Assembly (NCBI GenBank): GCA_031552145.1
Contig: JAVBMV010000003.1
Span: 211,930-275,929, forward strand
DNA length: 64,000 nt
From: Myxococcales bacterium
Lineage (GTDB): Bacteria; Myxococcota; Myxococcia; Myxococcales; UBA5297
Direction of reading: 5' to 3'
Below are positions 1 through 64,000 of the stretch, in pieces. The notes beneath the pieces are model-generated. The model did no database searches. It saw only the letters and a list, made by a program, of their open reading frames with translations, and had not been told where the DNA came from. Every line of letters begins with the position of its first letter. Positions within the stretch are counted from its first letter, which is position 1. The position numbers and the translations under genes are program-made.

Positions 1-774
1 GAAGGCCGCGGCGAAGGCATATTCGTTGTAGAGAATCTCCACTTGGAGTGGCAGCGTGTTGGTCGCCCCCCGGATGTGGCCCGACACAACCGAGACGGCG
101 CCAAACTCCCCCATGGCGCGCGCGTTGCACAGGATCACGCCATAGAGGAGTCCCCAGCGGATGGAGGGGAGCGTCACGCGCCAGAAGGTCTGCCAGCCAT
201 TCGCGCCGAGGATCGCCGCGGCCTGCTCGCGCTCGGGACCGAGCGCCTGCATGAAGGGAATCAGCTCGCGCGCCACGAAGGGGAAGGTGATGAAGGTGGT
301 GGCGAGCACGATCCCCGGCAGCGCGAAGATCACGGGAAAGCCGTGGGCTATCAGGAAGGGGCCGAAGAGGCCGCGCGCGCCGAATAGCAACACAAAGAGC
401 ATGCCGCCGATCACGGGCGAGATAGCGAAGGGCAAATCGATCAGCGTGACGAGCAGCCCCTTTCCGCGAAAGTCGAAGCGTGCGATCGCCCACGCCGCCG
501 CGATTCCAAACAGGAGATTGAGCGGCACGGCGACGCAGGCCGCCGCCAGCGTGAGCCAGATGGCGTGGAGCGAATAGGGCTCGGCGAGCGCGGCGAGCCA
601 GGGCCCCACGCCCTTGGAGAAGGCCTCGTAGAGCACCGTGAAGGCAGGCAAGACCAGAAAGAGCAACAGGAAGCCAAAGGCGATGGCGATGAGCAGGCGC
701 CGCGTCAGGCGCGTCGCTGGCGTTAGGCGCGCCTCGACGCCATGGGCGCCGCCGCGGGGCGAATCCACCTTCAT
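1..774 (-). CDS. cysW: Sulfate ABC transporter permease CysW (C-terminal end beyond window edge)
   Basis: Not in the ORF track because it has no stop inside the window. My translation from the ATG at 774 downward reads MKVDSPRGG...VTLIDLPFAISPVIGGMLFVLLFG...EQAAAILGANGWQTFWRVTLPSIRWGLLYG, a CysW-type permease. ATGA overlap with the cysT stop (771-774). It follows sbp-cysT. Confidence 0.85.
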   Translation of the reverse strand, partial: MKVDSPRGGAHGVEARLTPATRLTRRLLIAIAFGFLLLFLVLPAFTVLYEAFSKGVGPWLAALAEPYSLHAIWLTLAAACVAVPLNLLFGIAAAWAIARFDFRGKGLLVTLIDLPFAISPVIGGMLFVLLFGARGLFGPFLIAHGFPVIFALPGIVLATTFITFPFVARELIPFMQALGPEREQAAAILGANGWQTFWRVTLPSIRWGLLYGVILCNARAMGEFGAVSVVSGHIRGATNTLPLQVEILYNEYAFAAAF

Positions 775-1610
775 GTGCCCCCTCCCCTGCGCGCCGCCGT
801 CCATGCCTGGAGGCTATTGATCGCCGCGAGGAGCACAAAAGAGGCGATAAGCATCACCACGCCAATCGCGGCGGCCGCCTCGTATTCGAACTGCTCCAGC
901 TTCGTCATGATGAGCAGCGGCGCGATCTCGGTCTTCATTGGCATGTTTCCGGCGATGAAGATGACCGAGCCGTACTCGCCCATGCCCCTGGCGAAGGCGA
1001 GCGCGAAGCCGGTGAGGAGGGGCGGTAGGAGCTGCGGGAAGAGCACGCGCGCGAAGCTCTGGGCGCGGCTGGCGCCGAGCGAGGCGGCCGCCTCTTCCAC
1101 GGAGCGATCCAGCTCCTGCAACACCGGCTGGAGCGTCCTGACCACGAAGGGCAGCCCCACGAAGGTGAGCGCGACGACGATACCGAGCGCGGTGTAGGCC
1201 ACGTCGAGCCCGAGCGCGGCGAGGGGCCTCCCGAGGAGGCCGTTGCCCGCGTAGAGCGCGGTGAGCGTGATGCCGGCGACGGAGGTGGGGAGCGCGAAGG
1301 GGAGATCGACCAGCGCGTCGAGCAACGCGCGCCCGGGGAAGCGGTAGCGGACCAGCACCCAAGCGACGAGGAGCCCCATCGCCGCATTGATCGCGGCGGC
1401 GGCGGCGGCGGCGCCGAAGCTGATCCGATAGGCAGCGAGCGCGCGCGGCGACGAGACCGTGATCCAGAATTGTTCCGCCGAGAGCTTGCTCGCCTCGAGC
1501 ACCAGGCCCGCGATGGGCAGCAGCACCATCAGCCCCAGATAGGTGAGGGTGTAACCCATGGCGATGCCGAAGCCGGGCAGCACCTTCGCGCTCCTGGCGC
1601 GCGCGCGCAT
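771..1610 (-). CDS. cysT: Sulfate ABC transporter permease CysT
   Basis: 279-aa polytopic ORF with LVDLPFALPTSVAG and EEAAASLGASRAQSFARVLFP (ABC permease EAA loop). It lies between the sulfate-binding protein gene and cysW. Confidence 0.9.
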   Translation of the reverse strand: MRARARSAKVLPGFGIAMGYTLTYLGLMVLLPIAGLVLEASKLSAEQFWITVSSPRALAAYRISFGAAAAAAAINAAMGLLVAWVLVRYRFPGRALLDALVDLPFALPTSVAGITLTALYAGNGLLGRPLAALGLDVAYTALGIVVALTFVGLPFVVRTLQPVLQELDRSVEEAAASLGASRAQSFARVLFPQLLPPLLTGFALAFARGMGEYGSVIFIAGNMPMKTEIAPLLIMTKLEQFEYEAAAAIGVVMLIASFVLLAAINSLQAWTAARRGGGT

Positions 1611-1613
1611 CGC

Positions 1614-2684
1614 CTAGTGCTCCGCGCTGTAGAGCTGATCGAAGAGCGCGCCGTCGGCGAAGTGGCGGCGATGCGCCTCCTCCCACCCTCCGAAGAGCTC
1701 GTCGATGGTGAAGAGCTCGAGAGTGGGGAAGCGCTTGGCGTATTCAGCCATCACCTGCTCGTCGCGCGGGCGGTAGTGGTGGCGCGCCGCGATGCGCTGC
1801 CCCTCGGCGCTGTAGAGCCCCATGAGCCAGGCCTGGGCCACCTCGCGTGTACCGTGCCGATCGACGACGCGGTCGACGAGCGCGGCGGGAGGCTCGGCCA
1901 GAATGGAGAGCGAGGGGACCACCAGCTCGACGTCACCATGTGCCAGTCCTCCACCCTGTTTCTCGCCCAACCGATCCAGCGCCAGGAGCGCCTCGTTCTC
2001 CCAGGTGATGAGCACATCGCCGATGCCGCGCTCCAGGAAAGTAGTGCTAGCGCCGCGCGCTCCCGAGTCGAGCACGGGAACCTGGGCGAAGAGGCGCGCC
2101 ACGAATTTGCGCGCCGCGCTCTCGCTCCCCGTCCGCTTCTGCTCGAAGCCCCAGGCGGCCAGATAGTTCCACCGAGCGCCCCCCGAGGTCTTGGGGTTGG
2201 GAGTGATGACGCTCACCCCCTTCTTGAGCAGATCGGGCCAGTCGTGGATGCCCTTTGGGTTTCCACGCCGCACCAGAAAGAGGACCGTGGACGTATAGGG
2301 GCTGCTGCGGTGCGGGAGCCGATCCTGCCACCCCTTATCGATGAGGCCCGCCTTGGCGATGGCATCGATATCGAAGCCGAGCGCGAGCGTCACCACATCA
2401 GCCTCGAGTCCATCAATCACCGAGCGCGCCTGTTTACCGGAGCCACCGTGCGACTGACGAATCAGGACAGTGCCATGTCCCTCGCCCCGCCATTGGCGTG
2501 CGAACCAGGCGTTGTAGTCGTCATAGAGTTCCCGCGTGGGGTCATAGGAGACATTGAGCAGCTCGAGTGGACGCGCCTCTTCTTGCGCGCCGCTCCCGCG
2601 CATCCCCTCGCGGGGCGTGCCGCAGCGGCACGCCGGCAAGAGGGCGCCGAGCCCGAGCACCACCAAGAGCGTAAGGCGCCCCAC
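1614..2684 (-). CDS. sbp: Sulfate/thiosulfate-binding periplasmic protein (lipoprotein)
   Basis: 356 aa with lipobox [40 protein letters not shown] and [18 protein letters not shown] are typical of Sbp/CysP. Its stop is 3 nt before the cysT start. Confidence 0.9.
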
Positions 2685-2999
2685 CTCGCCTCCTGATCGT
2701 CAGACGTCCCGCCCCAGTCTCGGGATGAGGGGCGGAAGAGGCAAGGCTCCGGGCTGGCACCCCCAATCACCTCCCCATAGGTAGCGTGGTAGAGTTCACA
2801 AAATGAAGCAGCCACCCAGCGAGGATGCTTTGGCGTCCAGTAAGTCAAATCGACGGAGCAAAGCTGGGGCTCGGAGGCCCAAGCCTGATCCTCCTCACAG
2901 GCATGGACAAGGCGTTTCGCTCGACCTTCAGCGAAGAGGACTACGCCAAGGTGCGACAGCTCGGGGATGAGTACCGGCGTCGGAACCCGCGTTCCGTGC

Positions 3000-3368
3000 T
3001 CACCTAGGCTCGCGCCGAGCTCTCCCGGTCCTCGCCGCTTCGCGATGCAGCACGCGCCGACCGACATCGCGCGGGACCAGCTGAAGGCTACAGCCGAGAG
3101 CTGCCGCAAGCTTCAATACCGTAGACATGGTGGGGTTGCCGTCTGCCGAGGTCAGCAGTCGTCGCACGATCTCTGGCTTGGCGTGCACCTTCCTCGCCAA
3201 GTCGGCCTTGGTCATACCAGCTCTCTCTCTGGCACTATCGAGCGAGCGAATCAGCGCGTCGATGGAGTCGATCTCTTCACGTGCCTGGATGTAGTCCTCG
3301 GCAAACTTGGAGTCCTGCATCCTTTCATCGAAGTACCGATCGAATCCTGTTTTGGCCCGGCGTGCCAT
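3000..3368 (-). CDS. XRE-family helix-turn-helix protein (HigA-like antitoxin fold, no toxin partner seen)
   Basis: 122 aa. GMTKADLARKVHAKPEIVRRLLTSADGNPTMSTVLKLAAALG is a classic HTH_XRE. GGAGG RBS 5 nt upstream of the ATG (revcomp of 3374-3378). Confidence 0.7.
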   Translation of the reverse strand: MARRAKTGFDRYFDERMQDSKFAEDYIQAREEIDSIDALIRSLDSARERAGMTKADLARKVHAKPEIVRRLLTSADGNPTMSTVLKLAAALGCSLQLVPRDVGRRVLHREAARTGRARREPR

Positions 3369-3458
3369 GTTGCCTCCGTGACCTATATGCTACACATGGC
3401 CTCTTCTCGGTGCAAGGGCGCCCCTCCCGTGAACCGGTACGTGGTGCGCCAAGCGACC

Positions 3459-4870
3459 TCACATGCCCCAGACAGTGATGGGCCTCCCACCGAAATCCCT
3501 CTCCTCGACGAAGACCTTCTCCTCCCAGCTCCTCTCGCTGGCGGGCGTTGGGTCGACCACGACGAGATGCGCCTCGTCGGCCTGGCATCGATCGGCATAT
3601 TCAGCCGTCTGCCGCAGCCCATCCTCGATCGTCTTCTCGAGAGAGCGCCGCACAATCTTCATCTCCACCACGAACCGCTGCTCTTCCCGCTTCCCTTCTA
3701 CATGTCGAAAGAACCGAACAAAGAGATCGGCGCGGCCACGCCCAAGGGCATACTCTCGTTCGAGCCTTCCCCCGCCATTCACCACCCGCTGCAGCCAAGC
3801 CTGCAACAGAAGCTGCGGCGCAGCCTCCTCGTAGATGGCCCGCTTATTCCAGACCTCGGAGTTCTCTCGGTAGAACTGCTGGAACCCCGATAGCAACCCT
3901 CGAAAATCGAGACGGCCATCGGCGAAATGAAACGCAGCGCTCGGCACTTGAGCCGCGAAGTCGCTCTGCAGAATGGAGGTGAGCTCTCGGGGAACCACCT
4001 CGCGATAGATCTCATTGGCGATTCGCGCTCCCTTCGAGCGCTCCTCGACGATGAGCCCCAGGTCGACCACATATTGGCGGTCTTCCGACGAAGCGGACTT
4101 GCTCCAGTCTTCACCCTGGAGCATCGGTTCGATCACGCGTCGAACCCTCGGCTCGCGCAGCTTGTCCACCAGCTGGTCGAGGTGCGTGTCTCGCCGCAGG
4201 ATCAGTCGCTCCTTCGCATCCTCGACATCCTCGAGCGAGATAGAGCGCGAGCGATCTCGCAGCGCTGGCATCTCCTGCGTCAGCTCGTTGGCGAGCGCAT
4301 TGACCAGCCAGGGCTGGCCTCCGGTCAGCGCCATTACCCTGGGAAAGATGGCCTCCGCGAAGGCCTGCTTCGTCTCGACCGTGTGTTGCCCGTAGAGCTC
4401 TCTCACCTCGGCTTCGGAGAAGTTCCCCAGCGTCAGCGACTTTGCCTTCACGTTGAAGCAGCTGCCACCGGTGATGATCTCTCCTTCAGAAGTATGGATC
4501 CGGTAGTCCCGCACATCGCGAACGCCACAGAGGATCACCGCCTGAGGGAAGAGCTTCGGCCGCTTCTCATAGCCGGTGCGCAACTGCCGCAGCACCGAGA
4601 CCAGCGTGTCGCCTATGAGCGAATCGATTTCGTCGATCATCAGGACGGTGGGGACGCCTGGTACTTCCCCTCCCCCTCTCCGGAATTGAGCCGGTCGACG
4701 ATCGCCCTGAGCAGCGTCGTCTTCCCGCTCTGGCGGGGAGCGTGCATCACGAAGTACTTCTTCCCATCGATGAGCCTGTGGAGTTCGGGCCAGTCGATCC
4801 GCCCGAAGGAGTCGACATAGTAGTGATCCTTCGGGTCATTCGGGCCGGCCGTGTTGAAGTGTCGGGTCAT
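3459..4870 (-). pseudogene. AAA-ATPase-like / PD-(D/E)XK nuclease family gene, disrupted by a frameshift (probably also an internal deletion)
   Basis: Two abutting ORFs. ORF 4640-4870 (MTRHFNTAGP...HAPRQSGKTTLLRAIVDRLNSGEGEG, Walker A, RBS AAGGGAG) stops at TGA 4640-4642. The neighbouring frame is open through ...EVPGVPTVLMIDEIDSLIGD (Walker B) down to 3459 and ends with the nuclease-like RGRADLFV...FVVEMKIV. The shift maps to the C/G-rich run at 4664-4678. Confidence 0.6.
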
Positions 4871-4940
4871 CGTTCGCGCTCCCTTGGAGAGGGTGAGTAT
4901 CCGACCCGGCACCTGCCCGCAACCGCGCACCTCTGCGCGA

Positions 4941-7199
4941 CTAGAACTGCGCCCCCGCCATAAACCCGGGGAAGAGCTGCCACCCCCGATCGCCCTTCAC
5001 CGCGGTGTGGATCTTGTTGCTCACAGGCGACAGGTCCAACAATCCATCCGCGCCCTCGTAATCGACCAGCGCGTTGAAGGAAGGCCCCGCGAAGAGCTCC
5101 ACCGGCCCGAGCGAGAGCCCCAAGGCGGCGCGCGCCGTCCCCAGCATCGCCTCGATATTGTCGCCGTCGCGCATAAAGCCCTTGGTGCCCAGCTCGATGT
5201 CGATAAAGAGCCGGCGCGAGAGCTGCTGGTGCCAGCCGAAGCCGATGCCGGCGCTCCAGGCAGTGCCCTCGCCGGGAAGGCTCGTTTCGGCGTGACTCCC
5301 GTCGGGTGCGATCCCCAGATCGTACCAGGCATAGAGCTTGCGGCCGCCCATCTTGAGGAAGAGTTCGGGCATCAGCAGCTCGCTGGTGGCGAGCCCCACG
5401 CGCAGATAGCCCTCCTCCACGATGTTGATGAGCCCCAGCGTGTAGTCGGAGCGCTTGGCGACGTTGATCATGCCGAGCTGCGCCCCGCGCACCTCGCTCG
5501 CCACGTTGATGACGCCCAGCTGCGTGCCGATGGTGCGCGCGACGTTGGTGCAGGTGGCGAGCTGCGCACCCTCCACCTCCTCGGCGATGTTGACGCAGCC
5601 CGCGACCTGCGCGCCGACGACGCGCCGGGCGAGGTTGACGCCCGAGGCCTGAAGCCCCTCGACGTTCTTCGCGATGTTGAGACCCGCCGAGAGCTGGGCG
5701 CCCTCGAGGTCGGCGTTCACCGCGTTGATGCCCGAGCTGGCTTGCAGCCCCGTGAAATGACCACCCGCATAGTTGAAGCCGGCGGAGGCCTGCAGGCCGC
5801 GCGAAGGAGCCTCCCCCGCCCAGTTGAAGGCGCCGGCGAACTGCGCCCCATCCAGGCTCCCCTCGGTTAGGTTGCCTCCCGCCGCGGCCTGCAATCCCCT
5901 GGCGCGCCGCCGCTCCCAGTTGAGCACCAGGCCGAACTCGGCACCGTCGAGCTCCTCGGCGCGCCCCACCAGGAAGTTGAGCGCGAAGTTCTGGCGAAAG
6001 GGCTCCTCCCCGGCGGTGCTCATCCCCGGCAAGAGCGCGAAGTTGGCGGGGACCTCGCGCAGCGGCGGCTCTTCCTCCGCTCCGGCCTCCTCCGCTTCGC
6101 CGCCCTTCTCTTCCCCGCCTCTGAGCGCGACCGCCTCGCCCGGCGCGGGCGCGAGCTGCTCGGGAGCGAGCGCGGTCCGCTTCCCCTCCGTCAGCTCCAC
6201 CACGGCGACGCTCCGGGCGCTGCCGGAGTCGACCAGCACCCTGTAACGCCCCGGCTCCAGCCCGAGTGACATGGGGGCTCCAGCGCCCTTGCGCAGCTCT
6301 GCAACGAAGAGCCCATCCTCCGTGTGGATGAAGACCCTGCCGCTCACTCGCTCGTCCAGTTCGAGCAGCGCCGAGTCGGAGCGCAGATCGGTCATGACCA
6401 GATCGCCCGAACCGGTGAGCTGGATGTCGTAAGCGGGGTGCTGCGCCCCGGCGCGCGTCATCGAGGTGCGGGAGAGCGTCTCACCGAAGGCGTAGGCGTA
6501 GGCCTCATTGAGCGTGACGCGACCATCACCCGAGGCGTCGGCGGCGCCGCGCAGCCCCGTCACCAGCGACGAGGTGAAGAAGGAGGCGCGGATGCGATCG
6601 GACTCCTGCGCTGCCTCGTCCTCGGCGCTCGCGGTGAGAAAGGCGTGCCCCTGCACCGCGCTCGAGCGGTCCAGGAGGAAGGGCTGCAGCCGCACCCCGC
6701 CCTTCGTCCGCAGCAGCGTGCCGGAGGAGCAGGAGTCGAGGATGGCGATCCGCACCTCGGCGCCGATTCGATCGATCGCCTGGCGCAGCTCGGAATAGCC
6801 GAGCCGCTCGCTGCCCAGCATCAGCCCCTCCTCGTCGGAGTGGCCCGAGAAATAGAGCACCGCCTCGAGCCTGGCGCCGCGCCGCGGCTCCTTCGCCAGC
6901 TTCCCCATCCGCGCGAGCGCCTCCATCAGCTCCGCCCGGCGCGGCTCCGCGAGAAAGAGGGCGTCGTCGGGCTGCACGCCCCCCAGCGTGGTCATCACCT
7001 GGGAGAAGGCCTTCGCGTCGGAGATGGCGTAGCGCAGCGGGATGCGCTGGCCCCCGCCGTCGTTGGCGCCCACCGCGAGCGCGATGCGCCGAACGGCTGG
7101 AGGCTGGGCGGGCTGCTGCGCCCACACATTGGAAGGAGCTGCCGAGAACTGGGCGGCGGCGAGGAGCAGGACAAGGGCGATGGAGAAGAGGCTCTTCAT
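4941..7199 (-). CDS. Secreted caspase-like (peptidase C14) protein with G-x-Q repeat region and C-terminal beta-barrel-like domain
   Basis: Start chosen at MKSLFSIALVLLLAAAQFSAA (signal peptide), with ATGA overlap to the upstream stop. His/Cys dyad contexts YFSGHSDEEG and AILDSCSSG. The C-terminus ends ...GFMAGAQF. The longer ORF to 7376 overlaps the upstream gene. Confidence 0.85.
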   Translation of the reverse strand: MKSLFSIALVLLLAAAQFSAAPSNVWAQQPAQPPAVRRIALAVGANDGGGQRIPLRYAISDAKAFSQVMTTLGGVQPDDALFLAEPRRAELMEALARMGKLAKEPRRGARLEAVLYFSGHSDEEGLMLGSERLGYSELRQAIDRIGAEVRIAILDSCSSGTLLRTKGGVRLQPFLLDRSSAVQGHAFLTASAEDEAAQESDRIRASFFTSSLVTGLRGAADASGDGRVTLNEAYAYAFGETLSRTSMTRAGAQHPAYDIQLTGSGDLVMTDLRSDSALLELDERVSGRVFIHTEDGLFVAELRKGAGAPMSLGLEPGRYRVLVDSGSARSVAVVELTEGKRTALAPEQLAPAPGEAVALRGGEEKGGEAEEAGAEEEPPLREVPANFALLPGMSTAGEEPFRQNFALNFLVGRAEELDGAEFGLVLNWERRRARGLQAAAGGNLTEGSLDGAQFAGAFNWAGEAPSRGLQASAGFNYAGGHFTGLQASSGINAVNADLEGAQLSAGLNIAKNVEGLQASGVNLARRVVGAQVAGCVNIAEEVEGAQLATCTNVARTIGTQLGVINVASEVRGAQLGMINVAKRSDYTLGLINIVEEGYLRVGLATSELLMPELFLKMGGRKLYAWYDLGIAPDGSHAETSLPGEGTAWSAGIGFGWHQQLSRRLFIDIELGTKGFMRDGDNIEAMLGTARAALGLSLGPVELFAGPSFNALVDYEGADGLLDLSPVSNKIHTAVKGDRGWQLFPGFMAGAQF
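5405..5975 (-). repeat. Protein-level tandem 14-17-aa G-x-Q...N repeats inside the caspase gene
   Basis: Consecutive units read by eye: GLQASAGFNYAGGHFT, GLQASSGINAVNADLE, GAQLSAGLNIAKNVE, GLQASGVNLARRVV, GAQVAGCVNIAEEVE, GAQLATCTNVARTIGT, QLGVINVASEVR, GAQLGMINVAKRSDYT, LGLINIVEEG. Confidence 0.7.
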
Positions 7200-8032
7200 T
7201 TGTGCTCCACTTTCTTGATGAGGAGAGAGGTCTGACTGAAGTCGTCGTCGAGCATGAGCTTCTGGAGCTGCTCCGGGCGTACCTTGCCCTCCCGCAGCGC
7301 TCTCGCGGCGCGCCTGGCCGCGTCGAGCGCGCGCTCCACCTCGAAGGGGCCGGGCGCGCTCAGGAAGAGGAACCACTCGAACTTTGGGGCATCGTCCAGC
7401 TCGAAGGAGTGGGGCAGCGCCGCCTCACCCTCGTCGGCGAGCCGGGGCGCCATGCCCACCTCGCGCTCGGGGAGATGCATCGTCACGCCGCCGCGCCCGT
7501 CGATGGAGAGCACCGCGCCGTAGCGCTCGCCCTGCGACCGATAAGTGACCTGGAGCTGATCGCCCGCCTGGGCCGTGGCGCCATCCCTCAGGCTCACCAG
7601 CGCCCCCTCTTCCAGTCGCCAGAGCGAGAGGCGCTGCGCGACGCCCCCCTTGAGCCGCTCGGTGGAGAGGGCCAGTTCGTCGCCCGCGAGGGGATGGGGA
7701 CCGGCGTCGTGCATGGCCCGCACCGCCACCAGGGTGCAGAGCGCGAAGGCGCACCCGCCCGCCAGCGCCAAGACGAAGCGCGGTCGCTTCGACCGATTGA
7801 CCTCCAACGAGCAGCCCGCCGCGCGCGCCCGGATGGCGCTCCCCTCGTCGGGATAGGCCTCCAAGATCTCGGCGTTGGAGCGGCGCAGCGCCATGAGGCG
7901 CTCCGCGAGCTCCGGTTCCTGCTCCGCGCGCCGCGCCAGCTCTGCCTGGCGGCGGTCGGGGAGCTCGCCCAGCAGGAAGCGCTCCAGCTCCAGCTCGCTC
8001 ACCCTCTTGGACTCGACACCAATCGTTCTCAT
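7196..8032 (-). CDS. Membrane-spanning anti-sigma factor (periplasmic DUF4384-like domain)
   Basis: 278 aa. N-terminal LELERFLLGELPDRRQAELARR and one TM (FVLALAGGCAFALCTLVAV). Periplasmic GDQLQVTYRSQGERYGAVLSIDGRGGVTMHLP. ATGA overlaps at both ends (8029-8032 and 7196-7199). Confidence 0.7.
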   Translation of the reverse strand: MRTIGVESKRVSELELERFLLGELPDRRQAELARRAEQEPELAERLMALRRSNAEILEAYPDEGSAIRARAAGCSLEVNRSKRPRFVLALAGGCAFALCTLVAVRAMHDAGPHPLAGDELALSTERLKGGVAQRLSLWRLEEGALVSLRDGATAQAGDQLQVTYRSQGERYGAVLSIDGRGGVTMHLPEREVGMAPRLADEGEAALPHSFELDDAPKFEWFLFLSAPGPFEVERALDAARRAARALREGKVRPEQLQKLMLDDDFSQTSLLIKKVEHK

Positions 8033-8583
8033 GGTTGCTGCTCCTCCAACTTCGATACACGCATCTTCAGCCCGCGAAGCCTCTTGCGGACCCCCGAGAC
8101 CGAGAGCCCCACCTCGCGCGCCACCTCCTCCAGCGTGAGGCCATCGACGTAGTGCAGGACGGCGATGAGCGCAGTGGAGGGCGGCTCCCGGCCGAAGAGC
8201 TTCGCCAAAAAAGAGCGCTGGAGCGCGAAGGCCTCGGGGCTCTGGGCGATGGCGCTGGCCAGCTCGACGGCGTTGGGCGCCCGCTCGGCTTCAGGTTCTG
8301 AAGGGTCTGGCGCGCGCCGCGCTCCCCCCAACAGCTCATGGCGCCCGGGCAGCTCGGGCGCTCGGCGCCGGCTTCGTAGGCGGTTGAGACAGACGTTGGT
8401 GGAGATGGTCTGCAAGAGCGCTCCTTCGCGGGTCCCCTCCGCCCATTCTCGGGAGCGAAGCAGCCGCACGAAGACGTCCTGCATGGCGTCGCGCGCCTGC
8501 TCCTCATCGCCGAGGAGGCGCCTACAGCGGCGCAGCACCATCGGTCCATATCGTCTGTAGAGTTCCGAGGTGTTCAGTTGCAC
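8029..8583 (-). CDS. ECF-type RNA polymerase sigma factor
   Basis: Region 2 (LYRRYGPMVLRRCRRLLGDEEQARDAMQDVFVRLL) and region 4 HTH (LTLEEVAREVGLSVSGVRKRL). I prefer the GTG at 8583, preceded by GGAGAG. The maximal ORF extends to 8688. Confidence 0.85.
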   Translation of the reverse strand: MQLNTSELYRRYGPMVLRRCRRLLGDEEQARDAMQDVFVRLLRSREWAEGTREGALLQTISTNVCLNRLRSRRRAPELPGRHELLGGARRAPDPSEPEAERAPNAVELASAIAQSPEAFALQRSFLAKLFGREPPSTALIAVLHYVDGLTLEEVAREVGLSVSGVRKRLRGLKMRVSKLEEQQP

Positions 8584-8753
8584 TGCCGCTCTCCGGAAGG
8601 GCTCGATGACCTGCTCAACACCGATGGCATGAAAAGGTGTCACCGCCAAGTGCGCTTCCGAGCGGCCAGCCTCCCCAGCCAGCCCCAACGGTGGTAGAGC
8701 TAGCGCGGGCGCCGCGGCGCTGCGTTCCGGGACTCCACACAGAGGGACTCCAC

Positions 8754-10022
8754 ATGCTCTTCTCAGACTATCTCGACGCCGAGTGGCGCCCCGCGCTCGG
8801 CTGCACCGAGCCCGCCGCCATCGCCTTCGCTGCCTCGCACGCGGCCAATCAGTCCAAGGGTCATGTGCGGGCAGTCCACCTCACCTGCGACCCACGCATC
8901 TACAAGAACTGCTACGCGGTGGGCATCCCCAACTCGGACAAAAAGGTGGGCATCCTCTGGTCGGTGGCGATCGGCGCAGAGATCCCCGACCCGAGCGCTG
9001 GCCTGCAGCTCTTCAGGCAGACCAATGCGCCCATCCTGGCAAAGGCGATGGGGCTGCTCGACGCTGGGGCCATTACGGTCGACGTGGACCACTCGAAGCG
9101 CGAGCTCTTCATCGACTGCCGCGTCGTGCGCGCCGAGGGCGTGGGGCGCGCCGTGGTAGAGCGCGAGCACACGCGCCTCACGCTGCTGGAGCGCGACGGC
9201 AAGCCCACCTTCAAGCTCCAGGAGGAGAGCTCGGGCGCCGCCGCCGCGAAGAGCAGCGCGCGCGCGGAGCTGGCTCGGCTCTCCCTCGACGAACTCATCG
9301 CGCTGGCGGGCAGCGCCACCGCGGCCGACCGCGCCAGGCTCCACGAGGGCGTCGCGATGAACCTGGCCATGGCGCGCCACGGCATGGCGCTGGGCGGCGA
9401 CCGCCCCGCCCCCGACGCGATGATGCGCGCCGGGCAGCTCGTGGCGGCGGCGGTCTACTCCCGCATGACGGGGGAGGATCTCGCCGTGATGAGCCTGGCC
9501 GGCTCGGGGAACAAGGGACTGACGGTGGCCCTCCCTCTGGCCGTGCTCTCGGGCGCCGAAGAGGCGATACCGACCGACGGGGCGGAGCGCGCGCGCTATG
9601 AGGAGGCGCTGGCCCTCGCCTGCGTGCTCACCTCGGCCGCCACCCACTACCTGGGCTCTCTCTCGGCCGTCTGCGGCTGCGTCAACGCGGCGGGCATCGG
9701 ACTGGCCGCCGCCATCGTGAAGCTGCGCGGCGGTGACGATGCGGCCATCGGCGCCGCCGTGCAGAACATGGTGGGGAACATCACCGGGATGATCTGCGAC
9801 GGCGCGAAGGTGGGATGCGGGCTGAAGACCTCTACAGGCGTCGACGCCGCCTTCCGGGCCGCCGCGCTCGCGCTGATGGGGCGTGGCGTCACGGCCAGCG
9901 ACGGCATCGTGGGCACCACCCCCGAGGAGTCGCTGCGCTTCCTCTCCCGCATCGCCAACGAGGGCATGGGCGCGATGGATGGGCAGATCCTCCAGATCAT
10001 GCGCGAGAAGCTGCGGCGCTAA
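8754..10022 (+). CDS. UPF0597 / YhaM(CyuA)-type L-cysteine desulfidase family protein (serine dehydratase alpha-like)
   Basis: Starts MLFSDYLDAEWRPALGCTEPAAIAFAAS, the family N-terminus as I recall it. RBS AGAGGGA. The in-frame extension from 8637 has no support. Confidence 0.8.
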   Translation: MLFSDYLDAEWRPALGCTEPAAIAFAASHAANQSKGHVRAVHLTCDPRIYKNCYAVGIPNSDKKVGILWSVAIGAEIPDPSAGLQLFRQTNAPILAKAMGLLDAGAITVDVDHSKRELFIDCRVVRAEGVGRAVVEREHTRLTLLERDGKPTFKLQEESSGAAAAKSSARAELARLSLDELIALAGSATAADRARLHEGVAMNLAMARHGMALGGDRPAPDAMMRAGQLVAAAVYSRMTGEDLAVMSLAGSGNKGLTVALPLAVLSGAEEAIPTDGAERARYEEALALACVLTSAATHYLGSLSAVCGCVNAAGIGLAAAIVKLRGGDDAAIGAAVQNMVGNITGMICDGAKVGCGLKTSTGVDAAFRAAALALMGRGVTASDGIVGTTPEESLRFLSRIANEGMGAMDGQILQIMREKLRR

Positions 10023-10117
10023 AGAGACGGGCGGACGCCCCCTCTTCCCCCCTCCAAGTTTACCGAGGCTCTCGACGAAGCGGAGTGACGCGGAGTTGGG
10101 AAAAGGGAGCGCGTTGG

Positions 10118-10275
10118 TCTATCTTCGCGCCGCCTCAGGGCGGGGTGAAAGCCCCCACCGGCGGTGACCCACATCCATTGGGAAGCCCGCGAGCGCCGCG
10201 CTCCTCACGAGGAGGGCGCGGGACAGCAGATCTGGTGAGACTCCAGAGCCGACGGTAACAGTCCGGAAGAGAGAG
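10118..10275 (+). promoter_or_regulatory. FMN riboswitch (RFN element)
   Basis: Conserved RFN blocks are readable: CTTC...AGGGCGGGGTGAAAGCCCCCACCGGCGGT...AGCCCGCGAGCG...CAGCAGATCTGGTGAGACTCCAGAGCCGACGGTAACAGTCCGGAAGAG. It sits directly upstream of ribB (ATG 10289). Confidence 0.85.
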
Positions 10276-10288
10276 AGACAAAGGGACC

Positions 10289-10981
10289 ATGAAGACGACA
10301 GAGATCGAGTTGGTGAAGAAGCAGGTGGAGGCCGCGCTTACGTCACTGCGCGCGGGGCGCGGCGTGCTGGTCATGGATGACGAGGCACGGGAGAACGAGG
10401 GAGACCTCATCTTCGCCGCCGAGAGCATCACCACCGAGCAGATGGCGCTGCTCATCCGCACCTGCAGCGGCATCGTCTGCCTCTGCCTCACCCCCGAGAA
10501 GACCGAGCAGCTCGACCTGCCTATGATGGTAGCCAACAACACCAACCGGGGCGGCACCGGCTTCACGGTGAGTATCGAGGCCACCGTGGGCGTCACCACC
10601 GGCGTCTCGGCCGCCGACCGCGTCACCACCATCCGCGCCGCCGTCGCTCCCGACGCGCGCCCCTCCGACCTGCGCAGGCCGGGGCACATCTTCCCGCTGC
10701 GCGCGCGGGCGGGAGGCGTGCTGGAGCGGCAGGGACACACCGAGGCGACCGTCGATCTGATGCGCCTCGCCGGCCTCTCTCCCTGCGGCGTGCTCTGCGA
10801 GCTGATGAACCCCGACGGCACCATGGCGCGCCTGCCCGAGGTGGAGAGGTTCTCGCGCGAGCACCAGATTCCAATTCTCACCATCGAGGCGCTCATCGCC
10901 TATCGCAAGGCCTTCGACCTGCCGGGCGCGCAGAGCAGACCCTCCCCGCAGAGCCAGAAGCAGGTGGCGTGCGCGGGATAA
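10289..10981 (+). CDS. ribB: 3,4-dihydroxy-2-butanone-4-phosphate synthase
   Basis: [27 protein letters not shown] and [28 protein letters not shown] are hallmark RibB motifs. No GTP cyclohydrolase II domain. Confidence 0.9.
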
Positions 10982-11892
10982 AGAAGCGCGCCCGGCGTCT
11001 CACGCTGGCGCTGCTCTCCAGGAGGCGCTCGCTCTATTCAACCGGGCGCCTGCTCCAGGCCGCGCGCGAACGCTCGCTGAAGCCCATCCTGCTCGACTCT
11101 TCGCGCGTGAGCGCGGGGCTTGTCGATGGCAGGCTGACACTCTCGCAAGGCGGCGTTGCGATCCATGCGCCCGACGTGGCCATCCCGCGGATGGCGAGCT
11201 CGTCGAGCGCGAGCGGCCTCGCGCTGGCCAGGCAACTCGAGCTGATGGGGGTGCCGCTGCTCAACGGCTCCGAGGCGATCGCCCAGAGCCGCGACAAGCT
11301 CCGCTCGCTCCAGATGCTTGCCCGCGCCGGCATCCCCGTGCCCCGAAGCATCTTCGCGCCGCGCCGCACGGAGGTGGAGCCCCTCTTGGGCGAGTTGGAG
11401 GAGCGGTTCGGCGGTCTGCCCGTAATTCTGAAGCTGCTCCACGGCACGCACGGCGTGGGCGTCATGCTCGCCTCCACGCGCGAGGAGGCGCGGAGCGCCC
11501 TGGCCACGCTCTTCGAGCTGGGCGAGGAGTTGCTGGTACAAGAGTTCGTGGGGGAGGCGGAGGGGGCCGATCTGCGCGCCCTGGTGGTCGGCGAGCGCGT
11601 GGTGGCCACCATGCGCCGACGCGCGCGCGCCGGTGAGTTTCGCGCCAATCTGCACCGCGGCGGAGATGGCAGCCGCGCCACGCTCTCGGACGAAGCGGCG
11701 GCGCTCGCGGTGAAGGCTGCGCGCGCTGTCGGGCTGGAGGTCGCGGGCGTCGACCTGATCGAGTCGAAGCGCGGGCCACTCATCTTGGAGCTGAATGCCA
11801 GCCCAGGGTTGGAAGGGATAGAGCGCTCCACCGGGGTAGATGTGGCCGGCGCCATGGTCGACCGCGCGCTGGAGCTCTTGGCGCTGGGCTGA
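10969..11892 (+). CDS. rimK: RimK-family ATP-grasp alpha-L-glutamate ligase
   Basis: [58 protein letters not shown] and [26 protein letters not shown]. The GTG start overlaps the ribB end by 13 nt. Confidence 0.8.
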
Positions 11893-11977
11893 ACTACTCC
11901 CGTTTGCCATGGGGGCCGCCACCCCCTACTCTTCCCACTCGGTCCCTGACGAATCGACTGCAAACGCGAGTCCACGA

Positions 11978-12883
11978 ATGAGACACCTGCGAGTCCCCGC
12001 TCTCCTGCCCCTTTTGCTTGCCCTCGCCTCCTGTGGCGATTTCGACCTTGGAGGGCCCGGCGACGAGCCAGTGACCTTCTCGCGCGGCTACGCCTTCATC
12101 CGAGATGACGCGCTCTATGTAGCGGACCGCTCCGACTACGAGAACGCGCTGAGGCTCTCCGCCACCGGCCAGGTGAAGGAGGCGGCGCTCTCGCCCGACG
12201 GCAGGGTGATCGTCTACGTCAGCGCCACCCCCAGCGGCCTCACCAGCCTGCGCAGGATCAACCCGGATGGCGGCGCCGACAGCGAGCTGGTGCCAATCAC
12301 CAGTGGGAAAAACCTCTCCAACCCCACCCTCTCGCGAGACGCGGCGCAGATCGCTTACATCTCCACGGAGAGCGGCAAGGCGACGCTCAACCTCGTCAAC
12401 CTCAATGGCAGCGGCAATCGGCAGCTGGGGACGAGCCAGAGCGAGTTCTCCCCCACCTTCTACGCCGATGGCGCCTCTGTCCTGGTCGCGTCCGGCGGCA
12501 GCGCTCTCTCGGTGGAAGAGCTGGTTCGCGTCGACCTGGCCACCGCCCATCGGGAGACCGTCATGTCCGGGATGGAGGGAATGGACCCCAGCGTCGCGCT
12601 CTCGCCCGACGGGACGCGCGCCGCCTATGAGCGGAGCGAGGGAGGGCGACGGCGCATCTATGTGATCAATCTCACCGCCGGCGCCGGCGAGGTGGGCGAA
12701 CAGCATCTCCTCGCCAACATGAGCGGCGACATGCGCTGGCCCACCTGGATCTCCAACGCGCAGGTCGGCTACTCCGGCAGGGCCTCAAGCGGGGTCTGGT
12801 CGATCTATGAGGCCTCGGCAGAGACCGGCACCTACTCGCTGGCGGTGCCCGCCGCCCAGCAGGGCAGCTACGGCGGCAGGTAG
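11978..12883 (+). CDS. TolB-like (PD40/WD40-like beta-propeller) lipoprotein
   Basis: Start at MRHLRVPALLPLLLALASC (lipobox). Repeated LSPDGRVIVYVS, LSRDAAQIAYIS and [25 protein letters not shown] motifs. Confidence 0.7.
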   Translation: MRHLRVPALLPLLLALASCGDFDLGGPGDEPVTFSRGYAFIRDDALYVADRSDYENALRLSATGQVKEAALSPDGRVIVYVSATPSGLTSLRRINPDGGADSELVPITSGKNLSNPTLSRDAAQIAYISTESGKATLNLVNLNGSGNRQLGTSQSEFSPTFYADGASVLVASGGSALSVEELVRVDLATAHRETVMSGMEGMDPSVALSPDGTRAAYERSEGGRRRIYVINLTAGAGEVGEQHLLANMSGDMRWPTWISNAQVGYSGRASSGVWSIYEASAETGTYSLAVPAAQQGSYGGR

Positions 12884-12886
12884 CGG

Positions 12887-12944
12887 GGGCGAACTGGTAA
12901 AAAATATTGCCGATCCTGGGCGAAACTGGTAAAAAATGTCGCCG
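12887..12944. repeat. Imperfect tandem direct repeat (26/27 nt) upstream of the ATPase gene; overlaps a sigma70-like promoter
   Basis: GGGCGAACTGGTAAAAAATATTGCCG (12887-12912) and GGGCGAAACTGGTAAAAAATGTCGCCG (12918-12944). TTGCCG (12907-12912), a 17-nt spacer, then TAAAAA (12930-12935). Confidence 0.6.
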
Positions 12945-12958
12945 TTTTCAGGGTCGCC

Positions 12959-14293
12959 ATGCTCGAACGCCTAAAAGAGATCATCCTCGATCGCCAGGAA
13001 TCCGTACTTGAGCCGGGGACACCGAGGCGTCTGGAATATGCCTCGATGCCGAGGAAAGCATCTGTCTTCATCGGCGTGCGCAGGTGCGGGAAGTCCACCT
13101 TCATGGCCCAGCAGATGGAGCGTCTACTCGCCGAGGGCGCTCCTCGCCAGAGCTTCCTCTATCTCAATTTCTTCGATGACCGGCTTCACGAGCTTCGCCA
13201 GGGCAAGTTGGAGCGAATCATGGAGGCTTGGTTTGCGCTCTACCCCGAAAAGAAAGGAAGGGAGAAAACCTATTGCTTCTTCGATGAGCTCCAGATGCTT
13301 CCGGGTTGGGAGTCCTTCGTCGAACGACTGATGCGCGAAGAGAATTGCGAGGTCTTCATTACTGGCTCTTCGGCGCAGATGCTGTCGCGCGAGATCGCTA
13401 CTCAGATGAGAGGTCGCGCGCTCACCTGGGAACTCTTCCCCTTCTCCTTTCGTGAATACCTCGACTTTCACGGGGTCGACGGCGACGCTCCTCTCTCGAC
13501 GAGGAGACGTCTGCTGATACAGCGCGCCTTCGACGACTACTGGGAGCGGGGCGGTTTCCCCGAGGTTGCCGGGGTCGAACGCTCCCTTCGAATCAAGCTT
13601 CACCAGGAGTATTTCAACGCGCTCCTATTTCGAGACCTGATCGAGCGCCACGATGTCGCGCATCCCAAGGCGGTAACCGACCTCGCATACTGGCTCATCG
13701 ACAACACGGCGTCGCTCTATACGATCAACCGTCTGACAGGGTACCTGAAATCGCTGGGGCACACGGCTCCCAAGGCGACGGTTTCCAGCTATCTCGACTG
13801 GTTCGAGGATGCCTATTTCTTCTTCACGGTACGTCTCTTCGACGCTTCGCTTGCGCGCTCGCATGCGAACCCCAAGAAGATCTACTGCGTCGACCACGCG
13901 CTCATTACGTCCACGAGCTCCGGGGTCCTGGTCAACTCGGGGCATTTGCTCGAGAACCTCGTCTTCATGGCTCTGCGGCGAGTGACCTCCGAGATCTACT
14001 ATCTCCGCACCCGTAATGGCCGCGAGGTCGACTTCATAGCGCGGCTCCCAGATCGCTCGCGGCTCCTGGTTCAGGTCTGCGAGTCGCTCGTTGAGCCCGC
14101 GACCAGGAAGCGCGAAGTAACGGCGCTCGCCGAGGCAATGCAGGAGCAAGGGCTCTCGCGCGGCGTAATCGTGACGCGCCGCGAAGAGGAGCAGATCGAC
14201 CTCGCCAACGGAACCATCGAGGTGCTCCCGGCGTGGCGCTTTCTGCTGAGGCAGGCAGCCGGCAAAGGCCGGCGCCTCGCCGCGTCTCCTTAA
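12959..14293 (+). CDS. AAA_14/DUF4143-family ATPase
   Basis: 444 aa. Walker A GVRRCGKST and Walker B YCFFDELQ. The C-terminal region is typical of DUF4143 (VDFIARLPDRSRLLVQVCESL). Confidence 0.85.
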   Translation: MLERLKEIILDRQESVLEPGTPRRLEYASMPRKASVFIGVRRCGKSTFMAQQMERLLAEGAPRQSFLYLNFFDDRLHELRQGKLERIMEAWFALYPEKKGREKTYCFFDELQMLPGWESFVERLMREENCEVFITGSSAQMLSREIATQMRGRALTWELFPFSFREYLDFHGVDGDAPLSTRRRLLIQRAFDDYWERGGFPEVAGVERSLRIKLHQEYFNALLFRDLIERHDVAHPKAVTDLAYWLIDNTASLYTINRLTGYLKSLGHTAPKATVSSYLDWFEDAYFFFTVRLFDASLARSHANPKKIYCVDHALITSTSSGVLVNSGHLLENLVFMALRRVTSEIYYLRTRNGREVDFIARLPDRSRLLVQVCESLVEPATRKREVTALAEAMQEQGLSRGVIVTRREEEQIDLANGTIEVLPAWRFLLRQAAGKGRRLAASP

Positions 14294-17200
14294 GGGACCT
14301 CTTCCACCCAGATCTCGAATGGGCCTCGGGCTGAATAGTCCTTTGCGTCCGCGAAGATGTAGTAGGTCTGGTTCGGAATAGGATTCGAGACCAGGACCGA
14401 CTCGGGCCTGGAGGAACTACCTCCGTCGACTCCCGCGACGCATTGGGTGACATCGCACGCGGTCGAGACCCAGAGCGTCGCATCCCAGTAGGGATTGGGC
14501 TTGAGAGAGACCTTGAAAGGCGTCGTCGTGGTGGGCGTGTAGCGATAGACCAGCTCGGCGCCACGGCCGCGCTCATACGATTTGGTGCAGCCGCCCGCCG
14601 CGCTCTTCCCAAAGGAGTAATCGGCGTTGGCGTTCGTATTGTCGCCCGATTGCCGGGGGTTCGCGTCGAGCTGGAGGGCGATGGCCCCCTCGCACCGGTC
14701 GTTCGGTGGCGGCGCCTTCGCCGTGTCGTGATCGACGACTTTTACGTAGAGTTTATGGCTTCCCACCGCCGCCATGTCCTTGTAGTCGACGAACACGAAG
14801 TAGTTCTGATTGGCAACGAGCTTGCGTACGACCAGGGCGTTCGACCCCGTGGTGCGCCCATCGATGCAGGCCAGCTCATTCTCCTGCAAGTCGGACTCAC
14901 AGCTATTGCGCAAATAGATGAAGGGCGCCGGAGCGCCGGTGACATAGAGGCTCAGATCAAAGTCCCGGGGATAACGAAGCGAATAGGTAAAATCGGGGCC
15001 ATGGAGCGCCTCGCACAGCCCCGTGGTCGTCGTGTCGGCGTCGTATTTCGTGAAGACGCGCCCGGCCTGCTCGTTATAGTCGCCCGCGACGGGGAGCACG
15101 ATCTCCTGGAGGCCGGCGCATCCACCAGGAATTGGCACGACGACCTCTGATTCCAAGGCGAGATCGACCCAGAAGCTGCCACCGGCGGCCGCCGAGTTGC
15201 TGTCGACCCACAGGTAATAGTCGGCGCCTCCCGCCAGTTGGGGTGCTTCGATCGAGGCGGTCCTGCCGCCGGTCGGGGCATGACAGGCCAACCGATAGAC
15301 GAGGTCATGCGCTCCGCAGACCGGGCGTAGATAGAGGGCGGGAACGAAATCGGCGTCGACAATCGCTTTGAAGCCATACGGATGATCCAGATGGAAGCGA
15401 TAGACTTTCTCGGGACCGTTCGAGGCGCCACAGAGACCGGTCGTGTCGTGGCGTGCATCATCGAGCGTCCCGCTGATGGAGGCCCTCGAGTTCGTGAACG
15501 AGACGACCGCGCTCTCTGGAAAGGGCTCGACGCAGGTGTCGTTGGCGGCCAGCCGGTCTGGGGACAACGCTCGCACGTCGATTGTGAATCTCCCCGAAGC
15601 TTCGGGAGCGACCGCGTCGACGACGATGTAGACGCGCTGCTCGGAGGTCAGGTGAACGGACGCCACCGCCGACGCACCAACGGCGCTCGCCGTCGCGCAC
15701 GCCAGCTCGCTCTCGGGGTCGGTGTCACAGGACGCGCGCAGGTGGAGGGAAGGCAGATAGATACCCTCAAACGCAGTTCCCTCGGCCGTCAAGGCTACTG
15801 TGAGGGTTCTCCCGGCGGGCGCGTCGACGGCGTAGACCAGGTCGGGCCCGCCCATCGCGGCGCAGGTGCCGCTCATGTCATCTCGTCCACTCTCGATCCC
15901 GGTCGCGCTGGCGAGGCTTCCGCGGCCCAGGGCATCGAGCGCGATCACCGGAAGCTCGGGCGCATCGCAGCTATCATTCTCGGCGGGCGGCGGCGTGAGC
16001 ACCTTCGTGACGACGAGCGTGTAGGGCAGGGGCGTCGCCTCCACGGCGTAGATGTTCGTCGTATCGACGAAGAGATAATAGACGCCGGGGCCGAGCGCCA
16101 ATTCCTCTATTGTGGCGTTTCCGTTGGATCCCAGAACACAGGCGTCCGCGACGGGCGAGGCGCCCGCGCACTCCTCTCCCGAGCGTACATAGAGGGCCGG
16201 CCTATCGAATTGACTGGTCGAAGTCCAATAGAAGGTCATGCTCCCAATCACCGTGGCGCTGATCGTCGCCGGTGCGTCGAGGTCGAGCCTATAGACGTGC
16301 TCGGGGCCCACGAAACCTGTCGGAAGATTACAGTCGCCCAGCTCGTCGCTCTGCTCTCCCCAGAGAAGGCCCGAAACTACGGCAAGTCCTTTGCCATCGA
16401 AGGGGGGGAGCTCGGCTGCGTCCTCGCAGGTCTCTGGAGCCGCGTCTCGGACAAAAGAGGCGACCACGGTGAAGGGGCCGCCTGCCGTCGGCGACGAGCC
16501 GTCGACCCACAGATAATAGGTCTCCTCGAGCTCCGACGAAATGGTGGTCCGGATCGACACGGGTTGCCCGGCGCTCCCCGCCATCTCGCACGAAAGTGCC
16601 GAGGCCTGACTCCCGCAGACGGTCCTGATCTCGGGATTGAGCGCCATCCCCGACCCCGGCGAAGGGACGAGCGTCGCGATGAGCGTGCCCGGGCCCGCAA
16701 GCCGCATCTGGAACGCAGCCTCCGCGCCCGACCAATTGTTGCAGGAGTTATGCATGGTGCTCGTACGACCCGCGGTGGTGCCGTTCGCCAGGGCATACCC
16801 ACTCGAGAGATCGAGGACCGTCGCGGCCTCGCAGAGGGCCCGAACACCGGCGGGCACGGAGGTCGGCGCTGCGCTGGGAGGAGGATGCGTCGGCAGCATG
16901 CTCCCGGTCGGGACGAGGTCGATGTCGCCGTAGAATATATGGTCCTGCCTTCCATAGCCGCTGTCGAACCAGATGACATATGTCCCCGGTGGAATGTCCT
17001 CCCAGATGACCTGCGCCTTGCCACCCATGCGGCGGTCACATTTCGCGAGCGCGGGAGGCGGCTCGGAGGTGGGCACGAAGAGCGTACAGTCGGTCGCGGA
17101 GACAATCCGCTGTACGTCGATGGAGGCAGTAAAGCTGCTCCTCTCGGGATAGACATGGTTGACCGCGAGCGTCCAGCCTTCCCCGGTCGCCTCCGGCACC

Positions 17201-20200
17201 TCGATGAGGACGGCATAGTCCCTGGCCGGCTGCATCCCGCCCTCGCCGCCCGGCATCAGCTCGGGCGTTCCACACTGCCGATCATGATTCCCCTCGGCTT
17301 TCGAGGTGTCGCCCACGATGCGCGCATATCCATTCTCGTCGAGAGCGACGGGGCTCGCCGTCTCGCAGGCGTCGCCCTTGGGATGGAAGAGCTCTACCGC
17401 GAGCTGAAAGGCGTCGCCATAGGGACCGACGCTGTCGATGATGACGAAATAGTCTCCTCCAGCAGCGCGCTCTATCTCCACATCACCGGAGGGAGAGCAG
17501 ACGGTCTCGGATGCAGGCGCGTCACACTCCCTCCGCAGGTAGATGATCGGGGCGTAAAGCGGCATCGCGCCTTCGGCGGGCGCGACCTTCGCGCGGAGTC
17601 CAAAGGAGGAGGGTTCGGGAATAGAGATTCGGTAGATTGCCTCCGGACCGCCGGGATTGCCCGGGGCGCAGCTCGCCGTGGGCTGTTGCCGATCGACGCC
17701 CCAGGACGTCGTGCCCTGGAAGGTGACCGAGGGATTCTGGGGGGAGAGCTCGGTCGCGGAGAGCGCCTCTCCACATTCGAGCGGAGTGTCGTCCTGCGGT
17801 GCCGGCGTCAGCTCCAGGTCGAGCATGTATTCACCGGCGAGGGGTCTAACGGAGTCCACCCACAGATAGTAGACGCCGTGGGGGAGCATGACGTCGAGGG
17901 CCGTCGGCCCACCCTGATTGGCCGAGGAGGCAACGAGCTCGTTCGACACGTCGGCCAAGACGCAGCTGGGGCCACGCAGATAGAGCACCGCGCTTCCCGT
18001 GGCCTGGGCGAAGGTGAGTCGCGCCTTCAGATGCGCTACCTGGAGCGAGACGGGGATCTCATAGACCACGTCCGGACCATCGCCGAGCGACAGCCTCGCC
18101 GAGCCACCATTGTTTGTCGCGAGCGATGTATTACCGAGGAGCGTCTTGGCCTGAACGAGCTCCAGATCGCTGACCGGCTCGGCCGTATTACAGGCATCGG
18201 CGATGGGAACCTCCGCCGGGACGGTGGAGAGTTCGAGCGCATAGTCACCATAGGTCGAAGTCCCTGTCGCCGACTCGATTCCATCGACGATGACATAGAA
18301 GGTGTCCCCCGGGTTCGCGTAGGCCGAGACGATGGCGAAGGTCCCCGTCGCCGCGTTGGCGCAGGCGATCTCGTCCCCCGGATCCGCGCCGAGGCACCCC
18401 CCCGCGCGGCGCAGATAGAGCGCCGGCAGATAATCGGGCGAGTTCACGCTCTTGTGTAGGCGCGCGGTGAAGATGGCAGCATCGGGGACTTCAATCCAAT
18501 AGACGAGATCGGCGCCGGTGTGCGGGGTGGCGGCGCTAGAACAGGTACCCACATAGTCGTTCCGGGCGTCCGCGGTCGATTGCTCCCGTAGTACCAGCGT
18601 CGACGGTGCGGCGCCGAGGAGCCTCCCTCCGGCGAGAGCTGCTCCTTCACAGGTGTCTTCGAGCGGCGGCGTGCCGCGCTTCACCGCTTCGACTCGAAGC
18701 GTAAAAGGACCCTCTGTCTGGTAGCCGGACGAATCGACGAAGGCAAAGAGCTCTTCTCCTCCCTCGACATTTCGCACCTGGAAGGTGACTGCCCTCCCCT
18801 GCTCGGCCGTATAACAGGCGCGATCGCTTGGCGCGTCGCACGCATCGCGGACATAGACAGCCGGCGCGAGCAGGGGATTCTCCGCCTCAGGCATCAGCGT
18901 GAAGGCGTAGTGGCGTGCGTCGGGCAGACTGAGCCGATAGACGAGATCGCCGCCCGCCGTGGTCGGCTTGCAGCGAGCGACGCTGTCATCGACTCCTTGA
19001 AAGGTATCACCGCGAATCGTCGCGACGCGCACGGCGTCATCGAGCGCTCCGTCGAAATGGACCCATTCGGCCGCGGGATCACATCGATCATGGGTTTCAT
19101 CGACATTCGATTCGGAGATCGAGAGCCAAACCTCGAAGGGGCCGTCCGCGCCTTCGACGCCGCTATCGACCAACAGGAAATAGCTCCTCCCGGCGCCGAG
19201 CTTGTATGCGGTGGCACTCAGATCGCCATCCACCGCCCTTGCGCACGCCCGTTCGTTCCCCTCGGAGTATGGCTGACATGAACCCCGCACGCTCGCCAGG
19301 GCCACATGCGCCGAGCCGGGGAGCCGAGGTATGTCGATGGCAACATCTCGAAACCCCTCCCCTTCCGGCAGGTCGAGCCGCCAATAGAGTTCGCGACCCG
19401 TATCGCCATCGGCGCAGCTGCTGGTCTCCGTATTCGAGCTCGCCGACGTATTGCCTCTCAATACCATCGTGGAGGAGTCGGAGAGCACGATCGGCGCTGC
19501 GGTGCCACAGCTCGTATTGACGGGAATGGGGTGCAGATAGAGATGCAGATCAAACTCGCCCTCGGTGCCCTGAGCGCCATCGATCACCAGCGTATAGTCG
19601 CCTGGCACCGAGAGCGCGTGTTGGAGGCGAACCATCTCCGTCGGCGACGCTGCATGTTCGCATCGATCGCCGACGAGGTGCGCGCCATCACATCCTCCCT
19701 CATATACATAGACCACGGGAATGAACCCGCGCGAGTGTTCTTTTGCCACAACTGCGATACTGGCGTAAACGGGCTCGTCCGTGTGGATGCGGTAATAAAC
19801 ATCCGCGCCCCGCGCGTCGCAGACCGAGGGGGCGCGCTCGTGACCCGCGTCGAGCGTCTTCCCCTCGACATGGAGGTAGCGCGTCTCGGGGTCGACGACC
19901 AGCTGATAGGGAAGGCTCGCGCTGCCGGGCTCCTCGATCGCGTCGCAGAGATCGTTATAGGGGGCCTCTCCGCGAGCGGGTATCTCGATAGTCAATTCGA
20001 AGGGGCCGGCGCGATCGCCGAAAGTATCGACGATAAGATAATAGGTGCTGCGCGGTGCGAGCCCAAAGGCGTCGATCGTGAGAGGCAGCGCGACGTGGGG
20101 CGCATGATCGCAGCTTCCCGAGAGTTCGGTGCCCGCGTCGGCGCAGGACGAGCGCAGATAGATAGCACCCTGGTAGGTCGAGTCGACCGGCGTGGCGGTC

Positions 20201-21975
20201 ACATGGAGATTTCGCGTCGGGCCCGAGGGCAAAGAGATGGCGTAGACGAGATCGCCGCCATCGTTCAACAAGTGGCAGCTTCCCGTCAGATTGTTTGAGG
20301 CAACCCGCGTATCTCCGCCGACCTGCTGAACCGTCGACACGGTGAAATCGAGCGGGACGTGGGCATCCAGACACGAGTCGTTGGTGACGACGGGCAGGAG
20401 CTCGATCGAGAGGGTGAAGTCGGCGGGCGCAAGGGCACCGACGCGCAGCGTGTACCTCGTGCCGCCGGTGAGCAGACCCTTCCCGAGCCACGCCGCGCCT
20501 TCCGTTCCTTCGGCGCACGCATATTCGCCGCCGTCACAATCGGTCAGCAAGGTCAAGAAGGGGGCCACCCGCTCATCGGCTGTCTTCACCGTAATGGCGG
20601 CAGCGGTGTCGGCCGCGGGAGTCAGCGTGTAATAGATGTCCGGACCCACGAACCTACAGGCGCTTGCAGGGAGATCGGGCGTCGCGGAGAAGAGAGTTCC
20701 GCTCTCGTCGATCGATCCATGCAGCGCCAGTGGCACGGCGTCGGCACAGTGATCATTGGCGTGGCGCTCGGCGGTGGGCCTGAGCGTGACGCGGAGGTCG
20801 CTCACGCCGCACCTGGAGGCCTGCCACGCGTCGGCCCAAAGATAGACGACCGCTCCCTCTCCTCCGCCTACCTGCGGCGCCGTGAGCTCGTAGGGAGTGT
20901 TGTCCCCCTGGCCGTTGGAACATACGAGCTCGGAGTCCGCGGCGTCGCAGATGTTTCTCAGATAGGTCTCTTGACGGACGAGGCTGCCCCACACCGGGGT
21001 CACCGAAACAGAGAGCTCGCCCATTTCGGGTAGATGAACCCGATATACGACATCTCCCCCGGAATAGTGGGCACAGGAGCTCTGTGCCGATCCGGTTGCG
21101 CGACAATTATTGGTCCGGACCGTCGCGACGAAGAGGCGCTCGCTACCGAGCCCCTCTTCGATCAAGAAGAGATCCTCCGCCGACGCGCACTCGTCATTCG
21201 ATGGGACGGCGCGCGGATCGGAACAGACGTTGTTGATGCAGAGCTCGGACTCGGGACACGGCTCGTGCCCCGTCACCGCCCCGCAGTCCTCGATTCGAAC
21301 CACCTCGCCGCAGCGATTTCGCGCATGGTAGGTTCCGCAGTTCTTGCCGGCGTCCGTACAGAGTTCCTCGATGGTCTCGGGGACACAGTCGCATTGGTTG
21401 GTGGCGGGATTGCATCGCTCGACCTCTGCTTCGCAGGGATCTCCGCAGTCGTAGTCTCGCGATTCATCGCAGCGGTCCGCGAGCGTCCCTTGACCACACA
21501 CCGCGCCATAGAGCACGCCCGCGAGCGCGCAGAGCGCCTCTTCGGGCTCCCCTTCGCAAAGGCACGCTCCGGCTTCGCTGCAACTCTCGTATTCTTTGCA
21601 ATGGTTCTCACAGAGACCTTCATGGTATTGGCCGCAAGGATCGGTTCCCTCGATAGACCCGCACACTCTGCCTACATGATCACAGTACTCCTGGTCCGAC
21701 ATGGGACACTCACGAGGAATGCAGCGATACTGCTCGCATTTCTCGGCTTCGGAGTCGCACGGGCCGCACTCCCCGCCACAGCCATCATCCCCGCATTCTC
21801 GCCCTTCGCATTGCCGAACACAGGCGTCGGCATCTGGCTCCACGGCATCGGGTCCACCCACGTCTCGATCGGGAGAGGGCACATCGGGCAGCTCATCTAC
21901 GACGATGTCTCGCGTGCCACAGGTCGCCGCCACGCAGAGAGAGAAGACCACGATCATCATCTTTCGTTGCCACAT
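14290..21975 (-). CDS. Giant secreted cysteine-rich protein with 16 tandem PPC-like domains (2561 aa)
   Basis: Uninterrupted ORF. RBS AAGGAGG 4 nt before the ATG. N-terminal hydrophobic signal MMIVVFSLCVAATCG. Clear domain periodicity (see the repeat feature). Confidence 0.9.
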   Translation of the reverse strand: MWQRKMMIVVFSLCVAATCGTRDIVVDELPDVPSPDRDVGGPDAVEPDADACVRQCEGRECGDDGCGGECGPCDSEAEKCEQYRCIPRECPMSDQEYCDHVGRVCGSIEGTDPCGQYHEGLCENHCKEYESCSEAGACLCEGEPEEALCALAGVLYGAVCGQGTLADRCDESRDYDCGDPCEAEVERCNPATNQCDCVPETIEELCTDAGKNCGTYHARNRCGEVVRIEDCGAVTGHEPCPESELCINNVCSDPRAVPSNDECASAEDLFLIEEGLGSERLFVATVRTNNCRATGSAQSSCAHYSGGDVVYRVHLPEMGELSVSVTPVWGSLVRQETYLRNICDAADSELVCSNGQGDNTPYELTAPQVGGGEGAVVYLWADAWQASRCGVSDLRVTLRPTAERHANDHCADAVPLALHGSIDESGTLFSATPDLPASACRFVGPDIYYTLTPAADTAAAITVKTADERVAPFLTLLTDCDGGEYACAEGTEGAAWLGKGLLTGGTRYTLRVGALAPADFTLSIELLPVVTNDSCLDAHVPLDFTVSTVQQVGGDTRVASNNLTGSCHLLNDGGDLVYAISLPSGPTRNLHVTATPVDSTYQGAIYLRSSCADAGTELSGSCDHAPHVALPLTIDAFGLAPRSTYYLIVDTFGDRAGPFELTIEIPARGEAPYNDLCDAIEEPGSASLPYQLVVDPETRYLHVEGKTLDAGHERAPSVCDARGADVYYRIHTDEPVYASIAVVAKEHSRGFIPVVYVYEGGCDGAHLVGDRCEHAASPTEMVRLQHALSVPGDYTLVIDGAQGTEGEFDLHLYLHPIPVNTSCGTAAPIVLSDSSTMVLRGNTSASSNTETSSCADGDTGRELYWRLDLPEGEGFRDVAIDIPRLPGSAHVALASVRGSCQPYSEGNERACARAVDGDLSATAYKLGAGRSYFLLVDSGVEGADGPFEVWLSISESNVDETHDRCDPAAEWVHFDGALDDAVRVATIRGDTFQGVDDSVARCKPTTAGGDLVYRLSLPDARHYAFTLMPEAENPLLAPAVYVRDACDAPSDRACYTAEQGRAVTFQVRNVEGGEELFAFVDSSGYQTEGPFTLRVEAVKRGTPPLEDTCEGAALAGGRLLGAAPSTLVLREQSTADARNDYVGTCSSAATPHTGADLVYWIEVPDAAIFTARLHKSVNSPDYLPALYLRRAGGCLGADPGDEIACANAATGTFAIVSAYANPGDTFYVIVDGIESATGTSTYGDYALELSTVPAEVPIADACNTAEPVSDLELVQAKTLLGNTSLATNNGGSARLSLGDGPDVVYEIPVSLQVAHLKARLTFAQATGSAVLYLRGPSCVLADVSNELVASSANQGGPTALDVMLPHGVYYLWVDSVRPLAGEYMLDLELTPAPQDDTPLECGEALSATELSPQNPSVTFQGTTSWGVDRQQPTASCAPGNPGGPEAIYRISIPEPSSFGLRAKVAPAEGAMPLYAPIIYLRRECDAPASETVCSPSGDVEIERAAGGDYFVIIDSVGPYGDAFQLAVELFHPKGDACETASPVALDENGYARIVGDTSKAEGNHDRQCGTPELMPGGEGGMQPARDYAVLIEVPEATGEGWTLAVNHVYPERSSFTASIDVQRIVSATDCTLFVPTSEPPPALAKCDRRMGGKAQVIWEDIPPGTYVIWFDSGYGRQDHIFYGDIDLVPTGSMLPTHPPPSAAPTSVPAGVRALCEAATVLDLSSGYALANGTTAGRTSTMHNSCNNWSGAEAAFQMRLAGPGTLIATLVPSPGSGMALNPEIRTVCGSQASALSCEMAGSAGQPVSIRTTISSELEETYYLWVDGSSPTAGGPFTVVASFVRDAAPETCEDAAELPPFDGKGLAVVSGLLWGEQSDELGDCNLPTGFVGPEHVYRLDLDAPATISATVIGSMTFYWTSTSQFDRPALYVRSGEECAGASPVADACVLGSNGNATIEELALGPGVYYLFVDTTNIYAVEATPLPYTLVVTKVLTPPPAENDSCDAPELPVIALDALGRGSLASATGIESGRDDMSGTCAAMGGPDLVYAVDAPAGRTLTVALTAEGTAFEGIYLPSLHLRASCDTDPESELACATASAVGASAVASVHLTSEQRVYIVVDAVAPEASGRFTIDVRALSPDRLAANDTCVEPFPESAVVSFTNSRASISGTLDDARHDTTGLCGASNGPEKVYRFHLDHPYGFKAIVDADFVPALYLRPVCGAHDLVYRLACHAPTGGRTASIEAPQLAGGADYYLWVDSNSAAAGGSFWVDLALESEVVVPIPGGCAGLQEIVLPVAGDYNEQAGRVFTKYDADTTTTGLCEALHGPDFTYSLRYPRDFDLSLYVTGAPAPFIYLRNSCESDLQENELACIDGRTTGSNALVVRKLVANQNYFVFVDYKDMAAVGSHKLYVKVVDHDTAKAPPPNDRCEGAIALQLDANPRQSGDNTNANADYSFGKSAAGGCTKSYERGRGAELVYRYTPTTTTPFKVSLKPNPYWDATLWVSTACDVTQCVAGVDGGSSSRPESVLVSNPIPNQTYYIFADAKDYSARGPFEIWVEEVP
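14293..21198 (-). repeat. 16 tandem ~144-aa protein domains (N-D-x-C ... G-x-D-L-V-Y ... L-Y-L-R-x-x-C ... Y-Y-L-x-V-D ... G-P-F-x-L)
   Basis: Hand alignment. Central strands include GGDVVYRVHLP, GPDIYYTLTP, GGDLVYAISLP, GADVYYRIHT, GRELYWRLDLP, GGDLVYRLSLP, GADLVYWIEVP, GPDVVYEIPV, GPEAIYRISIP, ARDYAVLIEVP, GAEAAFQMRL, GPEHVYRLDL, GPDLVYAVDAP, GPEKVYRFHL, GPDFTYSLRYP, GAELVYRYTP. Confidence 0.75.
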
Positions 21976-22005
21976 GACTCCTCCTTTTCGAACGACGGAC
22001 TTCGA

Positions 22006-23214
22006 CTACGGGGGCGCTGGATCATCGGGGAGACAGTCGCGTTCGAGTCGCGCCGCTTCACCAGCAATGGCGGAATCGGACGAAGCACCCAGCCGCGCCA
22101 ACAGCTCGCGCGCGGCGTAGATCTGCCCCTCTCGGCAGAGCAACCCCGCCCGGATCAAGGCGACGCGCGGTGTCCTGGGGTCGCCCGGATACTTTCCTTC
22201 GAAGCGCGAGGCCGCCTCGATTGCTTCAGCGTGCCGTCCCAGCTTGATCAAGATTTCGAGCCGCTTCGACGCGGCCTCGGGCGCGAGCGCTCCCTCGGGG
22301 AAACGTCGCTCGAAGAGCTCGAAGGTTTCGAGCGCGCGCCCTTGTCCCTTGGGCGACGCCTGCATCAGCAGGCCCATCGTATAGAGGGCGTTCTGGCTGG
22401 AGAGATCGTCGCCAGCGGCACGGGCTCCAAGGCAGTCGAGTGCTTCCTCACGGTCGGCCTGCTCTTCGCATCTGGGCGGCCGTGGGGCGGAGGGAAGGGA
22501 GCGCTCCGGGAGCCGTCGTGCGCTCCTCTTTGCCTGCGCCTCAGGGCGTTCCAGCGACAGATTCTGGGCGCGGGAGGGCACACCGAGCGGGGCCGCAAGG
22601 CGCGGGTCGTCTGAGCGAATGGACTCATTCGGCGCAAGAACCGCAGCGCCTCCGTCACCTTCGACGCGCACGCTGCCTTCGATGAGTCCGACCCGAGTCG
22701 AGGGCGCGGCGACCTCGATCTCCAGCCGCGTCCCCAGGACCACCACACGAAGATGGGGCGTGATCAGCACCACCGGGCGATCCTTGGCCTGGCGCAGAAT
22801 GGCGGCGCGGTACCGTCCGGGACCGAGCTCTATCTGCCGCTCTTCCGGCCGGTCTCTCAGCACGACCTCCGAACCGGGAGAGCTCTCGAACGTGCCGATT
22901 TCGGGGATCTCTATCCCGTTCCATTGTGTGGACACGGCGAAGCGGGGAGCGTCATTGGTGGGCAGGGACGCGTCCCGCCGAGACAGGAGGGCGATGGCGA
23001 GCACCGCCACGACGACCACCGCGCCCGCCAGGGCGGCGATCCATCGATGTGATTTGAGGCCGTCAGGCGCGGAAAGTGACTCTCGAACCCGCCACCAAAC
23101 CGCCGCGTGTTGGGCGCGATCGCTCTCGAGATGACGCCGCGCTTCGCGCACCCAGCGCCCCAGCTCGCGCTCTTCGCCCTCATCATGTCGAGAGAGTCTT
23201 CTCGGCTCATTCAT
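22006..23214 (-). CDS. FecR-like transmembrane anti-sigma factor with TPR-like C-terminus
   Basis: 402 aa. Cytoplasmic N-terminus and one TM (WIAALAGAVVVVAVLAIALL). FecR-type LRVVVLGTRLEIEV...VGLIEGSVRVEG. ATGA overlap with the sigma stop (23211-23214). Confidence 0.8.
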   Translation of the reverse strand: MNEPRRLSRHDEGEERELGRWVREARRHLESDRAQHAAVWWRVRESLSAPDGLKSHRWIAALAGAVVVVAVLAIALLSRRDASLPTNDAPRFAVSTQWNGIEIPEIGTFESSPGSEVVLRDRPEERQIELGPGRYRAAILRQAKDRPVVLITPHLRVVVLGTRLEIEVAAPSTRVGLIEGSVRVEGDGGAAVLAPNESIRSDDPRLAAPLGVPSRAQNLSLERPEAQAKRSARRLPERSLPSAPRPPRCEEQADREEALDCLGARAAGDDLSSQNALYTMGLLMQASPKGQGRALETFELFERRFPEGALAPEAASKRLEILIKLGRHAEAIEAASRFEGKYPGDPRTPRVALIRAGLLCREGQIYAARELLARLGASSDSAIAGEAARLERDCLPDDPAPP

Positions 23215-23750
23215 GATGCACTCGCCCCTCTCTTCGCCTTCAGCAGCTCGTGGCGCGCCGAACAGAGGCGCGAATAGACGGTCTTCACCGGGACGTTCAG
23301 GAGCTCCGCGATCTCGACACAGCTCAGCTCTTGGATCTCAAACAGAATGAACACGACCCTCTTCTTCTCGGGCAACGCTTCGAGGAGGTGGTAGAGCGCC
23401 CGCGTCGACTCTTCCTCGATGAGCTCCTTCTCGGCGGACGCCTCGACGGAGGGCGCACCCCAGAATCCAGTCCGACGCACGAGCTGCCGGAGGTGACGTG
23501 TGCGTCGCCGGTTCGCCGCCAGTCCCAGCGCGACGCGCGTCAGCCACGACCGTGGCAGCTCCAGCTCGAGCGATGAGCGCTTCCGATGGGCGATCAGGAA
23601 GACGTCGTGCGTCAGGTCCTCGGCGTCGACCGCGGAGCCAAGGACGCGCATCAGCAATGTCTGCACATAGGGACCGTGCTCCTCGTAGAGGCGCTCGAGA
23701 TCGAGCGCCTTGGCGAGAACGGGATCCGCTTTCATGGAGAGCGCGCGCAC
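23211..23750 (-). CDS. ECF-type RNA polymerase sigma factor
   Basis: 179 aa. Region 2 (LYEEHGPYVQTLLMRVLGSAVDAEDLTHDVFLIAH) and region 4 (LSCVEIAELLNVPVKTVYSRL). GTG start with AAGGGTG upstream; an alternative ATG lies at 23735. Confidence 0.9.
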   Translation of the reverse strand: MRALSMKADPVLAKALDLERLYEEHGPYVQTLLMRVLGSAVDAEDLTHDVFLIAHRKRSSLELELPRSWLTRVALGLAANRRRTRHLRQLVRRTGFWGAPSVEASAEKELIEEESTRALYHLLEALPEKKRVVFILFEIQELSCVEIAELLNVPVKTVYSRLCSARHELLKAKRGASAS

Positions 23751-23804
23751 TGAGTCACCCTTGCGGTCTGCGAAGCATTCGCCCTCTACAGAGTTCCGAG
23801 CACT

Positions 23805-24725
23805 TCAGATCCCCCATTCCCAGCGCCAATCGAAGCCCGTCGTGAGCGCGGCGACGGCCCACCCCATCTCGGCCGCGCCCCCTGCCAGCTCCGAGTGGAG
23901 TCGAAGCGCATAAGGGTGCGCGAGGAGGTCGACCTGGGTCGACCAAGCGAGCGCCTCAGAGAGCGCGAGGCGGAGCCGGACCGCCGCCATCAGCCCCATG
24001 AGAGCGATCGACCGCTCTCCTCTCGCTTCCCCTCCGAGGGAGGTCGCCGAGACGAGGCTCAACGCAGGACCTCCCATGGCGAAGAGTTCCAGCCCCGACT
24101 CGAGCTCGATCCTCACTCCCGCCGAGGCCCCGAGAGCGAGCCGCCTCAGCTCGAGCTGCCCTCGAAGCCCTCGGGTCCTCCAGGACGCTTCGTGCCGCGC
24201 GAAGAGTCCCGCTCGCCAGAGAGGCGTCACCTCGATCTCGGCGCCGATGAAGCCCGACATGGCGGGGCGCTGGAGATGCCGATCGAAAGCGGCGCCCATG
24301 AGCAGGAGGAGATCGATACGGGCGGGGTGCTGCGCGCGAGAAGGCTCTGTCGTGGGAGCAGCCGCGGCGGCGACCGGCCCGCGCTGGGATACCCGCGACG
24401 CATTCTTGAGCCACTCGTCGTTCAGCCAGCTCTCGATCAACAGGACCACGGTCTCGGCGAGGCTGGCACAATCGGACGAGGCGACCTGGAGCGTCCTCGC
24501 CTGCGTCATCGTCGGACCGCGGAGCTCGACGCGGAGCGCCTCCTCGCCCGCGCCCCGGACGACGAGCGACCAATCTGGATGAGCCCGCAGAGGGTCTTCG
24601 ACGCGCAGGGCAAAGGCGCCAGGGTCGCCGCAGGGGAGCGATCCAACGTCGATCCTCGAGCCGGCGGAAGCGCTCGGCGCGCTCGCGACGGTGAGCCCCA
24701 CCAAGAGAAACAGAGAGACCGTCAT
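23805..24725 (-). CDS. Hypothetical secreted beta-strand-rich protein (possible outer-membrane protein)
   Basis: Start chosen at MTVSLFLLVGLTVASAPSASA (signal peptide); the maximal ORF runs to 24797. The C-terminal half has alternating hydrophobic strands ending ...TTGFDWRWEWGI. No motif recognised. Confidence 0.55.
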   Translation of the reverse strand: MTVSLFLLVGLTVASAPSASAGSRIDVGSLPCGDPGAFALRVEDPLRAHPDWSLVVRGAGEEALRVELRGPTMTQARTLQVASSDCASLAETVVLLIESWLNDEWLKNASRVSQRGPVAAAAAPTTEPSRAQHPARIDLLLLMGAAFDRHLQRPAMSGFIGAEIEVTPLWRAGLFARHEASWRTRGLRGQLELRRLALGASAGVRIELESGLELFAMGGPALSLVSATSLGGEARGERSIALMGLMAAVRLRLALSEALAWSTQVDLLAHPYALRLHSELAGGAAEMGWAVAALTTGFDWRWEWGI

Positions 24726-24956
24726 GGCTCGCAAATCTGTCGTGGACCCGGCCCGGATCGTTCCCTCGTCGCTCGGCGGAGGCGAGCGTGGAGACATCGA
24801 CAGAGTGAGCGTGAAGGGCAGCGCCCCTTCCTGTCAAGGTGGAGCTCCGCAGGACGAACCCAAAAACTGCGAGAGGGCCGGCTCGCGCCGACCCTCTCGA
24901 GACTGCGATCTGCCAATCGAGGCGCGCAGCAAGCGGCGCCCCAACAGCGCTACGTC

Positions 24957-26195
24957 CTAAAAGCCGTGCAGTACCAGCCCGCTGCGCAGCTTGGGCTCGA
25001 ACCAGGTGCTCTTCGGCGGCATGATCTGGCCGGCGTCGGCGATGCTCATGAGCTGGTCGATCTGCGTGGGGAACATGGCGAAGGCCACCTTGGCCTGGCC
25101 AGCGTCGACGCGCTTCTCCAGCTCCTGCATGCCGCGGATGCCGCCCGAGAAGTCGATGCGCTTGTCGGTGCGCGGATCCTTGATGCCGAGGACGGGGCCG
25201 AGCAGGTTCTCCTGCAGAATGGAGACGTCGAGGTTCTTCACGGGATCCTTCTCGTCGAAGGTGCCCGCCTTGGCGGTGAGCATGTACCAGGCGCCCTCGA
25301 GGTACATACCGAAATCGTGCAGCTTCGAGGGGCTCTTCTGCGAGGAGGGCACCATGGTGAACTTGGCGCCGATCTCCGCCTTGAACTGCTCGACCGTGCG
25401 GCCGTTGAGATCTTTCACGAGCCGGTTGTAGTCCATGATCTGCATCTGGTTGTGCGGGAAGATCACGGCGAGGAAGTAGTCATGCTCGGCGTCGCCCGTG
25501 GGCTTCTTGCCAGCGCGCGCGGCGCGCGCCTCGGAGGTGCGGGCGGCGGCGGCGGAGCGGTGGTGGCCGTCGGCGATATAGGTCGCGGGGAGCTTCGCGA
25601 ACTCGCGCACCAGCGCGGCGATGTCGGCGTCGCCCGAGACGACCCAGAAGGTGTGGCGAATGCCGTCGTCGGTCTCGAAGTCATACTCGGGCTTCGCGGC
25701 GATGAGGCGGTTGACGATGTCGTCGATCTCCTTGCGCGCCGGATAGGTGAGGAAGACGGGCTCGTCATTGCCGTTGAGGCGATCGATGTGCTGGGTGCGA
25801 TCGTCCTCTTTGTCGGCGCGCGTCAGCTCGTGCTTCTTGATGGTGCCCTTGCGGTACTCCTCGCAGCTGGCGGCGGCGACGAGGCCCACCTGTTCGTGCT
25901 TCCCCATCTTCTGCTTGTAGAGATAGAGGCAGGGCTTGGCGTCGGCCTTCAGGTGCCCCTCTTTGACGAAGAGCTGCAGGTTGGTCAGGCCCAGGTCATA
26001 GACCTCGGGGGCGTGGGCGTCGGTGCCGGGGGGCAGGTCGATCTCGGGGCGGCTGATGCGGAAGAAGGAGAGCGGATTCCCCTTACCGTAGGCGCGCGCC
26101 TCCTCGCTGTCGACCACGTCATAGGGCGGGCACGCGACCTTGAGGACCTTCTCCTGGGGCGGGCGAAGTCCCGCGAATGGGCGAATGACTGACAT
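24957..26195 (-). CDS. DUF1015 family protein
   Basis: 412 aa. MSVIRPFAGLRPPQEKVLKVACPPYDVVDSEEA is the family N-terminus as I recall it. RBS GGAGAAAG. Confidence 0.85.
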   Translation of the reverse strand: MSVIRPFAGLRPPQEKVLKVACPPYDVVDSEEARAYGKGNPLSFFRISRPEIDLPPGTDAHAPEVYDLGLTNLQLFVKEGHLKADAKPCLYLYKQKMGKHEQVGLVAAASCEEYRKGTIKKHELTRADKEDDRTQHIDRLNGNDEPVFLTYPARKEIDDIVNRLIAAKPEYDFETDDGIRHTFWVVSGDADIAALVREFAKLPATYIADGHHRSAAAARTSEARAARAGKKPTGDAEHDYFLAVIFPHNQMQIMDYNRLVKDLNGRTVEQFKAEIGAKFTMVPSSQKSPSKLHDFGMYLEGAWYMLTAKAGTFDEKDPVKNLDVSILQENLLGPVLGIKDPRTDKRIDFSGGIRGMQELEKRVDAGQAKVAFAMFPTQIDQLMSIADAGQIMPPKSTWFEPKLRSGLVLHGF

Positions 26196-26258
26196 CGTTC
26201 TTTCTCCAGCGGCCGCACAGGGCCATTCGTTGGGGTTGATACAACCGGCGAAGGCCGG

Positions 26259-27155
26259 TCAGTGAAGTACAGGCAAGAGTCGGAGCGCGCGCATCGCCTC
26301 GGCGAGCTTGGCGCGCGGGGCGTCGCTCATCGGCGTGAGCGGCAGGCGCAGCTCGTCGGCGAAGAGGCCCGCCATGTGGAGCGCGGCCTTCACCGGGATG
26401 GGGTTTGACTCGCTGAAGAGCGCGTTGTGCAGCGGCACCAACATCGCCTGCATGGCGGCGGCCTTGGCGAAGTCGTGCGCCAGCGAGAGGGCGCAGAGGT
26501 CGGCGATGACTCGGGGCGCGATGTTGGCCGAGACGCTGATGACGCCCGAGCCTCCGGCCGCGATGAAGGGCGCGATGGTGAAGTCGTCGCCCGAGAGGAA
26601 AGAGAGCCCCTCGCGGCCACCCTTCTCTTTGAGCTCCAATAACCGCGCCATGGAGCCCGTCGCCTCCTTGATGCCGATGATCTCGGGGATGTCGCAGAGC
26701 CGCCGCCACACCTCGGGGGTGAGGTCACAGCCGGTGCGGCTGGGCACGTTGTAGGCGATGATGGGGAAGCCGGGGTGGGCCTTGGCGATGGCCGCGAAGT
26801 GAGCGACGAGGCCGGCCGCGACGGGCTTGTTGTAATAGGGCGTGACGATGAGCGCGGCGTCGGCGCCCTGCTCCCGCGCGCGCGCCACCGACTCGATGGT
26901 GGTGCGCGTGCTGTTGGTGCCTGCGCCCGCGATGACCGGGACGCGCCCCGCCGCCGATTCGACAGCCGTGCGGATGAGCAGGTTCCGCTCCTCCTGCGTC
27001 AGCGTGGCGTACTCACCCGTGGTCCCGATGGGAACGAGCCCCGCGGTGCCGTTGCCGATCTGCAGGCGGATGAGGGCTCGGTAGGCGTCGACGTCGACCT
27101 CGTCGCCCCGCAGTGGTGTGGCGAGCGCGACGAAAGAACCTCTCAGCGGTGTCAT
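26259..27155 (-). CDS. dapA: 4-hydroxy-tetrahydrodipicolinate synthase
   Basis: 298 aa with GTTGE, TPYYNKP, YNVPSRTG and GIKEATG (Schiff-base Lys). Confidence 0.9.
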   Translation of the reverse strand: MTPLRGSFVALATPLRGDEVDVDAYRALIRLQIGNGTAGLVPIGTTGEYATLTQEERNLLIRTAVESAAGRVPVIAGAGTNSTRTTIESVARAREQGADAALIVTPYYNKPVAAGLVAHFAAIAKAHPGFPIIAYNVPSRTGCDLTPEVWRRLCDIPEIIGIKEATGSMARLLELKEKGGREGLSFLSGDDFTIAPFIAAGGSGVISVSANIAPRVIADLCALSLAHDFAKAAAMQAMLVPLHNALFSESNPIPVKAALHMAGLFADELRLPLTPMSDAPRAKLAEAMRALRLLPVLH

Positions 27156-27210
27156 GTCGGAGCTCCTATCGAATCGGGTGGGCCGCGGCGGGCCGGCAGG
27201 GGGTAGGACT

Positions 27211-28362
27211 CTAGCAGAAGCGCTCTATCGCCGCGGCGAGCGTATCGCGGCAGGCGAGCAGCTGCGCCTCGGGCACATACTCGCCCGTGCGGTGGGCCAC
27301 GGCGATGTCGCCGGGGCCGAAGACCACCACCTCGGCCCCCAGCGCCGCGAGGCAGGGCGCCTCGGTGAAGTAGGAGACCGCCGCCGCCGGGCGACCGCTC
27401 CGCTCGACCATGAAGCGCACCAGCTCCGAGTCGACGGCGCTCTCGAAGGGAGGGTCGCGCCGCGGCGCCTCGATCTTGATGGTGAGCGAGCGGCTCTCCG
27501 CCACGTCGCGGGCGGCCGCCTCCACCACGCCCAGGACACGCTCGAGGGGCTGGCCGGGGACGGGGCGCCACTCGAGGGTGAAGCCGCAGTTTCCGGGGAT
27601 GACGTTCTCGGCGGTGCCACCCGAGAGCGTTCCGATGTTGAGCGTGCTGTAGGGCGGCTCGAAGTCGGCGTGGCTCTCCTGCCGGATGGTGCGCGTGAGC
27701 ACCTCTATTCGGGAGATGAGCTCCGCGGCGCCCAGAATGGCCGAGCGCCCGGAGTCGGGGCGCGCGCTGTGCCCCTCTGCCCCCTGAACCTCGATGTGGG
27801 CGAGGCCATAGCCCTTGTGGGCGCGCACCGGCGTGAGACCCGTTGGCTCTCCAACGATCGCGCGGCGCGGGCGCGCCAGGGCCGCCTCCAGCAGCCGCTT
27901 GGCGCCCAGGCACCCCAGCTCCTCCTCGGCGGTGAAGATGAGCGCGAGGGGGCGCCTGAGCGAAGCGCGCAGTGCGAGCGCCGACGCCTCCAGCGCGCAG
28001 GCGATGAAGCCCTTGGTGTCGCAGGCGCCGCGGCCGATGAGCAGCGTGCCTTCGTCCCCCTCCTCGCTGTGACCTTCACAGAGCGCGAGCGCCTGCGGCC
28101 ACGAAGCGGAAAAGGGGACGGTGTCGGTGTGCCCCACGAGGGCCAGCTCGATGGGCTCAGCCTCGGAGCACCCGGGCGGCCGATAGATCGCGATGAGGTT
28201 CGCCTTCTCGACGCCGAGCGCGTCCTGCCAGCGCTGGCGCTGCGAGACGAAGCCGAGCGCGCGCAGCGCATCATCGAGGTAGTCGATGATGGGCAGGTTG
28301 CTCTTCGACGAGGTGCTGTCGATGGCCACCAGCTCTGTCAGCCGCGCGCGCAAGTCTCTCAT
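27211..28362 (-). CDS. M20-family metallo-deacylase (ArgE/DapE-like)
   Basis: Start at MRDLRARLTELVAIDSTS (RBS GGAGAT). LVGHTDTVP and GRGACDTKGF motifs. The extension to 28443 is unsupported. Confidence 0.85.
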   Translation of the reverse strand: MRDLRARLTELVAIDSTSSKSNLPIIDYLDDALRALGFVSQRQRWQDALGVEKANLIAIYRPPGCSEAEPIELALVGHTDTVPFSASWPQALALCEGHSEEGDEGTLLIGRGACDTKGFIACALEASALALRASLRRPLALIFTAEEELGCLGAKRLLEAALARPRRAIVGEPTGLTPVRAHKGYGLAHIEVQGAEGHSARPDSGRSAILGAAELISRIEVLTRTIRQESHADFEPPYSTLNIGTLSGGTAENVIPGNCGFTLEWRPVPGQPLERVLGVVEAAARDVAESRSLTIKIEAPRRDPPFESAVDSELVRFMVERSGRPAAAVSYFTEAPCLAALGAEVVVFGPGDIAVAHRTGEYVPEAQLLACRDTLAAAIERFC

Positions 28363-28387
28363 CTCGTATCTCCGCCAGCGGGCCTCG

Positions 28388-29905
28388 CTACGCGATCGCC
28401 TTGGCCACGGTCGCCTCGACCTGAGCCACCAGGGCGTTGCCACGCTCGAGCAGCTTGGCCGCCTTTGCGCGCTGCGCCTCGACGTAGGCCGCGTCCTTGA
28501 GCGAGGGGAGGTTGATCAGCACATTCATGTGGGCGCCCTTGAGCGCCGTGGAGAGGTGCAGCGCGCCGACGCCGACGTCGGTGATCGAGTTCTTGTTGCC
28601 CTTCTCCGCGATCACCTTGGCGCGCTCGAGGGCGTCGACCGCCAGCGCCATCACCTGCAGTGGCACCTCGCAGGCGCCCTGGGTCGCCGCCTGGATCGCG
28701 GCGCTGCGCGCGCCCTTCTCCTCGTCGGTCCCCTTGGGCAGCTTGAACGCCTCCATGACCTTGTCGAAGGCCTCGGCGTCCTTGTCGATGAAGGCATGGA
28801 ACTGCCCCATCATCGGGTCGAGCGCCGCCTTGTGAGCGGCGATCTCGGTCGAGACCTCTTCGTACCCCTTCTTGCCAGCGGTGAGGCCCGCGACCATCGA
28901 GAGCAATCCCACGCCGACCGCGCCCGAGAGCGCCGAGGCGGAGCCACCGCCGGGCGTCGGCGTGGCGGCCTGCACCTCGCCGAGGAAGTCGGTGAGGCTC
29001 TTGCCCGCGTGCGCCAGCTTCGACTCGAGGATCTGCTCGGGCTTGAAGAGGTCGAGCTGCAGATACCAGACGGCCGCGTCGATGAGCGCCTGCTGCGGGA
29101 TGAGCCCGATCAGCTCGCTCTCCTTGATGGTGACGCCATAGCGCTCGGCCTCGCGCTTCACGAACTCGAAGGCGCGGTGCAGGCCGGTGCCGGTGTAGTT
29201 GGTCATGTTGATCGAGACCTGGGCGCAGTTGCGCTCCTTGATCTCGAAGCCCATCGACTTGGCGTAGGTGAAGCCGCCGTCACGGCCGCGCAGGCTCTTG
29301 GCGATCTTCTTCGCGATGGAGACGTCGGTGGTGTTGAGGTTGATGTTGTAGGCGACGAGCGGGAAGCGCGCGCCGATCACCGTGGCGCCCGCGGTGGGGT
29401 GCAGCTCGCAGGGGCCGAAGTCGGGGGCGCGCGCCGGGTCGGTGCGGACGGCCTCGCGGATGCCCTCGAACTCACCCTTGCGGATCACGGCGAGATCGCG
29501 CCGCTCGGGGCGCTGCGCGGCCATCTCGTAGAGATAGGTGGGGATCTTCAGCTCGTCGGAGACGCGCTTCGCCACGCGCTTCGCCAGCTCGACGCACTCT
29601 TCGTTGGTGACGCCCGAGATGGGGATGAATGGGACGACGTCGGTGGCGCCCATGCGCGGGTGCTCGCCCTGGTGCTTGGTGAGGTCGATCAGCTCCGAGG
29701 CCTTCTTGATGCCGCGGAATGCCGCCTCGGCGCACTGCTCCGGCTCACCGACGAAGGTGACGACGGCGCGATTGTGGTTCGCGTCCATGCTCTGCTCGAG
29801 GAGCGTGACGCCCTGGACCGACTGGATGGCGGCGAGGATCTGATCGATGACTTCGGGGCGGCGCCCCTCGCTGAAGTTGGGAACGCATTCGACGATTCTG
29901 CTCAT
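28388..29905 (-). CDS. ftcD: Glutamate formimidoyltransferase / formiminotetrahydrofolate cyclodeaminase (bifunctional)
   Basis: Start at MSRIVECVPNFSEGRRPEVIDQI (FTCD N-terminus). The C-terminal half is GGGSASALSGAVGVGLLSMV (cyclodeaminase). Confidence 0.85.
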   Translation of the reverse strand: MSRIVECVPNFSEGRRPEVIDQILAAIQSVQGVTLLEQSMDANHNRAVVTFVGEPEQCAEAAFRGIKKASELIDLTKHQGEHPRMGATDVVPFIPISGVTNEECVELAKRVAKRVSDELKIPTYLYEMAAQRPERRDLAVIRKGEFEGIREAVRTDPARAPDFGPCELHPTAGATVIGARFPLVAYNINLNTTDVSIAKKIAKSLRGRDGGFTYAKSMGFEIKERNCAQVSINMTNYTGTGLHRAFEFVKREAERYGVTIKESELIGLIPQQALIDAAVWYLQLDLFKPEQILESKLAHAGKSLTDFLGEVQAATPTPGGGSASALSGAVGVGLLSMVAGLTAGKKGYEEVSTEIAAHKAALDPMMGQFHAFIDKDAEAFDKVMEAFKLPKGTDEEKGARSAAIQAATQGACEVPLQVMALAVDALERAKVIAEKGNKNSITDVGVGALHLSTALKGAHMNVLINLPSLKDAAYVEAQRAKAAKLLERGNALVAQVEATVAKAIA

Positions 29906-30032
29906 GTCTGGTGAAGCTCCTTTCGAGATCGGCATGCTATGGGGCGCCGCGAAGAGGGTCAACCTGCCGAAAATCGGTCGTTTTTTCGATGCTTTCCGCG
30001 CGGTGCGCACTCTCGGTGTAGGGTGCGGGCGC

Positions 30033-31064
30033 ATGGATTCACCCGACAGCCGCAATGACCTGGAGCTCTGCAACGGCGACCTGCGCCTGCGCGGCACCGA
30101 GCTCTTCCTCGACGCGACGCGCCCGAGGCAGCTCTCCTTCATCTCGCACGCCCATGCGGATCATCTCGCGCGCCATGAACAGGCGATCGCCACGGCGGCG
30201 ACGCTGGCGCTCGCGGGCAAGCGCGGCGCGGCGCCCCGCTCGGCCCTCCCCGTCCCGTACCGCCAGCCTTTCAACCTGGGGGCCCTGGAGCTGACGCTCT
30301 TCCCGGCGGGGCATGTGCTCGGTTCGGCCCAGCTGCGCGTGGTGCGCTCCGTCGGCCGCACCAAGCAGCGCATCCTCTATACGGGCGATCTCAACCCCGT
30401 GCCCGGCCTTACCGCCGAGCCGGCCGAGCCCGTGGCGTGCGACCTGCTGGTGCTCGAGTCGACCTTCGGGCTCCCGCGCTATCGCTTCCCACCGCGCGAA
30501 GAGACCTATGAGGCGATGGCCGCCTTCGCGCGCCGCTGCTTCGACGCGGGCGCAGTGCCCACCTTCCTGGCCTACTCCTTGGGAAAGGCACAGGAGGGGA
30601 TAAAGGCGCTGGTGGAGCGCGGCGTGAGCGTCGCGGCCCATCCCGCCATCAGCGAGCTCTGCGAGGTCTATGAACGCTTTGGCTGTGCCCTCCCCCACCG
30701 CCTCTTCCGCGCAGCGCAAGGCCGAGAGGCGGAGCGAGAGGGGGGCCCGCGCCAAGGCGAGGCGCTCTTCTGGCCCTTGGGCGGAGGCCCCCTGCGGCTG
30801 CCCGAGAGCGCGATGCCGCTCTGCACCGCGGCGCTGACGGGCTGGGCACTCGACTCGAGCACCCGTTATCGCATGGGCGTGGACGAGGCCTTCCCGCTCT
30901 CGGACCATGGCGACTTCGAAGCGCTGCTCGGCTACGCCGCCGCGACCGGGGCGAAGCGCATCCTCACCCACCATGGCTCGGCCAAGGAGTTCGCGGCGGC
31001 GCTGCGCGACCGCGGCTTCGAGGCCTGGCCGCTGGTGCCCTCGAAGCAGCTCGAGCTCTTCTAA
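30033..31064 (+). CDS. MBL-fold metallo-hydrolase, beta-CASP-like nuclease family
   Basis: Start at MDSPDS. Motifs: HxHxDH (SHAHADHL), LVLESTFG and PLSDHGDF. Confidence 0.8.
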   Translation: MDSPDSRNDLELCNGDLRLRGTELFLDATRPRQLSFISHAHADHLARHEQAIATAATLALAGKRGAAPRSALPVPYRQPFNLGALELTLFPAGHVLGSAQLRVVRSVGRTKQRILYTGDLNPVPGLTAEPAEPVACDLLVLESTFGLPRYRFPPREETYEAMAAFARRCFDAGAVPTFLAYSLGKAQEGIKALVERGVSVAAHPAISELCEVYERFGCALPHRLFRAAQGREAEREGGPRQGEALFWPLGGGPLRLPESAMPLCTAALTGWALDSSTRYRMGVDEAFPLSDHGDFEALLGYAAATGAKRILTHHGSAKEFAAALRDRGFEAWPLVPSKQLELF

Positions 31065-31068
31065 GGAA

Positions 31069-31103
31069 GAAGAGCCCGGCGGCGCGGGGCCACCGGGCTC
31101 TTC
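31069..31103. terminator. Hairpin between convergent genes (possible bidirectional terminator)
   Basis: Perfect 11-bp inverted repeat GAAGAGCCCGG (31069-31079) / CCGGGCTCTTC (31093-31103) with a 13-nt loop. On the minus strand it is followed by TTCCTT. Confidence 0.4.
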
Positions 31104-31128
31104 ATGGCAACCGGCCTACGTTGCGCGC

Positions 31129-34100
31129 CTAGCGATTGGCGGCGCGCGCGCTCCTGCGCCGCCCCAGCGCGGCCATCGGGAGCGCGATGAGTGAGAGCCA
31201 GAGCGCGCTGGCGGCGCCGGGGCTCGAGGAACAGCCGCCGCTCCCCTTCACCGTCACCTTGCCGGGGTCTTTCTCGGGCACGACGCAGGCGCCCTCGACA
31301 CAGACGAAAGAGCGGGAGCAATCGCCATCGTTCCTGCAAGAGTGGAGGCACGCATCGTCGCCGCAGGCGTAGGGAGCGCAGGACTTGGGCTCCACCAAGT
31401 CGCAGGTGCCGGTCCCATCGCAGGTGGCTTCAAAGGTGACTGCGCCATCGCGGCAGCTCGCGTCTCCGCAGCGGGTCTCCTCGCCGGGATAGGCGCAGGC
31501 GTCGCTATTCTTGCCGTCGCAGAACCCGGCGCAGGAGCCGACACCGATGCAAGGCTTGTGGCCGGGGCGCGGGAGCCCCGTCACTGCGACGCACCTGCCG
31601 CGCGCGTAGGACTCGCTGCACGACTCGCAGCTCCCATCGCAAGCGTTCTCACAGCAGACGCCGTCGACACAGGGCGCGCCGCCAGCGCACTGGTTCTCAC
31701 CGAAGCAGGCCGCGCCGCGCGGCAGCCTGGGCACGCAGAGTCCGGCGGAGCAGTAGTGGTCGGCGCCAGAGCAGTCCTCATCACAGGTGCAGTCGCCTCT
31801 GCAGCTACCCTCTTCGCAGACGAAGGGGGCACAGCTCTGGCGCTTCGCGGTGGGACAGAAACCCGTACCGGTGCAGCTCGTCGCCAGGTAGACCTTCGTT
31901 CCCGACTCGTCGCAGGTGGCCTCCTCGCCACAGGCCGTCTCACTGTTGGGATAGACGCAGGTGGTGTGGACGCCATCGCAGGTACCGGCGCAGGTGTCGC
32001 CCGCTTCGCCTCCGCAGAGGGGTCGTCCATTCCTTGGAACACCAACCGCCGCGCTGCAGATACCCGCGCGTCCAGCGAGGTCGCACGCCTCGCACTGGCT
32101 GCCGCAGGAGGTGTCGCAGCAGAGCCCGTCGATGCAGTAGCCCGACGCGCAGTCGATGTGGGCCGAGCACTCCGTCCCGAGCGGGAGCAGCTTCTTGGGC
32201 ACGCAGGTGCCCGCGCCCTCCGAGGCGTCGCAGTACGCCATCGGCGCGCACTGCGCGTTCTCGGTGCAGCGGGTGGCACAGCCGCCGGCGGGCGCGCAGA
32301 GGTAGGGCGCGCAGGAGGTTACGGTAGCAGCGGGGCAGAGCGGGTCGCCACCGGAGCAGGTCGCCTCGGAATGGAGCTCGCCCACGCAGCTCGGCGCCAG
32401 GCAGACTTTGGTCGCGGGCTCGAAGCCATCGTTCGGGCAGGTGGCCGCGCTGCCCGTGCAGTGCTCGGCCACGTCACACGGGCCAGCCTTCGAGCGGCAC
32501 TCGACGCTCGCCGGGCGGAAGGCGTCGGTGGGGCAGGCGACCGCACTGCCGGTGCAGTGCTCCTCGACGTCGCACTCGCCCGCGGAGGAGCGGCAGACCG
32601 TGGAGGCGGGCTTGAAGGCGAGGCCCGCGGGACAAGTGGCGGAGAGACCGTCGCACTTGACGTCTTCCTCGCAGGGGCCCGACTTAGTGGAGGCCCTGCA
32701 GATCGCCCCGGCGTTGGCGGGCTTCGTGTGGTCGCAGATGCCCGCCTTGCAGGTATCCGCGGAGCAGAGGCCTCCGTCGTCGAGACAAGGAGTTCCGTCG
32801 GGCTTCGCCGCCGAGGCCTGGCAGGCGGAGCTGCCGCCGGAGCAGACGGGCGCCTCGAGGCACTCGTTAGCCGCCTTTCCACAGACGGTGCCGGCCGCCT
32901 TGTAGCCGGTGGCGGGGCAGGCGATCTGGACTCCGTCGCAGCGCCGGACGTCGTCGCACACGCCACTCCCGGCGGCGCCGCAGACCGCGCCGCCGTTGGC
33001 GGGCTTGTGCTCGCAGACTCCCGCCTTACAAGTGTCGCTCGAACAGACGCTGCCATCGTCGAGGCAGGGAGTGCCGTCGGGCTTCGCGGACGCGGCGGGG
33101 CAGACCGGGCTCGCGCCCGTGCAGACCGGCGCATCGGTACACTCGTTCGTGGCGAGACCGCAGACGGCACCGGCGTTACCGGAGACGCTGACGCACTGGC
33201 CCGTTGCGCTGCAGCGATCCACGGTGCAGATGTTGCCGTCGTCGACGGCGGCGGTGCAGGTCGTGCCCGCGGGCTTCGTGGGCTTCAAGGGGCAGGCGCG
33301 CTGCACGCCGTTGCAGTAGGCGGGCTCCTGGCAGGGGCCGACGTCGGCGCCGTCGCAGAGGATGCCCTGGCGCGCGGGCCCACAGACACCATCGGTGGGC
33401 GCGCCCTTCGCCGCGGTGCAGGCCTCGCAGTCGCCATCGACGCCACCGCCGCACGCCTCGTTGCAGCAGACGCCGTCGACGCAGAAGCCGCTGCCACACT
33501 CGGAGCCTTGGCCGCAAACCTTGCCATTCCTGCCCTTGACGCGGCAGGTCTGGAATTCGGCCGAGTTGGGATCGAGGTTGCAGAAGAGCTCCTTGCCCTC
33601 CTCGTTGCACTGCAGATCGGCGGTGCAGGGCTGCGCCTCGACGGCGAAGGCGATCTCCCAGAGGTCGCCCGAGTTGCCTGGGAAGGAGGAGGGGGGATTT
33701 CCACCCAACTTCTCGCGCGTGGGTTCGGGCAGCTCCAGGCTGGTGCTGCCGCCATGCAGATAGAAATAGCCGTCGCGGAAGAGCATCGCCGCGCCCTGGC
33801 GCGCGGCGAGGCGTGGAGGCAGCGGCATCTCGGCGAAGGTGACACCATCGGTCACATAGGCCTTCGCGGAAAGCTGGCCGCTCTCATCCACACCGCCGAC
33901 GATGAGGGCGCGCTTGCCATCGGAGGCCATCGCGAAGCGCGAGAGCTTGGGCAGGCCGACGTTGGCCTGGCTCCACTGCGAGGTGGCTGGATCGAAGAAC
34001 CAGGAATCGCCGTGGCGGGCGGCGCCCGATGGGAAGAGGCCATTCTCGAGATCGACGTCCTCGCCACCATGGAGGAAGAGCTTCCCGTTGAGCATCGCAG

Positions 34101-36603
34101 TGCCCGCGAAGGCGCGCGCCGCCGGGCCGCGGCTCAGGATGGTGGCGTTCCAGGCGCTGTCGGACTCACTCAGCGTCGCCATGGCGCGCGGCTGGGTAAA
34201 GGGGCGGTATCCGTGGGCGGGAGTCGGGAGCGTAGAGGAGGAGTACCTCGCCGCCGCGCCGCCGAAGAAGAGGAGCTTGTCGCCGAGGCTCTGCAGGGAA
34301 TAGCCCACCTGCGTCGGCGCGGTCTTGTCGGTCAGCCTGATCCAGTAGCCGTAGCTGCCCGGCGCGGGGCTTACCGGCGGCACCCACTTCCAGGTGTCCC
34401 AGGCGAAGGGACCCGAGCCGTTGTAGGCGATGGCTCCGTTGAAGAGATAAAGGGTGCCATTGAGGTTGACCATCTTGTGGAGCGCGCGCCCGACGGGATG
34501 GCAGAGCCCCGTGGTGGTGCAGGCCGGATTGATCAGCTCCTGGCCGCTTTCCGAATGCGCCGCCACCTTCCGCCAGCCGCTCTCCTCGTTCCACTGCCAG
34601 GTGTCGGAGGCATGGGCGTAGGTGGGCATCCCATCGCTCTGAAACCCGCCGTTGAGCAGGAAGGAGCCGTCGCTGGTGAGCGCCATGGCGTGGAAAGAGC
34701 GGTGCGGCCCCATCGGATCGGTGTCGAGCAGACGCCAGCTCCCGCCCATCTCTTTGCAGCGCCCCTCGACGCAGGCTGCCCCTTGGGCGCAGTCGTGTGA
34801 GGTGGAACAACCCGTGGCACCACAGAGACCCGCGCTACACTTGGCTCCTTCGCAGTCCGTGACCGTGGCGATCTCGCAGGAGCCGCGCCCGTTGCAGTGG
34901 TGCGTCTCAACATCGGCGGCGCCGACACCGCAGGAGGGGGCGGCGCAGGTGCGCTCCATCCCGGGCCAGACGCAGTCGAAGGAGGCGCCGTCGCAATAGG
35001 AGGCACAGGCAGCGCCGGCGGGCGCGGGACAAGCCGGCCTATGGGTCGGCGCCGCCGTGGCGACACAGGTCCCCGTGTCGTCGCAGTGGGAGCAGGCTCC
35101 GGTACAGGCGCTGGTGCAGCAGACACCATCCGCGGCGAAGCCGGCGGTGGCGCAGTGGGCGGCCACGTCGACCGGCTGGCCATCGGCGATGAGCGGGATG
35201 CAGCGCTGGAAAGTGGACGAGCCCGCGTTGCGCTTGTCGCAGAACTGCCCCTCGACGCAGTCGGCGTCGGCGGCGCAGGTGTAGTTGACGAGCTGCCAGA
35301 GCTCGTCGCTGTTGCCAGCAACGAAGGTATTCGTCGTGACCCCCGCCGGGCGCGGCTCGGGAAGCTCGACGTTGGTGGTGCCCCCGTAGAGATAGAAGCG
35401 GCCATCCAAATAGAGCATCACCGCGCCTTGGCGCGCGCTGGGCCCTTGGGCGGGGACCGTCACTTCGTGTGCCGTGATGCCGTCAGTCACATAGAGCTTG
35501 CCGCTCAGCGCGCCGCCCTGATCGATCCCGCCGAAGATGAGCGCGCGCTTGCCATCGCTCGCCATGGCGAAGCGCGAGCGCATGGGCAGGTTGGTCACAC
35601 CGGTGTCGCTCCACGAAGCGCCGTCATATCGCTGCAGATCGGAGAAGGAGGCCTGCTTGCCCGAGAAGGTAGTGCCCTGCACCACCTCACCGCCATAGAG
35701 CAGCGCGGTGCCGTCGGCCATGGAGACCATGCGCGCGAAGAAGCGGTCGACATTTGCTGGCACGGGAAGCGCCGCGCCGTCGTTGCGATCGTCAGAGGGG
35801 TTGACCTCGCCATAGACGGAGAAGTCCGGCGTGTACTTCACCGAGGTGGGATAGGCGGGATTGGCGACCGTGCGGGTTGCCAACGTCGCGTCGTTGTTCC
35901 CCGTCAGGAAGCCTCCGACCACCAGCACATCGTTGCCCAGCACCGTGAGCGCGTAGCCGGCCTGCGCGGGCCAGACGAGCATGTTTGGGTTGGGGCTCTT
36001 CTGCCACCAGGCGACATCGCCGCCCGAGGGAGGCCTGAAGCGCCAGGTGTCCCACTTGAAGTTGGAGCCATTGGGGGCGCCTCCACCGAAAAGCACCAAC
36101 TCGTCGCCCACCTGGGCCAGCGTCGCGAAGGTGCGACCGTTGGGGTAGCAATTACCTTTGTCGACCTCGGTGCAGGCGCTCACGCTCTCGCGCCCTGTGT
36201 AAACCTCGCGCCAGTCGGAGAGGTAGCTCCAGGCGCGGCTCGCGGGATCGTACTGCCAGGTGTCGCTCGCCTGCGGGCTGTCGCCGAGGCCCCTGTCATT
36301 CTGGAAGCCACCGTTGAGGATGAACCTGCCCTGGTGCACGGCCATGTTGTGGAAGGAGCGCGCCGGCCCCGCCGCCGTCGGCGTTACCTTTTCCCACTGG
36401 TATTCGCGTGGGCTGCAGAGATTGCCCGGGCCACAATACTCGGTCGCGGAGCAGCCCGCCGCGCAGGAGAGCTTCTGGCTTACGCTCCCGAACTCGCCGC
36501 GCGTTCCTTTCGGCGCGCCGGGACTGCAGGCCGCGACGAGCGCCGCGAGGGCAAGCGTTGCGACCGAGAATAGTGACGCCTGGCGGCGATATGTCTTGTG
36601 CAT
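31129..36603 (-). CDS. Surface lipoprotein with two Kelch propeller modules, cysteine-rich (disintegrin-like) stalk and MYXO-CTERM tail (1824 aa)
   Basis: Start at MHKTYRRQASLFSVATLALAALVAACS (RBS AAGGGA; the ORF extension to 36741 is unsupported). Kelch-type repeats, a very high Cys content and the C-terminal tag. Confidence 0.9.
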   Translation of the reverse strand: MHKTYRRQASLFSVATLALAALVAACSPGAPKGTRGEFGSVSQKLSCAAGCSATEYCGPGNLCSPREYQWEKVTPTAAGPARSFHNMAVHQGRFILNGGFQNDRGLGDSPQASDTWQYDPASRAWSYLSDWREVYTGRESVSACTEVDKGNCYPNGRTFATLAQVGDELVLFGGGAPNGSNFKWDTWRFRPPSGGDVAWWQKSPNPNMLVWPAQAGYALTVLGNDVLVVGGFLTGNNDATLATRTVANPAYPTSVKYTPDFSVYGEVNPSDDRNDGAALPVPANVDRFFARMVSMADGTALLYGGEVVQGTTFSGKQASFSDLQRYDGASWSDTGVTNLPMRSRFAMASDGKRALIFGGIDQGGALSGKLYVTDGITAHEVTVPAQGPSARQGAVMLYLDGRFYLYGGTTNVELPEPRPAGVTTNTFVAGNSDELWQLVNYTCAADADCVEGQFCDKRNAGSSTFQRCIPLIADGQPVDVAAHCATAGFAADGVCCTSACTGACSHCDDTGTCVATAAPTHRPACPAPAGAACASYCDGASFDCVWPGMERTCAAPSCGVGAADVETHHCNGRGSCEIATVTDCEGAKCSAGLCGATGCSTSHDCAQGAACVEGRCKEMGGSWRLLDTDPMGPHRSFHAMALTSDGSFLLNGGFQSDGMPTYAHASDTWQWNEESGWRKVAAHSESGQELINPACTTTGLCHPVGRALHKMVNLNGTLYLFNGAIAYNGSGPFAWDTWKWVPPVSPAPGSYGYWIRLTDKTAPTQVGYSLQSLGDKLLFFGGAAARYSSSTLPTPAHGYRPFTQPRAMATLSESDSAWNATILSRGPAARAFAGTAMLNGKLFLHGGEDVDLENGLFPSGAARHGDSWFFDPATSQWSQANVGLPKLSRFAMASDGKRALIVGGVDESGQLSAKAYVTDGVTFAEMPLPPRLAARQGAAMLFRDGYFYLHGGSTSLELPEPTREKLGGNPPSSFPGNSGDLWEIAFAVEAQPCTADLQCNEEGKELFCNLDPNSAEFQTCRVKGRNGKVCGQGSECGSGFCVDGVCCNEACGGGVDGDCEACTAAKGAPTDGVCGPARQGILCDGADVGPCQEPAYCNGVQRACPLKPTKPAGTTCTAAVDDGNICTVDRCSATGQCVSVSGNAGAVCGLATNECTDAPVCTGASPVCPAASAKPDGTPCLDDGSVCSSDTCKAGVCEHKPANGGAVCGAAGSGVCDDVRRCDGVQIACPATGYKAAGTVCGKAANECLEAPVCSGGSSACQASAAKPDGTPCLDDGGLCSADTCKAGICDHTKPANAGAICRASTKSGPCEEDVKCDGLSATCPAGLAFKPASTVCRSSAGECDVEEHCTGSAVACPTDAFRPASVECRSKAGPCDVAEHCTGSAATCPNDGFEPATKVCLAPSCVGELHSEATCSGGDPLCPAATVTSCAPYLCAPAGGCATRCTENAQCAPMAYCDASEGAGTCVPKKLLPLGTECSAHIDCASGYCIDGLCCDTSCGSQCEACDLAGRAGICSAAVGVPRNGRPLCGGEAGDTCAGTCDGVHTTCVYPNSETACGEEATCDESGTKVYLATSCTGTGFCPTAKRQSCAPFVCEEGSCRGDCTCDEDCSGADHYCSAGLCVPRLPRGAACFGENQCAGGAPCVDGVCCENACDGSCESCSESYARGRCVAVTGLPRPGHKPCIGVGSCAGFCDGKNSDACAYPGEETRCGDASCRDGAVTFEATCDGTGTCDLVEPKSCAPYACGDDACLHSCRNDGDCSRSFVCVEGACVVPEKDPGKVTVKGSGGCSSSPGAASALWLSLIALPMAALGRRRSARAANR
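31132..31245 (-). other. MYXO-CTERM-type C-terminal sorting tag
   Basis: GSGGCSSSPGAASALWLSLIALPMAALGRRRSARAANR: a Gly-Cys motif, a hydrophobic helix and an Arg cluster at the extreme C-terminus. Confidence 0.7.
32428..33366 (-). repeat. Array of disintegrin-like cysteine loops (C-x5-6-C-D/E-x4-C-x-G-x4-C-P)
   Basis: Units: CDGADVGPCQEPAYCNGVQRACP, CGLATNECTDAPVCTGASPVCP, CGAAGSGVCDDVRRCDGVQIACP, CGKAANECLEAPVCSGGSSACQ, CRASTKSGPCEEDVKCDGLSATCP, CRSSAGECDVEEHCTGSAVACPTD (32524-32595), CRSKAGPCDVAEHCTGSAATCPND (32428-32499). Confidence 0.65.
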
Positions 36604-36787
36604 GTCATTCCCTTCGCGGTCTATCCGCGCCGTGGTGCTATCGCCCAGCGCCGCGGCGCCGTCAACCTTTGCGACATGTAGTCGCGAGTGATCTTCACTC
36701 TGACCAAACGGATTGACTGCTCTCGAGGTCCGCGTTCCCATTGCCCACAGAGAGTGGCGAGCTCGGGCGCCAGAGACGTCCTCGCTA

Positions 36788-37810
36788 CTACGTGCCTACC
36801 GCTCGAGCCACTTCGGCCTCGGCAGAGGATCCGCTTTGCCACGGTCCACTCAGCGCGATGAGCTCGGGAGGCAGGGGCGCCGAGAAGCGCATCCAACGCC
36901 CGTCCGCGGGATGCTCTACCTCGAGGAGCGAGGCGTGCAGCGCGTGGCGCTCGAGCCTGAGCGCCACCCTGTCCGCCTCGGTGAGCGCGCCGTTGATGAA
37001 GCGCAGGAAAACCTGCTCGTCTCGATAGAGCTTGTCGCCAATGATTGGATATCCAACATGTCCCAGGTGCGCCCGAATCTGGTGCTGGCGACCGGTCAGC
37101 GGCTCGCATTCGAGGAGGGCGGCGGGGGCGCCATCCGTGAGCTCGAAGCGGCGCAATACTGTGAAGCGCGTGACCGACTCTTTTCCGCGCTCCCGATCGA
37201 TCACCGCGCGAACGCGCACCACATCACCACCCACATAGAGTGGCGCGTCGACGACAAAGAGGTCGTCGCGGGGGGAACCCTCCACCAGCGCGAGGTAGCG
37301 CTTCTTCACGCGACCTTCGAAGAAGGCGAGGTTGAGCGCGCGCGTCGCCTCGGGGTGATTTCCGCAGATGACGATCCCGCTCGTCTCTCGATCGAGACGG
37401 TGCGCCGGATCGAGCTTCTCGCCGGGGAGACCGTGCTCGCGCACCAGCGAGACGAAGGTATCCTTCACATAGGTGCCCGAAGGGTGCATCGGCATGCCCG
37501 CCGGCTTATTGACCACGAAAATGTCGGTGTCGCGGTAGAGCACCGTGAGGTGGGTGGGTGTCTTGGGCTGCTCGGGGCGGAGGCGCGAGAAGGTGAGGCG
37601 CATCCCCTCCGCCAGGAAGGTGGAGGCCTTCGGCCGCCTCGGCAGCGGGCCGCTCTCCGTCGCCACCTCGATCCCCTTTTCGATCAGCTCCTGGGCGCGC
37701 GCCCGCGTCATTTGATGGATCTTGGCGCAGAGATAGCGGTCGAGCCGCCACCCTTCGTACTTGGACTCGACCACGAATCGGACAGTCTGTAGGCGCTCCC
37801 CTTCTTCCAT
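36788..37810 (-). CDS. RluA-family pseudouridine synthase (with S4-like N-terminus)
   Basis: Start at MEEGERLQTVRF. RLDRYLCAKI (S4), HRLDRETSGIVICG (catalytic Asp) and TGRQHQIRAHL. The 557-aa maximal ORF overlaps the opposite-strand FAH gene. Confidence 0.85.
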   Translation of the reverse strand: MEEGERLQTVRFVVESKYEGWRLDRYLCAKIHQMTRARAQELIEKGIEVATESGPLPRRPKASTFLAEGMRLTFSRLRPEQPKTPTHLTVLYRDTDIFVVNKPAGMPMHPSGTYVKDTFVSLVREHGLPGEKLDPAHRLDRETSGIVICGNHPEATRALNLAFFEGRVKKRYLALVEGSPRDDLFVVDAPLYVGGDVVRVRAVIDRERGKESVTRFTVLRRFELTDGAPAALLECEPLTGRQHQIRAHLGHVGYPIIGDKLYRDEQVFLRFINGALTEADRVALRLERHALHASLLEVEHPADGRWMRFSAPLPPELIALSGPWQSGSSAEAEVARAVGT

Positions 37811-37924
37811 GGCGCGGCAACGTATCGCAGCGCGCTCCGGTAGCACCAGCGCTGGCGCCTCCCCTGCCCTTCGGGTAAGAGCCTTCACTCGCCGCGATGG
37901 GCGGCCGTTTGCCGCAGGTGCGCG

Positions 37925-38719
37925 ATGAGAGTTTGCAGATTCGAGACGAACGAAGGACGCCAGGCCCATGGCCTCATCGAAGGGGACGAGGTCGCTGCGC
38001 TCGAGGAAATGCCCTTCGCGGCGCCGGGCATACCGCGCCCGCTCCATGAGCGGCTGCCGCTCTCGCAGGTGCGCCTCCTCGCTCCGGCGCTCCCCTCCAA
38101 GATCGTGGGCGTGGGGCTCAACTACCGCGCGCACGCCGAAGAGATGCGCAAGCCGCTCCCGGCGCAGCCACTGATCTTCCTGAAACCGCCGAGCGCCCTC
38201 CTCGATCCGGAGCGCGCGATCGCGCTGCCTCCCGAGAGCGGCGAGGTGCACTTCGAGTCGGAGCTGGCCCTCGTCATCGGCCGAGAGACCCGGCGCGTCA
38301 CCCCGCGCGAGGCGCGCGCCTGCATCTTCGGCTACACCTGCTTCAACGACGTGACGGCACGCGACATCCAGCGCGCGGAAACCCAGTACACGCGCGCCAA
38401 GGGCTTCGACACCTTCGCGCCCTTCGGCCCCTGGATCGAGACAGAGCTCGACCCCACCCATCTCTCGATCGAGGGGCGACTCGACGGCACCGTGCGGCAG
38501 CGCGGAAATACCAGCGACATGATCTTCGATGTCTTCGAGCTGGTCTCCTTCATCTCGCGTGGGATGACGCTGATGCCGGGCGATGTGATCACCACCGGGA
38601 CGCCGCCTGGCGTGGGACCGCTCGCGCCCGGAAATCTCTTCGAGGTCGAGGTCGAGGGGATAGGGTGTTTGCGGAACAGGGTGGAGCGCGAGGTGCTAAC
38701 CTCTCCTCGTCATGATTAG
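37925..38719 (+). CDS. Fumarylacetoacetate hydrolase (FAH) family protein
   Basis: 264 aa with KIVGVGLNYRAHAEE, HFESELALVIG, FGYTCFNDVTARD and PGDVITTGTPPGVG. Confidence 0.9.
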   Translation: MRVCRFETNEGRQAHGLIEGDEVAALEEMPFAAPGIPRPLHERLPLSQVRLLAPALPSKIVGVGLNYRAHAEEMRKPLPAQPLIFLKPPSALLDPERAIALPPESGEVHFESELALVIGRETRRVTPREARACIFGYTCFNDVTARDIQRAETQYTRAKGFDTFAPFGPWIETELDPTHLSIEGRLDGTVRQRGNTSDMIFDVFELVSFISRGMTLMPGDVITTGTPPGVGPLAPGNLFEVEVEGIGCLRNRVEREVLTSPRHD

Positions 38720-39743
38720 AGCCCTGCTTATCATCTGCGCCTCGCTCTTCCTCCTCGCCGCCGCCGCGGCGCTCGGCGCCTGGCTGTGGCTTCGCGCACA
38801 GCTCGACGCGCCGGGGCCGATGCCCACAGATGTCGACCCTGCCGGGCCCGTGCTCTTCAAGGTGGAGCGCGGCGCCACTGGAAAGGGCGTGGGAAACGCC
38901 CTGGCCAAGGAGGGGCTGCTGGAGCATCAGTTCGTGTGGCGCTACCTGCTCTGGAGCGAGGGCGGCCTCTCGGTGAAAGCGGGGCGCTTCGAGCTGGCGC
39001 GCGGGATGAGCCCCAGGGAGTTGCTGCGCGCGCTCTCCAACCCACCTCTGCCCGAGGATGAGCCCATCGCGCTCATCGAGGGGTGGCGCCTGCGCGACTC
39101 GGACGCGCTCCTCGCGCAGCAGGGTTGGTGCGCTCCCGGCGCCTACCTGGAGGCTGCGCTCAATCCGGGCCGCTTCAAGGCCAGCTTCCCGCTGCCCGCC
39201 GCCTCGCTCGAGGGATATCTCTACCCCGAGACCTACCGCATGGTGCGGGAGGGGTTCGAGATTCGGAACTTGATCCAGCGCCAGCTCGACACCTTCGGCA
39301 TGCGCTTCGCCCTGCCCTACGCCGAGGAGATCGCTCGGAGCGGCCGCACGCTGCACGAGCTGGTAACGATGGCCTCGATGCTGGAGCGCGAGGAGCCTAC
39401 CCCCGCCAACCGCCCGCTGGTGGCGGGCATCCTCTGGAAGAGGCTGGCGAAGGGAATGGCGCTGGGCGTCGATGCCACCAGCCGTTACGAGCTTGCCGAG
39501 TGGAACGACCGGCGCGCCTTCCTGGTTCAGCTGCGCGATCCCAAGTCGCTTTGGAACACGCGCCTGCGGAAGGGCCTGCCCCCGGGCCCCATCGGCGCCC
39601 CCGCGCTCGAGTCGCTCCTCGCCGCGCTGCGACCGATAGAGAGCGACTACTGGTTCTATCTGCACGACGCGACCGGCGCCCTCCACCCATCTCGCAACGG
39701 TCAGGAACACGAGGCCCTCCGCCGCATGCACAACGTCTATTAA
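38712..39743 (+). CDS. mltG: Endolytic murein transglycosylase MltG (YceG-like)
   Basis: 343 aa with an N-terminal TM. LVTMASMLEREEPTPANRPLVAGILWKRL, LPPGPIGAPALESLLAAL and YWFYLHD. Overlaps the FAH gene end by 8 nt. Confidence 0.9.
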   Translation: MIRALLIICASLFLLAAAAALGAWLWLRAQLDAPGPMPTDVDPAGPVLFKVERGATGKGVGNALAKEGLLEHQFVWRYLLWSEGGLSVKAGRFELARGMSPRELLRALSNPPLPEDEPIALIEGWRLRDSDALLAQQGWCAPGAYLEAALNPGRFKASFPLPAASLEGYLYPETYRMVREGFEIRNLIQRQLDTFGMRFALPYAEEIARSGRTLHELVTMASMLEREEPTPANRPLVAGILWKRLAKGMALGVDATSRYELAEWNDRRAFLVQLRDPKSLWNTRLRKGLPPGPIGAPALESLLAALRPIESDYWFYLHDATGALHPSRNGQEHEALRRMHNVY

Positions 39744-39749
39744 AAAACG

Positions 39750-39783
39750 CGCCCGCTCTCCGGGGCCGGCCGGGGAGCGGGCG
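39750..39783 (-). terminator. Rho-independent terminator, canonical for the minus strand (A-tract/U-tract on one side only)
   Basis: 14-bp stem CGCCCGCTCTCCGG (39750-39763) / CCGGGGAGCGGGCG (39770-39783), with one G-U pair and a 6-nt loop. Read on the minus strand it is followed by TTTTTTA (39741-39747). Confidence 0.5.
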
Positions 39784-40178
39784 TCGAGAGTCCACCGATT
39801 GGGCTCTCTACCATCCAATATTTGGCGCCGGGCGCCCCGTCGGGGCTGGAGGAGGCGCTCGGCTTTGCTGTCTCTCGTCGGCGCCCCTTCGTCTCACCGT
39901 GGCTGGCGTCGATGTCGTGACGCAGGAACCTATTGCAACACGAATGCCAATTGCTTCGAGAAACCAGCTCTGGATCGATTTGCCCTGTTTTCAATGAGTT
40001 ACGCGTCTGCACCCCCGCCCGGAGCGAAGCGCATGAATCTCGACCATGACAACAATGTCGTGCCGAAAGGAGTTGCCGGGGGGCGAAGAACCCGCCTGAG
40101 AGCGGAGGGGGGCGAAGAGGCACGCCTGACACCGATGTCGCGCGCTATGACACGTTTGCCATAGGCGCGCCGCACCGC

Positions 40179-41093
40179 TCAGAGAACCGAGCGAAGCGTC
40201 TCGCGCATGCTCCACCGGGGCGAAAAACCCCAGGCTTTCGCCCGCGAGCCATCGGCCGCGCAAAGGAAGCGCAAGTGGTCCAGCTCCTCGGGAGGAATGG
40301 GCGAGAGCCTCAGGTCGTAGAGCCGCTTCAACATCGGGCGCGCCACCAGGTGCGGGAGCGTCAGCGGGCGGCGCTCCAGTTCGCGCAGCGCGGCGGAGAG
40401 CGGGATCTCCCCGGGGCCCACGACGTTGTAGATGCCCCGGACACCTCGCGCCAGCGCGCCCCGGATCGCCTGACAGACATCCTCCGCGTGGATGAGCTGG
40501 ACGAGCGGATCGAAGCCCGCGAGCAGCCAGGGGCGCTCCATCCGCAGCCAGGTGCAGACCGCGTTGCGGATGGTGGGCCCCACGATGTGCACGGGGCGGA
40601 GAATCACCGTCTCTATTGCTGGGTATTTATAAAAGAAGGACTGCGCCAACATATCGGCGGCGACCAGATCGCGGATGGCCGGAAAGGCGGCGGCGCCCGC
40701 CAACGGCGCATCCTCCGTGAGGAAGTTGGAGTTGCCCGGCGAGGGGCCATAGACGGCTACACTCGAGAGGAGCACCACCTTGGCGACGCCGTGGCGCGCG
40801 CAGTAGTCGAAGAGCCGGCTGGTGCCCTCGACGCTGAAGGCGCGGTGCGCGCCGTCGCCCACCCGGGGATCGCGCGTCATCCCGATGTGGATGAGCGCAT
40901 CGAAGCGGCGCGAGCGGAAGAGCTCCTCGCACTTGGACTGGCGCAGGTCGAAGGGAAAGAGCTCGACATCCTTCGGCCGCTCGGGGAAGGGGCGGCGATC
41001 GATCCCCGCCAGCGCGTGCGTTAGGTGCAGGTGGCGCGCGAGGGCGCGCCCCAGATTCCCCGAGATTCCGGTAATTGCCACCGCCTGCGCCAT
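40179..41093 (-). CDS. NAD-dependent epimerase/dehydratase (SDR family)
   Basis: 304 aa. N-terminal ITGISGNLG Rossmann motif and a LSSVAVYG...Y-x3-K-type core. Confidence 0.8.
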   Translation of the reverse strand: MAQAVAITGISGNLGRALARHLHLTHALAGIDRRPFPERPKDVELFPFDLRQSKCEELFRSRRFDALIHIGMTRDPRVGDGAHRAFSVEGTSRLFDYCARHGVAKVVLLSSVAVYGPSPGNSNFLTEDAPLAGAAAFPAIRDLVAADMLAQSFFYKYPAIETVILRPVHIVGPTIRNAVCTWLRMERPWLLAGFDPLVQLIHAEDVCQAIRGALARGVRGIYNVVGPGEIPLSAALRELERRPLTLPHLVARPMLKRLYDLRLSPIPPEELDHLRFLCAADGSRAKAWGFSPRWSMRETLRSVL

Positions 41094-41124
41094 GGCACGG
41101 TTCTATGCCCGCCTTCGGCGAGCG

Positions 41125-42495
41125 TCAAACGAGCGGAGCGGCCTCATGTCCCACGGCGCTCGCCGCGCCCGCCCCTCCAACTCCACCGGAGCGCCCCGAG
41201 GGGGCGCCCTGTGTGGCCGCGGCCTCGATGGCGCGCTCCAGCTCGTCGGCCGTCATCGATTTGGGGCGCACGATGGGCGAGCCCATGGCGCGGTGGAGCA
41301 CGTGCTGCGCGCAGATCCCCATCGCGCGGCTGATACTGAAGAGCACCGTGTAGAAGGAGGCCTCCACCAACCCATAGTTATAGAGAAGCGCACCGCTGGC
41401 CGCGTCGACGTTGGGCCAGGGATCTTTGATCTTGTGGACGCGCTTGAGCAGATCGGGCACCACCGCGAAGATGCGCGCCATTGTCTGGTAGGTGGGCGCC
41501 TCGGGACAGTGCTTGGCACCGAAGGCGTGAAGGGCGAGGAAGCGCGGATCGACCACGCGCAGCACCGCATGTCCGTAGCCCGGCACGACCCGTCCAGCGT
41601 CGAGTGTCGCCTGCGCATGCTCGAGGAGCTGCTGCTCGGAGGGGACGCCGCCAAAGTGGCGCATGGTGTCGAGGATCCAGGCGAGGCACTCCTGATTGGC
41701 CAATCCGTGCAGCGGCCCGGCCAGGCCATTGAGGCCACCCGAGAGCGAGTAGTAGAGGTCGGAGAGTGCCGAGCCAATCGTATGGGCGCTGTAGGCGCTG
41801 ACGTTGCCCCCCTCGTGATCGCAGTGAAGCGTGAAGTAGAGGCGCATCAGCTTGGTCAATTCGCCCTGCGGATCTGGAAGCCCCGTCATGCGCGCGAAGG
41901 AGGCGCCCCAATCGAGGGAACGATCGATCAGGATCGGCGAGCCCTTGTCGAAACGGCGGCGATAGATAAAGGCGCCCAGCTCGGGCAGGCGCGCGAGAAG
42001 GTTACTCGCGTCCTCGAAGGCTGCCTCCCAATACTCTTCCTTCGGCATGTGCGCGTCGTAACGGGCGCGGAAGACCGACTCGCGCTCCATCACCAGGACC
42101 CCGGTGTTGAACATCGCCATCGGGTGGGAGTCGCGCGGCATCGCGCCGATGACGTCGAAGACGTAGCGCGGCAGCTTGGCGCGCGCGGCCCAGTCGATCC
42201 GCAGATCGATCAGCTCCTCCGCCGTGGGGAGCGCCCCACAGATGAGCAGGTGCCACAACTCCTCCGGCAGCCGCTCGGTGAGCTGTGCGATAGGGATCCC
42301 GCGCACGAGGAGCCCGGCGTCGGGCGGCACCGACGAGGTGTCGGTGATGAGCCCCTTCACCCCACGCAGCCCTCCGTAGAGCTGCTCGACGGTCACCTCG
42401 CCCAGCTTGACGCGGCCATGCTCACCGACGATGCGTCGGTAGCGCTCTCTAATCTGCGGAACCTGTGCGGCCAGCCTCTCCTTGAGCAAGCTCAT
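41125..42495 (-). CDS. gltA: Citrate synthase (eukaryote/mitochondrial-like type)
   Basis: Start at MSLLKERL (RBS GGGAGGG). LRGVKGLITDTS, HCDHEGGNVSA, GPLHGLANQE, VVPGYGHAVLR and PNVDAASG. Confidence 0.9.
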   Translation of the reverse strand: MSLLKERLAAQVPQIRERYRRIVGEHGRVKLGEVTVEQLYGGLRGVKGLITDTSSVPPDAGLLVRGIPIAQLTERLPEELWHLLICGALPTAEELIDLRIDWAARAKLPRYVFDVIGAMPRDSHPMAMFNTGVLVMERESVFRARYDAHMPKEEYWEAAFEDASNLLARLPELGAFIYRRRFDKGSPILIDRSLDWGASFARMTGLPDPQGELTKLMRLYFTLHCDHEGGNVSAYSAHTIGSALSDLYYSLSGGLNGLAGPLHGLANQECLAWILDTMRHFGGVPSEQQLLEHAQATLDAGRVVPGYGHAVLRVVDPRFLALHAFGAKHCPEAPTYQTMARIFAVVPDLLKRVHKIKDPWPNVDAASGALLYNYGLVEASFYTVLFSISRAMGICAQHVLHRAMGSPIVRPKSMTADELERAIEAAATQGAPSGRSGGVGGAGAASAVGHEAAPLV

Positions 42496-42609
42496 TGAAC
42501 CCTCCCGCGCGAACAGCGCGCAAGGAGGGCAAATAGCGGCCGGGCGGCGAGCCCGCGGAGCAGAGCGCGCGCGGCGGCGCACTCTATCGTGCCGCGAACA
42601 GTTGGCGGC

Positions 42610-43971
<1,362 letters not shown>

Positions 43972-44047
43972 CTACGATGCCCCAGCAGACCGAATCGGAT
44001 CAACGCCGAATAGCGGCTGGTTCGGCGCCCGCGCTATCTCTATCGCT

Positions 44048-44371
44048 CTAGGTCCGCGGTCTGCGCTTGGCGCTGGGCCTCTTGCGCGGAGAGGAGGAGG
44101 TCGTTCTGCGCGCCCTGCCCTTCGAGGTCGAGGCCCTGCCGAGGGAGGCGCCGCGCTTTCCCGCGCCCCGCTTCGCGCCGCGATGGGCACCCTTCTTGGG
44201 CCGTGCGCCCGCCGCCTTCGGCGCGCGAGGCGACCGTGCCGCCCTCGCGGGGGGGTGTTCTCGCCGCTCAATGCACCGCTCGCAGAGCCTGAAGTCGAGG
44301 TAGTGGAGCAGAGGGAGCGCCTCCGCGCTCTTTCCACAATCTCTGCAGACGGCGGGCAACAGGCGAATCAC
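44048..44371 (-). CDS. Small zinc-ribbon protein with highly basic tail (hypothetical)
   Basis: 107 aa with a GTG start and GGGGGA 4 nt upstream. CRDCG...CERC (Cys4), then a Lys/Arg/Ser/Pro-rich tail. Third-position G/C is high, as in neighbouring genes. No homology recognised. Confidence 0.4.
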   Translation of the reverse strand: MIRLLPAVCRDCGKSAEALPLLHYLDFRLCERCIERREHPPARAARSPRAPKAAGARPKKGAHRGAKRGAGKRGASLGRASTSKGRARRTTSSSPRKRPSAKRRPRT

Positions 44372-44557
44372 CGTGTCCCCCTTTCTTCAGCCGAGGAAGA
44401 ACGTAGCCAGCGGCGCGCTTAATCCTGAAGTCCCAAAGGCGATAGTCCCCTGCCCAAGGGAGCCCCGCTCCCATCGGGGGCGCAACCCCCGGGCGACGGT
44501 CCGCATCGAAGCGCCTCGTGCCACCGAAAGCCGGGCCGCGCGAGGACAGGAGATGCC

Positions 44558-45292
44558 TTGGTCGTACCGAAGCCAGCGCCCAGAGTCGCCGCAGCGGCGC
44601 CATCCCTCCAACTGGAGGAGGTGGGGCGCAGGTTCGGCTCGCGCTGGGCGCTGCGCGCGGTGACGCTCCACATCGAGCCCGGCGCGCGCCTCTTGGTAGA
44701 GGGCGCGAACGGCTCGGGCAAGAGTACGCTGCTGCGCATCATTTCGGGCGCGCTGGCGGCGAGCAGCGGCGCGATCGCCCTCGGCGCGGAGCGCGCTGCG
44801 GAGAGCGCTGCCCAGCGCGCGCGGCGCAGGGCGCTCTGCGCGCTGCTGCCCCAGTCGGGAGGGTATCTCGCGAGCTTTACCGCGCTGGAGAACCTGGCGC
44901 TCTCCGCGCGTTTTCTTGGGGAGCCCTGCTCTCCCCGCGCGCTGCTCCCATTGCTCGAGCGAGCGGGGCTCGCGCCCTTCGCCAGCGCGCCGATCCATAC
45001 CTTCTCGAGCGGCATGCGCAAGCGGCTGGCGCTGGCTCAACTGTGGCTGCGGCGCCCTGCGGTGGCGCTCCTGGACGAGCCCGACGACGCGCTCGATCGC
45101 GCCGGCCTCGCGCTGCTGGCTGAGTCGCTGGAGGAGCTCGCGCGGGCGGGCGCCACCGTGCTCGTCACCTCGCACCGCGGGGAGTGGGCGCGCCGTTGGT
45201 GCGGCCGCGCGCTCTCGCTCTCCAACGGTCGGATCGTTTCGGCGCGTTCGTGCGGAAGCGCGCGGGACGACTCCAGCGCGGGGGGGTGCTGA
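44558..45292 (+). CDS. ccmA: Heme exporter ATP-binding protein CcmA
   Basis: Walker A GANGSGKST, signature FSSGMRKRLALAQL and Walker B ALLDEP. TTG start (no in-frame ATG upstream of the first strand). Its stop overlaps the ccmB ATG. Confidence 0.85.
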   Translation: MVVPKPAPRVAAAAPSLQLEEVGRRFGSRWALRAVTLHIEPGARLLVEGANGSGKSTLLRIISGALAASSGAIALGAERAAESAAQRARRRALCALLPQSGGYLASFTALENLALSARFLGEPCSPRALLPLLERAGLAPFASAPIHTFSSGMRKRLALAQLWLRRPAVALLDEPDDALDRAGLALLAESLEELARAGATVLVTSHRGEWARRWCGRALSLSNGRIVSARSCGSARDDSSAGGC

Positions 45293-45957
45293 TGCTCGCC
45301 GCCTCGCTCAGCAAGGATCTGCTGCTCCTCTGGCGCGCCCGCGCGCAGAGCGCCTCGACGTATGCCTTCGCTTGTACCCTTCTCTTGGCGCTCAGTCTCG
45401 CGGCGGGGCCCGACGCGACGGCGCTGAGGCAGTCGGCGGCCGGCTTTCTCTGGGCCTCTGTCCTTTTCACCTCAAACCTCCTGCTCGCCTCGACCTTTCG
45501 CGACGAGCTGGAGAGCGGCGCGCTCGAGGCGATACTGCAGCTCGGCGCCGCGCCGCGCGCCCTCTTCTTCTCTAAGGCGATCGCCAACGCGCTGCTCGTC
45601 GCGCTGGTGGGGCTGGCGCTGCTCCCCGCGCTCGCCGCGCTCTTCGACGCGACCACGGCGCGCCCGCTGGCGCTCATGGGGCTGGTCCTTCTGAGCGCCG
45701 CCGCCATCTCGGCGCCCGGCACTCTCTTCGCGGCCATCGCCGCCAAGGCGCGCGCCGAGAGCTCGCTGCTCTTGCCGCTGTTGCTCCTGCCGCTGCTCAC
45801 CCCCGTACTGCTCGCCTCGGTACAGGCGACGAGGCTGCTCCTCTTCGGCGATCCGATGGGGCAGCTCATGCCTTGGATGCTGCTGCTCGCCGCCTTCGCT
45901 GCCCTCTTTTGGCCCATCTCTGGACTGCTCTTCGGGGCGGTCCTGGAGGAATCATGA
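45292..45957 (+). CDS. ccmB: Heme exporter membrane protein CcmB
   Basis: Start at MLAASLSKDLLLLWRARAQ. Six hydrophobic segments. TGATG overlap with ccmA and ATGA overlap with ccmC. Confidence 0.85.
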   Translation: MLAASLSKDLLLLWRARAQSASTYAFACTLLLALSLAAGPDATALRQSAAGFLWASVLFTSNLLLASTFRDELESGALEAILQLGAAPRALFFSKAIANALLVALVGLALLPALAALFDATTARPLALMGLVLLSAAAISAPGTLFAAIAAKARAESSLLLPLLLLPLLTPVLLASVQATRLLLFGDPMGQLMPWMLLLAAFAALFWPISGLLFGAVLEES

Positions 45958-46700
45958 CGCACCTCGCGGAACGCGCCCTCCCCGGCACGCGCCTCTTCAA
46001 GGCAGGACTCCTGCTGCTCTCACTCGCGGTGCCGCTGCTCGCCTGCGGCACTTGGCTGGGCCTGCTCCACGCGCCTCCTGATCGCTACATGGGCGAAGTG
46101 CAGCGCATCATGTATGTCCACGTACCCACGGCCTGGGTCGCGATGCTGATGCTCACCGCCGCCTTCGCCTTTGCGTTGACGTGGCTCTTCTCGCGCCGCC
46201 CGCTCGCCGACGCGCTGCACGAGGCGAGCGTCGAGCTAGGGGTGCTCCTCTCCTTTCTGCTCTGTCTCCAGGGCGCCATCTGGGCCAAGCCTACCTGGGG
46301 CGTCTACTGGGACTGGGATCCACGCCTGACGACCGTGGCGGTGATGCTCTTCGCCTTCATCGGCGTCCTCTCGCTCCGCTCGCTCGTCGACGACCCTCGC
46401 AGGCGCGCCACCTGGTCGGCCGCGGCGACCATCATCGCCTTCGCCGATCTACCCATCGTCTATTTTTCGGTGCGCTGGTGGAACTCGCTGCACCAAGTGC
46501 AGTCGAGCCCCGAGACGGTCGACGCGGCGATGCTGCTGCCTTTGCGGCTCAACGCCCTGGGCCTCGCGCTGCTCGCTGCCTCCCTGCTCCTCCTGCGCGC
46601 CCGGCTCGGGCTCTTGAGGAACGCGCGCGCGCTGCTCTCGGGGGAAGAGGAACAGGGCGAGATGCTCGGCGAGATGCAGGCCGCGGGAGGTGAGCGATGA
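45954..46700 (+). CDS. ccmC: Heme exporter/heme-handling protein CcmC
   Basis: Start at MTHLAERAL. WWD motif WGVYWDWDPRLT and the YVHVPTAW histidine. Confidence 0.9.
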   Translation: MTHLAERALPGTRLFKAGLLLLSLAVPLLACGTWLGLLHAPPDRYMGEVQRIMYVHVPTAWVAMLMLTAAFAFALTWLFSRRPLADALHEASVELGVLLSFLLCLQGAIWAKPTWGVYWDWDPRLTTVAVMLFAFIGVLSLRSLVDDPRRRATWSAAATIIAFADLPIVYFSVRWWNSLHQVQSSPETVDAAMLLPLRLNALGLALLAASLLLLRARLGLLRNARALLSGEEEQGEMLGEMQAAGGER

Positions 46701-46864
46701 ACGGCGTAATCGAAGGCGGTTGGGGATATGTCGCCGCGGCCTATGGGACCACGGCCGGCGCGCTGATGCTCTACGGCGCTTGGCTCTATGTCCGGGCGCG
46801 CGCCGCCCGCCGCGCGCTCGCCGCGGAGTTGAAGCGAACGACGGCCTCCGGGAGCGCGCCATGA
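46697..46864 (+). CDS. ccmD: Heme exporter protein CcmD (55 aa)
   Basis: Below the ORF-track size cutoff. My translation is MNGVIEGGWGYVAAAYGTTAGALMLYGAWLYVRARAARRALAAELKRTTASGSAP: a single TM then a basic stretch, as in CcmD. ATGA overlaps with both ccmC and ccmE. Confidence 0.7.
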   Translation: MNGVIEGGWGYVAAAYGTTAGALMLYGAWLYVRARAARRALAAELKRTTASGSAP

Positions 46865-47334
46865 CCTCGAAGCTGACCTGGCTCGTCGCTGCCCTCTCTC
46901 TCGCGCTCGCGGGCGGCGCGCTCGCCCTCGTTGCGCTGGGGGGGTTGGGCGAAAACCTCATCTATTATTGGAGCCCAAAGGAATTACTGGAGGCGGGCGA
47001 CCGCGCGCTGGGCGCCTCCATCCGCCTGGGCGGACAGGTCGCCGTGGGCACCGTCCATCAGGAGCCCGGCGGCGAGGCGCTCACCTTCACTGTCACCGAC
47101 GGCGCCCACTCGGTTCCGGTGCGCGCCGTGGGCATCCCTCCCCAGATGTTCCGCGAGGGAATCGGCGTGGTGGTCGAGGGGACCTTCACAAGAAAAGGAC
47201 TCTTCGAGGGACGACGCCTCATGGTCTCGCACGGCAACGAGTACCGCGCGCCAACGAGCGGTGAAGTGCCCGATGTCAAGGCGCTGATGCGCTCGATGGA
47301 GCAAGGCGCGCCGGGCACCGAGGCGACACCATGA
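46861..47334 (+). CDS. ccmE: Cytochrome c-type biogenesis heme chaperone CcmE
   Basis: Start at MTSKLTWLVAALSLALAGG (TM anchor). IRLGGQV, VVVEGTF and the heme-binding His context MVSHGNEY. Confidence 0.85.
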   Translation: MTSKLTWLVAALSLALAGGALALVALGGLGENLIYYWSPKELLEAGDRALGASIRLGGQVAVGTVHQEPGGEALTFTVTDGAHSVPVRAVGIPPQMFREGIGVVVEGTFTRKGLFEGRRLMVSHGNEYRAPTSGEVPDVKALMRSMEQGAPGTEATP

Positions 47335-49367
47335 CCGCCGCGCTCGGACAGGCGCTGGTCGCGGCGGCGCTCCTCTTCGCCCTCCTCGGCGCGCTCTTCG
47401 CGCTCGCTGGCGGCATGGTGCGCCCCGAGCATGCGCTGGGCGCTCGGGCGCGGCGCGCTGGGCGGCGCCTCGCGCTCCTCTTTGCGCTCGCGATGCTGGG
47501 CGCGAACCTCCTCATGGAATATGCGCTCATCGCCCCCGACTTTTCGGTCCATTACGCCGCGCAGGTCGCCTCCCGTGCCTCGCCGCTCTGGATCTCCATC
47601 GTGAGCCTCTGGTCCTCGCTGGAGGGCTCCATCCTCTTCTGGGGGCTTATTCTGGGCGCGGCCATCGCGCTGCTCGCGCGCGCGGGCGCCCACGGCGATG
47701 GAGCGCCCTCCGCCATCGCGGGCCTCTCGCCGACCCTGTCCGTGGCGCTCGGCGTCGCGCTCCTCGTCGCCGTCGCCTTCTGCCTCCTCCTCGTCGGCCC
47801 GGCCGATCCCTTCCTTCCCGTCTTCCCAGTGCCGCTCGACGGCCCCGGCCCCAACCCGCTGCTGCAGAATCACCTCCTGATGGTGATCCATCCCCCCATG
47901 CTCTACCTAGGGTACGTGGGCGCAACGGTACCCTTCGCGCTCGCCTGCGCCATGCTGCTGCGCGGTGCGTTCGACGCCGCCGCCCTCGCGCTTCTGCGCC
48001 GCGCGCTGCTTGCGGTCTGGCTCTTCCTCACGGCGGGGATCGCGCTGGGCGCGCTCTGGGCCTACGAGGTGCTGGGATGGGGCGGCTATTGGGCCTGGGA
48101 TCCCGTCGAGAATGCCTCGCTCATGCCCTGGCTCACGGCGACGGCGGCGCTCCACTCGCTCTTGGTCACCCACAAGCGCGGGCGGCTCCTCTCCTGGAGC
48201 TTCACGCTGGTGCTCGCGACTTTTCTACTCACCCTGCTGGGTACCTTCATGACGCGCTCTGGAGTGGTCAACTCGGTCCACTCCTTCAGCCAGAGCACCA
48301 TCGGCCCTTGGCTGCTGACGATCCTCGCGCTGGCCTCGCTCGGCTCGCTCGCGCTCCTGACCCTCCGCCTCTCCAAGCTGGAGCAATCGATGGCGACGGC
48401 CAGCGGCGCGAGCACCTTCGTCAGCAGGATGAGTGTGCTCCTCCTCAACAACGTCCTGCTCGTCACGCTCACCTTCGTGGTGCTGGTCGGCTCGCTCTTC
48501 CCACTGGTGGCCGAGCTGCTCGAGGGGCGGCGGTTGAGCGTCGGCGAGCCCTATTTCAACGCGCTCGCCGTCCCGCTCGCGATCGCCCTCCTCTTCCTCA
48601 TGGCGGTGGGTCCCGCGCTCCCATGGGCGGGCTCCGGGCGCGACGCCGCTCGGCGCCTCGCCCAGGGCGCGCTGCTCGGCCTCACCCTCCTCCTCGCCGC
48701 GCTTCTCCTGGGCGCTTCTTCTCCATGGCTCCTCGCCACGCTCTTCATGGCCGGACTCGCGCTCCACATCACCCTGGCGAAGGGGCTCGAACCCGCGCTC
48801 GCCAAAGGGGGCGCACCTTTCGCCAACCTGGGGGCGTTCGTGAGGCGCGCGAAGGGGCGGCGCCACCTGGGCGCCTATCTGGCACACCTCGGCCTCATCG
48901 TCGCGCTGTCCGCGATCGGCGTCAGCCACGCCGGGCGCAGCCAAGTAGAGGCCTCGCTCGCCGCTGGAGAGGAGGCGCGCCTCGGCCCCTATTTGATCCA
49001 GCTGGCCGGTTTCGCCGCCGAGGCGGAGCCGCATCGCCAGTCGCTCATCGCCCGCTTCGCGGTCTACGAGGGAGAGCACCCGCGCGAAGAGCTGGCCCCG
49101 CGCATGAATTACTACAGCGCCCTACGAGAGCCCGTCGCGACGCCGGCCATCCTCTCGCGCCCCTCGGGCGACCTCTACCTCTCGCTCATCAGCGTGGATC
49201 CAGCGACCGGCCGCGTCGGCCTGCGCGCCTATCTCAACCCCCTGGTGCCCTGGATCTGGCTTGGGGCGCTCCTGATGGCGCTGGGCGCCGGGCTCTCGCT
49301 GCTTCCCGAGAGCGTGCGCGCGACCGAGACCGCGAAGGTCCCGCAGAGCATTGGAGGTCTCACATGA
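47331..49367 (+). CDS. ccmF: Cytochrome c heme lyase subunit CcmF
   Basis: 678 aa, polytopic. WWD motif WGGYWAWDPVENASLMPWL. ATGA overlaps at both ends. Confidence 0.9.
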   Translation: MTAALGQALVAAALLFALLGALFALAGGMVRPEHALGARARRAGRRLALLFALAMLGANLLMEYALIAPDFSVHYAAQVASRASPLWISIVSLWSSLEGSILFWGLILGAAIALLARAGAHGDGAPSAIAGLSPTLSVALGVALLVAVAFCLLLVGPADPFLPVFPVPLDGPGPNPLLQNHLLMVIHPPMLYLGYVGATVPFALACAMLLRGAFDAAALALLRRALLAVWLFLTAGIALGALWAYEVLGWGGYWAWDPVENASLMPWLTATAALHSLLVTHKRGRLLSWSFTLVLATFLLTLLGTFMTRSGVVNSVHSFSQSTIGPWLLTILALASLGSLALLTLRLSKLEQSMATASGASTFVSRMSVLLLNNVLLVTLTFVVLVGSLFPLVAELLEGRRLSVGEPYFNALAVPLAIALLFLMAVGPALPWAGSGRDAARRLAQGALLGLTLLLAALLLGASSPWLLATLFMAGLALHITLAKGLEPALAKGGAPFANLGAFVRRAKGRRHLGAYLAHLGLIVALSAIGVSHAGRSQVEASLAAGEEARLGPYLIQLAGFAAEAEPHRQSLIARFAVYEGEHPREELAPRMNYYSALREPVATPAILSRPSGDLYLSLISVDPATGRVGLRAYLNPLVPWIWLGALLMALGAGLSLLPESVRATETAKVPQSIGGLT

Positions 49368-50446
49368 AGCGCCGTCCGCTCACCGTGGCCCTCGTCGGCC
49401 TCACGCTCACCCTGCCGCTGCTGCTCCTCTTCCTCTTCAGCTTCGGTAAGGATCCGCGGCGCGTCCCCGCGCCCCTCATCGGCGCGCCCCTTCCCGCCTT
49501 CGACCTCCCCGCGCTCGACGGCGGACGCATCTCCTCGACCTCGCTCTTGGGCAAGCCCGCCGTCATCAATTTCTGGGCAACTTGGTGCGAGCCCTGCCGC
49601 GCGGAGCATGGCCTCCTCCAGCAAGGCGCGCGCGCCTTCGGTGCGCGGATCCAGTTCGTTGGGATCGCTTTCGACGAGAGTCGCGAGCAGCTCGCGCGCT
49701 TCATCGAGCAGCTGGGCAGCGTCTATCCCATGCTCATCGATGAGGGAGGGCGCGCCGCCATCTCCTTCGGCTTGACAGGCGTCCCCGAGACCTGGTTCGT
49801 CGACGCGGCAGGGGTCGTTCGCCAGAAAGTCGCCGGCGCGCTGACGCCCGAGGTGCTCGTCACCCAGCTCGGCGCACTCCTCGCCGATACACGTCCCTCC
49901 GACATCGCCGAACAGGTGGAGTCGCGGAGCGAACAGAGCACGCCCGATCTCTGCACCGACGACGCCTCGTCACTTGCGCCCACGGGCGCGGAGTCGTCCG
50001 CCGAGCTTCGTCCGCAACCTCTGGCAAAACTCTCGGCGGAGCCTTCGGGAGAGCACGCTACGTTGCCGGAGCCCGAACTCGAGCGGCGCACGCAGGCGCT
50101 GGCCGAGCAGCTGCTCTGCCCCGTCTGCCAGGGCAGCTCCATCGCCGACTCGCCGACGACGATGGCGCGCAACATGAAAGCCGAGGTGCGCAACCTGCTC
50201 TCGCGCGGCCTCGACGAAGAGCAGATCCTCCAGCACTTCGAGCGCTCCTACGGTGAGATGATCCGCATGAAGCCGCGCGCCGCCGGGCTCAACCTGCTCC
50301 TCTTCGCGCTGCCCGGCTTTGCCCTGCTGACAGGGCTCACGCTGGCGCTGCGCACCCTGCGCGCAGCTTCGCGAGGTAAGGGAGATTCCGATAGCGCTCC
50401 GCCGAGTCGAGACCGTAACCCACGACGAACCCCTCCGGCAGCTTGA
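49364..50446 (+). CDS. ccmG: CcmG (DsbE thioredoxin) - CcmH fusion protein
   Basis: Start at MKRRPLTVALVGL. Thioredoxin WATWCEPCRAEH. A low-complexity linker of roughly 75 residues, then the CcmH-type LLCPVCQGSSIADS and a C-terminal TM (LNLLLFALPGFALLTGLTLAL). It is one continuous frame. Confidence 0.85.
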   Translation: MKRRPLTVALVGLTLTLPLLLLFLFSFGKDPRRVPAPLIGAPLPAFDLPALDGGRISSTSLLGKPAVINFWATWCEPCRAEHGLLQQGARAFGARIQFVGIAFDESREQLARFIEQLGSVYPMLIDEGGRAAISFGLTGVPETWFVDAAGVVRQKVAGALTPEVLVTQLGALLADTRPSDIAEQVESRSEQSTPDLCTDDASSLAPTGAESSAELRPQPLAKLSAEPSGEHATLPEPELERRTQALAEQLLCPVCQGSSIADSPTTMARNMKAEVRNLLSRGLDEEQILQHFERSYGEMIRMKPRAAGLNLLLFALPGFALLTGLTLALRTLRAASRGKGDSDSAPPSRDRNPRRTPPAA

Positions 50447-50882
50447 AGCCCCGGTAGTCCACATCGACCTTGCGGCGCGCGGCGCCCTGCTTCTCCAGCA
50501 ATGCGCAGATGCGCACCGAGGCGGGGCGGCGCGTCGCGAGGTGTTCGATGAGGAAAGCGAGTGTGAGCCCCGTGTCGACGATGTCCTCCACCAAGAGTAC
50601 GTCGCGCCCCTCTATCGGATGCGACAGATCGCTGGTGATGCGGACGATCCCGCTGGAGACCTGGGCCTCTCCGTAGCTGGAGAGACCCAGGAAGTCGATC
50701 GTCATCGGCAGATCGATCGCCCGGACGAGATCGGCGCAGAAGACGAAGGAACCCTTGAGCACACAGATGACAGCGAGCGAGCGCCCGGCATAGTCGCGCG
50801 CGATCTCCGCCCCGAGCTCTGCGATCCGCTCACGAAGCTCACGCTCGCAGAGCACCACTTCGAGTTCGCTCGCCGCGGTCAT
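50337..50882 (-). CDS. hpt: Hypoxanthine phosphoribosyltransferase
   Basis: 181 aa with VLLVEDIVDTGLTL (PRPP loop) and FVVGYGLDSAERYRNLPY. Its start is 5 nt after the stop of the crp-like gene. Confidence 0.9.
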   Translation of the reverse strand: MTAASELEVVLCERELRERIAELGAEIARDYAGRSLAVICVLKGSFVFCADLVRAIDLPMTIDFLGLSSYGEAQVSSGIVRITSDLSHPIEGRDVLLVEDIVDTGLTLAFLIEHLATRRPASVRICALLEKQGAARRKVDVDYRGFKLPEGFVVGYGLDSAERYRNLPYLAKLRAGCAAPA

Positions 50883-50887
50883 CTAGG

Positions 50888-51616
50888 TCACTTCTCCTGA
50901 GCAGCCAGCTTCCTCAACGCCTTCAGGTCGCGGATGCAGAGCGTGCGGCCCACGTTGCCCAGGCATCCATCCCGCTTCATTTCATTGATGAGCGTCGAGA
51001 CAAAAGAGCGCGACGCGCCGACCATATCCGCCAGATCCTGCTGCGTCACACCGCGCAGGTCGATCTCGCCGCCGTGCGGACAGCGCTCGCCCAGCTTCTC
51101 TCCCAGCGCGAGGATCGTCTGCGCCAGGCGCGCCGGCACTTCCTTGAAAGTGAGCCCCACGAGCTGCGCCTTCATGGCGTTGATCCGCTCGCGCTGCGCT
51201 CGCACCACGTCGAGCGCCAACGAGGGGCGGCTCAGCATCAGCTGCTTGAAGTCGGCCCCGTTCATCGACCAGATCTCGCAGGCCTCGCCCGCGATGGCCA
51301 GCTCGTCGGACATGGGCGCATGGTGGGCGATGGAGCCGAAGATATCGCCTGCCGTCAGCATCGCCGTAACGGAGCGCACGTCGGCGCCCGAGAGGCGCAT
51401 GATCCGCACCCGTCCGCGCTTGAGCAGGTAGACCTTGTTGGACTCGTCGCCCGGACGAAAGATCACCTCGCTGGGGGCGTAGTTTTCGACCTTGAAATAG
51501 CCTCGGAAGTCGACGACGTCGGCCCCGATCGTGACCGCCGTTGCCTGCCTTGCCCCAGCAGATTGAACCACTCCCATGCTTCTGGCGGTACCGCCGCGAA
51601 CAGTTGGGAACGCCAT
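50888..51616 (-). CDS. Crp/Fnr-family transcriptional regulator
   Basis: cNMP-binding fold (FRPGDESNKVYLLKRGRVRI) and C-terminal HTH (TQQDLADMVGASRSFVSTLINEMKRDG). Start at MAFPTV, preferred because AAGGAG lies 7 nt upstream; the maximal ORF runs to 51646. Confidence 0.85.
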   Translation of the reverse strand: MAFPTVRGGTARSMGVVQSAGARQATAVTIGADVVDFRGYFKVENYAPSEVIFRPGDESNKVYLLKRGRVRIMRLSGADVRSVTAMLTAGDIFGSIAHHAPMSDELAIAGEACEIWSMNGADFKQLMLSRPSLALDVVRAQRERINAMKAQLVGLTFKEVPARLAQTILALGEKLGERCPHGGEIDLRGVTQQDLADMVGASRSFVSTLINEMKRDGCLGNVGRTLCIRDLKALRKLAAQEK

Positions 51617-51836
51617 CTCGTGTCTCCTTGGATTGAACCGCGTCAAACGCGGACGAGAGGGCTTCTTTTCAACAATGATGCCAAGTGAAATCTACGGGCC
51701 TCGCAGAGGCGAACATCAACGATTACGGCAGTTTACGATGGTTGTTCAAAAAATTGACCCCCGGAAACTATAACAGAACATTCAAACAATCTGTTGGATT
51801 GAACACTTTTTTTCACTCCCGAGAGAGCCTATGCCC

Positions 51837-52520
51837 TCATTTGGCAGTCGGCTCCACTTCGGCGGAAGGTAGGCGAATGTAGGTGCGCGCCCCATCTTCG
51901 CCCACCTCCACCTCTCCTCCCAACTGGGCGATATAGAAGCTCGCCGCCTCGACGAGCAGGGCGGGCCCCCGAGAGGGCATGAGCGCCGGGCCAGGCGCCA
52001 ATAATAGCTCGACCCCTTGCCCTCTCCCCGTGGTCGAAAGCCTGAGCTGGCACCCGCCGTGGTAGTGGGAGGCCTCCAGCAGGAGATAGCCGATCGACTC
52101 CGCGAGCCGCTCGGGGTTGCAGAGCACGCGGGGCAGCCGCTCCATCGGCTCGACCACCACCTCGGCGCCCCGCTCCGCCAGCTCTGAACGCACCCTCCGC
52201 AGAGCGCGCTCGATCACCTCGCCTAGGTCGCTCCGCTCGCGCGCCAAGTCGATACGCCCACACAAGGTAGCGAAGGCATTGAGCATCCGCTCCAGGGAGC
52301 CGATCTCCTTCTCGGCGATGGACACCCGCTTCTTGGCCCGGTCATTCGTCACCTCGCGGGCCAGCGTCTCGACGATCATCTTCAGCGATGAGAGCGGGTT
52401 GCGCAGATCGTGAATCACCTGCCGCCCAATCCGGATCGCGCTGGCAGCGCTGGCGAGTGGACTCTCGAGCTGGGCGGGCGCGTGGGGGCTGTTGAGGTTC
52501 TTGGGCGATAGTATGGCCAT
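51837..52520 (-). CDS. Soluble histidine kinase (HisKA + HATPase_c-like, no sensor/TM domain)
   Basis: 227 aa. H-box VIHDLRNPLSSL, with the C-terminal ATPase-like half somewhat degenerate. Confidence 0.75.
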   Translation of the reverse strand: MAILSPKNLNSPHAPAQLESPLASAASAIRIGRQVIHDLRNPLSSLKMIVETLAREVTNDRAKKRVSIAEKEIGSLERMLNAFATLCGRIDLARERSDLGEVIERALRRVRSELAERGAEVVVEPMERLPRVLCNPERLAESIGYLLLEASHYHGGCQLRLSTTGRGQGVELLLAPGPALMPSRGPALLVEAASFYIAQLGGEVEVGEDGARTYIRLPSAEVEPTAK

Positions 52521-52639
52521 GGCTCTGTTCCATCCAGGCGCAGCGAACTGACGCCTGCGTTCATCGGAGCGACACCCCCAATCCGCGGCAGATGGCGTAC
52601 CGGATCATCGCTCCCTCGTAGACCGCAAGAAGAGCGCAC

Positions 52640-52655
52640 TGGTCCCCGCCTTGCA
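52640..52655 (+). promoter_or_regulatory. Candidate sigma54 (-24/-12) promoter upstream of flp
   Basis: TGGTCCCCGCCTTGCA has GG and GC at the canonical 12-nt register of TGGCACG-N4-TTGCW. It lies about 75 nt upstream of the flp ATG. Confidence 0.3.
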
Positions 52656-52728
52656 ATAGGGAATCCCACCAGCGCCCCTCGCGGGACGCCAAAACGCCCA
52701 TCGCTGGGCCATCTCCAGGGACTCCACC

Positions 52729-52974
52729 ATGAAGAAGCGAATCGCGCGGCTGTTCAGAGACGAAGCAGGCCAGGGCTTGACCGAGTACATCATCATCGTG
52801 GCGCTCATCGCCATCGCCGCCGTCGGCGTCGTCTCCATCTTTAGCACCAACGTTCGCTCGGTCTTCGCCGCGGCGGCCAACGTCCTGGCGGGGGACGAGA
52901 ACGTGCGCAACGAGGCGGAGGGCGGGAAGAGCGCGGCGAAGAAGACCCTCTCCAACTTCGGCGAGCTCAAATAG
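52729..52974 (+). CDS. flp: Flp/Fap-family type IVb pilin
   Basis: 81 aa. DEAGQG/LTEYIIIVALIAIAAVGVV is the Flp prepilin motif (G, then x-x-E-Y, then a hydrophobic helix). Confidence 0.75.
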   Translation: MKKRIARLFRDEAGQGLTEYIIIVALIAIAAVGVVSIFSTNVRSVFAAAANVLAGDENVRNEAEGGKSAAKKTLSNFGELK

Positions 52975-53122
52975 GCGGCGCTCCAGCGCGCCGAGGAACC
53001 CTGCTCGAGGCCGACCCGGGCGCGATCCATGGCGGCGTTTTCGCCCTGGGTCGCCCTTGGCCCTCCCGGCGGTTTGCCGCCGCGAGGGAAGTCGTGCTAC
53101 TTCACTTGAGCACGAGCCAACC

Positions 53123-53485
53123 ATGCCTCTTCTCTATCTTGTCGATGACGACCCTCTGATCCTTCGCTCGATCGAACGGATCCTTCGACGCGAGAACAGA
53201 ACGATCGCCTCCTTCAGTACCTCGGAGGAGCTCTTCGCGCCCGAGACGCAGGTGCCCAAACTGATCATCTGCGATTACCACCTCCCGCGCGCCGACGGGC
53301 TCGATATCCTCTACCGAGCGCGCGAGCGCTGGCCCGAGGCGACCACCATCCTGCTCTCAGGAGGGTGCGAGGATGAGCGCATTCTCGAAGCGATGCAGCA
53401 AGGCGTCGTCAATGTCTTCATGGCGAAGCCCTGGCACAACGACGAGTTGAAGGCGCTGGTCGCCAAACACCTCTGCGATCAATAG
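53123..53485 (+). CDS. Stand-alone response regulator receiver protein
   Basis: Start at MPLLYLVDDDPLILRS. Phospho-acceptor context LIICDYHLPRADG, plus TILLSG and FMAKPW. Confidence 0.85.
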   Translation: MPLLYLVDDDPLILRSIERILRRENRTIASFSTSEELFAPETQVPKLIICDYHLPRADGLDILYRARERWPEATTILLSGGCEDERILEAMQQGVVNVFMAKPWHNDELKALVAKHLCDQ

Positions 53486-53523
53486 GTGCCCCAGCTTCAT
53501 CGCGCTTGGGCGCACGCCCTTCA

Positions 53524-55584
53524 TTAGCCTCCGCCGCTCGCCTTGGCGGCTTCGTTTGCCTTTAGTCTAGCCCGCAGATCCGCGAAGAAGCTCTTGCCCA
53601 CCTGCACCACCGCGGTACCGTCGTAGAGCGACCGCACGCCCTCCGGGATCTCCTCGAGGAAGCGGGAGGGTGTCCTGGGGATGCGCTTGCCGCGCTGAAC
53701 GCGCTCGGCCGCGCGCGAGAGGAAGAGCCGCTCCCTCGCTCGGGTGATCCCGACGTAGGCCAGCCTGCGTTCCTCGGCCAGGTTCTGCGCCTCTCCCTGC
53801 ATCCCGCCGTGGGGCATCAACCCCTCCTCCAGCCCGCAGAGAAAGACTACCGGCCACTCCAGTCCCTTCGCGGCGTGAAGAGTCATCAGCGTGACGCTGC
53901 TGGCCTCCTCGCCCGAGTCCTCGTCGCGGGTGTCGAGCGCGAAGCGCTGCAACAGCGTCGAGAGCTTGGCGCGCGCCGGGTTTCGCGAAGCGAAGGAGGC
54001 GATCGAATCCAGAAAGGCATCGAGAGCCGCGGCCTTCCGGGCGCCCGCCGCCGCGCTCTTGACCGAGAGGCGCGCCGCCTCGCGCAGGCCCGTGCTCTCC
54101 ACCAGATCGCGAATGACCTCGTCGACCGGCCGCCTCTCGAGGAGCGCCCTGAACTTGTCGAGCAGCGCGACGAAGTCGCCGATGCGCGCTGCGGCCCCGT
54201 GCGCGAGCGTCTCGATCTCTCCCGCGCGCCGGAGCGCCGCCTCGGTCGAGAGGCTCCTCTCCTTCGCCCATTCGCCCACCCGCTCGAGCGTCGTGTCGCC
54301 GATGCCGCGGGCCGGCACATTGATGATCCGGCGCAGCGAGACCTCGTCGCGCGGGTTGTGGAGCGCCTTGAGGTAGGCCACCAGGTCTTTGATCTCGCTC
54401 TTGTCGAAGAACTCTTGCCCCCCGATCATCTGGTAATCGACCCTGGCCTCCCGCAGCGCCTCCTCGAGCGGCCTGGCTTGGAGATTGGTGCGGTAGAGCA
54501 CGGCGATGTCGCTCCCTCGCCACCCGCTGGAGAGCAGCTCGCCGATCTCGCGCGCGATGGCGCGTGCTTCCTCTTCCTCGTCGCCCAGCACCATGACGCG
54601 CAGCTTTTCGCCCTCCCCCTGCGCGGTCCAAAGGCGCTTTGGTTTGCGCTCCAAGTTTCCGGCGATGACGGCGTTGGCGGCCTGCAAAATCGCGCCCGTC
54701 GAGCGGTAATTCTGCTCGAGCCGCACCTCCTTCGCGCCCGGAAAGTGGCGGTCGAACGAGAGGATGTTCTGCACCTCGGCGCCGCGCCACGAGTAGATCG
54801 ACTGGTCGTCGTCGCCCACCGCGCAGACGTTCCGCCGATCGCCAGCGAGCCCGATCAGGAGCTGCAGCTGCGATCGGTTGGTGTCCTGGTATTCGTCGAC
54901 CAACAGATAGCGGTAACGCGCCCGCAGTTTCTCCCGAACCTCCGCATGCTCGGCGATGAGCCGCAGCGGTAGCAGGATGAGATCGTCGAAGTCGACACAT
55001 CCTTGCACCCGGAGGGAGCGCTCGTAGGCCGGCAGCAGCGCGTCGAGCGCTGCTTCGTACTTGTCCACCTCCGCGTCGCAGAGCGCCTCGCTCTCATCGC
55101 CGGGGGAGGCCGCGGCGCGCACCTTGCGCTCCGGATCGCCACACCGCTTGCGGCTGAGCATCATGAGCAGCCTGCGCAGATCGACGCTCTCGTCGTCGAA
55201 GGTCATCTCCCGCATCGCCCGCTTCACGATCGCCACCTGATCGCCAGCGTCGGCGATGGCGAAGCGGCGCGGGTAGCCCAGGTGCTCGATGTGGGAGCGG
55301 AGCAGCTCGCATCCGAAGGCATGGAAGGTGCTGACCGTCAGACCCTTAGCCGCGCGCGGCCCCACCAGCGCGCCTACGCGGGCCCGCATCTCCGTCGCTG
55401 CCTTGTTGGTGAAGGTGACCGCGAGCACGCTGGAGGGGGCGATCCCCTGCTCCAGCATGTGGGCGATGCGATGGACGATGACGCGCGTCTTGCCGCTGCC
55501 GGCGCCCGCCAGCACGAGGAGCGGTCCCTCCACGGTCTGCACCGCCTCGCGCTGCGGAGGGTTTAGTGTCGAGAGATCGAGCAT
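53524..55584 (-). CDS. uvrD: UvrD/PcrA/Rep-family ATP-dependent DNA helicase
   Basis: 686 aa. Motif I AGAGSGKTRVIVHRIAHML, FTNKAATEMR, motif II LLVDEYQDTN and VTLMTLHAAKGLEWPVVF. Confidence 0.9.
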   Translation of the reverse strand: MLDLSTLNPPQREAVQTVEGPLLVLAGAGSGKTRVIVHRIAHMLEQGIAPSSVLAVTFTNKAATEMRARVGALVGPRAAKGLTVSTFHAFGCELLRSHIEHLGYPRRFAIADAGDQVAIVKRAMREMTFDDESVDLRRLLMMLSRKRCGDPERKVRAAASPGDESEALCDAEVDKYEAALDALLPAYERSLRVQGCVDFDDLILLPLRLIAEHAEVREKLRARYRYLLVDEYQDTNRSQLQLLIGLAGDRRNVCAVGDDDQSIYSWRGAEVQNILSFDRHFPGAKEVRLEQNYRSTGAILQAANAVIAGNLERKPKRLWTAQGEGEKLRVMVLGDEEEEARAIAREIGELLSSGWRGSDIAVLYRTNLQARPLEEALREARVDYQMIGGQEFFDKSEIKDLVAYLKALHNPRDEVSLRRIINVPARGIGDTTLERVGEWAKERSLSTEAALRRAGEIETLAHGAAARIGDFVALLDKFRALLERRPVDEVIRDLVESTGLREAARLSVKSAAAGARKAAALDAFLDSIASFASRNPARAKLSTLLQRFALDTRDEDSGEEASSVTLMTLHAAKGLEWPVVFLCGLEEGLMPHGGMQGEAQNLAEERRLAYVGITRARERLFLSRAAERVQRGKRIPRTPSRFLEEIPEGVRSLYDGTAVVQVGKSFFADLRARLKANEAAKASGGG

Positions 55585-55733
55585 GGGGCGCGCCCTTTAC
55601 CAGAAGCGGACCATCTCTGCGTACGTTCCCCCGTGGGACAATCGACGGCCCAGAGCGCCCCGGCGCTTGCCTCGCCAGGCAGCCGATCGATAATCTCTCG
55701 AGACGCTCATAGAGCCCCTGCCTCGAGGCGCCC

Positions 55734-56573
55734 ATGCCCAACAACGAGCCGCAACTCATCCTCTCCATCCCATCCGGGATGATCACCGCAACCTCCCTCG
55801 GCGTGAGCGGCCTCGCCTGGCACCGCAGCCCCGGCTCGGGCAAGTACTTCAAGGGGAGGGCCGTCTTCGCCCTGCTCGCGCTCAAGGATGGGCGCCCCGA
55901 CTTTTCCTATCTGGACGAAGGGCAGTGGCGCGACGCCATGGCCGACACCCTCTCGGCGCTCGAGAAGACGGAGCAAGGCAAGCGCACCAAGACCGCTCTC
56001 TCGAACAATGCCTTCGCAGTCACGCCCATCGACGCCTTCAAGAGCGTTCACCTGATCAAGACGGGTGGCGAGGCGCTGACCATGGAGAACGGCGTCGAAG
56101 TGGCGCGCTTCGAGAACTCCGGCCCCGTGCCCGACGGCATGAGCCCCAACGAGGTAGCGCGGGCCGCCGGCCAGATCGAGCCCAGGGAGCGCCTCCCCCG
56201 CCTTTACTTGGTGATCGCCCCAATCGAGATCGTGGTGCTCTCCACGCTGACTCCTCAAGAGTACGCGTGGTACGCCACTCACCGCCCCGGCAAGCTCTTC
56301 CGGCAGGTCGTCTTCACCGAGATCCGGGCCGACCAGCCGCAGCTGGCCGCGGAGGCGGTCTTCGATTCGGCGCGCGAAGAGATGCTTCAGAAGACTTATA
56401 AGAAGACGAAGACCATCGTCTCGGGCGAGTGCTTCAACAGCATCCCCTTCACCAGTTGGGTAGGGTACGACCGGCGGGAGGAGGGCGGTCTCTATATCGG
56501 CGATGCGCGCCGCCTCACCCTCTGGCGCTTCCCCGAGCGCATCCCACACGCCTGGACCCGCGCCCTGGGCTGA
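55734..56573 (+). CDS. Hypothetical cytoplasmic protein (279 aa, no motif recognised)
   Basis: Balanced amino-acid composition, unlike the Arg/Ala-rich antisense artefacts, and G/C-rich third positions. No signal peptide or TM. Confidence 0.6.
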   Translation: MPNNEPQLILSIPSGMITATSLGVSGLAWHRSPGSGKYFKGRAVFALLALKDGRPDFSYLDEGQWRDAMADTLSALEKTEQGKRTKTALSNNAFAVTPIDAFKSVHLIKTGGEALTMENGVEVARFENSGPVPDGMSPNEVARAAGQIEPRERLPRLYLVIAPIEIVVLSTLTPQEYAWYATHRPGKLFRQVVFTEIRADQPQLAAEAVFDSAREEMLQKTYKKTKTIVSGECFNSIPFTSWVGYDRREEGGLYIGDARRLTLWRFPERIPHAWTRALG

Positions 56574-56770
56574 ACCGTCCCTGCCCGCTCGGGCCGGAAT
56601 GCACCATCTAGTATGCGGTTACTCCGCGGCGGAGAGGCATCGCCCTGGGCAGAGCGAGCGTTCTGGCGTCGCCCCGGTCGGCCGAAGAAAAAAGCGGCAA
56701 CTCTTGCCAGGAGCGCCGTTTTGACCTAACCAGTGCGCCCCTCAAACGAGGCACGACAGAGGTACGACAA

Positions 56771-58858
<2,088 letters not shown>

Positions 58859-58878
58859 CCGACATAGAGGGAGATCCA

Positions 58879-60165
58879 ATGAACCGCAACGAAGCAACGG
58901 CACAGAGTCCCCTTCGTATCCTCGATCGCGTCCTCAACGGCGGCCTCGGCAAGGGCGACCTGGGCGTGGTGATGGCGCCGGCCGGGGTCGGCAAGACGGC
59001 CTGCCTGGTCCAGATCGCGCTCGACAACCTGCTGCGCAACCGCCAGGTGCTCCACTTCGCGGTGGGACAGAGCGTCGAGCATGTCAGCACCTGGTACGAC
59101 GCGCTCTTCGACGACCTGACCCGCATCGCCGAGATCCCCGATCGCGACGAGGCGCGCGCCACGGTGAAGCGCAACAGCGTCATCAAGGCCTTCCCCTCCG
59201 GGGGCTTCGCCATGGCGCGTTTCGACGAGTCGATCGCGCTCTTCGGCAAGCACATGCAGTTCACGCCGAAGGCGATCCTCATCGACGGCCTCGACTGGGC
59301 TCATCCCTCCATCTCGGCGACGGTGCGCGATCTGAAGGAGCGCGCCACCAATCTCGGCGCCGAGCTTTGGCTCACCGCGCAGACCGCGCGCAACGTCACC
59401 CTGAAGTCGGCCGGCACGCCGCCGCCCTGCGACGCCTGCGCGGCGCTCATCACCGTCGGCCTCTTCCTCGAGCCGCGCGGCAGCCACGTCGCGGTCCGCC
59501 TGCTCAAGGACGGCGCCCTGGTGCCCGAGAGCACCGCCTTCATGGCGCTGCACAATGACACCATGCGGCTCGTCGCCGGCGGCGACAGCGCCATCTCCAC
59601 GCGCGTTCCCGCGGCGAACCACACGCTGCTTTCGGGTGGCGCCAACGGCTCCGAGGCCCTCTTCGGCGGCTGCGCCGAGGCGTGGGGGCTTGCCGAGGAG
59701 ACCTTCTCCTTCCCGAGCCACACCCCCGCCCATACGCGCGGGCTGGTGCAGCTCACCGAGGAGGAGCTGGCGGCAGGAGATATCAGCTCCAGCTACCTCA
59801 AGGCGCATATGCACCGCTCCTACCCCGACACCCCGCTCTTCAAGAAGGTGCTCCAGTCAATCTGGCATCAGGTGAACACCGCGGGCGAGGTCTTCTCCAT
59901 CGGGCAGATCCGCGAGGACAAGACCGTCAACGGCGGCACCGGCTGGGCGGTGGAGCTGGCCAAGCACTGGAACAAGCCCGTCCATGTCTTCGACCAGGAG
60001 AAGAACGCCTGGTTCTATTGGCAGAACGGCGAGTGGGTGCTGACCAAGGATCCGATCATCACGCGCGAGCGCTTCACCGGCACCGGGACCCGCTTCCCGA
60101 ACGCCGCCGGCACCGCCGCCATCAAGGCGCTCTTCGAGCGCTCCTTCGGCCCCGCGCCCAAGTAG
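58879..60165 (+). CDS. RecA/KaiC/DnaB-superfamily P-loop ATPase fused to a SLOG (DprA/LOG-like) Rossmann domain; function unknown
   Basis: Start at MNRNEATAQ, with GAGGGAG RBS, 20 nt after the fusA stop. N-terminal half: LDRVLNGGLGKGDLGVVMAPAGVGKTACLVQIAL (Walker A) and AILIDGLD (Walker B). C-terminal half: LLSGGANGSEALFGGCAEAWG and NGGTGWAVELAKHWNKPVHVFD. Confidence 0.8.
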   Translation: MNRNEATAQSPLRILDRVLNGGLGKGDLGVVMAPAGVGKTACLVQIALDNLLRNRQVLHFAVGQSVEHVSTWYDALFDDLTRIAEIPDRDEARATVKRNSVIKAFPSGGFAMARFDESIALFGKHMQFTPKAILIDGLDWAHPSISATVRDLKERATNLGAELWLTAQTARNVTLKSAGTPPPCDACAALITVGLFLEPRGSHVAVRLLKDGALVPESTAFMALHNDTMRLVAGGDSAISTRVPAANHTLLSGGANGSEALFGGCAEAWGLAEETFSFPSHTPAHTRGLVQLTEEELAAGDISSSYLKAHMHRSYPDTPLFKKVLQSIWHQVNTAGEVFSIGQIREDKTVNGGTGWAVELAKHWNKPVHVFDQEKNAWFYWQNGEWVLTKDPIITRERFTGTGTRFPNAAGTAAIKALFERSFGPAPK

Positions 60166-60184
60166 CTTCGGCCAGGAAAGAGCC

Positions 60185-61096
60185 ATGGTGACGAGCGCGC
60201 TCGAAGCCGCGATGCGCGCTCCACCGAAAGCCAAGGCCCGCCTCGAACTCTTCGGGGCGGCCTTCTTTTTTGGCCTCATGGCGGTCGCGGCGCGCTTCGC
60301 CGCGCAGGGCGGCTTTGGCTTCGGGCCGCTCGCCACGATTCGCTTCGGCGTCGGGATGGCGGGCTGCGTCGCGCTCTTCCGGATGCGCCCCGGCCTCTAC
60401 CATCCCGTCAACAAGCGGATGCTCATCTGGCGCGGCCTGCTCGGCGGGCTCGCCGTGTTGCTCTATTTCTTCTCCCTGTCGCGCATCCCCGCGGGTGAAG
60501 CGACGCTCCTGAACAACACCTTCCCCATCTTCGCCACCATCTTCGGCGTGGTGGTCATGAAGGAGCGGGCCACCGTTCATCTCTGGCTGGGGCTGCTGCT
60601 CGCCTCCCTCGGCGTCCTCATCATCCTGGGCATCGGCGGCCTCGACTTCAGCCTCGGCCTGGGCGAGATCGCCGGCATCCTCTCCGCCGTGGTCGCGGCT
60701 TGTTCCACCGCCTCGATCCGGTCGCTGCGCCCCACCGACAACGCCCCCACCATCTTCTTCGCCTTCTGCGCCGGCGGACTCGTCACCTCGCTGCCCCTCT
60801 CCTTCACGGCCTGGCCCAGCGATCCCTTCGTCTGGGCCATCGCGATTGCCATGGGGCTCTGTTCCATGATCGCCCAGCTCCTGATGACCGACTCCTACGG
60901 CCCCCTCACCGTGCCCGAGGCGGCCATCTGGCAGCAGCTAACGCCCGTGGCCAGCTATCTCTGGGCCATCGCCCTCCTCGGAGAGGCGATGCGCCCACTC
61001 GACCTGATCGGCATCCTCTTCGTACTGGGGGGAGTGCTCTGGGGTGGCCTCTTCGGCGGGGAGGCGAAGAGGGGCAGGTGGAGACTTCCTTCGTAG
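60185..61096 (+). CDS. DMT-superfamily (EamA-like) transporter
   Basis: 303 aa with about ten hydrophobic segments in two halves. Starts 19 nt after the preceding stop. Confidence 0.8.
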   Translation: MVTSALEAAMRAPPKAKARLELFGAAFFFGLMAVAARFAAQGGFGFGPLATIRFGVGMAGCVALFRMRPGLYHPVNKRMLIWRGLLGGLAVLLYFFSLSRIPAGEATLLNNTFPIFATIFGVVVMKERATVHLWLGLLLASLGVLIILGIGGLDFSLGLGEIAGILSAVVAACSTASIRSLRPTDNAPTIFFAFCAGGLVTSLPLSFTAWPSDPFVWAIAIAMGLCSMIAQLLMTDSYGPLTVPEAAIWQQLTPVASYLWAIALLGEAMRPLDLIGILFVLGGVLWGGLFGGEAKRGRWRLPS

Positions 61097-61105
61097 CGTC
61101 CTCGC

Positions 61106-62800
61106 TCACCAGGAGAGTCGCTGTACCTTCACCGGAACGGCACTGAAGTCCACGGATGCGCCATTCCCTAGCTGGCCCTCAAGCCCGCGTCCCCAGCACT
61201 TAACCCCTTCACTGGACGTGATTGCGCAGACCGTATCGTCCTGCACCGTCACCTTTGTCACCTCGGAGCAGCCCTGCACTATCGTGGGCCCATGGACCTC
61301 CGCATCGACCGAACCCACCCCAAGCTGGCCAAGGTGGTTTAGTCCCCAGCAAGTTACCCGCCCAGAGGCCAATATCGCACAGCCATTGGACCCACCGAGT
61401 GCAACAGAGACAGCAGGCTCATCAAGATGCACCCGCGTCGGCGGCTCTATGTCGCCTCTCGTGCCATTTCCGATCTGGCCATACATATTGTCCCCCCAGC
61501 AGGTGACGCGCCCTTGGTGGTCCACTGCACAGCCCGCTCCCCCACCAACCCCTACTGACACCGCTCCAGTTACCCCAGGGACGATACGATACGGCAACAG
61601 GGACGGATCTTCATCGGATGGAAAAACAGGATCCAGTAGCGCCCAAATACACTTTACCCGCCCTGCATAGGTCGTGACACAAGAGGCGCCATCTTCGGAG
61701 GCCGAGACGACATCCCACAGGCCTGCCACATATTCAGGAGAGGCATTACACGTCGATGAACCAGTACACCCCCAATACTGAACGCGCATCTCCTTCGTAA
61801 TAACGCTCGTCAGGTCCCAACCACCAGAAATACCAGCTACACGGTCGAGCCCTGTAACAAGAACCGGCTCGTTGCACGACACGCCAAGCATACCTGCGGC
61901 GTTGAGCCCCAGCACGACGCCAGAATCGTTGACCCCGCAGCACTGGACTTTACCATCGCGCATCACCTCGCAGAGATGCCTCCAGCCCATTGTGAACGAC
62001 ACCCCTCCAGAGAGCGCGGGGATTTCTACGGGGACTGGCACAAAGTCCGCAAAGTCACGACCGAAATAATGCATGTCTCCCCAACACATGACCTCTCCAC
62101 TTGCGGAGAGGGCACAGACCGCGCCTATTCCCGTGTCGATCCCCACCGCCTCGAAAGGAGCACAGCATCCTCTTTCGCACCGAATAAAGCCTTCCTCGCA
62201 CTCCAGGTCGCATTCGCCCGAACTACAGATCGCCTTGCCGTGCCGCGTCGCGGGACAGGCCAAACACAGGGGGCCGCACTGCTGCGCGGACTCCTCAACG
62301 CACTCTCCGTCGCAACGGCGTTCGCCCTCCGCACATCCAGGCCCGTCGCAACAGCCGGTTTGGCACCGAAAGAACCCATCATCGCAGACGATTCCACACT
62401 GCGAGTCGACGCAAACGGCGACCCCATTGGCGACCTCGGGACAATCGACGCAGGCGATGCCGCAATGCTCCGGCGATTCATCGTAGCAGACACCCTCACA
62501 TAGTCTCTGGCCGGTGGAACAGTCCACGAGCTCCTCGACGAGGCAACAGCCGCTCTCGCAGGGCTCGTAGTCCTGCTCACACTCGAGCGCGCACTCTCCT
62601 TCCGAACAGACCGCCACTCCGTGTGGCGCTTCTGGACAGACATCGCAGTCGATACCGCAGTTCAGGACTGACTGCTCCACGCAAGCGCCATCACAATAGA
62701 CCTTTGGATCCGCGCACACTCCAACCATACGCTCGGAAGAACAGCCCCAGAACAATAACAGCGCGCCTACTACGAGACACTGCAGACTCGGGAGTCTCAT
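61106..62800 (-). CDS. RCC1-repeat (beta-propeller) secreted/lipoprotein with three N-terminal cysteine-rich repeats
   Basis: Start at MRLPSLQCLVVGALLLFWGCSS (alternative ATG at 62824). RCC1-type CWGDMHYFG, CWGDNMYGQIGNG, CWGLNHLGQLGVG and CWGRGLEGQLGNG. Three ~55-aa Cys repeats at about 62165-62715. Confidence 0.85.
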   Translation of the reverse strand: MRLPSLQCLVVGALLLFWGCSSERMVGVCADPKVYCDGACVEQSVLNCGIDCDVCPEAPHGVAVCSEGECALECEQDYEPCESGCCLVEELVDCSTGQRLCEGVCYDESPEHCGIACVDCPEVANGVAVCVDSQCGIVCDDGFFRCQTGCCDGPGCAEGERRCDGECVEESAQQCGPLCLACPATRHGKAICSSGECDLECEEGFIRCERGCCAPFEAVGIDTGIGAVCALSASGEVMCWGDMHYFGRDFADFVPVPVEIPALSGGVSFTMGWRHLCEVMRDGKVQCCGVNDSGVVLGLNAAGMLGVSCNEPVLVTGLDRVAGISGGWDLTSVITKEMRVQYWGCTGSSTCNASPEYVAGLWDVVSASEDGASCVTTYAGRVKCIWALLDPVFPSDEDPSLLPYRIVPGVTGAVSVGVGGGAGCAVDHQGRVTCWGDNMYGQIGNGTRGDIEPPTRVHLDEPAVSVALGGSNGCAILASGRVTCWGLNHLGQLGVGSVDAEVHGPTIVQGCSEVTKVTVQDDTVCAITSSEGVKCWGRGLEGQLGNGASVDFSAVPVKVQRLSW

Positions 62801-63045
62801 TATCTGCCACCTCGCCGATTTCATGCCACGCTGGCACTCGCACGGCGCCAGTGGCGCCGTGCGCGAATTCTGCCTAAAGATCGGTTGGCACAGTAGCCGA
62901 TCGCTCTCCTCGGTTCAACTTGGAGGAACGGGCGCTCACCGCTCTTACTGTGTATAGTCACCCCAGCGGACGGGCCGACCGGCACATTGTCTGGTACGTA
63001 ATCGGACCCAGGTGACTTACGACCAGCGCCCGGCGAGGAGAGCGC

Positions 63046-64000
63046 ATGAGCCAGCCAACCCACATTTCTCAGGAAGCACAGTATCTGCTCGTGGTCGTGG
63101 GCCTCTTCATCGTCCCGAGAGTTCTCCAGCGCTTCCGGATTCCCAGCGCCATCACCTGCGTTGGGCTCGGCGCGCTGCTCGGCATGGGCTTCGGGCTCTT
63201 CCAGCACGACGGCGCCGTCTCGCTCCTCTCGACGCTCGGCATCGTCTCGCTCTTCCTCTTCGCGGGGTTGGAGGTCGAGTTTCGCGACCTCTTGCGCGGC
63301 CTCTCCGTCACGCTCGGCCACCTCGCGCTGCAGATTCTTCTGATCGCCTGCGGCGCACTCCTCTTCGGCTCGGTCTTCGAGCTCGCGTGGCGCCCCGCGC
63401 TGCTCTTCTCGCTGGCGATCTTCACCCCCTCCACGGGCTTCATCCTCGACTCGCTCGGGGCCTTCGGGCTGAGCGCGCAGCAGCAGTTCTGGGTAAAGAC
63501 GAAGGCCATCTCGACCGAGCTGGTCGCGCTGGTGGCGCTCTTCTTCGCGGTGCAGTCGAGCAGCGCCGGTACGCTGGCGCTCTCGACGCTGGCGCTGGGC
63601 GCCATGATCGTGCTGCTGCCCTGGATCTTCCAGCTCTTCGCCTCTTGGGTGCTCCCCTACGCGCCCAAGTCCGAGTTCGCCTTCCTCACCATCCTGGCGC
63701 TGGTCTGCGCCTCGGTGACCCGGCAGCTCGGCGTCTATTACCTGGTGGGCGCCTTCGTCGTGGGCGTCACCGCCGTGCGCCTGCGCAAGCGCCTACCGGC
63801 CCTCGCCTCCGAGCGAATGCTCACCGGCATTGCGCTCTTCGCGTCGTTCTTCATCCCGTTCTATTTCTTCAAGGCAGGGCTGCGGCTCGAGAGCGACTAC
63901 TTCGGCGCGCGCGCCATCTTGCTGGGGCTCTCGCTCGTGGCGATCACCGTGCCGCTGCGCGTCGCCATCGCGGCGGCCTTCCGGCGCGTGGCGCTGAAGG
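63046..64000 (+). CDS. Cation:proton antiporter (Kef/NhaP-like), C-terminus beyond window
   Basis: Not in the ORF track because there is no stop before the window end. ATG at 63046 preceded by GAGGAG. My translation MSQPTHISQEAQYLLVVVGLFIVPRVLQRFRIPSAITCVGLGALLG...LFAGLEVEF is polytopic and typical of the Na_H_exchanger family. Confidence 0.8.
   Translation, partial: MSQPTHISQEAQYLLVVVGLFIVPRVLQRFRIPSAITCVGLGALLGMGFGLFQHDGAVSLLSTLGIVSLFLFAGLEVEFRDLLRGLSVTLGHLALQILLIACGALLFGSVFELAWRPALLFSLAIFTPSTGFILDSLGAFGLSAQQQFWVKTKAISTELVALVALFFAVQSSSAGTLALSTLALGAMIVLLPWIFQLFASWVLPYAPKSEFAFLTILALVCASVTRQLGVYYLVGAFVVGVTAVRLRKRLPALASERMLTGIALFASFFIPFYFFKAGLRLESDYFGARAILLGLSLVAITVPLRVAIAAAFRRVALK

What the first reader, a model, noticed from the sequence alone, without database searches (positions are those of the whole stretch)
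14290..23750. ECF sigma / FecR-like anti-sigma operon whose cargo is a 2561-aa secreted repeat protein rather than a TonB-dependent transducer
Three minus-strand genes are tightly chained. The sigma stop overlaps the anti-sigma start (ATGA at 23211-23214). The anti-sigma factor has the FecR-type motif LRVVVLGTRLEIEV...VGLIEGSVRV, one TM segment and a TPR-like C-terminus. It ends 30 nt before the giant ORF, which carries an AAGGAGG RBS. In the established FecI/FecR paradigm the sensor is an outer-membrane TonB-dependent transducer, and I see none anywhere in this window. The only partners are the giant protein and a small secreted beta-rich protein just upstream (23805-24725). I infer a non-canonical surface-signalling module, or an autoregulated giant binding or adhesin protein.
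Basis: partly seen in the sequence, partly recalled or inferred. Interest (0 to 1): 0.7.

Follow-up and report, generated by a model that had tools for sequence, protein, structure and literature searches.

The report
Sigma/anti-sigma cassette driving giant lipoprotein
A four-gene unit couples a small outer-membrane-like protein, a dedicated sigma factor and its membrane anti-sigma factor to a 2561-residue lipoprotein made of 16 binding-type domains; the cassette occurs at least six times in the same metagenome sample and lacks the TonB-dependent receptor that normally feeds this kind of switch.

Summary
On the minus strand, sigma (23211-23750) overlaps the anti-sigma gene (22006-23214) by ATGA. 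The anti-sigma gene ends 30 nt before the 2561-aa ORF (14290-21975), which has an AAGGAGG ribosome-binding site. No TonB-dependent receptor was found in the ORFs scanned.

Three points change the reading:
- The unit has four genes. The upstream "beta-rich" gene (23805-24725) is the most conserved partner, linked to sigma in 11 of 12 related loci. It has a signal peptide, a two-cysteine N-domain, a proline-rich linker and a C-domain that looks like a small beta-barrel (inferred).
- The anti-sigma factor keeps the FecR domain (matches PupR 6ovk). A cysteine linker plus a BamD/CpoB-like TPR takes the place of the receptor-binding STN subdomain.
- The giant is a probable lipoprotein: a cysteine-rich region, then 16 sandwich domains whose fold is nearest PPC/collagen-binding/CBM6-35 domains.

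Linkage to the giant is conserved. The four nearest anti-sigma relatives with usable context, plus a fifth, each sit beside a giant paralog (four co-directional, 20-56 nt gaps; one convergent). Distant relatives carry other secreted beta-rich genes instead. In two of them one promoter-like motif precedes both sigma and a second lipoprotein or probably exported gene.

By description the closest catalogued group is ECF267 (FecR-like anti-sigma with TPR). I call it a new variant of a known kind. The mechanism is inferred.

The parts
24870..24899 (-). Intrinsic terminator closing the upstream DUF1015 gene; it marks the 5' boundary of the four-gene unit
   Evidence: 13-bp stem (10 G-C pairs), loop of 4, then CAGTTTTTGG. 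No terminator-like site was found between the four genes.
24739..24764 (-). Candidate ECF-type promoter (GGAAC-N17-CGAC), ending 14 nt before the ATG of the first gene
   Evidence: GGAAC occurs about once per 760 nt on this strand, so this is suggestive only. Inferred, not shown.
23805..24725 (-). Gene 1: outer-membrane-like partner protein (306 aa). It has a signal peptide, an N-domain with two invariant cysteines (C32, C86), a Pro/Ala-rich linker, and a C-domain of about 170 aa made of period-2 amphipathic strands ending WRWEWGI
   Evidence: Homologues are linked to sigma in L004, L013, L014, L015, L021, L027, L029, L034 and L035, and one gene away in L032. AF2 N-domain pLDDT is 70-86 with b-a-b-b-b-a topology. 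The beta moment is 1.15 against an alpha moment of 0.48. No Pfam family; OMP_b-brl reaches only E=0.081 in one member.
23793..23797 (-). GGAAC element in the 54-nt gap before sigma. The same GGAACTC heptamer sits in the equivalent gap of the paralogous locus L004
   Evidence: The -10 partner could not be identified.
23211..23750 (-). Gene 2: ECF sigma factor (179 aa from the GTG; 174 aa from the ATG at 23735, as called on the public contig)
   Evidence: Sigma70_r2 plus r4_2; TIGR02937 72.3 against 42.9. FecI models score about 50 bits against cutoffs of 185-260.
22006..23214 (-). Gene 3: single-pass anti-sigma factor (402 aa). Cytoplasmic residues 1-58, TM about 59-78, FecR domain 115-183, linker with conserved C249/C261, BamD/CpoB-like TPR about 268-376
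   Evidence: The family profile hits the PupR periplasmic domain 6ovk_R (5.5e-10, profile positions 96-218) and BamD (1e-9, positions 271-343). No FecR_C or DUF4880 hit.
21980..21986 (-). AAGGAGG ribosome-binding site of the giant gene, inside the 30-nt gap after the anti-sigma stop
   Evidence: The paralogous loci have gaps of 20-56 nt, most with similar purine-rich sites.
21919..21975 (-). Giant gene, residues 1-19: signal peptide ending VAATC, a probable lipoprotein cysteine
   Evidence: nine paralogs have lipobox-like N-termini (LLSAC, FSAGC, LVTAC, LLAGC, FTASC, FLSAC, LLASC, VFASC). The window's own box is atypical (T at -1).
21214..21828 (-). Giant gene, residues about 50-254: cysteine-rich region with the motif CEGRECGDDGCGGxCGxC, shared with most paralogs
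   Evidence: No Pfam or NCBIfam hit.
14293..21213 (-). Giant gene, residues 255-2561: 16 tandem beta-sandwich repeats (about 115-130 aa, four conserved cysteine positions each; the tenth is degenerate)
   Evidence: Pfam GBD_T9SS_assoc 45.3 bits, PPC 23.6 bits. AF2 model of repeat 1 has pLDDT 90.8. Best PDB folds are the PPC domain 5sv5 (7e-5), the ColG collagen-binding domain and CBM6/35.

Best explanation
This is a self-contained four-gene ECF cassette, probably transcribed as one unit from a promoter just downstream of the terminator at 24870-24899.

The anti-sigma factor holds the ECF sigma factor at the inner membrane. Its periplasmic part has a FecR domain and a BamD/CpoB-like TPR. It reads a signal that is relayed by, or consists of, the co-encoded small outer-membrane-like protein. 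That protein's tethered periplasmic N-domain would take the place of the signalling domain of a TonB-dependent transducer.

Release of sigma raises transcription of the cassette itself. That includes the last gene, a 2561-aa lipoprotein with 16 PPC/CBM-like binding domains, which is the regulated output: a binding or adhesin-type surface protein.

The cassette has been duplicated and diversified. At least six copies occur in the same sample, probably in one genome, so each sigma/anti-sigma pair controls its own giant.

Shown: gene order, domains, fold of the repeat, conservation of the linkage.
Inferred: co-transcription, outer-membrane location of gene 1, the protein contacts, the signal, surface exposure of the giant.
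For: Packing:
- A 4-nt sigma/anti-sigma overlap, a 30-nt gap with AAGGAGG before the giant, and a 54-nt gap before sigma.
- A terminator lies only upstream of gene 1.
- No GGAAC lies within 570 nt upstream of the giant start, which favours read-through.

Linkage to giants:
- Of the five nearest anti-sigma relatives, four had usable context: P0011, P0012, P0013 and P0014. The fifth, P0010, sits on a 1.8-kb contig. All four, plus P0026, sit beside a giant paralog.
- L032, L034, L035 and L005 are co-directional with gaps of 20-56 nt. L004 is convergent.

Triad:
- Gene-1 homologues are linked to sigma in 11 of 12 loci with enough upstream DNA.

Output genes in distant members:
- They are a DUF5122 propeller (L027, L029) and a DUF7305 protein (L019).
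- In L027 and L029 the motif TGAAGCTT-N11-GCGACAC/GGCAC stands before sigma and again 20-35 nt before the ribosome-binding site of a second beta-rich gene. One of these (L029) shows a lipobox; the other is a Cadherin-like/beta-helix protein. The 8-mer gave 9 hits in about 300 kb against about 2.5 expected, and six share the extended motif.

Anti-sigma architecture:
- The family profile hits the FecR-domain part of PupR and BamD TPRs, with no STN or FecR_C match.

Giant:
- Confident beta-sandwich model, with PPC/collagen-binding/CBM neighbours.
- Lipoboxes in the paralogs.
Against: - No expression data exist. No convincing shared -35/-10 pair was found among the six close cassettes.
- The barrel nature of gene 1 is not established. 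AF2 gave pLDDT below 50 for the C-domain, Pfam OMP_b-brl reached only E=0.081, and there were no PDB sequence hits.
- The N-domain fold search gave only insignificant HPF/YfiA-like matches and no STN or POTRA similarity.
- At least three giant paralogs lack an adjacent ECF pair. P0003 has a histidine-kinase-like neighbour, P0007 follows a non-ECF sigma-70, and P0008 has a divergent Ser/Thr kinase. The giant can therefore be controlled in other ways.
- In L004 the giant is convergent, so co-transcription is not universal.
- All close cassettes come from one sample (runs SRR23967709 and SRR23967707). The conservation is therefore paralogy in one lineage, not orthology across species.
Confidence: 0.55

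Rival explanations
1. Envelope or outer-membrane-biogenesis sensor. The BamD-like TPR of the anti-sigma factor monitors assembly of the co-encoded small beta-barrel protein, or of outer-membrane proteins and lipoproteins in general, much as RseA/DegS monitor unfolded porins. The giant lipoprotein is then only a passenger in the operon whose export load is being watched.
For: - The TPR region is closest to BamD and CpoB/YbgF.
- Gene 1 ends in aromatic-rich, beta-signal-like tails in many members: FTANFF, RVKIW, WRWEWGI.
- The triad is conserved even where the downstream gene changes.
Against: - At least six diverged copies in one sample, probably one genome, fit specific rather than general sensing.
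- A general stress sensor would not be expected to sit beside a different large secreted protein each time.
- TPR similarity to BamD is generic at about 1e-9 over about 75 residues.
Confidence: 0.15
2. ECF267-type multilayer regulation. The sigma factor is controlled mainly in trans by a Ser/Thr kinase, as proposed for kinase-linked ECF groups. The FecR/TPR protein and gene 1 then have another role, for example as an anchoring or export scaffold for the giant lipoprotein.
For: [quoted passage not shown]
- Ser/Thr kinase homologues lie upstream of the gene-1 homologue in L021 and L029.
- The giant paralog P0008 has a divergent kinase.
Against: - No kinase was found in the 64-kb window or next to the close cassettes L032, L034 and L035.
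- The ATGA overlap between sigma and the FecR protein is the classic signature of a cognate sigma/anti-sigma pair.
- Membership of ECF267 could not be tested.
Confidence: 0.15
3. Incidental adjacency. The giant gene is an independently expressed adhesin or binding lipoprotein, and the sigma/anti-sigma pair regulates unlinked genes.
For: - Some giant paralogs have no ECF pair nearby.
- One pair is convergent with its giant.
Against: - Six of six examined close pairs are adjacent to a giant, and five of them are co-directional with gaps of 20-56 nt and no terminator.
- In distant members the sigma-upstream motif recurs before neighbouring genes: a lipoprotein in L029 and a beta-rich Cadherin-like protein in L027.
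Confidence: 0.1

Closest known systems
ECF267 group of the ECF classification 2.0 (Casas-Pastor et al. 2021, PMC7826278)
   Same: - An ECF sigma factor far from the FecI clade.
[quoted passage not shown]
- Restricted to 'Proteobacteria' as then defined, which included Myxococcales.
- A Ser/Thr kinase lies in the neighbourhood of some relatives here (L021, L029).
   Different: - Membership was not testable, because no ECF group HMMs or member accessions were available.
- No kinase lies in this window or beside the close cassettes.
- The main text of the paper does not mention the conserved outer-membrane-like gene, the giant lipoprotein output, or the multi-copy cassettes. I could not read its supplement.
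FecI/FecR/FecA and PupI/PupR/PupB cell-surface signalling
   Same: - An ECF sigma factor translationally coupled to a single-pass anti-sigma factor.
- The periplasmic part contains the FecR domain; the family profile matches PupR 6ovk at 5.5e-10.
- An outer-membrane-like partner is encoded in the same cluster, with a small N-terminal domain on a flexible linker.
   Different: - No TonB-dependent transducer (no Plug or TonB_dep_Rec).
- The anti-sigma factor lacks the STN/FecR_C subdomain that binds the transducer and has a BamD-like TPR instead.
- The sigma factor is far below the FecI thresholds.
- The regulated gene is a giant binding-domain lipoprotein, not a transporter.
Bacteroidota polysaccharide-utilisation loci controlled by ECF sigma/anti-sigma pairs
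   Same: - Many paralogous, presumably orthogonal sigma/FecR-type anti-sigma pairs per genome.
- Each sits beside its own surface lipoprotein or glycan-binding output genes.
- The repeats here have a CBM-like fold.
   Different: - Those loci signal through SusC-like TonB-dependent transducers and encode SusD and glycoside hydrolases. None of these is present here.
- This resemblance is functional analogy only, drawn from general knowledge.
PPC (pre-peptidase C-terminal) and collagen-binding domains of clostridial collagenases; CBM6/CBM35
   Same: The fold of the repeat unit: Foldseek 5sv5 at 7e-5, ColG s3b at 3e-4, CBM35 at 6.5e-4, with probability 1.00.
   Different: - Sequence identity is 10-19%.
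- There are 16 tandem copies with no catalytic domain.
- Each repeat has four conserved cysteine positions.
- The ligand is unknown.

Membership tests
ECF (group 4) sigma-70 factors | Only sigma-2 and sigma-4 regions are present, and the score exceeds the superfamily threshold | tested here: met
   Sigma70_r2 43.7 bits and r4_2 50.5 bits, with no r3 or r1. TIGR02937 72.3 against a cutoff of 42.9.
FecI-like ECF sigma factors | Score above the FecI family cutoffs | tested here: not met
   NF041727 ECF_sigma_FecI 50.6 against 260; PRK09651 53.1 against 185.
Canonical cell-surface signalling (FecIRA type) | A TonB-dependent transducer with an N-terminal signalling domain is encoded with the pair | tested here: not met
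   No Plug or TonB_dep_Rec hit in any scanned window ORF, nor beside the sigma/anti-sigma pairs of the other loci scanned. The only trace is a sub-threshold barrel hit in a 191-aa ORF of L027 (23.6 against 27).
Canonical cell-surface signalling (FecIRA type) | The anti-sigma periplasmic region contains the FecR domain (PF04773) | tested here: met
   25.3 bits against 24, which is marginal. Paralogs score 32.7-33.7 bits. The family profile hits PupR 6ovk_R at 5.5e-10 and 4m0n at 2.8e-5.
Canonical cell-surface signalling (FecIRA type) | The anti-sigma factor has a C-terminal STN-like subdomain (FecR_C) that binds the transducer, and a DUF4880 N-terminal anti-sigma domain | tested here: not met
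   at E<=0.1 gave only FecR and TPR_16. The PupR alignment stops at chain residue 149 of 219. The C-terminus matches BamD/CpoB TPRs instead.
ECF267 (Casas-Pastor 2021) | [quoted passage not shown] | tested here: met
   against the description in PMC7826278.
ECF267 (Casas-Pastor 2021) | A conserved Ser/Thr protein kinase lies in the genomic neighbourhood | tested here: not met
   No Pkinase in the window or in L032, L034 and L035. Kinases are present near the distant relatives L021 and L029.
ECF267 (Casas-Pastor 2021) | The sigma-2/sigma-4 core is classified into the group by the ECF Hub HMMs | not testable with these tools
   No ECF group models are available, and the paper's supplements are not held.
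Outer-membrane beta-barrel proteins (OMP_b-brl type) | A recognisable barrel domain with a C-terminal beta-signal | tested here: inconclusive
   Period-2 amphipathicity is 1.15 against 0.48, and 88% of windows favour beta. Some members end in an aromatic residue. Against this, Pfam gives only E=0.081 in one of five members, AF2 pLDDT is below 50, and there is no PDB sequence hit.
PPC / galactose-binding-like beta-sandwich domains | A domain-level sequence or fold match | tested here: met
   GBD_T9SS_assoc 45.3 against 27; PPC 23.6 against 25.9, which is just below. The model has pLDDT 90.8. The top Foldseek hits are PPC, ColG CBD and CBM6/35.
Bacterial lipoproteins | A signal peptide ending in a lipobox with an invariant cysteine | tested here: inconclusive
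   The window protein has VAATC, with an atypical T at -1. Nine paralogs have lipobox-like N-termini at the same place. No dedicated predictor was available.

The most novel reading that the evidence does not exclude
This could be a previously undescribed class of trans-envelope signalling device. A small outer-membrane beta-barrel with a tethered, disulfide-bonded periplasmic domain replaces the TonB-dependent transducer. It talks to a FecR-domain anti-sigma factor through a BamD-like TPR. Each such device controls, in cis, its own giant surface lipoprotein built of 16 PPC/CBM-like binding domains. The whole cassette has been amplified into at least six orthogonal copies per genome, giving a repertoire of individually switchable giant binding proteins in a predatory or matrix-degrading myxobacterium.
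Probability: 0.3. Interest if true: 0.75.

Novelty: new variant of a known kind. Interest (0 to 1): 0.55.

Why it matters
FecR-type signalling is understood almost entirely through TonB-dependent transducers. ECF classification 2.0 explicitly left the regulation of the FecR-plus-TPR group (ECF267) unresolved.

This locus and its relatives supply three concrete, testable parts:
- a candidate outer-membrane partner that is conserved with the pair;
- a defined replacement of the STN subdomain by a BamD-like TPR;
- a clear output gene.

If the model holds, it would show how an ECF switch can be wired to a non-transporter outer-membrane protein. It would also explain how Myxococcota regulate families of giant multi-domain lipoproteins one by one. 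The sigma/anti-sigma pairs could also serve as orthogonal regulatory parts.

Tried and rejected
- **Word-based homologue searches.** Searches with the anti-sigma factor and with gene 1 returned only the query itself.
- **Genome-collection scans.** The search for related loci failed twice with family alignments because no stretch was conserved enough. A third try found no confirmed relative. I replaced it with a hand-built degenerate DNA pattern for the motif P[HQ][LV]xV[VTI]V[VLI]GT[RHK]F.
- **Structure of gene 1.** The single-sequence model was confident only for the N-domain.
- **Fold of the gene-1 N-domain.** The PDB fold search gave only insignificant HPF/YfiA-like hits (best E=0.011), so an STN- or POTRA-like identity is not supported. 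The afdb50 library was unavailable.
- **Gene-1 family profile against PDB sequences.** Only noise.
- **Shared promoter among the six close cassettes.** None was convincing. GGAAC elements occur in both window gaps and in L004, but the spacing to any -10 candidate is inconsistent. No sigma-70 consensus promoter was found in 13800-25300.
- **ECF267 details.** The paper's supplements are not held.
- **Organism name.** Cluster look-up gave none. Taxonomy therefore rests only on relatives in Myxococcales MAGs.
- **Rejected idea: gene 1 as a dedicated translocon for the giant.** A C-domain of about 170 aa is too small, and the gene is kept where the downstream gene differs.

Full report
**1. Observation**

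The minus strand between 24899 and 14290 carries four ORFs with coding-type GC3 of 0.75-0.81:
- 23805-24725, or 24797 from the first ATG;
- 23211-23750;
- 22006-23214;
- 14290-21975.

- The sigma stop and the anti-sigma start overlap in ATGA (23211-23214).
- The anti-sigma stop lies 30 nt before the giant ATG. AAGGAGG sits at 21980-21986.
- A 54-nt gap separates the first gene from sigma.
- A strong terminator (13-bp stem plus T-run, 24899-24870) follows the preceding DUF1015 gene. No terminator-like site lies between the four genes.

The public gene calls on the matching Logan contig agree: 306, 174, 402 and 2561 aa.

**2. The proteins**

*Sigma.* It has Sigma70_r2 plus r4_2 and passes the ECF superfamily model (72.3 against 42.9). 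It is far below every specific family cutoff, including FecI at 50.6 against 260.

*Anti-sigma.* From the N-terminus it has:
- a cytoplasmic head of about 58 aa;
- one TM segment;
- a FecR domain (25.3 bits against 24);
- a linker with two conserved cysteines;
- a helical C-terminus that matches YbgF/CpoB and BamD models.

A profile of 30 family members hits three kinds of solved structure:
- the periplasmic domain of PupR (6ovk_R, 5.5e-10), only over its FecR-domain part;
- a Bacteroides FecR-domain structure (4m0n);
- BamD (1e-9) and CpoB over profile positions 271-349.

No FecR_C/STN or DUF4880 domain was detected. The module that contacts the TonB-dependent transducer in canonical systems is therefore replaced by a TPR.

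*Giant.* Iterative HMM searching finds 16 repeats of about 115-130 aa from residue 262 to 2544. Each has four conserved cysteine positions.
- A model of repeat 1, built with the other repeats as alignment, has pLDDT 90.8.
- Its nearest solved folds are the PPC domain of a Bacillus collagenase, the ColG collagen-binding domain, and CBM6/CBM35 modules.
- Before the repeats lie an acidic stretch and a cysteine-rich region (CEGRECGDDGCGGxCGxC).
- The N-terminus and those of nine paralogs end in a lipobox-type cysteine. The protein is therefore probably a lipoprotein, not simply secreted.

*Gene 1.* It has no Pfam or NCBIfam match. It does belong to a real family, with:
- a signal peptide;
- an N-domain of about 85 aa with two invariant cysteines and a conserved DCxxLxxTxALLxxSWL helix;
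- a Pro/Ala-rich linker of variable length;
- a C-domain of about 170 aa.

Single-sequence AF2 is confident only for the N-domain (pLDDT 70-86, b-a-b-b-b-a topology). In the C-domain, period-2 amphipathicity dominates (1.15 against 0.48), and several members end in aromatic tails. I infer a small outer-membrane barrel with a tethered periplasmic domain. This is not proven.

**3. Context in the window**

Pfam scans of the window ORFs that showed a coding signature found no TonB-dependent receptor and no Ser/Thr kinase. The neighbours are housekeeping or unrelated: DUF1015, DHDPS, an M20 peptidase, FTCD, and a convergent AAA_14/DUF4143 ATPase.

**4. Related loci**

*Giant paralogs.* The giant has only a handful of relatives at 25-34% identity. 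Most come from the same runs (SRR23967709 and SRR23967707) and one NCBI assembly; one comes from a Myxococcales MAG and one from a JGI metagenome.

*The anti-sigma family.* It has 134 representatives at E<1e-10 in a 1.8-billion-protein library. Contexts of its nearest relatives:

| Locus | Anti-sigma | Arrangement |
|---|---|---|
| L032 | P0011 | sigma, anti-sigma, giant (2574 aa), second giant |
| L034 | P0013 | gene-1 homologue, sigma, anti-sigma, giant (2712 aa) |
| L035 | P0014 | gene-1 homologue, sigma, anti-sigma, giant (2545 aa) |
| L005 | P0026 | anti-sigma, 20-nt gap, giant P0006 |
| L004 | P0012 | gene-1 homologue, sigma, anti-sigma, convergent with giant P0004 |

Matching NCBI contig lengths suggest that several cassettes share contigs: 406,567 bp, 252,549 bp and 143,484 bp. 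This is an inference.

*Giants without an ECF pair.* Three giants have no adjacent ECF pair: P0003, P0007 (which follows a non-ECF sigma-70) and P0008.

*More distant family members.* I fetched these with a degenerate DNA pattern and screened them with local HMMs.
- The gene-1 homologue is linked to sigma in L013, L014, L015, L021, L027 and L029. Together with the close cassettes that makes 11 of 12 loci with enough upstream DNA. In L032 it lies one gene away. L019 is the exception.
- The gene after the anti-sigma gene varies: DUF5122 beta-propellers in L027 and L029, a DUF7305 protein in L019, and nothing clear in L014 and L021.
- None has a TonB-dependent receptor. The only trace is a sub-threshold barrel hit in a 191-aa ORF of L027.
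- Ser/Thr kinase homologues lie upstream in L021 and L029.

**5. Promoter evidence**

In L013, L022, L027 and L029 the motif TGAAGCTT-N11-(G)CGACAC/GGCAC sits just after the gene-1 stop and before sigma.

In L027 and L029 the same motif recurs 20-35 nt before the ribosome-binding site of a second gene:
- a Cadherin-like/beta-helix protein in L027;
- a DUF5122 lipoprotein in L029.

The 8-mer is expected about 2.5 times in the roughly 300 kb searched and was found 9 times, with six sites sharing the extended motif. This is the pattern expected of an autoregulated ECF sigma factor with a small local regulon.

In the window I see GGAAC elements in both short non-coding stretches (24764-24760 and 23797-23793). 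The joint chance is about 1%, given one GGAAC per 760 nt. None lies near the giant start. I could not define a shared -10 element among the close cassettes.

**6. Interpretation**

The best-supported reading is a four-gene ECF cassette.
- The FecR/TPR anti-sigma factor and the gene-1 protein form the sensing side.
- The giant PPC/CBM-repeat lipoprotein is the co-transcribed output.
- The cassette is duplicated into at least six diverged copies.

The steps shown are architecture, fold, linkage and family-level conservation. Co-transcription, localisation, protein contacts and the nature of the signal are inferred.

The rivals cannot be excluded:
- an envelope-assembly sensor working through the BamD-like TPR;
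- kinase-dominated control as proposed for ECF267;
- incidental adjacency, which the synteny makes unlikely.

**7. Comparison with known systems**

The module works like cell-surface signalling but fails three defining membership features of the FecIRA type: the transducer, the STN subdomain and a FecI-clade sigma factor.

By description it matches ECF267 of Casas-Pastor et al. 2021. [quoted passage not shown] Formal membership could not be tested. I found no paper describing the gene-1 family, the giant output or the multi-copy arrangement.

**8. Verdict**

- Novelty: a new variant of a known kind.
- Interest is moderate (0.55). The locus gives a concrete handle on an ECF group whose regulation is unresolved, but everything mechanistic is still inference, and all the close cassettes come from one sample.

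Noticed in passing
window 31129-36741 (-): A second giant ORF (1870 aa) with many Kelch/beta-propeller repeats plus Disintegrin- and Dictyostelium-repeat-like cysteine-rich segments. A Kelch protein also lies near the giant paralog P0008 in the Myxococcales MAG locus L008, and seryl-tRNA synthetase is present in both regions (window 42610-43926). This looks like loose synteny.
   Followed up: partly
window 12959-14293 (+): An AAA_14 / DUF4143 ATPase with a weak Mrr_cat/NA-iREase1 nuclease-like C-terminus. It is convergent with the giant gene, and the two stop codons overlap by 4 nt.
   Followed up: no
window 4941-7376 (-): An 811-aa protein with a caspase (Peptidase_C14) domain.
   Followed up: no
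window 61106-62824 (-): A 572-aa RCC1-repeat (beta-propeller) protein.
   Followed up: no
L006 5124-5828 (+), upstream of giant paralog P0007 (6001-12159): A 234-aa sigma-70 with regions 1.2, 2 and 4, so not an ECF sigma factor. It sits 173 nt upstream of a 2052-aa giant paralog and has no anti-sigma gene. This is a different sigma type beside the same kind of output gene.
   Followed up: partly
L027 2988 and 6247 (+); L029 7172 (-) and 782 (+); also L013 6033, L022 3333: The promoter-like motif TGAAGCTT-N11-GCGACAC/GGCAC recurs. It lies upstream of sigma and again upstream of a second neighbouring gene (a lipoprotein in L029, a Cadherin-like/beta-helix protein in L027). It is likely the target promoter of this ECF family.
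   Followed up: partly
L021 4950-6953 (-); L029 8292-9515 (-): Ser/Thr protein kinase homologues lie just upstream of the gene-1 homologue in two distant family loci. This matches the published description of ECF267. No kinase is present in the window.
   Followed up: partly
L027 8531-9106 (+): A 191-aa ORF with a sub-threshold match (23.6 against 27 bits) to the C-terminal part of the TonB_dep_Rec beta-barrel model, about 3.6 kb downstream of the anti-sigma gene. It may be a small barrel protein or a gene fragment.
   Followed up: no
L005 8761-9711 (+): A 316-aa cysteine-rich lipoprotein (lipobox LAAAC) lies directly after giant paralog P0006. Its cysteine pattern resembles the N-terminal cysteine-rich region of the giants.
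   Followed up: no
L032 8225-15949 and 16113-18169+ (+): Two giant paralogs (2574 aa and at least 2404 aa) stand in tandem after one sigma/anti-sigma pair. Here an opposite-strand Lamin-tail-domain (LTD) gene separates the gene-1 homologue (3284-4336) from sigma.
   Followed up: partly
window 45184-49367 (+): A cytochrome c maturation cluster (CcmB, CcmE, CcmF). It is unrelated to the finding.
   Followed up: no

Follow-up and report, generated by a model that had tools for sequence, protein, structure and literature searches.

The giant gene and its operon

The window (the whole stretch of DNA that was analysed, 64,000 nt) carries on its reverse strand a complete open reading frame of 2,561 codons, encoding a giant protein. 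Its ATG lies at position 21975, and a strong Shine-Dalgarno sequence (AAGGAGG) is found 5 nt upstream. The gene is the last of a four-gene operon, in which successive genes are separated by 54 nt, by a 4-nt overlap and by 30 nt: the end of the sigma factor gene shares 4 nt with the beginning of the FecR gene, and the FecR stop codon is located 30 nt upstream of the ATG of the giant gene. The start of the operon is marked by a terminator-like hairpin. The features outside the repeat array are given below in window positions.

24870-24899, reverse strand: terminator-like hairpin of 13 bp (10 G-C) followed by a T-run, closing the upstream DUF1015 gene
23805-24797, reverse strand: secreted protein of 306-330 aa (p330), first gene of the operon, with the C-terminus ...FDWRWEWGI
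23211-23750, reverse strand: ECF-type sigma-70 factor (Sigma70_r2 and r4_2; TIGR02937 at 72.3 bits against 42.9)
22006-23214, reverse strand: anti-sigma factor with a FecR domain, a single TM segment and a TPR region at the C-terminus (Pfam FecR at 25.3 bits, cut-off 24, and weak TPR matches)
14290-21975, reverse strand: complete giant-protein gene, 2,561 aa, from the ORF list and its translation (stop codon at 14290-14292)
21919-21975, reverse strand: signal peptide, aa 1-19 (MWQRKMMIVVFSLCVAATC), with the degenerate lipobox A-A-T-C, as read from the sequence
21823-21918, reverse strand: acidic, Pro/Asp-rich linker, aa 20-51, as read from the sequence; the same kind is present in relatives
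21205-21822, reverse strand: N-terminal 32-Cys module, aa 52-257, placed by its cysteine positions

Both the ECF sigma factor and the FecR-domain anti-sigma factor pass their Pfam/NCBIfam cut-offs. The first gene product, p330, has no match in Pfam, NCBIfam or the PDB sequences beyond noise and is probably a small outer-membrane β-barrel. In the paralogue locus L002 the corresponding place is taken by a homologue, p303 (E 1.7e-16). Sigma/FecR cassettes also adjoin the paralogues P0003, P0037 and P0005, and upstream of P0006 lies a sigma-70-family gene. P0002, P0007 and P0010 lack such a neighbourhood. A search upstream of the paralogues for a shared ECF-type promoter motif gave none; TTGACA-like -35 boxes were seen there by eye only. 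No TonB-dependent transducer is encoded in the operon or among the window genes between 8.6 and 27 kb, the interval covered by the scan, and the operon itself holds no peptidase gene. A second ECF sigma operon, oriented like the giant gene and located around 6 kb past its 3' end, ends in a caspase-like Peptidase_C14 protein.

The lipobox of the giant protein (A-A-T-C at Cys19) is non-canonical when compared to [LVI][ASTVI][GAS]C. In the 47 large-array relatives, a lipobox was found by the strict pattern in 22 and by a relaxed pattern at the same place in 19, and by eye in most of the other six. The giant is thus probably lipid-anchored as well, an assignment that is borrowed from its relatives since its own lipobox is degenerate. 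The protein contains 98 cysteines, of which 34 precede residue 258 and two of these lie within the signal peptide. The count of about 32 cysteines after the signal peptide, and of 34 in the first 260 or so residues, made earlier by hand therefore holds. The N-terminal module consists of one 8-Cys unit, CxxxCEGRECGDDGCGGECGPC...C...C, followed by three 8-Cys repeats of 50-57 aa. In the AlphaFold2 (AF2) model each repeat is a helix with β-hairpins, with a pLDDT above 85 from model residue 41 on. The module had no match in Pfam or NCBIfam, yielded only noise in the PDB sequences, and gave nothing in a word-indexed homologue search.

Sixteen diverged units with two predicted disulfides

The original prediction described the remainder of the protein as sixteen tandem units of about 144 aa, in the interval 14293-21198, which corresponds to residues 260-2561 (2,302 aa). 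When the protein is cut at the recurring N-D-x-C motif, residues 258-2561 fall into 16 contiguous units with a mean period of 144 aa and lengths of 125-178 aa. Unless stated otherwise, the units below were delimited by this motif cut and supported by profile HMMs.

20764-21204, reverse strand: unit 1, aa 258-404, with six cysteines and the best PF23759 stretch (aa 260-356)
20389-20763, reverse strand: unit 2, aa 405-529, from the motif cut, HMMs and an AF2 model
19963-20388, reverse strand: unit 3, aa 530-671, modelled singly (AF2 pLDDT 92.1)
19525-19962, reverse strand: unit 4, aa 672-817
19099-19524, reverse strand: unit 5, aa 818-959
18667-19098, reverse strand: unit 6, aa 960-1103
18208-18666, reverse strand: unit 7, aa 1104-1256, among the best conserved between paralogues
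17791-18207, reverse strand: unit 8, aa 1257-1395, lacking C2 and C4, as does the orthologous unit of the paralogues
17383-17790, reverse strand: unit 9, aa 1396-1531
16849-17382, reverse strand: unit 10, aa 1532-1709, which diverges most from the others and carries insertions and, as a tail, about 25 Pro-rich residues
16444-16848, reverse strand: unit 11, aa 1710-1844
15985-16443, reverse strand: unit 12, aa 1845-1997, with the only PF04151 stretch (aa 1893-1970)
15550-15984, reverse strand: unit 13, aa 1998-2142
15136-15549, reverse strand: unit 14, aa 2143-2280, well conserved between paralogues
14710-15135, reverse strand: unit 15, aa 2281-2422
14293-14709, reverse strand: unit 16, aa 2423-2561, the terminal subtype ('tip'), in which C3 and C4 lie close together, ending at the stop codon

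The unit consensus shows NDxCxxA, GxDxVY, PxLYLRxxC...ExAC and YYLxVD...GxFxL, so that all motifs quoted before are present in it. When an HMM is built from the giant's own units alone, P0002, P0003 and P0005 each prove to contain 16 of them (per-unit E-values between 1e-8 and 1e-27), and a profile dominated by units of other proteins finds all 16 units of the giant at E-values from 1e-17 to 1e-32. The sixteen-unit repeat is established far above chance and without circularity. Pairwise identity among the units averages about 22%, and self-BLASTP of the protein returns no internal matches because the units are too diverged. On the DNA level, TRF detects no array of about 430 nt; the sole repeats are motif-level matches of 21-49 nt at the YYLxVD codons, in agreement with the earlier remark that no long DNA identity is visible. 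No sorting signal follows unit 16, whose end is the stop codon.

The pairing of the four unit cysteines was predicted from their covariation over 1,422 units. All four are present in 1,282 units; C2 and C4 are jointly lost in 75 and C1 and C3 in six, and the pairs C1+C2 and C3+C4 are never lost together. This pattern of joint loss implies two disulfides per unit, C1-C3 and C2-C4. With two such bonds in each unit, folding would have to take place outside the cytoplasm.

High-GC windows give rise to many long spurious ORFs, and the GC3 of the giant ORF (0.75) is below that of the flanking housekeeping genes. Such figures could point to an artefact, whether a spurious ORF, a chimeric assembly or a tandem amplification of recent date. 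A protein search with the giant, however, gave eight homologues, related clusters number in the thousands (see below), the AF2 models are confident and the Shine-Dalgarno sequence is strong. The same gene was recovered in an independent Logan assembly, and a protein already on record, P0001, is identical to the giant. A spurious ORF is discarded based on the homologues, the confident unit model and the Shine-Dalgarno sequence, and a recent amplification based on the DNA repeat searches, in which a repeat at the DNA level is absent. The giant gene is real, and the artefact reading, whose probability is negligible, is already refuted.

An enlarged PPC-like domain in a large family

The original prediction likened the units to bacterial pre-peptidase C-terminal (PPC) domains, and modelling bears this out. 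The AF2 model of unit 3 (pLDDT 92.1) is a β-jelly-roll of nine β-strands. In Foldseek, its best solved matches are the C-terminal jelly-roll of Tk-SP, the collagen-binding domains (CBDs) of ColG/ColH and a collagenase PPC domain (1nqd, 1nqj, 3jqw, 5sv5 and 3afg, at E-values from 4e-5 to 5e-4), the CBDs giving target-normalised TM-scores of 0.62-0.72. A second model, covering the N-terminal module and units 1-2 (pLDDT 88, pTM 0.71), has the tandem ColG CBD 5iku as top fold match (E 1.4e-9). When the unit profile is compared to the PDB sequences, eight matches fall below E = 1, and seven of them are chains of the PPC/CBD kind, led by 2luw (E 6.5e-4) and including 5sv5 at E 0.021. As modelled, the units are PPC/collagen-binding-type β-jelly-roll domains.

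Pfam gives a more divided answer. PF23759 (GBD_T9SS_assoc) scores 45.3 bits on the whole protein against a curated cut-off of 27 (E 1.2e-11), its model aligning from the N-D-x-C start of unit 1 over about 100 residues. PF04151, the PPC family itself, reaches 23.6 bits, just under its cut-off of 25.9, in the one stretch within unit 12. On single units neither family passes: PF23759 peaks at 21.1 bits and finds three of the 16 units at E<=1, PF04151 one of 16. PF23759 also matches most of the shorter relatives, and some relatives do exceed the PF04151 cut-off (P0097 with 45 bits, P0075 with 44.5 bits). Apart from these weak PF23759/PF04151 matches, no other domain was detected in the giant by Pfam or NCBIfam, and NCBIfam gave nothing for the giant protein or its N-terminal module. 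The absence of an enzyme domain noted earlier is thus upheld, as no catalytic domain was detected by either database. We take the 'T9SS-associated' sense of PF23759 from the Pfam family name alone. The giant differs from what that name suggests, since Pfam and NCBIfam show no T9SS C-terminal sorting domain and the last unit ends at the stop; its source is, in addition, probably a Myxococcota-like bacterium.

The PPC family PF04151 includes the s3a/s3b domains of ColG and ColH of Hathewaya (Clostridium) histolytica. A β-jelly-roll is present in both these domains and the giant's units, and so is a motif skeleton consisting of an N-D-x-x-x-x-A start, (D/G)-x-D-x-(V/F/W)-Y, a strand of hydrophobic character with L-Y-L and, towards the end, G-x-Y-Y-(L/I)-x-V. 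Both are extracytoplasmic, and tandem pairs such as ColG s3a-s3b are known among PPC domains. The differences lie in the absence of an upstream peptidase, in the 16 copies compared to the usual one to three, in the two conserved disulfides of the giant's units and in their size, i.e. about 140 aa against about 70-110 aa for PPC domains in proteases, with an extra N-terminal part of about 35-45 aa. In ColG, calcium is chelated by residues of the N-terminal linker and the β-strands. In the giant's units the N-D pair at the unit start and the Asp of GxDxVY are conserved, but the HMMER alignments to ColG begin only at profile position 47. The units are best described as an enlarged, disulfide-bearing branch of the PPC/galactose-binding-like superfamily and not as a new fold.

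The unit profile retrieves 30,290 protein clusters at E<=1e-3, many of which are arrays of 5-24 units; around 30 clusters have 15-17 units. Other searches were less productive: a word-indexed homologue search with the unit profile returned nothing, a contig scan of GTDB representatives with the giant protein alone found no relative, and a contig scan with a full-length alignment keyed on the Cys motif gave mostly unrelated lipoproteins. The family has a common architecture of lipoprotein signal, acidic linker, 32-Cys module and units up to the C-terminus, and in most relatives the units stop exactly there. Every named relative is a 'hypothetical protein', and a literature search by Pfam accession, by Cys motif and for myxococcotal PPC arrays gave nothing relevant to the family, which is large and abundant in metagenomes, yet unstudied. 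The suggestion of an undescribed repeat family therefore holds in part. Existing Pfam models do touch the domain and its relatives are numerous, but no single unit passes a cut-off, the named relatives are all 'hypothetical' and the literature search gave no paper on them. The superfamily (PPC/collagen-binding/galactose-binding-like) is known; the form is undescribed, namely enlarged, with two disulfides, enzyme-free, probably lipid-anchored and in arrays of up to 24 units.

A single sample contains at least six or seven paralogues. For each of the giant's units, the best match in P0002 is the unit at the same position (16/16), and the unit order is kept at 12 of the 16 positions with respect to P0003; this positional comparison is score-based, per-unit identity by end-gap-free global alignment being non-discriminating. 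Positions 7, 8, 14 and 16 are much better conserved between paralogues than the others. The preserved order of the units argues that the array is ancient, in line with the earlier judgement that it is old and not recently amplified.

Proposed function of the array

The reading we favour, with a probability of about one half, is that the giant is a secreted, probably lipid-anchored, non-enzymatic surface binding fibre of 16 PPC/CBD-type domains, with sigma-coupled expression. The gene, its 16 units with their fold class and conserved order, the lack of a recognisable catalytic domain, the covariation of the cysteines, the size of the family and the layout of the operon are direct results of the analysis. 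Beyond these, we infer a lipidated chain of extended shape, located at the outer membrane or cell surface, that would bind ligands and be controlled by the adjacent sigma factor. The chain would reach outwards from the outer membrane over tens of nanometres as a fibre, with the distinct unit 16 as its distal tip, and would hold on to polymers, e.g. prey or matrix proteins or glycans, as a non-catalytic and multivalent binder or adhesin. Its expression would be coupled to the ECF sigma/FecR-type anti-sigma pair of the same operon. According to PMC6168687, insoluble substrates such as collagen are bound by the PPC/CBD domains of secreted proteases.

Several observations argue against parts of this reading. 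Across the units, no conserved residue lies outside the structural core, and hence a ligand site shared by them is not apparent. To be exposed at the surface, a lipoprotein has to be exported by some route, and no candidate for it was found. Control by the sigma factor is weakened by the lack of the cassette at P0002, P0007 and P0010 and of a shared ECF-type promoter motif.

Long strings of non-catalytic modules that are exported to the envelope, with dissimilar adjacent modules, are known as giant β-sandwich adhesins. Compared to these as a general class, the giant is likewise a long non-catalytic β-sandwich string with dissimilar neighbours. It differs by its PPC-like instead of Ig/BIg/cadherin-like domains, its predicted heavy disulfide bonding, its probable N-terminal lipid anchor in place of T1SS, autotransporter or sortase, and a conserved number of 16 units in which each position has its own identity.

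That conservation is confined to core and disulfide positions would also suit a structural coat or matrix protein (S-layer-like, spore-coat or extracellular-matrix), in which the domains are rigid spacers without a specific ligand. The low identity of neighbouring domains (22%), as in other spacer-type multidomain proteins, and the multiple paralogues in one sample point the same way. We consider this unlikely, as the array positions keep their own identity across paralogues, with 7, 8, 14 and 16 far better conserved, which fits position-specific surfaces better than anonymous spacers, and as the closest solved relatives are binding domains.

Since PPC/CBD domains usually serve secreted peptidases, the array might instead dock secreted proteases or hydrolases, or capture their substrates, as a scaffoldin-like non-catalytic partner. 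The DNA probably stems from a Myxococcota-like bacterium, and known members of this phylum secrete many hydrolases; the second ECF sigma operon, about 6 kb beyond the giant gene, ends with the Peptidase_C14 protein. Against this, the operon has no peptidase gene, a conserved surface patch was not detected across the units, and a dockerin-like partner module is not known; such a scaffold appears rather improbable.

The operon invites a comparison with FecI/FecR signalling, in which an ECF sigma factor and a single-pass FecR anti-sigma factor are likewise encoded together with the gene of an envelope protein. Here, however, the partners are a giant lipoprotein and a small probable β-barrel instead of a TonB-dependent transducer, and the anti-sigma factor has a C-terminal TPR region. 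The giant might be the extracellular sensor arm of a new cell-surface signalling system, in which ligand binding to the array or mechanical load on it would be passed via the membrane-proximal Cys-rich module to the periplasmic TPR/FecR portion of the anti-sigma factor, releasing the ECF sigma factor. The shared operon with the small probable outer-membrane protein and the homologous cassettes next to three more paralogues, suggesting matched sets, speak for this. The reading is doubtful in view of the missing TonB-dependent transducer and N-terminal signalling domain and the three paralogues without a cassette; the adjacency is equally explained if the giant is a mere regulon target. In a broader version, which we regard as quite improbable, the four products of the operon (giant, probable β-barrel, FecR/TPR anti-sigma factor, ECF sigma factor) would form one hitherto unrecognised lipoprotein-based system of surface display and signalling, whose fibre senses contact or a polymeric ligand and controls its own sigma factor, and which would exist as several matched paralogous sets in one Myxococcota-like genome.

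A dedicated profile would allow correct annotation of giant proteins that are now 'hypothetical' and number in the thousands. With its 16 diverged units in strict positional orthology, the array also offers a clean natural case for the stability of unit number and identity in long repeat proteins. If the binding-fibre or the signalling reading is true, these proteins would rank among the main determinants of the cell surface in uncultured Myxococcota-like bacteria, with a bearing on adhesion, predation or matrix building.

Giant gene and operon

The giant protein P0001 is encoded by a single ORF of 2,561 codons (window 14290-21975, minus strand), with GAAAAGGAGGAGTC immediately 5' of its earliest possible start codon. 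Its GC3 of 0.75, within DNA of about 67% GC, shows a third-position bias as in real genes, and the identical protein is recorded at NCBI and in an independent Logan assembly (run SRR23967709). An artefact as the source of the array is excluded. Residues 260-2561 span window 14293-21198, where the original prediction had placed sixteen tandem units of about 144 aa. The giant is the last of four genes in one operon, which is preceded by a hairpin:

24899-24870: terminator-like hairpin, 5' of p330
23805-24797, minus strand: p330, the first operon gene, encoding a secreted protein of 306-330 aa
23211-23750: ECF sigma factor
22006-23214: FecR-domain anti-sigma factor; single TM segment, TPR region at the C-terminal end

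The gap between the FecR gene and the giant is 30 nt, and the operon layout shows that the giant is co-transcribed with the sigma/anti-sigma pair. No family match was obtained for p330; its C-terminal half consists of alternating hydrophobic strands and its end, ...FDWRWEWGI, resembles an outer-membrane β-strand signal, so that it looks like a predicted outer-membrane β-barrel. A homologue, p303, is present at the matching position of the paralogous locus L002; p303 and homologues of the sigma and FecR genes sit between the array protein P0003 and its neighbour, another giant (2,594 aa). Among the other array proteins, P0005 is preceded by a FecR homologue and P0006 by a sigma-70-family gene, while no sigma/FecR-type genes flank P0002, P0007 or P0010, and a shared ECF-type promoter was not found. 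The association of the giant with sigma/FecR is genuine in the source organism, but not universal. There, the adjacent ECF sigma factor might control expression of the giant. A new signalling cassette in which the giant acts as sensor arm seems unlikely. Quite improbable, too, is a single lipoprotein-based unit for signalling at the surface, in which the giant would be joined with the small outer-membrane protein, the sigma factor and the FecR/TPR anti-sigma factor.

Elsewhere in the window, the following features were found:

12959-14293, plus strand: AAA_14 ATPase with DUF4143 and a weak Mrr-like nuclease region, convergent to the giant
8029-8688, minus strand: sigma factor of a second ECF sigma operon (4941-8688, minus strand)
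7196-8032, minus strand: 278-aa protein without known family, second operon
4941-7376, minus strand: caspase-like Peptidase_C14 protein of about 750-810 aa, second operon
31129-36741, minus strand: another giant, Cys-rich, 1,870 aa, with several Kelch β-propeller regions
10289-10981, 10969-11892, 24957-26195 and 26259-27155: metabolic proteins forming singletons

The stop codons of the AAA_14 gene and the giant overlap, the two ORFs sharing 14290-14293. Block 12959-24797 (AAA_14/DUF4143 gene, giant, sigma/FecR/p330) has a GC of 0.62-0.65 and a GC3 of 0.75-0.82, lower than the flanking housekeeping genes (0.68-0.72 and 0.85-0.92), which fits an accessory or faster-evolving region. In the 1,870-aa giant, Cys-rich repeats of the Disintegrin and Dicty_CTDC types score weakly, below threshold. 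A parallel is seen at L075 2668-5967: the relative P0007 has a Kelch-repeat protein and an ECF sigma factor no more than about 8 kb away. Kelch-type genes near both array proteins may be a coincidence. At 90% identity, the conserved metabolic proteins (RibB-like DHBP synthase, RimK, DUF1015, DHDPS) each stand alone in their cluster within a collection of about 15 billion proteins, which holds no close sequenced relative of the source organism. A scan of the GTDB representative set did not find the gene of the giant.

Repeat units and their fold

Cut at the N-D-x-C motif, the protein yields 16 contiguous units of 125-178 aa (mean period 144 aa), with a mean pairwise identity of 22% and the consensus xxNDxCxxA...G.T..A...C....GxDxVY...PxLYLRxxC......C......GxYYLxVD.....GxFxL. 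An HMM built from these 16 units only finds 16 units each in P0002, P0003 and P0005, 15 in P0004, 13 in P0006, 8 in P0007 and 18 in P0008, and a profile made mostly of other proteins' units recovers 16/16 in the giant (E 1e-17 to 1e-32). Because both searches recover the units, the periodicity is real and no product of cutting at the motif, and the predicted number and length stand. As also predicted, the units share no long DNA identity: the gene has no DNA repeat of ~430 nt, and its internal matches are only 21-49 nt, over the YYLxVD codons. One unit is an outlier:

16849-17382, minus strand: unit 10, 178 aa

Extra residues are inserted ahead of its GxDxVY-equivalent strand and within the loop between the third and fourth conserved cysteines (C3-C4), and its tail of some 25 aa is Pro-rich (PTGSMLPTHPPPSAAPTSVPA). 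This long tail is absent from P0002, so a conserved central hinge at unit 10 is doubtful. Unit 16 stands apart as a subtype of its own, marked by a short C3-C4 spacing; on visual inspection, the three terminal units of P0007 are of this type. The array closes at the stop codon with unit 16, with no C-terminal sorting signal after it.

Pfam recognises the giant only weakly. PF23759 (GBD_T9SS_assoc, galactose-binding-domain-like) passes on the whole giant with 45.3 bits (cut-off 27; best stretch on unit 1), while PF04151 (pre-peptidase C-terminal domain, PPC) misses with 23.6 bits on unit 12 (cut-off 25.9); scanned singly, 0/16 units reach either cut-off. The PF23759 alignment covers the N-terminal two-thirds of a unit from NDxC onward and that of PF04151 is confined to the GxDxVY-to-YYLxVD stretch. 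No NCBIfam match was found for the giant. An AlphaFold2 model of unit 3, with an alignment of 102 units as input, is a jelly-roll of nine β-strands (mean pLDDT 92.1, pTM 0.88). Its top group of Foldseek matches in the PDB comprises the Tk-SP C-terminal β-jelly-roll (9ues, 3afg), the collagen-binding domains (CBDs) of ColG and ColH (1nqd, 1nqj, 3jqw, 4hpk, 2o8o) and the PPC domain of Bacillus anthracis collagenase (5sv5), with gingipain adhesin domains, calpain C2-like domains and CBMs at lower ranks. A second model, of the N-terminal module with units 1-2 (482 aa, pLDDT 88.3, pTM 0.71), is closest to the tandem ColG CBD s3a-s3b (5iku, E 1.4e-9). Searched against PDB sequences, the 102-unit profile gives nine matches at E<10, and 7/8 below E = 1 are PPC/CBD chains (2luw 6.5e-4, 5sv5 0.021, five ColG CBD entries ~0.4-0.5). 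Therefore, the unit belongs to the PPC/CBD jelly-roll superfamily, in which it is an enlarged form, and the suspected PPC-likeness is confirmed. No catalytic domain was detectable anywhere in the giant, as originally noted.

Cysteines and the N-terminal module

The four cysteine columns of a unit (C1-C4 in sequence order) are kept in 91-99.5% of 1,422 units from 152 proteins and are complete in 1,282. C2 and C4 are lost jointly in 75 units, C1 and C3 in 6, and C1+C2 or C3+C4 in none of the 1,422. Since the columns are lost in those pairs, this covariation implies putative disulfides C1-C3 and C2-C4. Unit 8 of the giant lacks C2 and C4, as do its positional orthologues. Every unit of the giant has an even number of cysteines; the original counts proved correct, with 34 before residue 258 and 32 of these in the mature N-terminal module. 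The giant has 98 cysteines in total. About 48 disulfides could form, which would require folding outside the cytoplasm.

The signal peptide (residues 1-19) ends in a degenerate lipobox, A-A-T-C; among 47 large-array relatives, a lipobox at this position is strict in 22, relaxed in 19 and seen by eye in most others. It is followed by:

Directly after the signal peptide: acidic Pro/Asp-rich linker
21205-21822, minus strand: 32-Cys N-terminal module, aa 52-257
21205-21708, minus strand: three 8-Cys repeats of 50-57 aa each, aa 90-257

The module opens with one 8-Cys unit, CxxxCEGRECGDDGCGGECGPC...C...C, ahead of the three repeats (C-x8-C-x6-CG-x8-CG-x7-C-x3-C-x5-C-x5-C, often ...FCxRxxxxCG...DxCGxxRxVxC...), each of which folds in the model into a helix and β-hairpins (pLDDT mostly >90). 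The module, repeats included, has no match in Pfam, NCBIfam or PDB sequences, and its Cys motif is almost restricted to MAGs of Myxococcota, Bradymonadales, Oligoflexales and "Deltaproteobacteria". The source organism is probably Myxococcota-like.

The first unit, generalised as CxxxCxG(R/K)xCGxDGCGGxCGxC...C...C (~38 aa), also occurs at loci L011, L031, L040, L043, L044 and L066, and forms long tandem arrays in many Myxococcota/Bradymonadales lipoproteins, ahead of mutually unrelated C-terminal domains (IgGFc_binding-like, SGL β-propeller, FGE-sulfatase). Neither Pfam nor NCBIfam has a model for this motif, and a literature search found nothing on it. In P0010 (16 units, locus L077), four or five copies of another repeat, CGNG...E.CD..NLN.KTC...GF..G.L.C...C, replace most 8-Cys repeats at aa ~200-390; it presumably resembles the Myxococcus cysteine-rich repeat. 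The membrane-proximal module appears interchangeable between array proteins.

Family, age and probable role

A word-indexed protein search with the giant returned only eight proteins. When HMMER was run exhaustively with the unit profile, the number of cluster representatives recovered was 30,290 at E<=1e-3, falling to 14,395 at E<=1e-10 and to 3,375 at E<=1e-30. In the best 150 of the 30,290 the arrays comprise between 5 and 24 units; roughly 30 representatives, 2,350-2,700 aa long, have 15-17 of them. Most have the layout of the giant, in which the array extends to the very C-terminus. The few named relatives are all "hypothetical protein" from Myxococcales MAGs, and PF23759, PF04151 or both score on most shorter relatives. 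Literature searches on the array family found no study. The family is thus common, grazed by two existing Pfam models and itself unstudied. Of the proposed undescribed family, what stands is an unstudied, enlarged, disulfide-stapled branch; the superfamily to which it belongs is known, and the branch is very abundant in metagenomes.

The best match of each giant unit is the same-position unit of P0002 in 16/16 cases, usually by a wide margin, and the same holds for 12/16 with P0003 and 11/16 with P0005. Therefore, judged from these sequence matches, the 16-position array is older than the split of these paralogues, with each position individually kept, in line with the old array first proposed. 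Conservation is highest in units 7, 8, 14, 16 and 3. Run SRR23967709 contains P0001, P0002, P0003, P0005 and P0006, with P0001 and P0003 on one contig of 406,567 bp.

The giant is shown to be an exported, disulfide-rich, non-enzymatic chain of conserved architecture, in which a Cys-rich module precedes sixteen PPC-type jelly-rolls. For such a chain, a role as an inert coat or matrix spacer is improbable, and that of a scaffold docking enzymes or substrates more doubtful still. A binding fibre is our main reading, at a probability of roughly one half. The giant would be N-terminally acylated and placed at the outer membrane or cell surface, because sixteen end-to-end domains, if extended, exceed the periplasm; unit 16 would then form the distal tip. 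PPC/CBD domains are described as binding insoluble substrates (PMC6168687), and by analogy the array may serve a multivalent binding or adhesive role.

Follow-up and report, generated by a model that had tools for sequence, protein, structure and literature searches.

The window analysed here, a 64,000-nucleotide stretch of contig JAVBMV010000003.1 from a Myxococcales bacterium, contains on its minus strand an open reading frame at 31129-36741, which encodes 1870 aa in its longest reading (as given in the list of open reading frames). On an identical Logan metagenome contig, the gene was called independently from M47, which yields 1824 aa (31129..36603), with the ATG of M47 being preceded 6 nt upstream by the SD-like sequence GAAGGGA. 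By inspection, aa 47-72 (36526..36603) look like a signal peptide at the N-terminus, in which V-A-A-C resembles a lipobox. Two Kelch β-propellers, 39% identical to each other, occupy approximately aa 110-484 (35290..36414) and aa 675-1034 (33640..34719), the former being recognized by the Pfam Kelch families together with Beta-prop_ATRN-LZTR1 and the latter by PF24681 (E=7.7e-31, best stretch aa 748-950). The Kelch assignment is backed by scores of 107.5 bits for PF24681 and 68.9 bits for PF24981, with Kelch_1, 2, 3, 4, and 6 all over their cutoffs; a sequence search of the PDB returned no match for the Kelch head, nor for the C-terminal Cys-rich region.

The whole protein contains 149 cysteines, and the propellers are accompanied by unclassified Cys-rich super-modules of 170 aa each. 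Super-module A (aa 489-665, 34747..35277) is defined by its self-alignment to B, C, and D (E from 1e-12 to 1e-31); it has no Pfam match above threshold and belongs to no known family. The first half of super-module B (aa 1039-1128, 33358..33627) aligns with the first halves of A, C, and D, while its second half, again delimited by self-alignment, is found together with C and D at aa 1447-1822 (31276..32403), the two halves being separated by the array described below. The protein ends in a MYXO-CTERM-like sorting signal (31132..31242), in which GGCSSSPG is followed by a hydrophobic helix and then by RRRSARAANR. This layout of a Cys motif, a helix, and an Arg-rich stretch was seen by eye and corresponds to the tripartite organization described for MYXO-CTERM (PMC11980579); the tail scores 19.6 bits (E=9e-4) with the MYXO-CTERM model TIGR03901, whose cutoff is 20, and 20.1 bits with JDVT-CTERM, whose cutoff is 27.

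An array of disintegrin-loop and CT units

The segment that splits super-module B, at aa 1129-1440 (32422..33357, minus strand), consists of seven four-cysteine units of ~32 residues each and three smaller four-cysteine CT units, arranged in the order U1-CT1-U2-CT2-U3-U4-CT3-U5-U6-U7. The first five units, which start at aa 1129, 1194, 1254, 1287, and 1348, respectively, lie with the interspersed CT units at 32629..33357 and are degenerate, in that the cysteine frame and the Gly are kept and the Ca2+ ligands are lost. The last two are canonical, U6 (CRSSAGECDVEEHCTGSAVACPTDAF / CDVEEHCTGSAVACPTD) covering aa 1383-1408 (32518..32595) and U7 (CRSKAGPCDVAEHCTGSAATCPNDGF / CDVAEHCTGSAATCPND) covering aa 1415-1440 (32422..32499). 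The CT units are located at 33193-33258 (CT1), 33013..33066 (CT2, CLDDGSVCSSDTCKAGVC), and 32734-32787 (CT3), and the motif K-P-D-G-T-P-C-L-D-D-G-x-x-C-S-x-D-T-C-K-A-G-x-C associated with them occurs twice exactly (aa 1226 and 1319) and once in a diverged form (aa 1162). The U2-CT2 and U4-CT3 pairs constitute a 279-nt internal duplication with 73% identity.

The two peptides from which the original prediction started, on account of their resemblance to disintegrin domains, are indeed encoded on the minus strand and in frame, and the five further units that it placed upstream were found as U1-U5. It had ascribed the same cysteine spacing to all of these, which holds in part: the full 6-5-6 spacing is present only in U2, U4, U6, and U7, whereas the first loop has 7-8 residues in U1, U3, and U5. 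The alternation with CT units that it described is likewise borne out by the presence of three of these, two with the exact motif, but the order is not strict, as U3-U4 and U5-U6-U7 directly adjoin.

When aa 1126-1438 are searched alone, Pfam Disintegrin (PF00200) matches in seven stretches with 81.5 bits (E=8e-23), well above its gathering score of 35.1 bits, and the degenerate part taken by itself (aa 1126-1347, U1-U4) still matches in four stretches (E=1.8e-6). On the whole protein the score is 33.3 bits (E=8.8e-8), just below gathering after bias correction, and the precomputed Pfam tables list PF00200 both for relatives and for this gene, in the latter case graded as “weak”. That low full-protein score, together with the 149 cysteines, could be taken to mean that the match is a compositional artefact of a Cys-, Gly-, and Ala-rich sequence. 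This explanation, the probability of which is negligible, is refuted by the controls: nine shuffles, with every Cys fixed and the composition kept, gave zero Pfam matches at E<=10, and the other ~570 Cys-rich residues of the same protein gave no Disintegrin match, nor did its three other Cys-rich super-modules. In addition, a profile built from bacterial units only retrieved 15 sequences from the PDB, all of them ADAM, SVMP, or disintegrin, aligning end-to-end on the D-loop with E-values down to 5.7e-12. The relation to the ADAM and venom disintegrin domains is thus supported as specific and statistically strong.

The likeness extends beyond the unit itself. A profile of a unit and the following CT aligns through the transition from Da to Cw, with the cysteines all in register, to SVMPs, ADAM10, and ADAM17, so that CT1, CT2, and CT3 are each placed at the start of the ADAM/SVMP Cw, of which they cover only the first ~20 residues. 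All seven PF00200 stretches are restricted to positions 45-75 of the 75 in the profile. There is no ADAM_CR (PF08516) match at E<=10 and no Reprolysin Pfam match, HExxH is absent from the whole ORF, and no Ds or Ca2+ site II-like motif is present anywhere in it when tested with the consensus XCGN(X)3EXGEXCD. Because of this partial profile coverage and the lack of Ds/site II, HExxH, and ADAM_CR, the array is not a disintegrin domain, but its Da “arm” with Ca2+ site III only. The disintegrin-like resemblance proposed originally therefore stands for that arm, on the strength of the HMM score, the PDB matches of the bacterial-only profile, and the superposition described below, and not for a full domain; homology of the array units to the ADAM/SVMP Da segment is well supported.

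No known bacterial Cys-rich repeat was found to explain the pattern better, as NCBIfam, which includes the TraA-type Cys-rich repeat TIGR04201, has no family matching the array region at E<=10. The CT units do resemble the CTDC repeat of Dictyostelium (PF00526; C-x-D-D-G-N-x-C-T-x-D-x-C), with which CT1 (aa 1166-1185) scores 21.6-25.0 bits, under the Dicty_CTDC cutoff of 27, and some relatives carry a precomputed PF00526; given that these units can likewise be aligned to the beginning of the ADAM Cw, the CTDC assignment is ambiguous. The array sits at the position in super-module B that is equivalent to that of the 4-Cys elements of A, C, and D (“C...C-x3-CDG-x4-C-x-YP”). These elements were also considered as degenerate D-loops and were rejected, with no Disintegrin match and an hhalign probability of 6.9%.

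Ca2+ site III, predicted fold, and the repeat family

The Ca2+ site III consensus of Takeda, CD(X)2(E/D)XCXG(X)4C(X)2(D/N) (PMC4885070), is matched exactly by regular expression in U6 (at aa 1390) and in U7 (at aa 1422), and there is no such match in U1-U5. U6, which combines the full consensus with C-x6-C-x5-C-x6-C, was aligned by phmmer to RVV-X and atragin. In both units the three acidic ligands are kept, namely the Asp in C-D, the Glu that comes three residues later in the chain, and the D/N after C-P-x. Across the family, the most conserved positions other than the cysteines are R2 (97%), D9 (98%), E12 (93%), G16 (98%), P22 (97%), and D24 (88%), and the conserved non-Cys positions of the family are those of the Takeda consensus. 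The pattern given in the original prediction does fit U6 and U7, except that its Ser is one position off, but the weight that it gave to an exact ECD motif is not borne out: the Cys-Asp is near-invariant because the Asp is a Ca2+ ligand according to the ADAM consensus, and the residue before it is Glu in just 7% of 2,328 family units.

The AF2 model of aa 1280-1450 (171 aa) has a mean pLDDT of 90.3, with 96-98 for U6-U7, and of the five models of a two-unit construct one was confident. In Foldseek searches of the PDB, the top 47 matches of the 171-aa model and the top 50 of the two-unit model were all disintegrin-family chains. The best E-values are formally weak (2.4e-3 and 0.044; 0.04-0.07, at a probability of 1.00, for the superpositions of units) because the unit is tiny. 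A single predicted unit superimposes on venom D-loops with 1.1-1.5 Å over 33-35 residues, at 44-48% identity. U6 and U7, in which the ligand positions are kept, would be knots that are loaded with Ca2+ and locked by disulfides. Among the ~2,400 units in which disulfide pairing was approached through correlated Cys loss, 2,378 keep all four cysteines, leaving too few losses to derive pairs from. By comparison with ADAM, the pairing in the free-standing bacterial unit would have to differ, since in ADAM two of the four cysteines of the segment bond outside of it, the loop Cys to Cw (Cys468-Cys499) and the third Cys to an upstream partner.

The array does not stand alone in a single myxobacterium, but is one of a large family of repeats found mainly in bacteria. 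The unit profile matched 8,312 cluster representatives, 4,543 of them at E<=1e-10, with up to 44 units per protein, and a degenerate DNA pattern located the motif in at least 120 genome loci over many phyla. The family is found mainly in Myxococcota and Binatia, with 58 named loci in the former and 10 in the latter, and has further carriers in Planctomycetota, Acidobacteriota, CPR lineages, Spirochaetes, and two DPANN archaea; tandem arrays are also found in transcripts assigned to the malawimonad Gefionella. The 6-5-6 spacing of the family is that of ADAM. In all of the 46 members sampled, the arrays stand beside heads, which comprise Kelch, RCC1, FG-GAP, discoidin, CBM6, papain+lectin, phosphatase, and bacterial M12 protease. 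The family apparently has no published description: among the papers searched, none deals with bacterial disintegrin-like repeats, and the sole mention in them is that of a Pfam “disintegrin” in a domain list for Minicystis rosea (PMC8436480).

Proposed role and origin of the array

In the model that we consider probable, the seven Da-type modules and the Cw-like CT units form part of a surface stalk with Kelch heads, and not an integrin binder. U6 and U7 would be Ca2+-bound and disulfide-locked, with U1-U5 retaining only the cysteine frame, and the array together with the flanking Cys-rich super-modules would form a stiff extracellular stalk that keeps the two N-terminal Kelch propellers at a distance from the cell surface. 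At the C-terminus, the MYXO-CTERM-like signal may provide the anchor following type II secretion and cleavage by myxosortase, as described for TraA. Ca2+ binding, disulfide pairing, a rod shape, surface anchoring, and a spacer role are putative properties of the array, the last of these being favoured by the attachment of arrays of this family to many different heads. It has to be noted that the absence of Ca2+ ligands from five of the seven units in this protein is a counter-point to a Ca2+-dependent stalk. A lipobox at the N-terminus would mean a further point of anchoring and would complicate the head-on-stalk picture.

The closest parallel in layout is TraA of Myxococcus xanthus, in which a recognition head is combined with a disulfide-rich repeat region described as a “rigid stalk” and with a MYXO-CTERM-type anchor (PMC3325183; PMC11980579). 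The parts differ, as the TraA head is PA14 and its repeats are TIGR04201, whereas Kelch propellers and disintegrin-loop units, CT units, and the 170-aa super-module are present here, and, unlike in TraA, the N-terminus resembles a lipoprotein signal. In sequence, the counterpart is the ADAM and P-III SVMP Da segment, which has the same C-x6-C-x5-C-x6-C and the same C-R, C-D, x-x-E, C-x-G, and C-P-x-D/N, followed by a module which here aligns with the start of Cw. The bacterial unit is autonomous and tandem, while ADAM has one copy inside the M-D-C unit, together with the Ds/site II, reprolysin, and ADAM_CR parts that are missing from the bacterial array; the Da of ADAM also has the Ca2+ ligands that are lost in most units here.

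A different reading, in which the units are true adhesive disintegrin loops and the array is a multivalent adhesin for prey, kin, or a eukaryotic receptor, appears unlikely to us. The classic venom disintegrins (echistatin, trimestatin, rhodostomin, acostatin) do carry a homologous hairpin and are found among the PDB matches, as weaker hits of the same searches, and it is by this loop that RGD disintegrins bind integrins. They have, however, neither the loop Cys nor the Ca2+ sites and present a mobile RGD/KGD tip (PMC4885070), whereas the bacterial units keep the loop Cys and the site III ligands and essentially lack the tripeptides, with 3 RGD and 2 KGD among 2,328 units. U1-U7 contain no RGD/KGD-type tripeptide, and the ORF's sole RGD (aa 1648) falls beyond the limits of the array. 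An array that is predicted to be extracellular and is multivalent would suit avidity, and the highly variable positions 7, 13, 17-20, 23, and 25 (entropy ~3 bits) could form a variable surface, but the loop-tip residues 3-6 are small and conserved (A/P-A/S-A-G; G 83%), and the occurrence of one repeat on very different heads fits a generic structural role.

Convergence, i.e. the separate emergence of a Ca2+-binding disulfide hairpin in bacteria and in opisthokont ADAMs, was one of the two origins first envisaged and is improbable. It could draw on the small size of the unit (~32 residues only), on a signal dominated by Cys, Gly, Pro, and acidic positions that the constraint of a Ca2+ site might itself produce, and on the disulfide partners, which must differ from those in ADAM. 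Nevertheless, approximately eleven conserved positions coincide and not the cysteines alone, Cys-fixed shuffles score nothing, the likeness runs on into the Cw module, and the backbones superimpose as closely as described above. The identities between venom D-loops and bacterial units (median 45-48%, best 65-71%) are on a par with those among bacterial units taken from different proteins (median 48%), and in 28 of 190 family proteins the motif CGDGxxDxGExCD, similar to ADAM site II, lies directly upstream of a unit, i.e. in the ADAM order. Even less probable is lateral transfer, the other origin envisaged, if it is taken as a recent event in which this bacterium acquired a piece of an animal ADAM or SVMP. 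Eukaryote-like domains are numerous in myxobacteria, and U6 shares 45-55% identity with snake-venom D-loops; however, the units nearest to U6 and U7 are other bacterial ones (best 74-77%) and not those of animals, neither a metalloprotease nor a Ds part is present, and the motif recurs in the many loci and high-scoring representatives counted above. The local GC of the gene is ordinary, the neighbouring genes are unrelated housekeeping genes, and no signs of mobile elements were seen. An ancient transfer, in either direction, may have taken place.

As a rule, the disintegrin-like domain is treated as an invention of animals, or of opisthokonts at the widest, that goes together with ADAM sheddases and venom toxins (PMC2770060). 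With the array seen as a stalk built of Da-type modules, a more tentative proposal is that the animal domain is a fused, single-copy derivative of free-standing prokaryotic repeat modules, which we regard as possible, if doubtful. CGDGxxDxGExCD would then correspond to Ds and site II, the 32-residue unit to Da and site III, and the CT unit to the start of Cw, and the disintegrin/cysteine-rich arm of ADAMs would have come from a Ca2+-binding stalk repeat, ancient and for the most part bacterial, that an early eukaryote had gained, with the tandem arrays of Gefionella as a possible eukaryotic trace of that pool. The family could in this respect serve as an outgroup for the evolution of the ADAM disintegrin/cysteine-rich arms and of the later RGD disintegrins. 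More generally, the putative Ca2+-binding core is found here as an autonomous tandem module in thousands of mostly bacterial surface or secreted proteins, which offers a minimal, self-contained D-loop/site III knot for structural work; for annotators, the label “Disintegrin” on a bacterial protein would indicate a stalk repeat and not integrin antagonism. For the protein described here, the results suggest a model open to testing, that of a surface receptor with Kelch heads and a MYXO-CTERM anchor.

A candidate for an ADAM-like ancestor or orthologue within the family, P0083, in which a Reprolysin_3/5 protease (HEIGHNFGLSHDG) accompanies 13 units, was rejected. PF00200 is absent from the top 120 relatives of its protease, no Zn-motif ORFs with arrays were found in 120 genome loci, and the protease itself is one of many bacterial enzymes in an M12-like family, the members of which usually carry PPC or PKD domains.

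The D-loop array and the part of the disintegrin domain that it resembles

The array is encoded in frame by a minus-strand ORF of 1870 aa (window 31129-36741), in which both peptides quoted in the original prediction are found exactly, as the disintegrin-loop (D-loop) units U6 (aa 1383-1408, window 32518-32595) and U7 (aa 1415-1440, window 32422-32499), and in which the five further upstream units that it had claimed are present as the diverged four-cysteine units U1 to U5, starting at aa 1129, 1194, 1254, 1287, and 1348. Three smaller four-cysteine units on the same strand (CT1, CT2, and CT3, starting at aa 1162, 1226, and 1319) are interspersed in the order U1-CT1-U2-CT2-U3-U4-CT3-U5-U6-U7, and the proposed alternation of the two unit types is therefore real but not strict, with U3-U4 and U5-U6-U7 adjoining. 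The first inter-cysteine loop has 6 residues in U2, U4, U6, and U7 and 7-8 in U1, U3, and U5, and U2-CT2 and U4-CT3 represent a 279-nt DNA duplication of 73% identity.

The Pfam Disintegrin profile (PF00200, gathering score 35.1) matched aa 1126-1438 in seven stretches with 81.5 bits (E=8e-23), so that the predicted resemblance stands for the array; the whole protein reached just 33.3 bits once bias-corrected, and all stretches cover only positions 45-75 of the 75 in the profile. The diverged U1-U4 alone gave four stretches at E=1.8e-6, while nine shuffles with every cysteine fixed and the composition preserved gave no Pfam match at E<=10, and approximately 570 residues of the remaining Cys-rich sequence of the protein matched neither Disintegrin nor the PDB. 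A known bacterial Cys-rich repeat had been named as the competing explanation, and since no NCBIfam family matched the array region, no curated repeat of that kind explains it better. In a direct phmmer comparison with PDB sequences, U6 aligned with atragin at E=3.5e-4 and with the heavy chain of RVV-X at E=8e-4.

Among 253 units extracted from 40 homologues (all pre-labelled PF00200, 38 of them metagenomic or genomic), the spacing C-x6-C-x5-C-x6-C dominates (170 units), which by our own count on the RVV-X segment is also the ADAM/SVMP spacing. Built from 123 non-eukaryotic units, a 33-column profile (A1) matched 15 distinct PDB sequences, all of them P-III SVMPs, ADAM22, or RGD disintegrins, aligning the disintegrin loop end-to-end with a best E-value of 5.7e-12. 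The strongest non-cysteine conservation across 2,390 family units (R2 97%, G6 83%, D9 98%, E12 93%, G16 98%, P22 97%, D24 88%) corresponds precisely to the ADAM Ca2+ site III consensus, CD(X)2(E/D)XCXG(X)4C(X)2(D/N) (Takeda, PMC4885070). In the window ORF this consensus occurs in U6 and U7 only, U1-U5 having kept the cysteine frame and the glycine and lost the acidic ligands. The “exact ECD” named in the original prediction is incidental, because Glu precedes C-D in just 7% of family units.

A second profile, built from 25 unit+CT pairs (A2), aligned with SVMPs across the boundary from the disintegrin arm (Da) to the start of the Cys-rich wrist (Cw), with the three additional cysteines all in register, and also matched ADAM10 (E=2e-5) and ADAM17, the gain over the unit-only score being a few bits only. 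CT2 and CT3 (window 32734-33066) are spaced C-x6-C-x4-C-x4-C and the SVMP Cw start C-x6-C-x4-C-x6-C (own count from the A2 alignment), and each CT starts 11 residues past the last cysteine of the preceding unit, an offset identical to that between units; these spacings and the shared offset suggest that two related four-cysteine units in tandem may themselves make up the Da-Cw junction of ADAMs.

The AlphaFold2 model of aa 1280-1450, computed with 39 homologues, had a mean pLDDT of 90.3 and a pTM of 0.67, with U6-U7 at pLDDT 96-98 and regular secondary structure nearly absent. Its first 47 Foldseek matches in the PDB were ADAM, SVMP, or disintegrin chains (probability 0.9-1.0), with a best E-value of only 2.4e-3 and low global TM-scores. 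For the two-unit U6-U7 model (pLDDT 79.8, confident in one of five models only), 50 of 50 matches were disintegrin-family. One predicted unit from it can be superposed on the D-loops of P-III proteins (33-35 residues, 1.1-1.5 Å, 44-48% identity).

Distribution and ancestry of the repeat family

The unit profile retrieved 8,312 cluster representatives at E<=1e-3 (50% identity clusters, 1.84 billion searched), of which 4,543 reach E<=1e-10 and 2,133 E<=1e-30, the top proteins being 1,000-5,500 aa long with up to 44 matched stretches. In species-representative genomes, a degenerate DNA pattern (C-R-x3-G-x-C-D-x2-E-x-C-x-G-x4-C-P-x-D) found at least 120 loci. Among the matches listed, record titles named 58 Myxococcota, 17 unresolved “Deltaproteobacteria”, 10 Ca. 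Binatia, and 6 Planctomycetota/Phycisphaerae, together with Acidobacteriota, CPR lineages (MAG loci L029, L036, L038, L055), Spirochaetes (L113 and L115, Spirochaetales/Spirochaetaceae MAGs), and two DPANN archaeal MAGs (L087, Nanoarchaeota; L089, Woesearchaeota); cultured genomes among these matches include Sorangium sp. So ce513, Polyangium jinanense, and Myxococcus dinghuensis. L087 and L113 carry 9-10 units each, and the archaeal, Spirochaetes, and CPR loci may reflect true distribution, transfer, or MAG contamination. Family proteins are already labelled in automated Pfam tables, and “disintegrin” is among the Pfam families listed in the Minicystis rosea genome paper (PMC8436480); our literature search found no paper on bacterial disintegrin-loop repeats.

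The repeat was present in 46 of 46 sampled members, whose partner domains comprise Kelch, RCC1, FG-GAP, discoidin, CBM6, papain+lectin, metallophosphatase, DUF11, and LTD. In one family protein (P0083, 956 aa) a reprolysin-type protease, HEIGHNFGLSHDG (Pfam Reprolysin_3/5), is joined to 13 D-loop units; the likeness to an ADAM is superficial, and the protein is a case of domain shuffling rather than an ADAM orthologue, as its protease is one of a large M12-like family of bacteria normally found with PPC or PKD domains. The motif CGDGxxDxGExCD, resembling ADAM Ca2+ site II (XCGN(X)3EXGEXCD), occurs in 41 of 190 family proteins, and in 28 of the 190 it lies immediately N-terminal to a unit, giving a compact domain like the ADAM shoulder and arm (Ds+Da) in the same order; it is absent from the window ORF. 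A lead-in of the form CGDGxxDxGExCD...CC...C precedes the first unit in P0003, P0006, P0015, P0017, P0018, and others. This lead-in is also similar to the myxobacterial CGDG Cys-rich repeat (PF13948 / DUF4215), and P0007 is pre-labelled PF13948.

Venom D-loops share a median identity of 45-48% (best 65-71%) with bacterial units, which is the level at which bacterial units of different proteins resemble each other (median 48%). Together with the adjoining modules and the predicted fold that they have in common, this favours common ancestry of the bacterial and animal D-loops over convergence. A recent transfer from an animal to a bacterium is argued against by U6 and U7, whose identity to animal units is 45-55% but reaches 74-77% with the best bacterial units; any ancient transfer may have run in either direction. 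The origin of ADAMs has been placed in the opisthokont ancestor (PMC2770060), and the transcriptome of the malawimonad flagellate Gefionella okellyi (EukProt EP00698) contains two tandem-array proteins. These (P0001 and P0010) are the best-scoring array homologues, and in each a eukaryote-like signal peptide is combined with 8-9 canonical units in tandem. The two transcripts may derive from true eukaryotic genes or from contaminating prey bacteria.

The array protein, its proposed role, and its surroundings

Window 24987-37155 (12,169 nt) matches, with 100% identity, Logan metagenome contig SRR23967709_61066 (29.8 kb), in which the gene is called as 1824 aa from M47 and pre-labelled “PF00200 Disintegrin (weak)”. 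An SD-like GAAGGGA lies upstream of M47, which begins a putative signal peptide ending, by inspection only, in a lipobox-like V-A-A-C. The protein consists of an internal duplication of a Kelch propeller plus a Cys-rich super-module (propellers 39% identical, E=2e-62), followed by two more super-modules. The four copies, each of approximately 170 residues (C-x5-C...G-x-C-x-DG-x-CC-x3-C...), lie on the minus strand at 34747-35277, 33358-33627 plus 32266-32403, 31792-32265, and 31276-31791, the second being split by the inserted D-loop array. The super-modules matched nothing in Pfam above threshold and nothing in the PDB, the weak matches being Dickkopf_N (18 bits) and DUF7107 (23.5 bits). The C-terminus (GGCSSSPG, a hydrophobic helix, and RRR) scored 19.6 bits against MYXO-CTERM, for which the cutoff is 20.

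The array would most likely serve as a stiff stalk outside the cell on which the Kelch propellers are presented. In ADAMs, the Da segment, fixed by Ca2+ and disulfides, acts as a structural arm that is rigid and buried (PMC4885070), and a precedent for the layout is TraA, which combines a head for recognition with a Cys-rich “rigid stalk” and MYXO-CTERM and is sorted via myxosortase and T2SS (PMC3325183, PMC11980579). The main rival, in which the D-loops are themselves directly adhesive, fits less well with the bacterial loop tips, which carry small conserved residues and essentially no integrin tripeptides, and with the combination of the repeat with many unrelated heads; these points, with the ADAM arm and the TraA precedent, argue for a structural role.

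RGD occurs once in the ORF (aa 1648-1650, minus strand, window 31798-31800 region; roughly 0.4 expected by chance), outside the array where super-modules C and D meet (SCRGDCTC). Among the matches listed, the closest relatives are Polyangiales and Myxococcales MAGs at approximately 40% identity, and the array gene is likely to be of Myxococcota origin. It has housekeeping neighbours and unremarkable GC content. Its convergent neighbour (window 29847-31064, plus strand, 405 aa) has a weak metallo-beta-lactamase-fold match (Lactamase_B_2, 26 bits). Beyond it, the plus-strand ORFs chosen at 27118-28497 and 28286-29911 had no Pfam match, so that the real genes of the 27118-29911 stretch are probably on the opposite strand or in a different frame; on the Logan contig, FTCD and M20 peptidase genes are called between the 405-aa neighbour and DHDPS.
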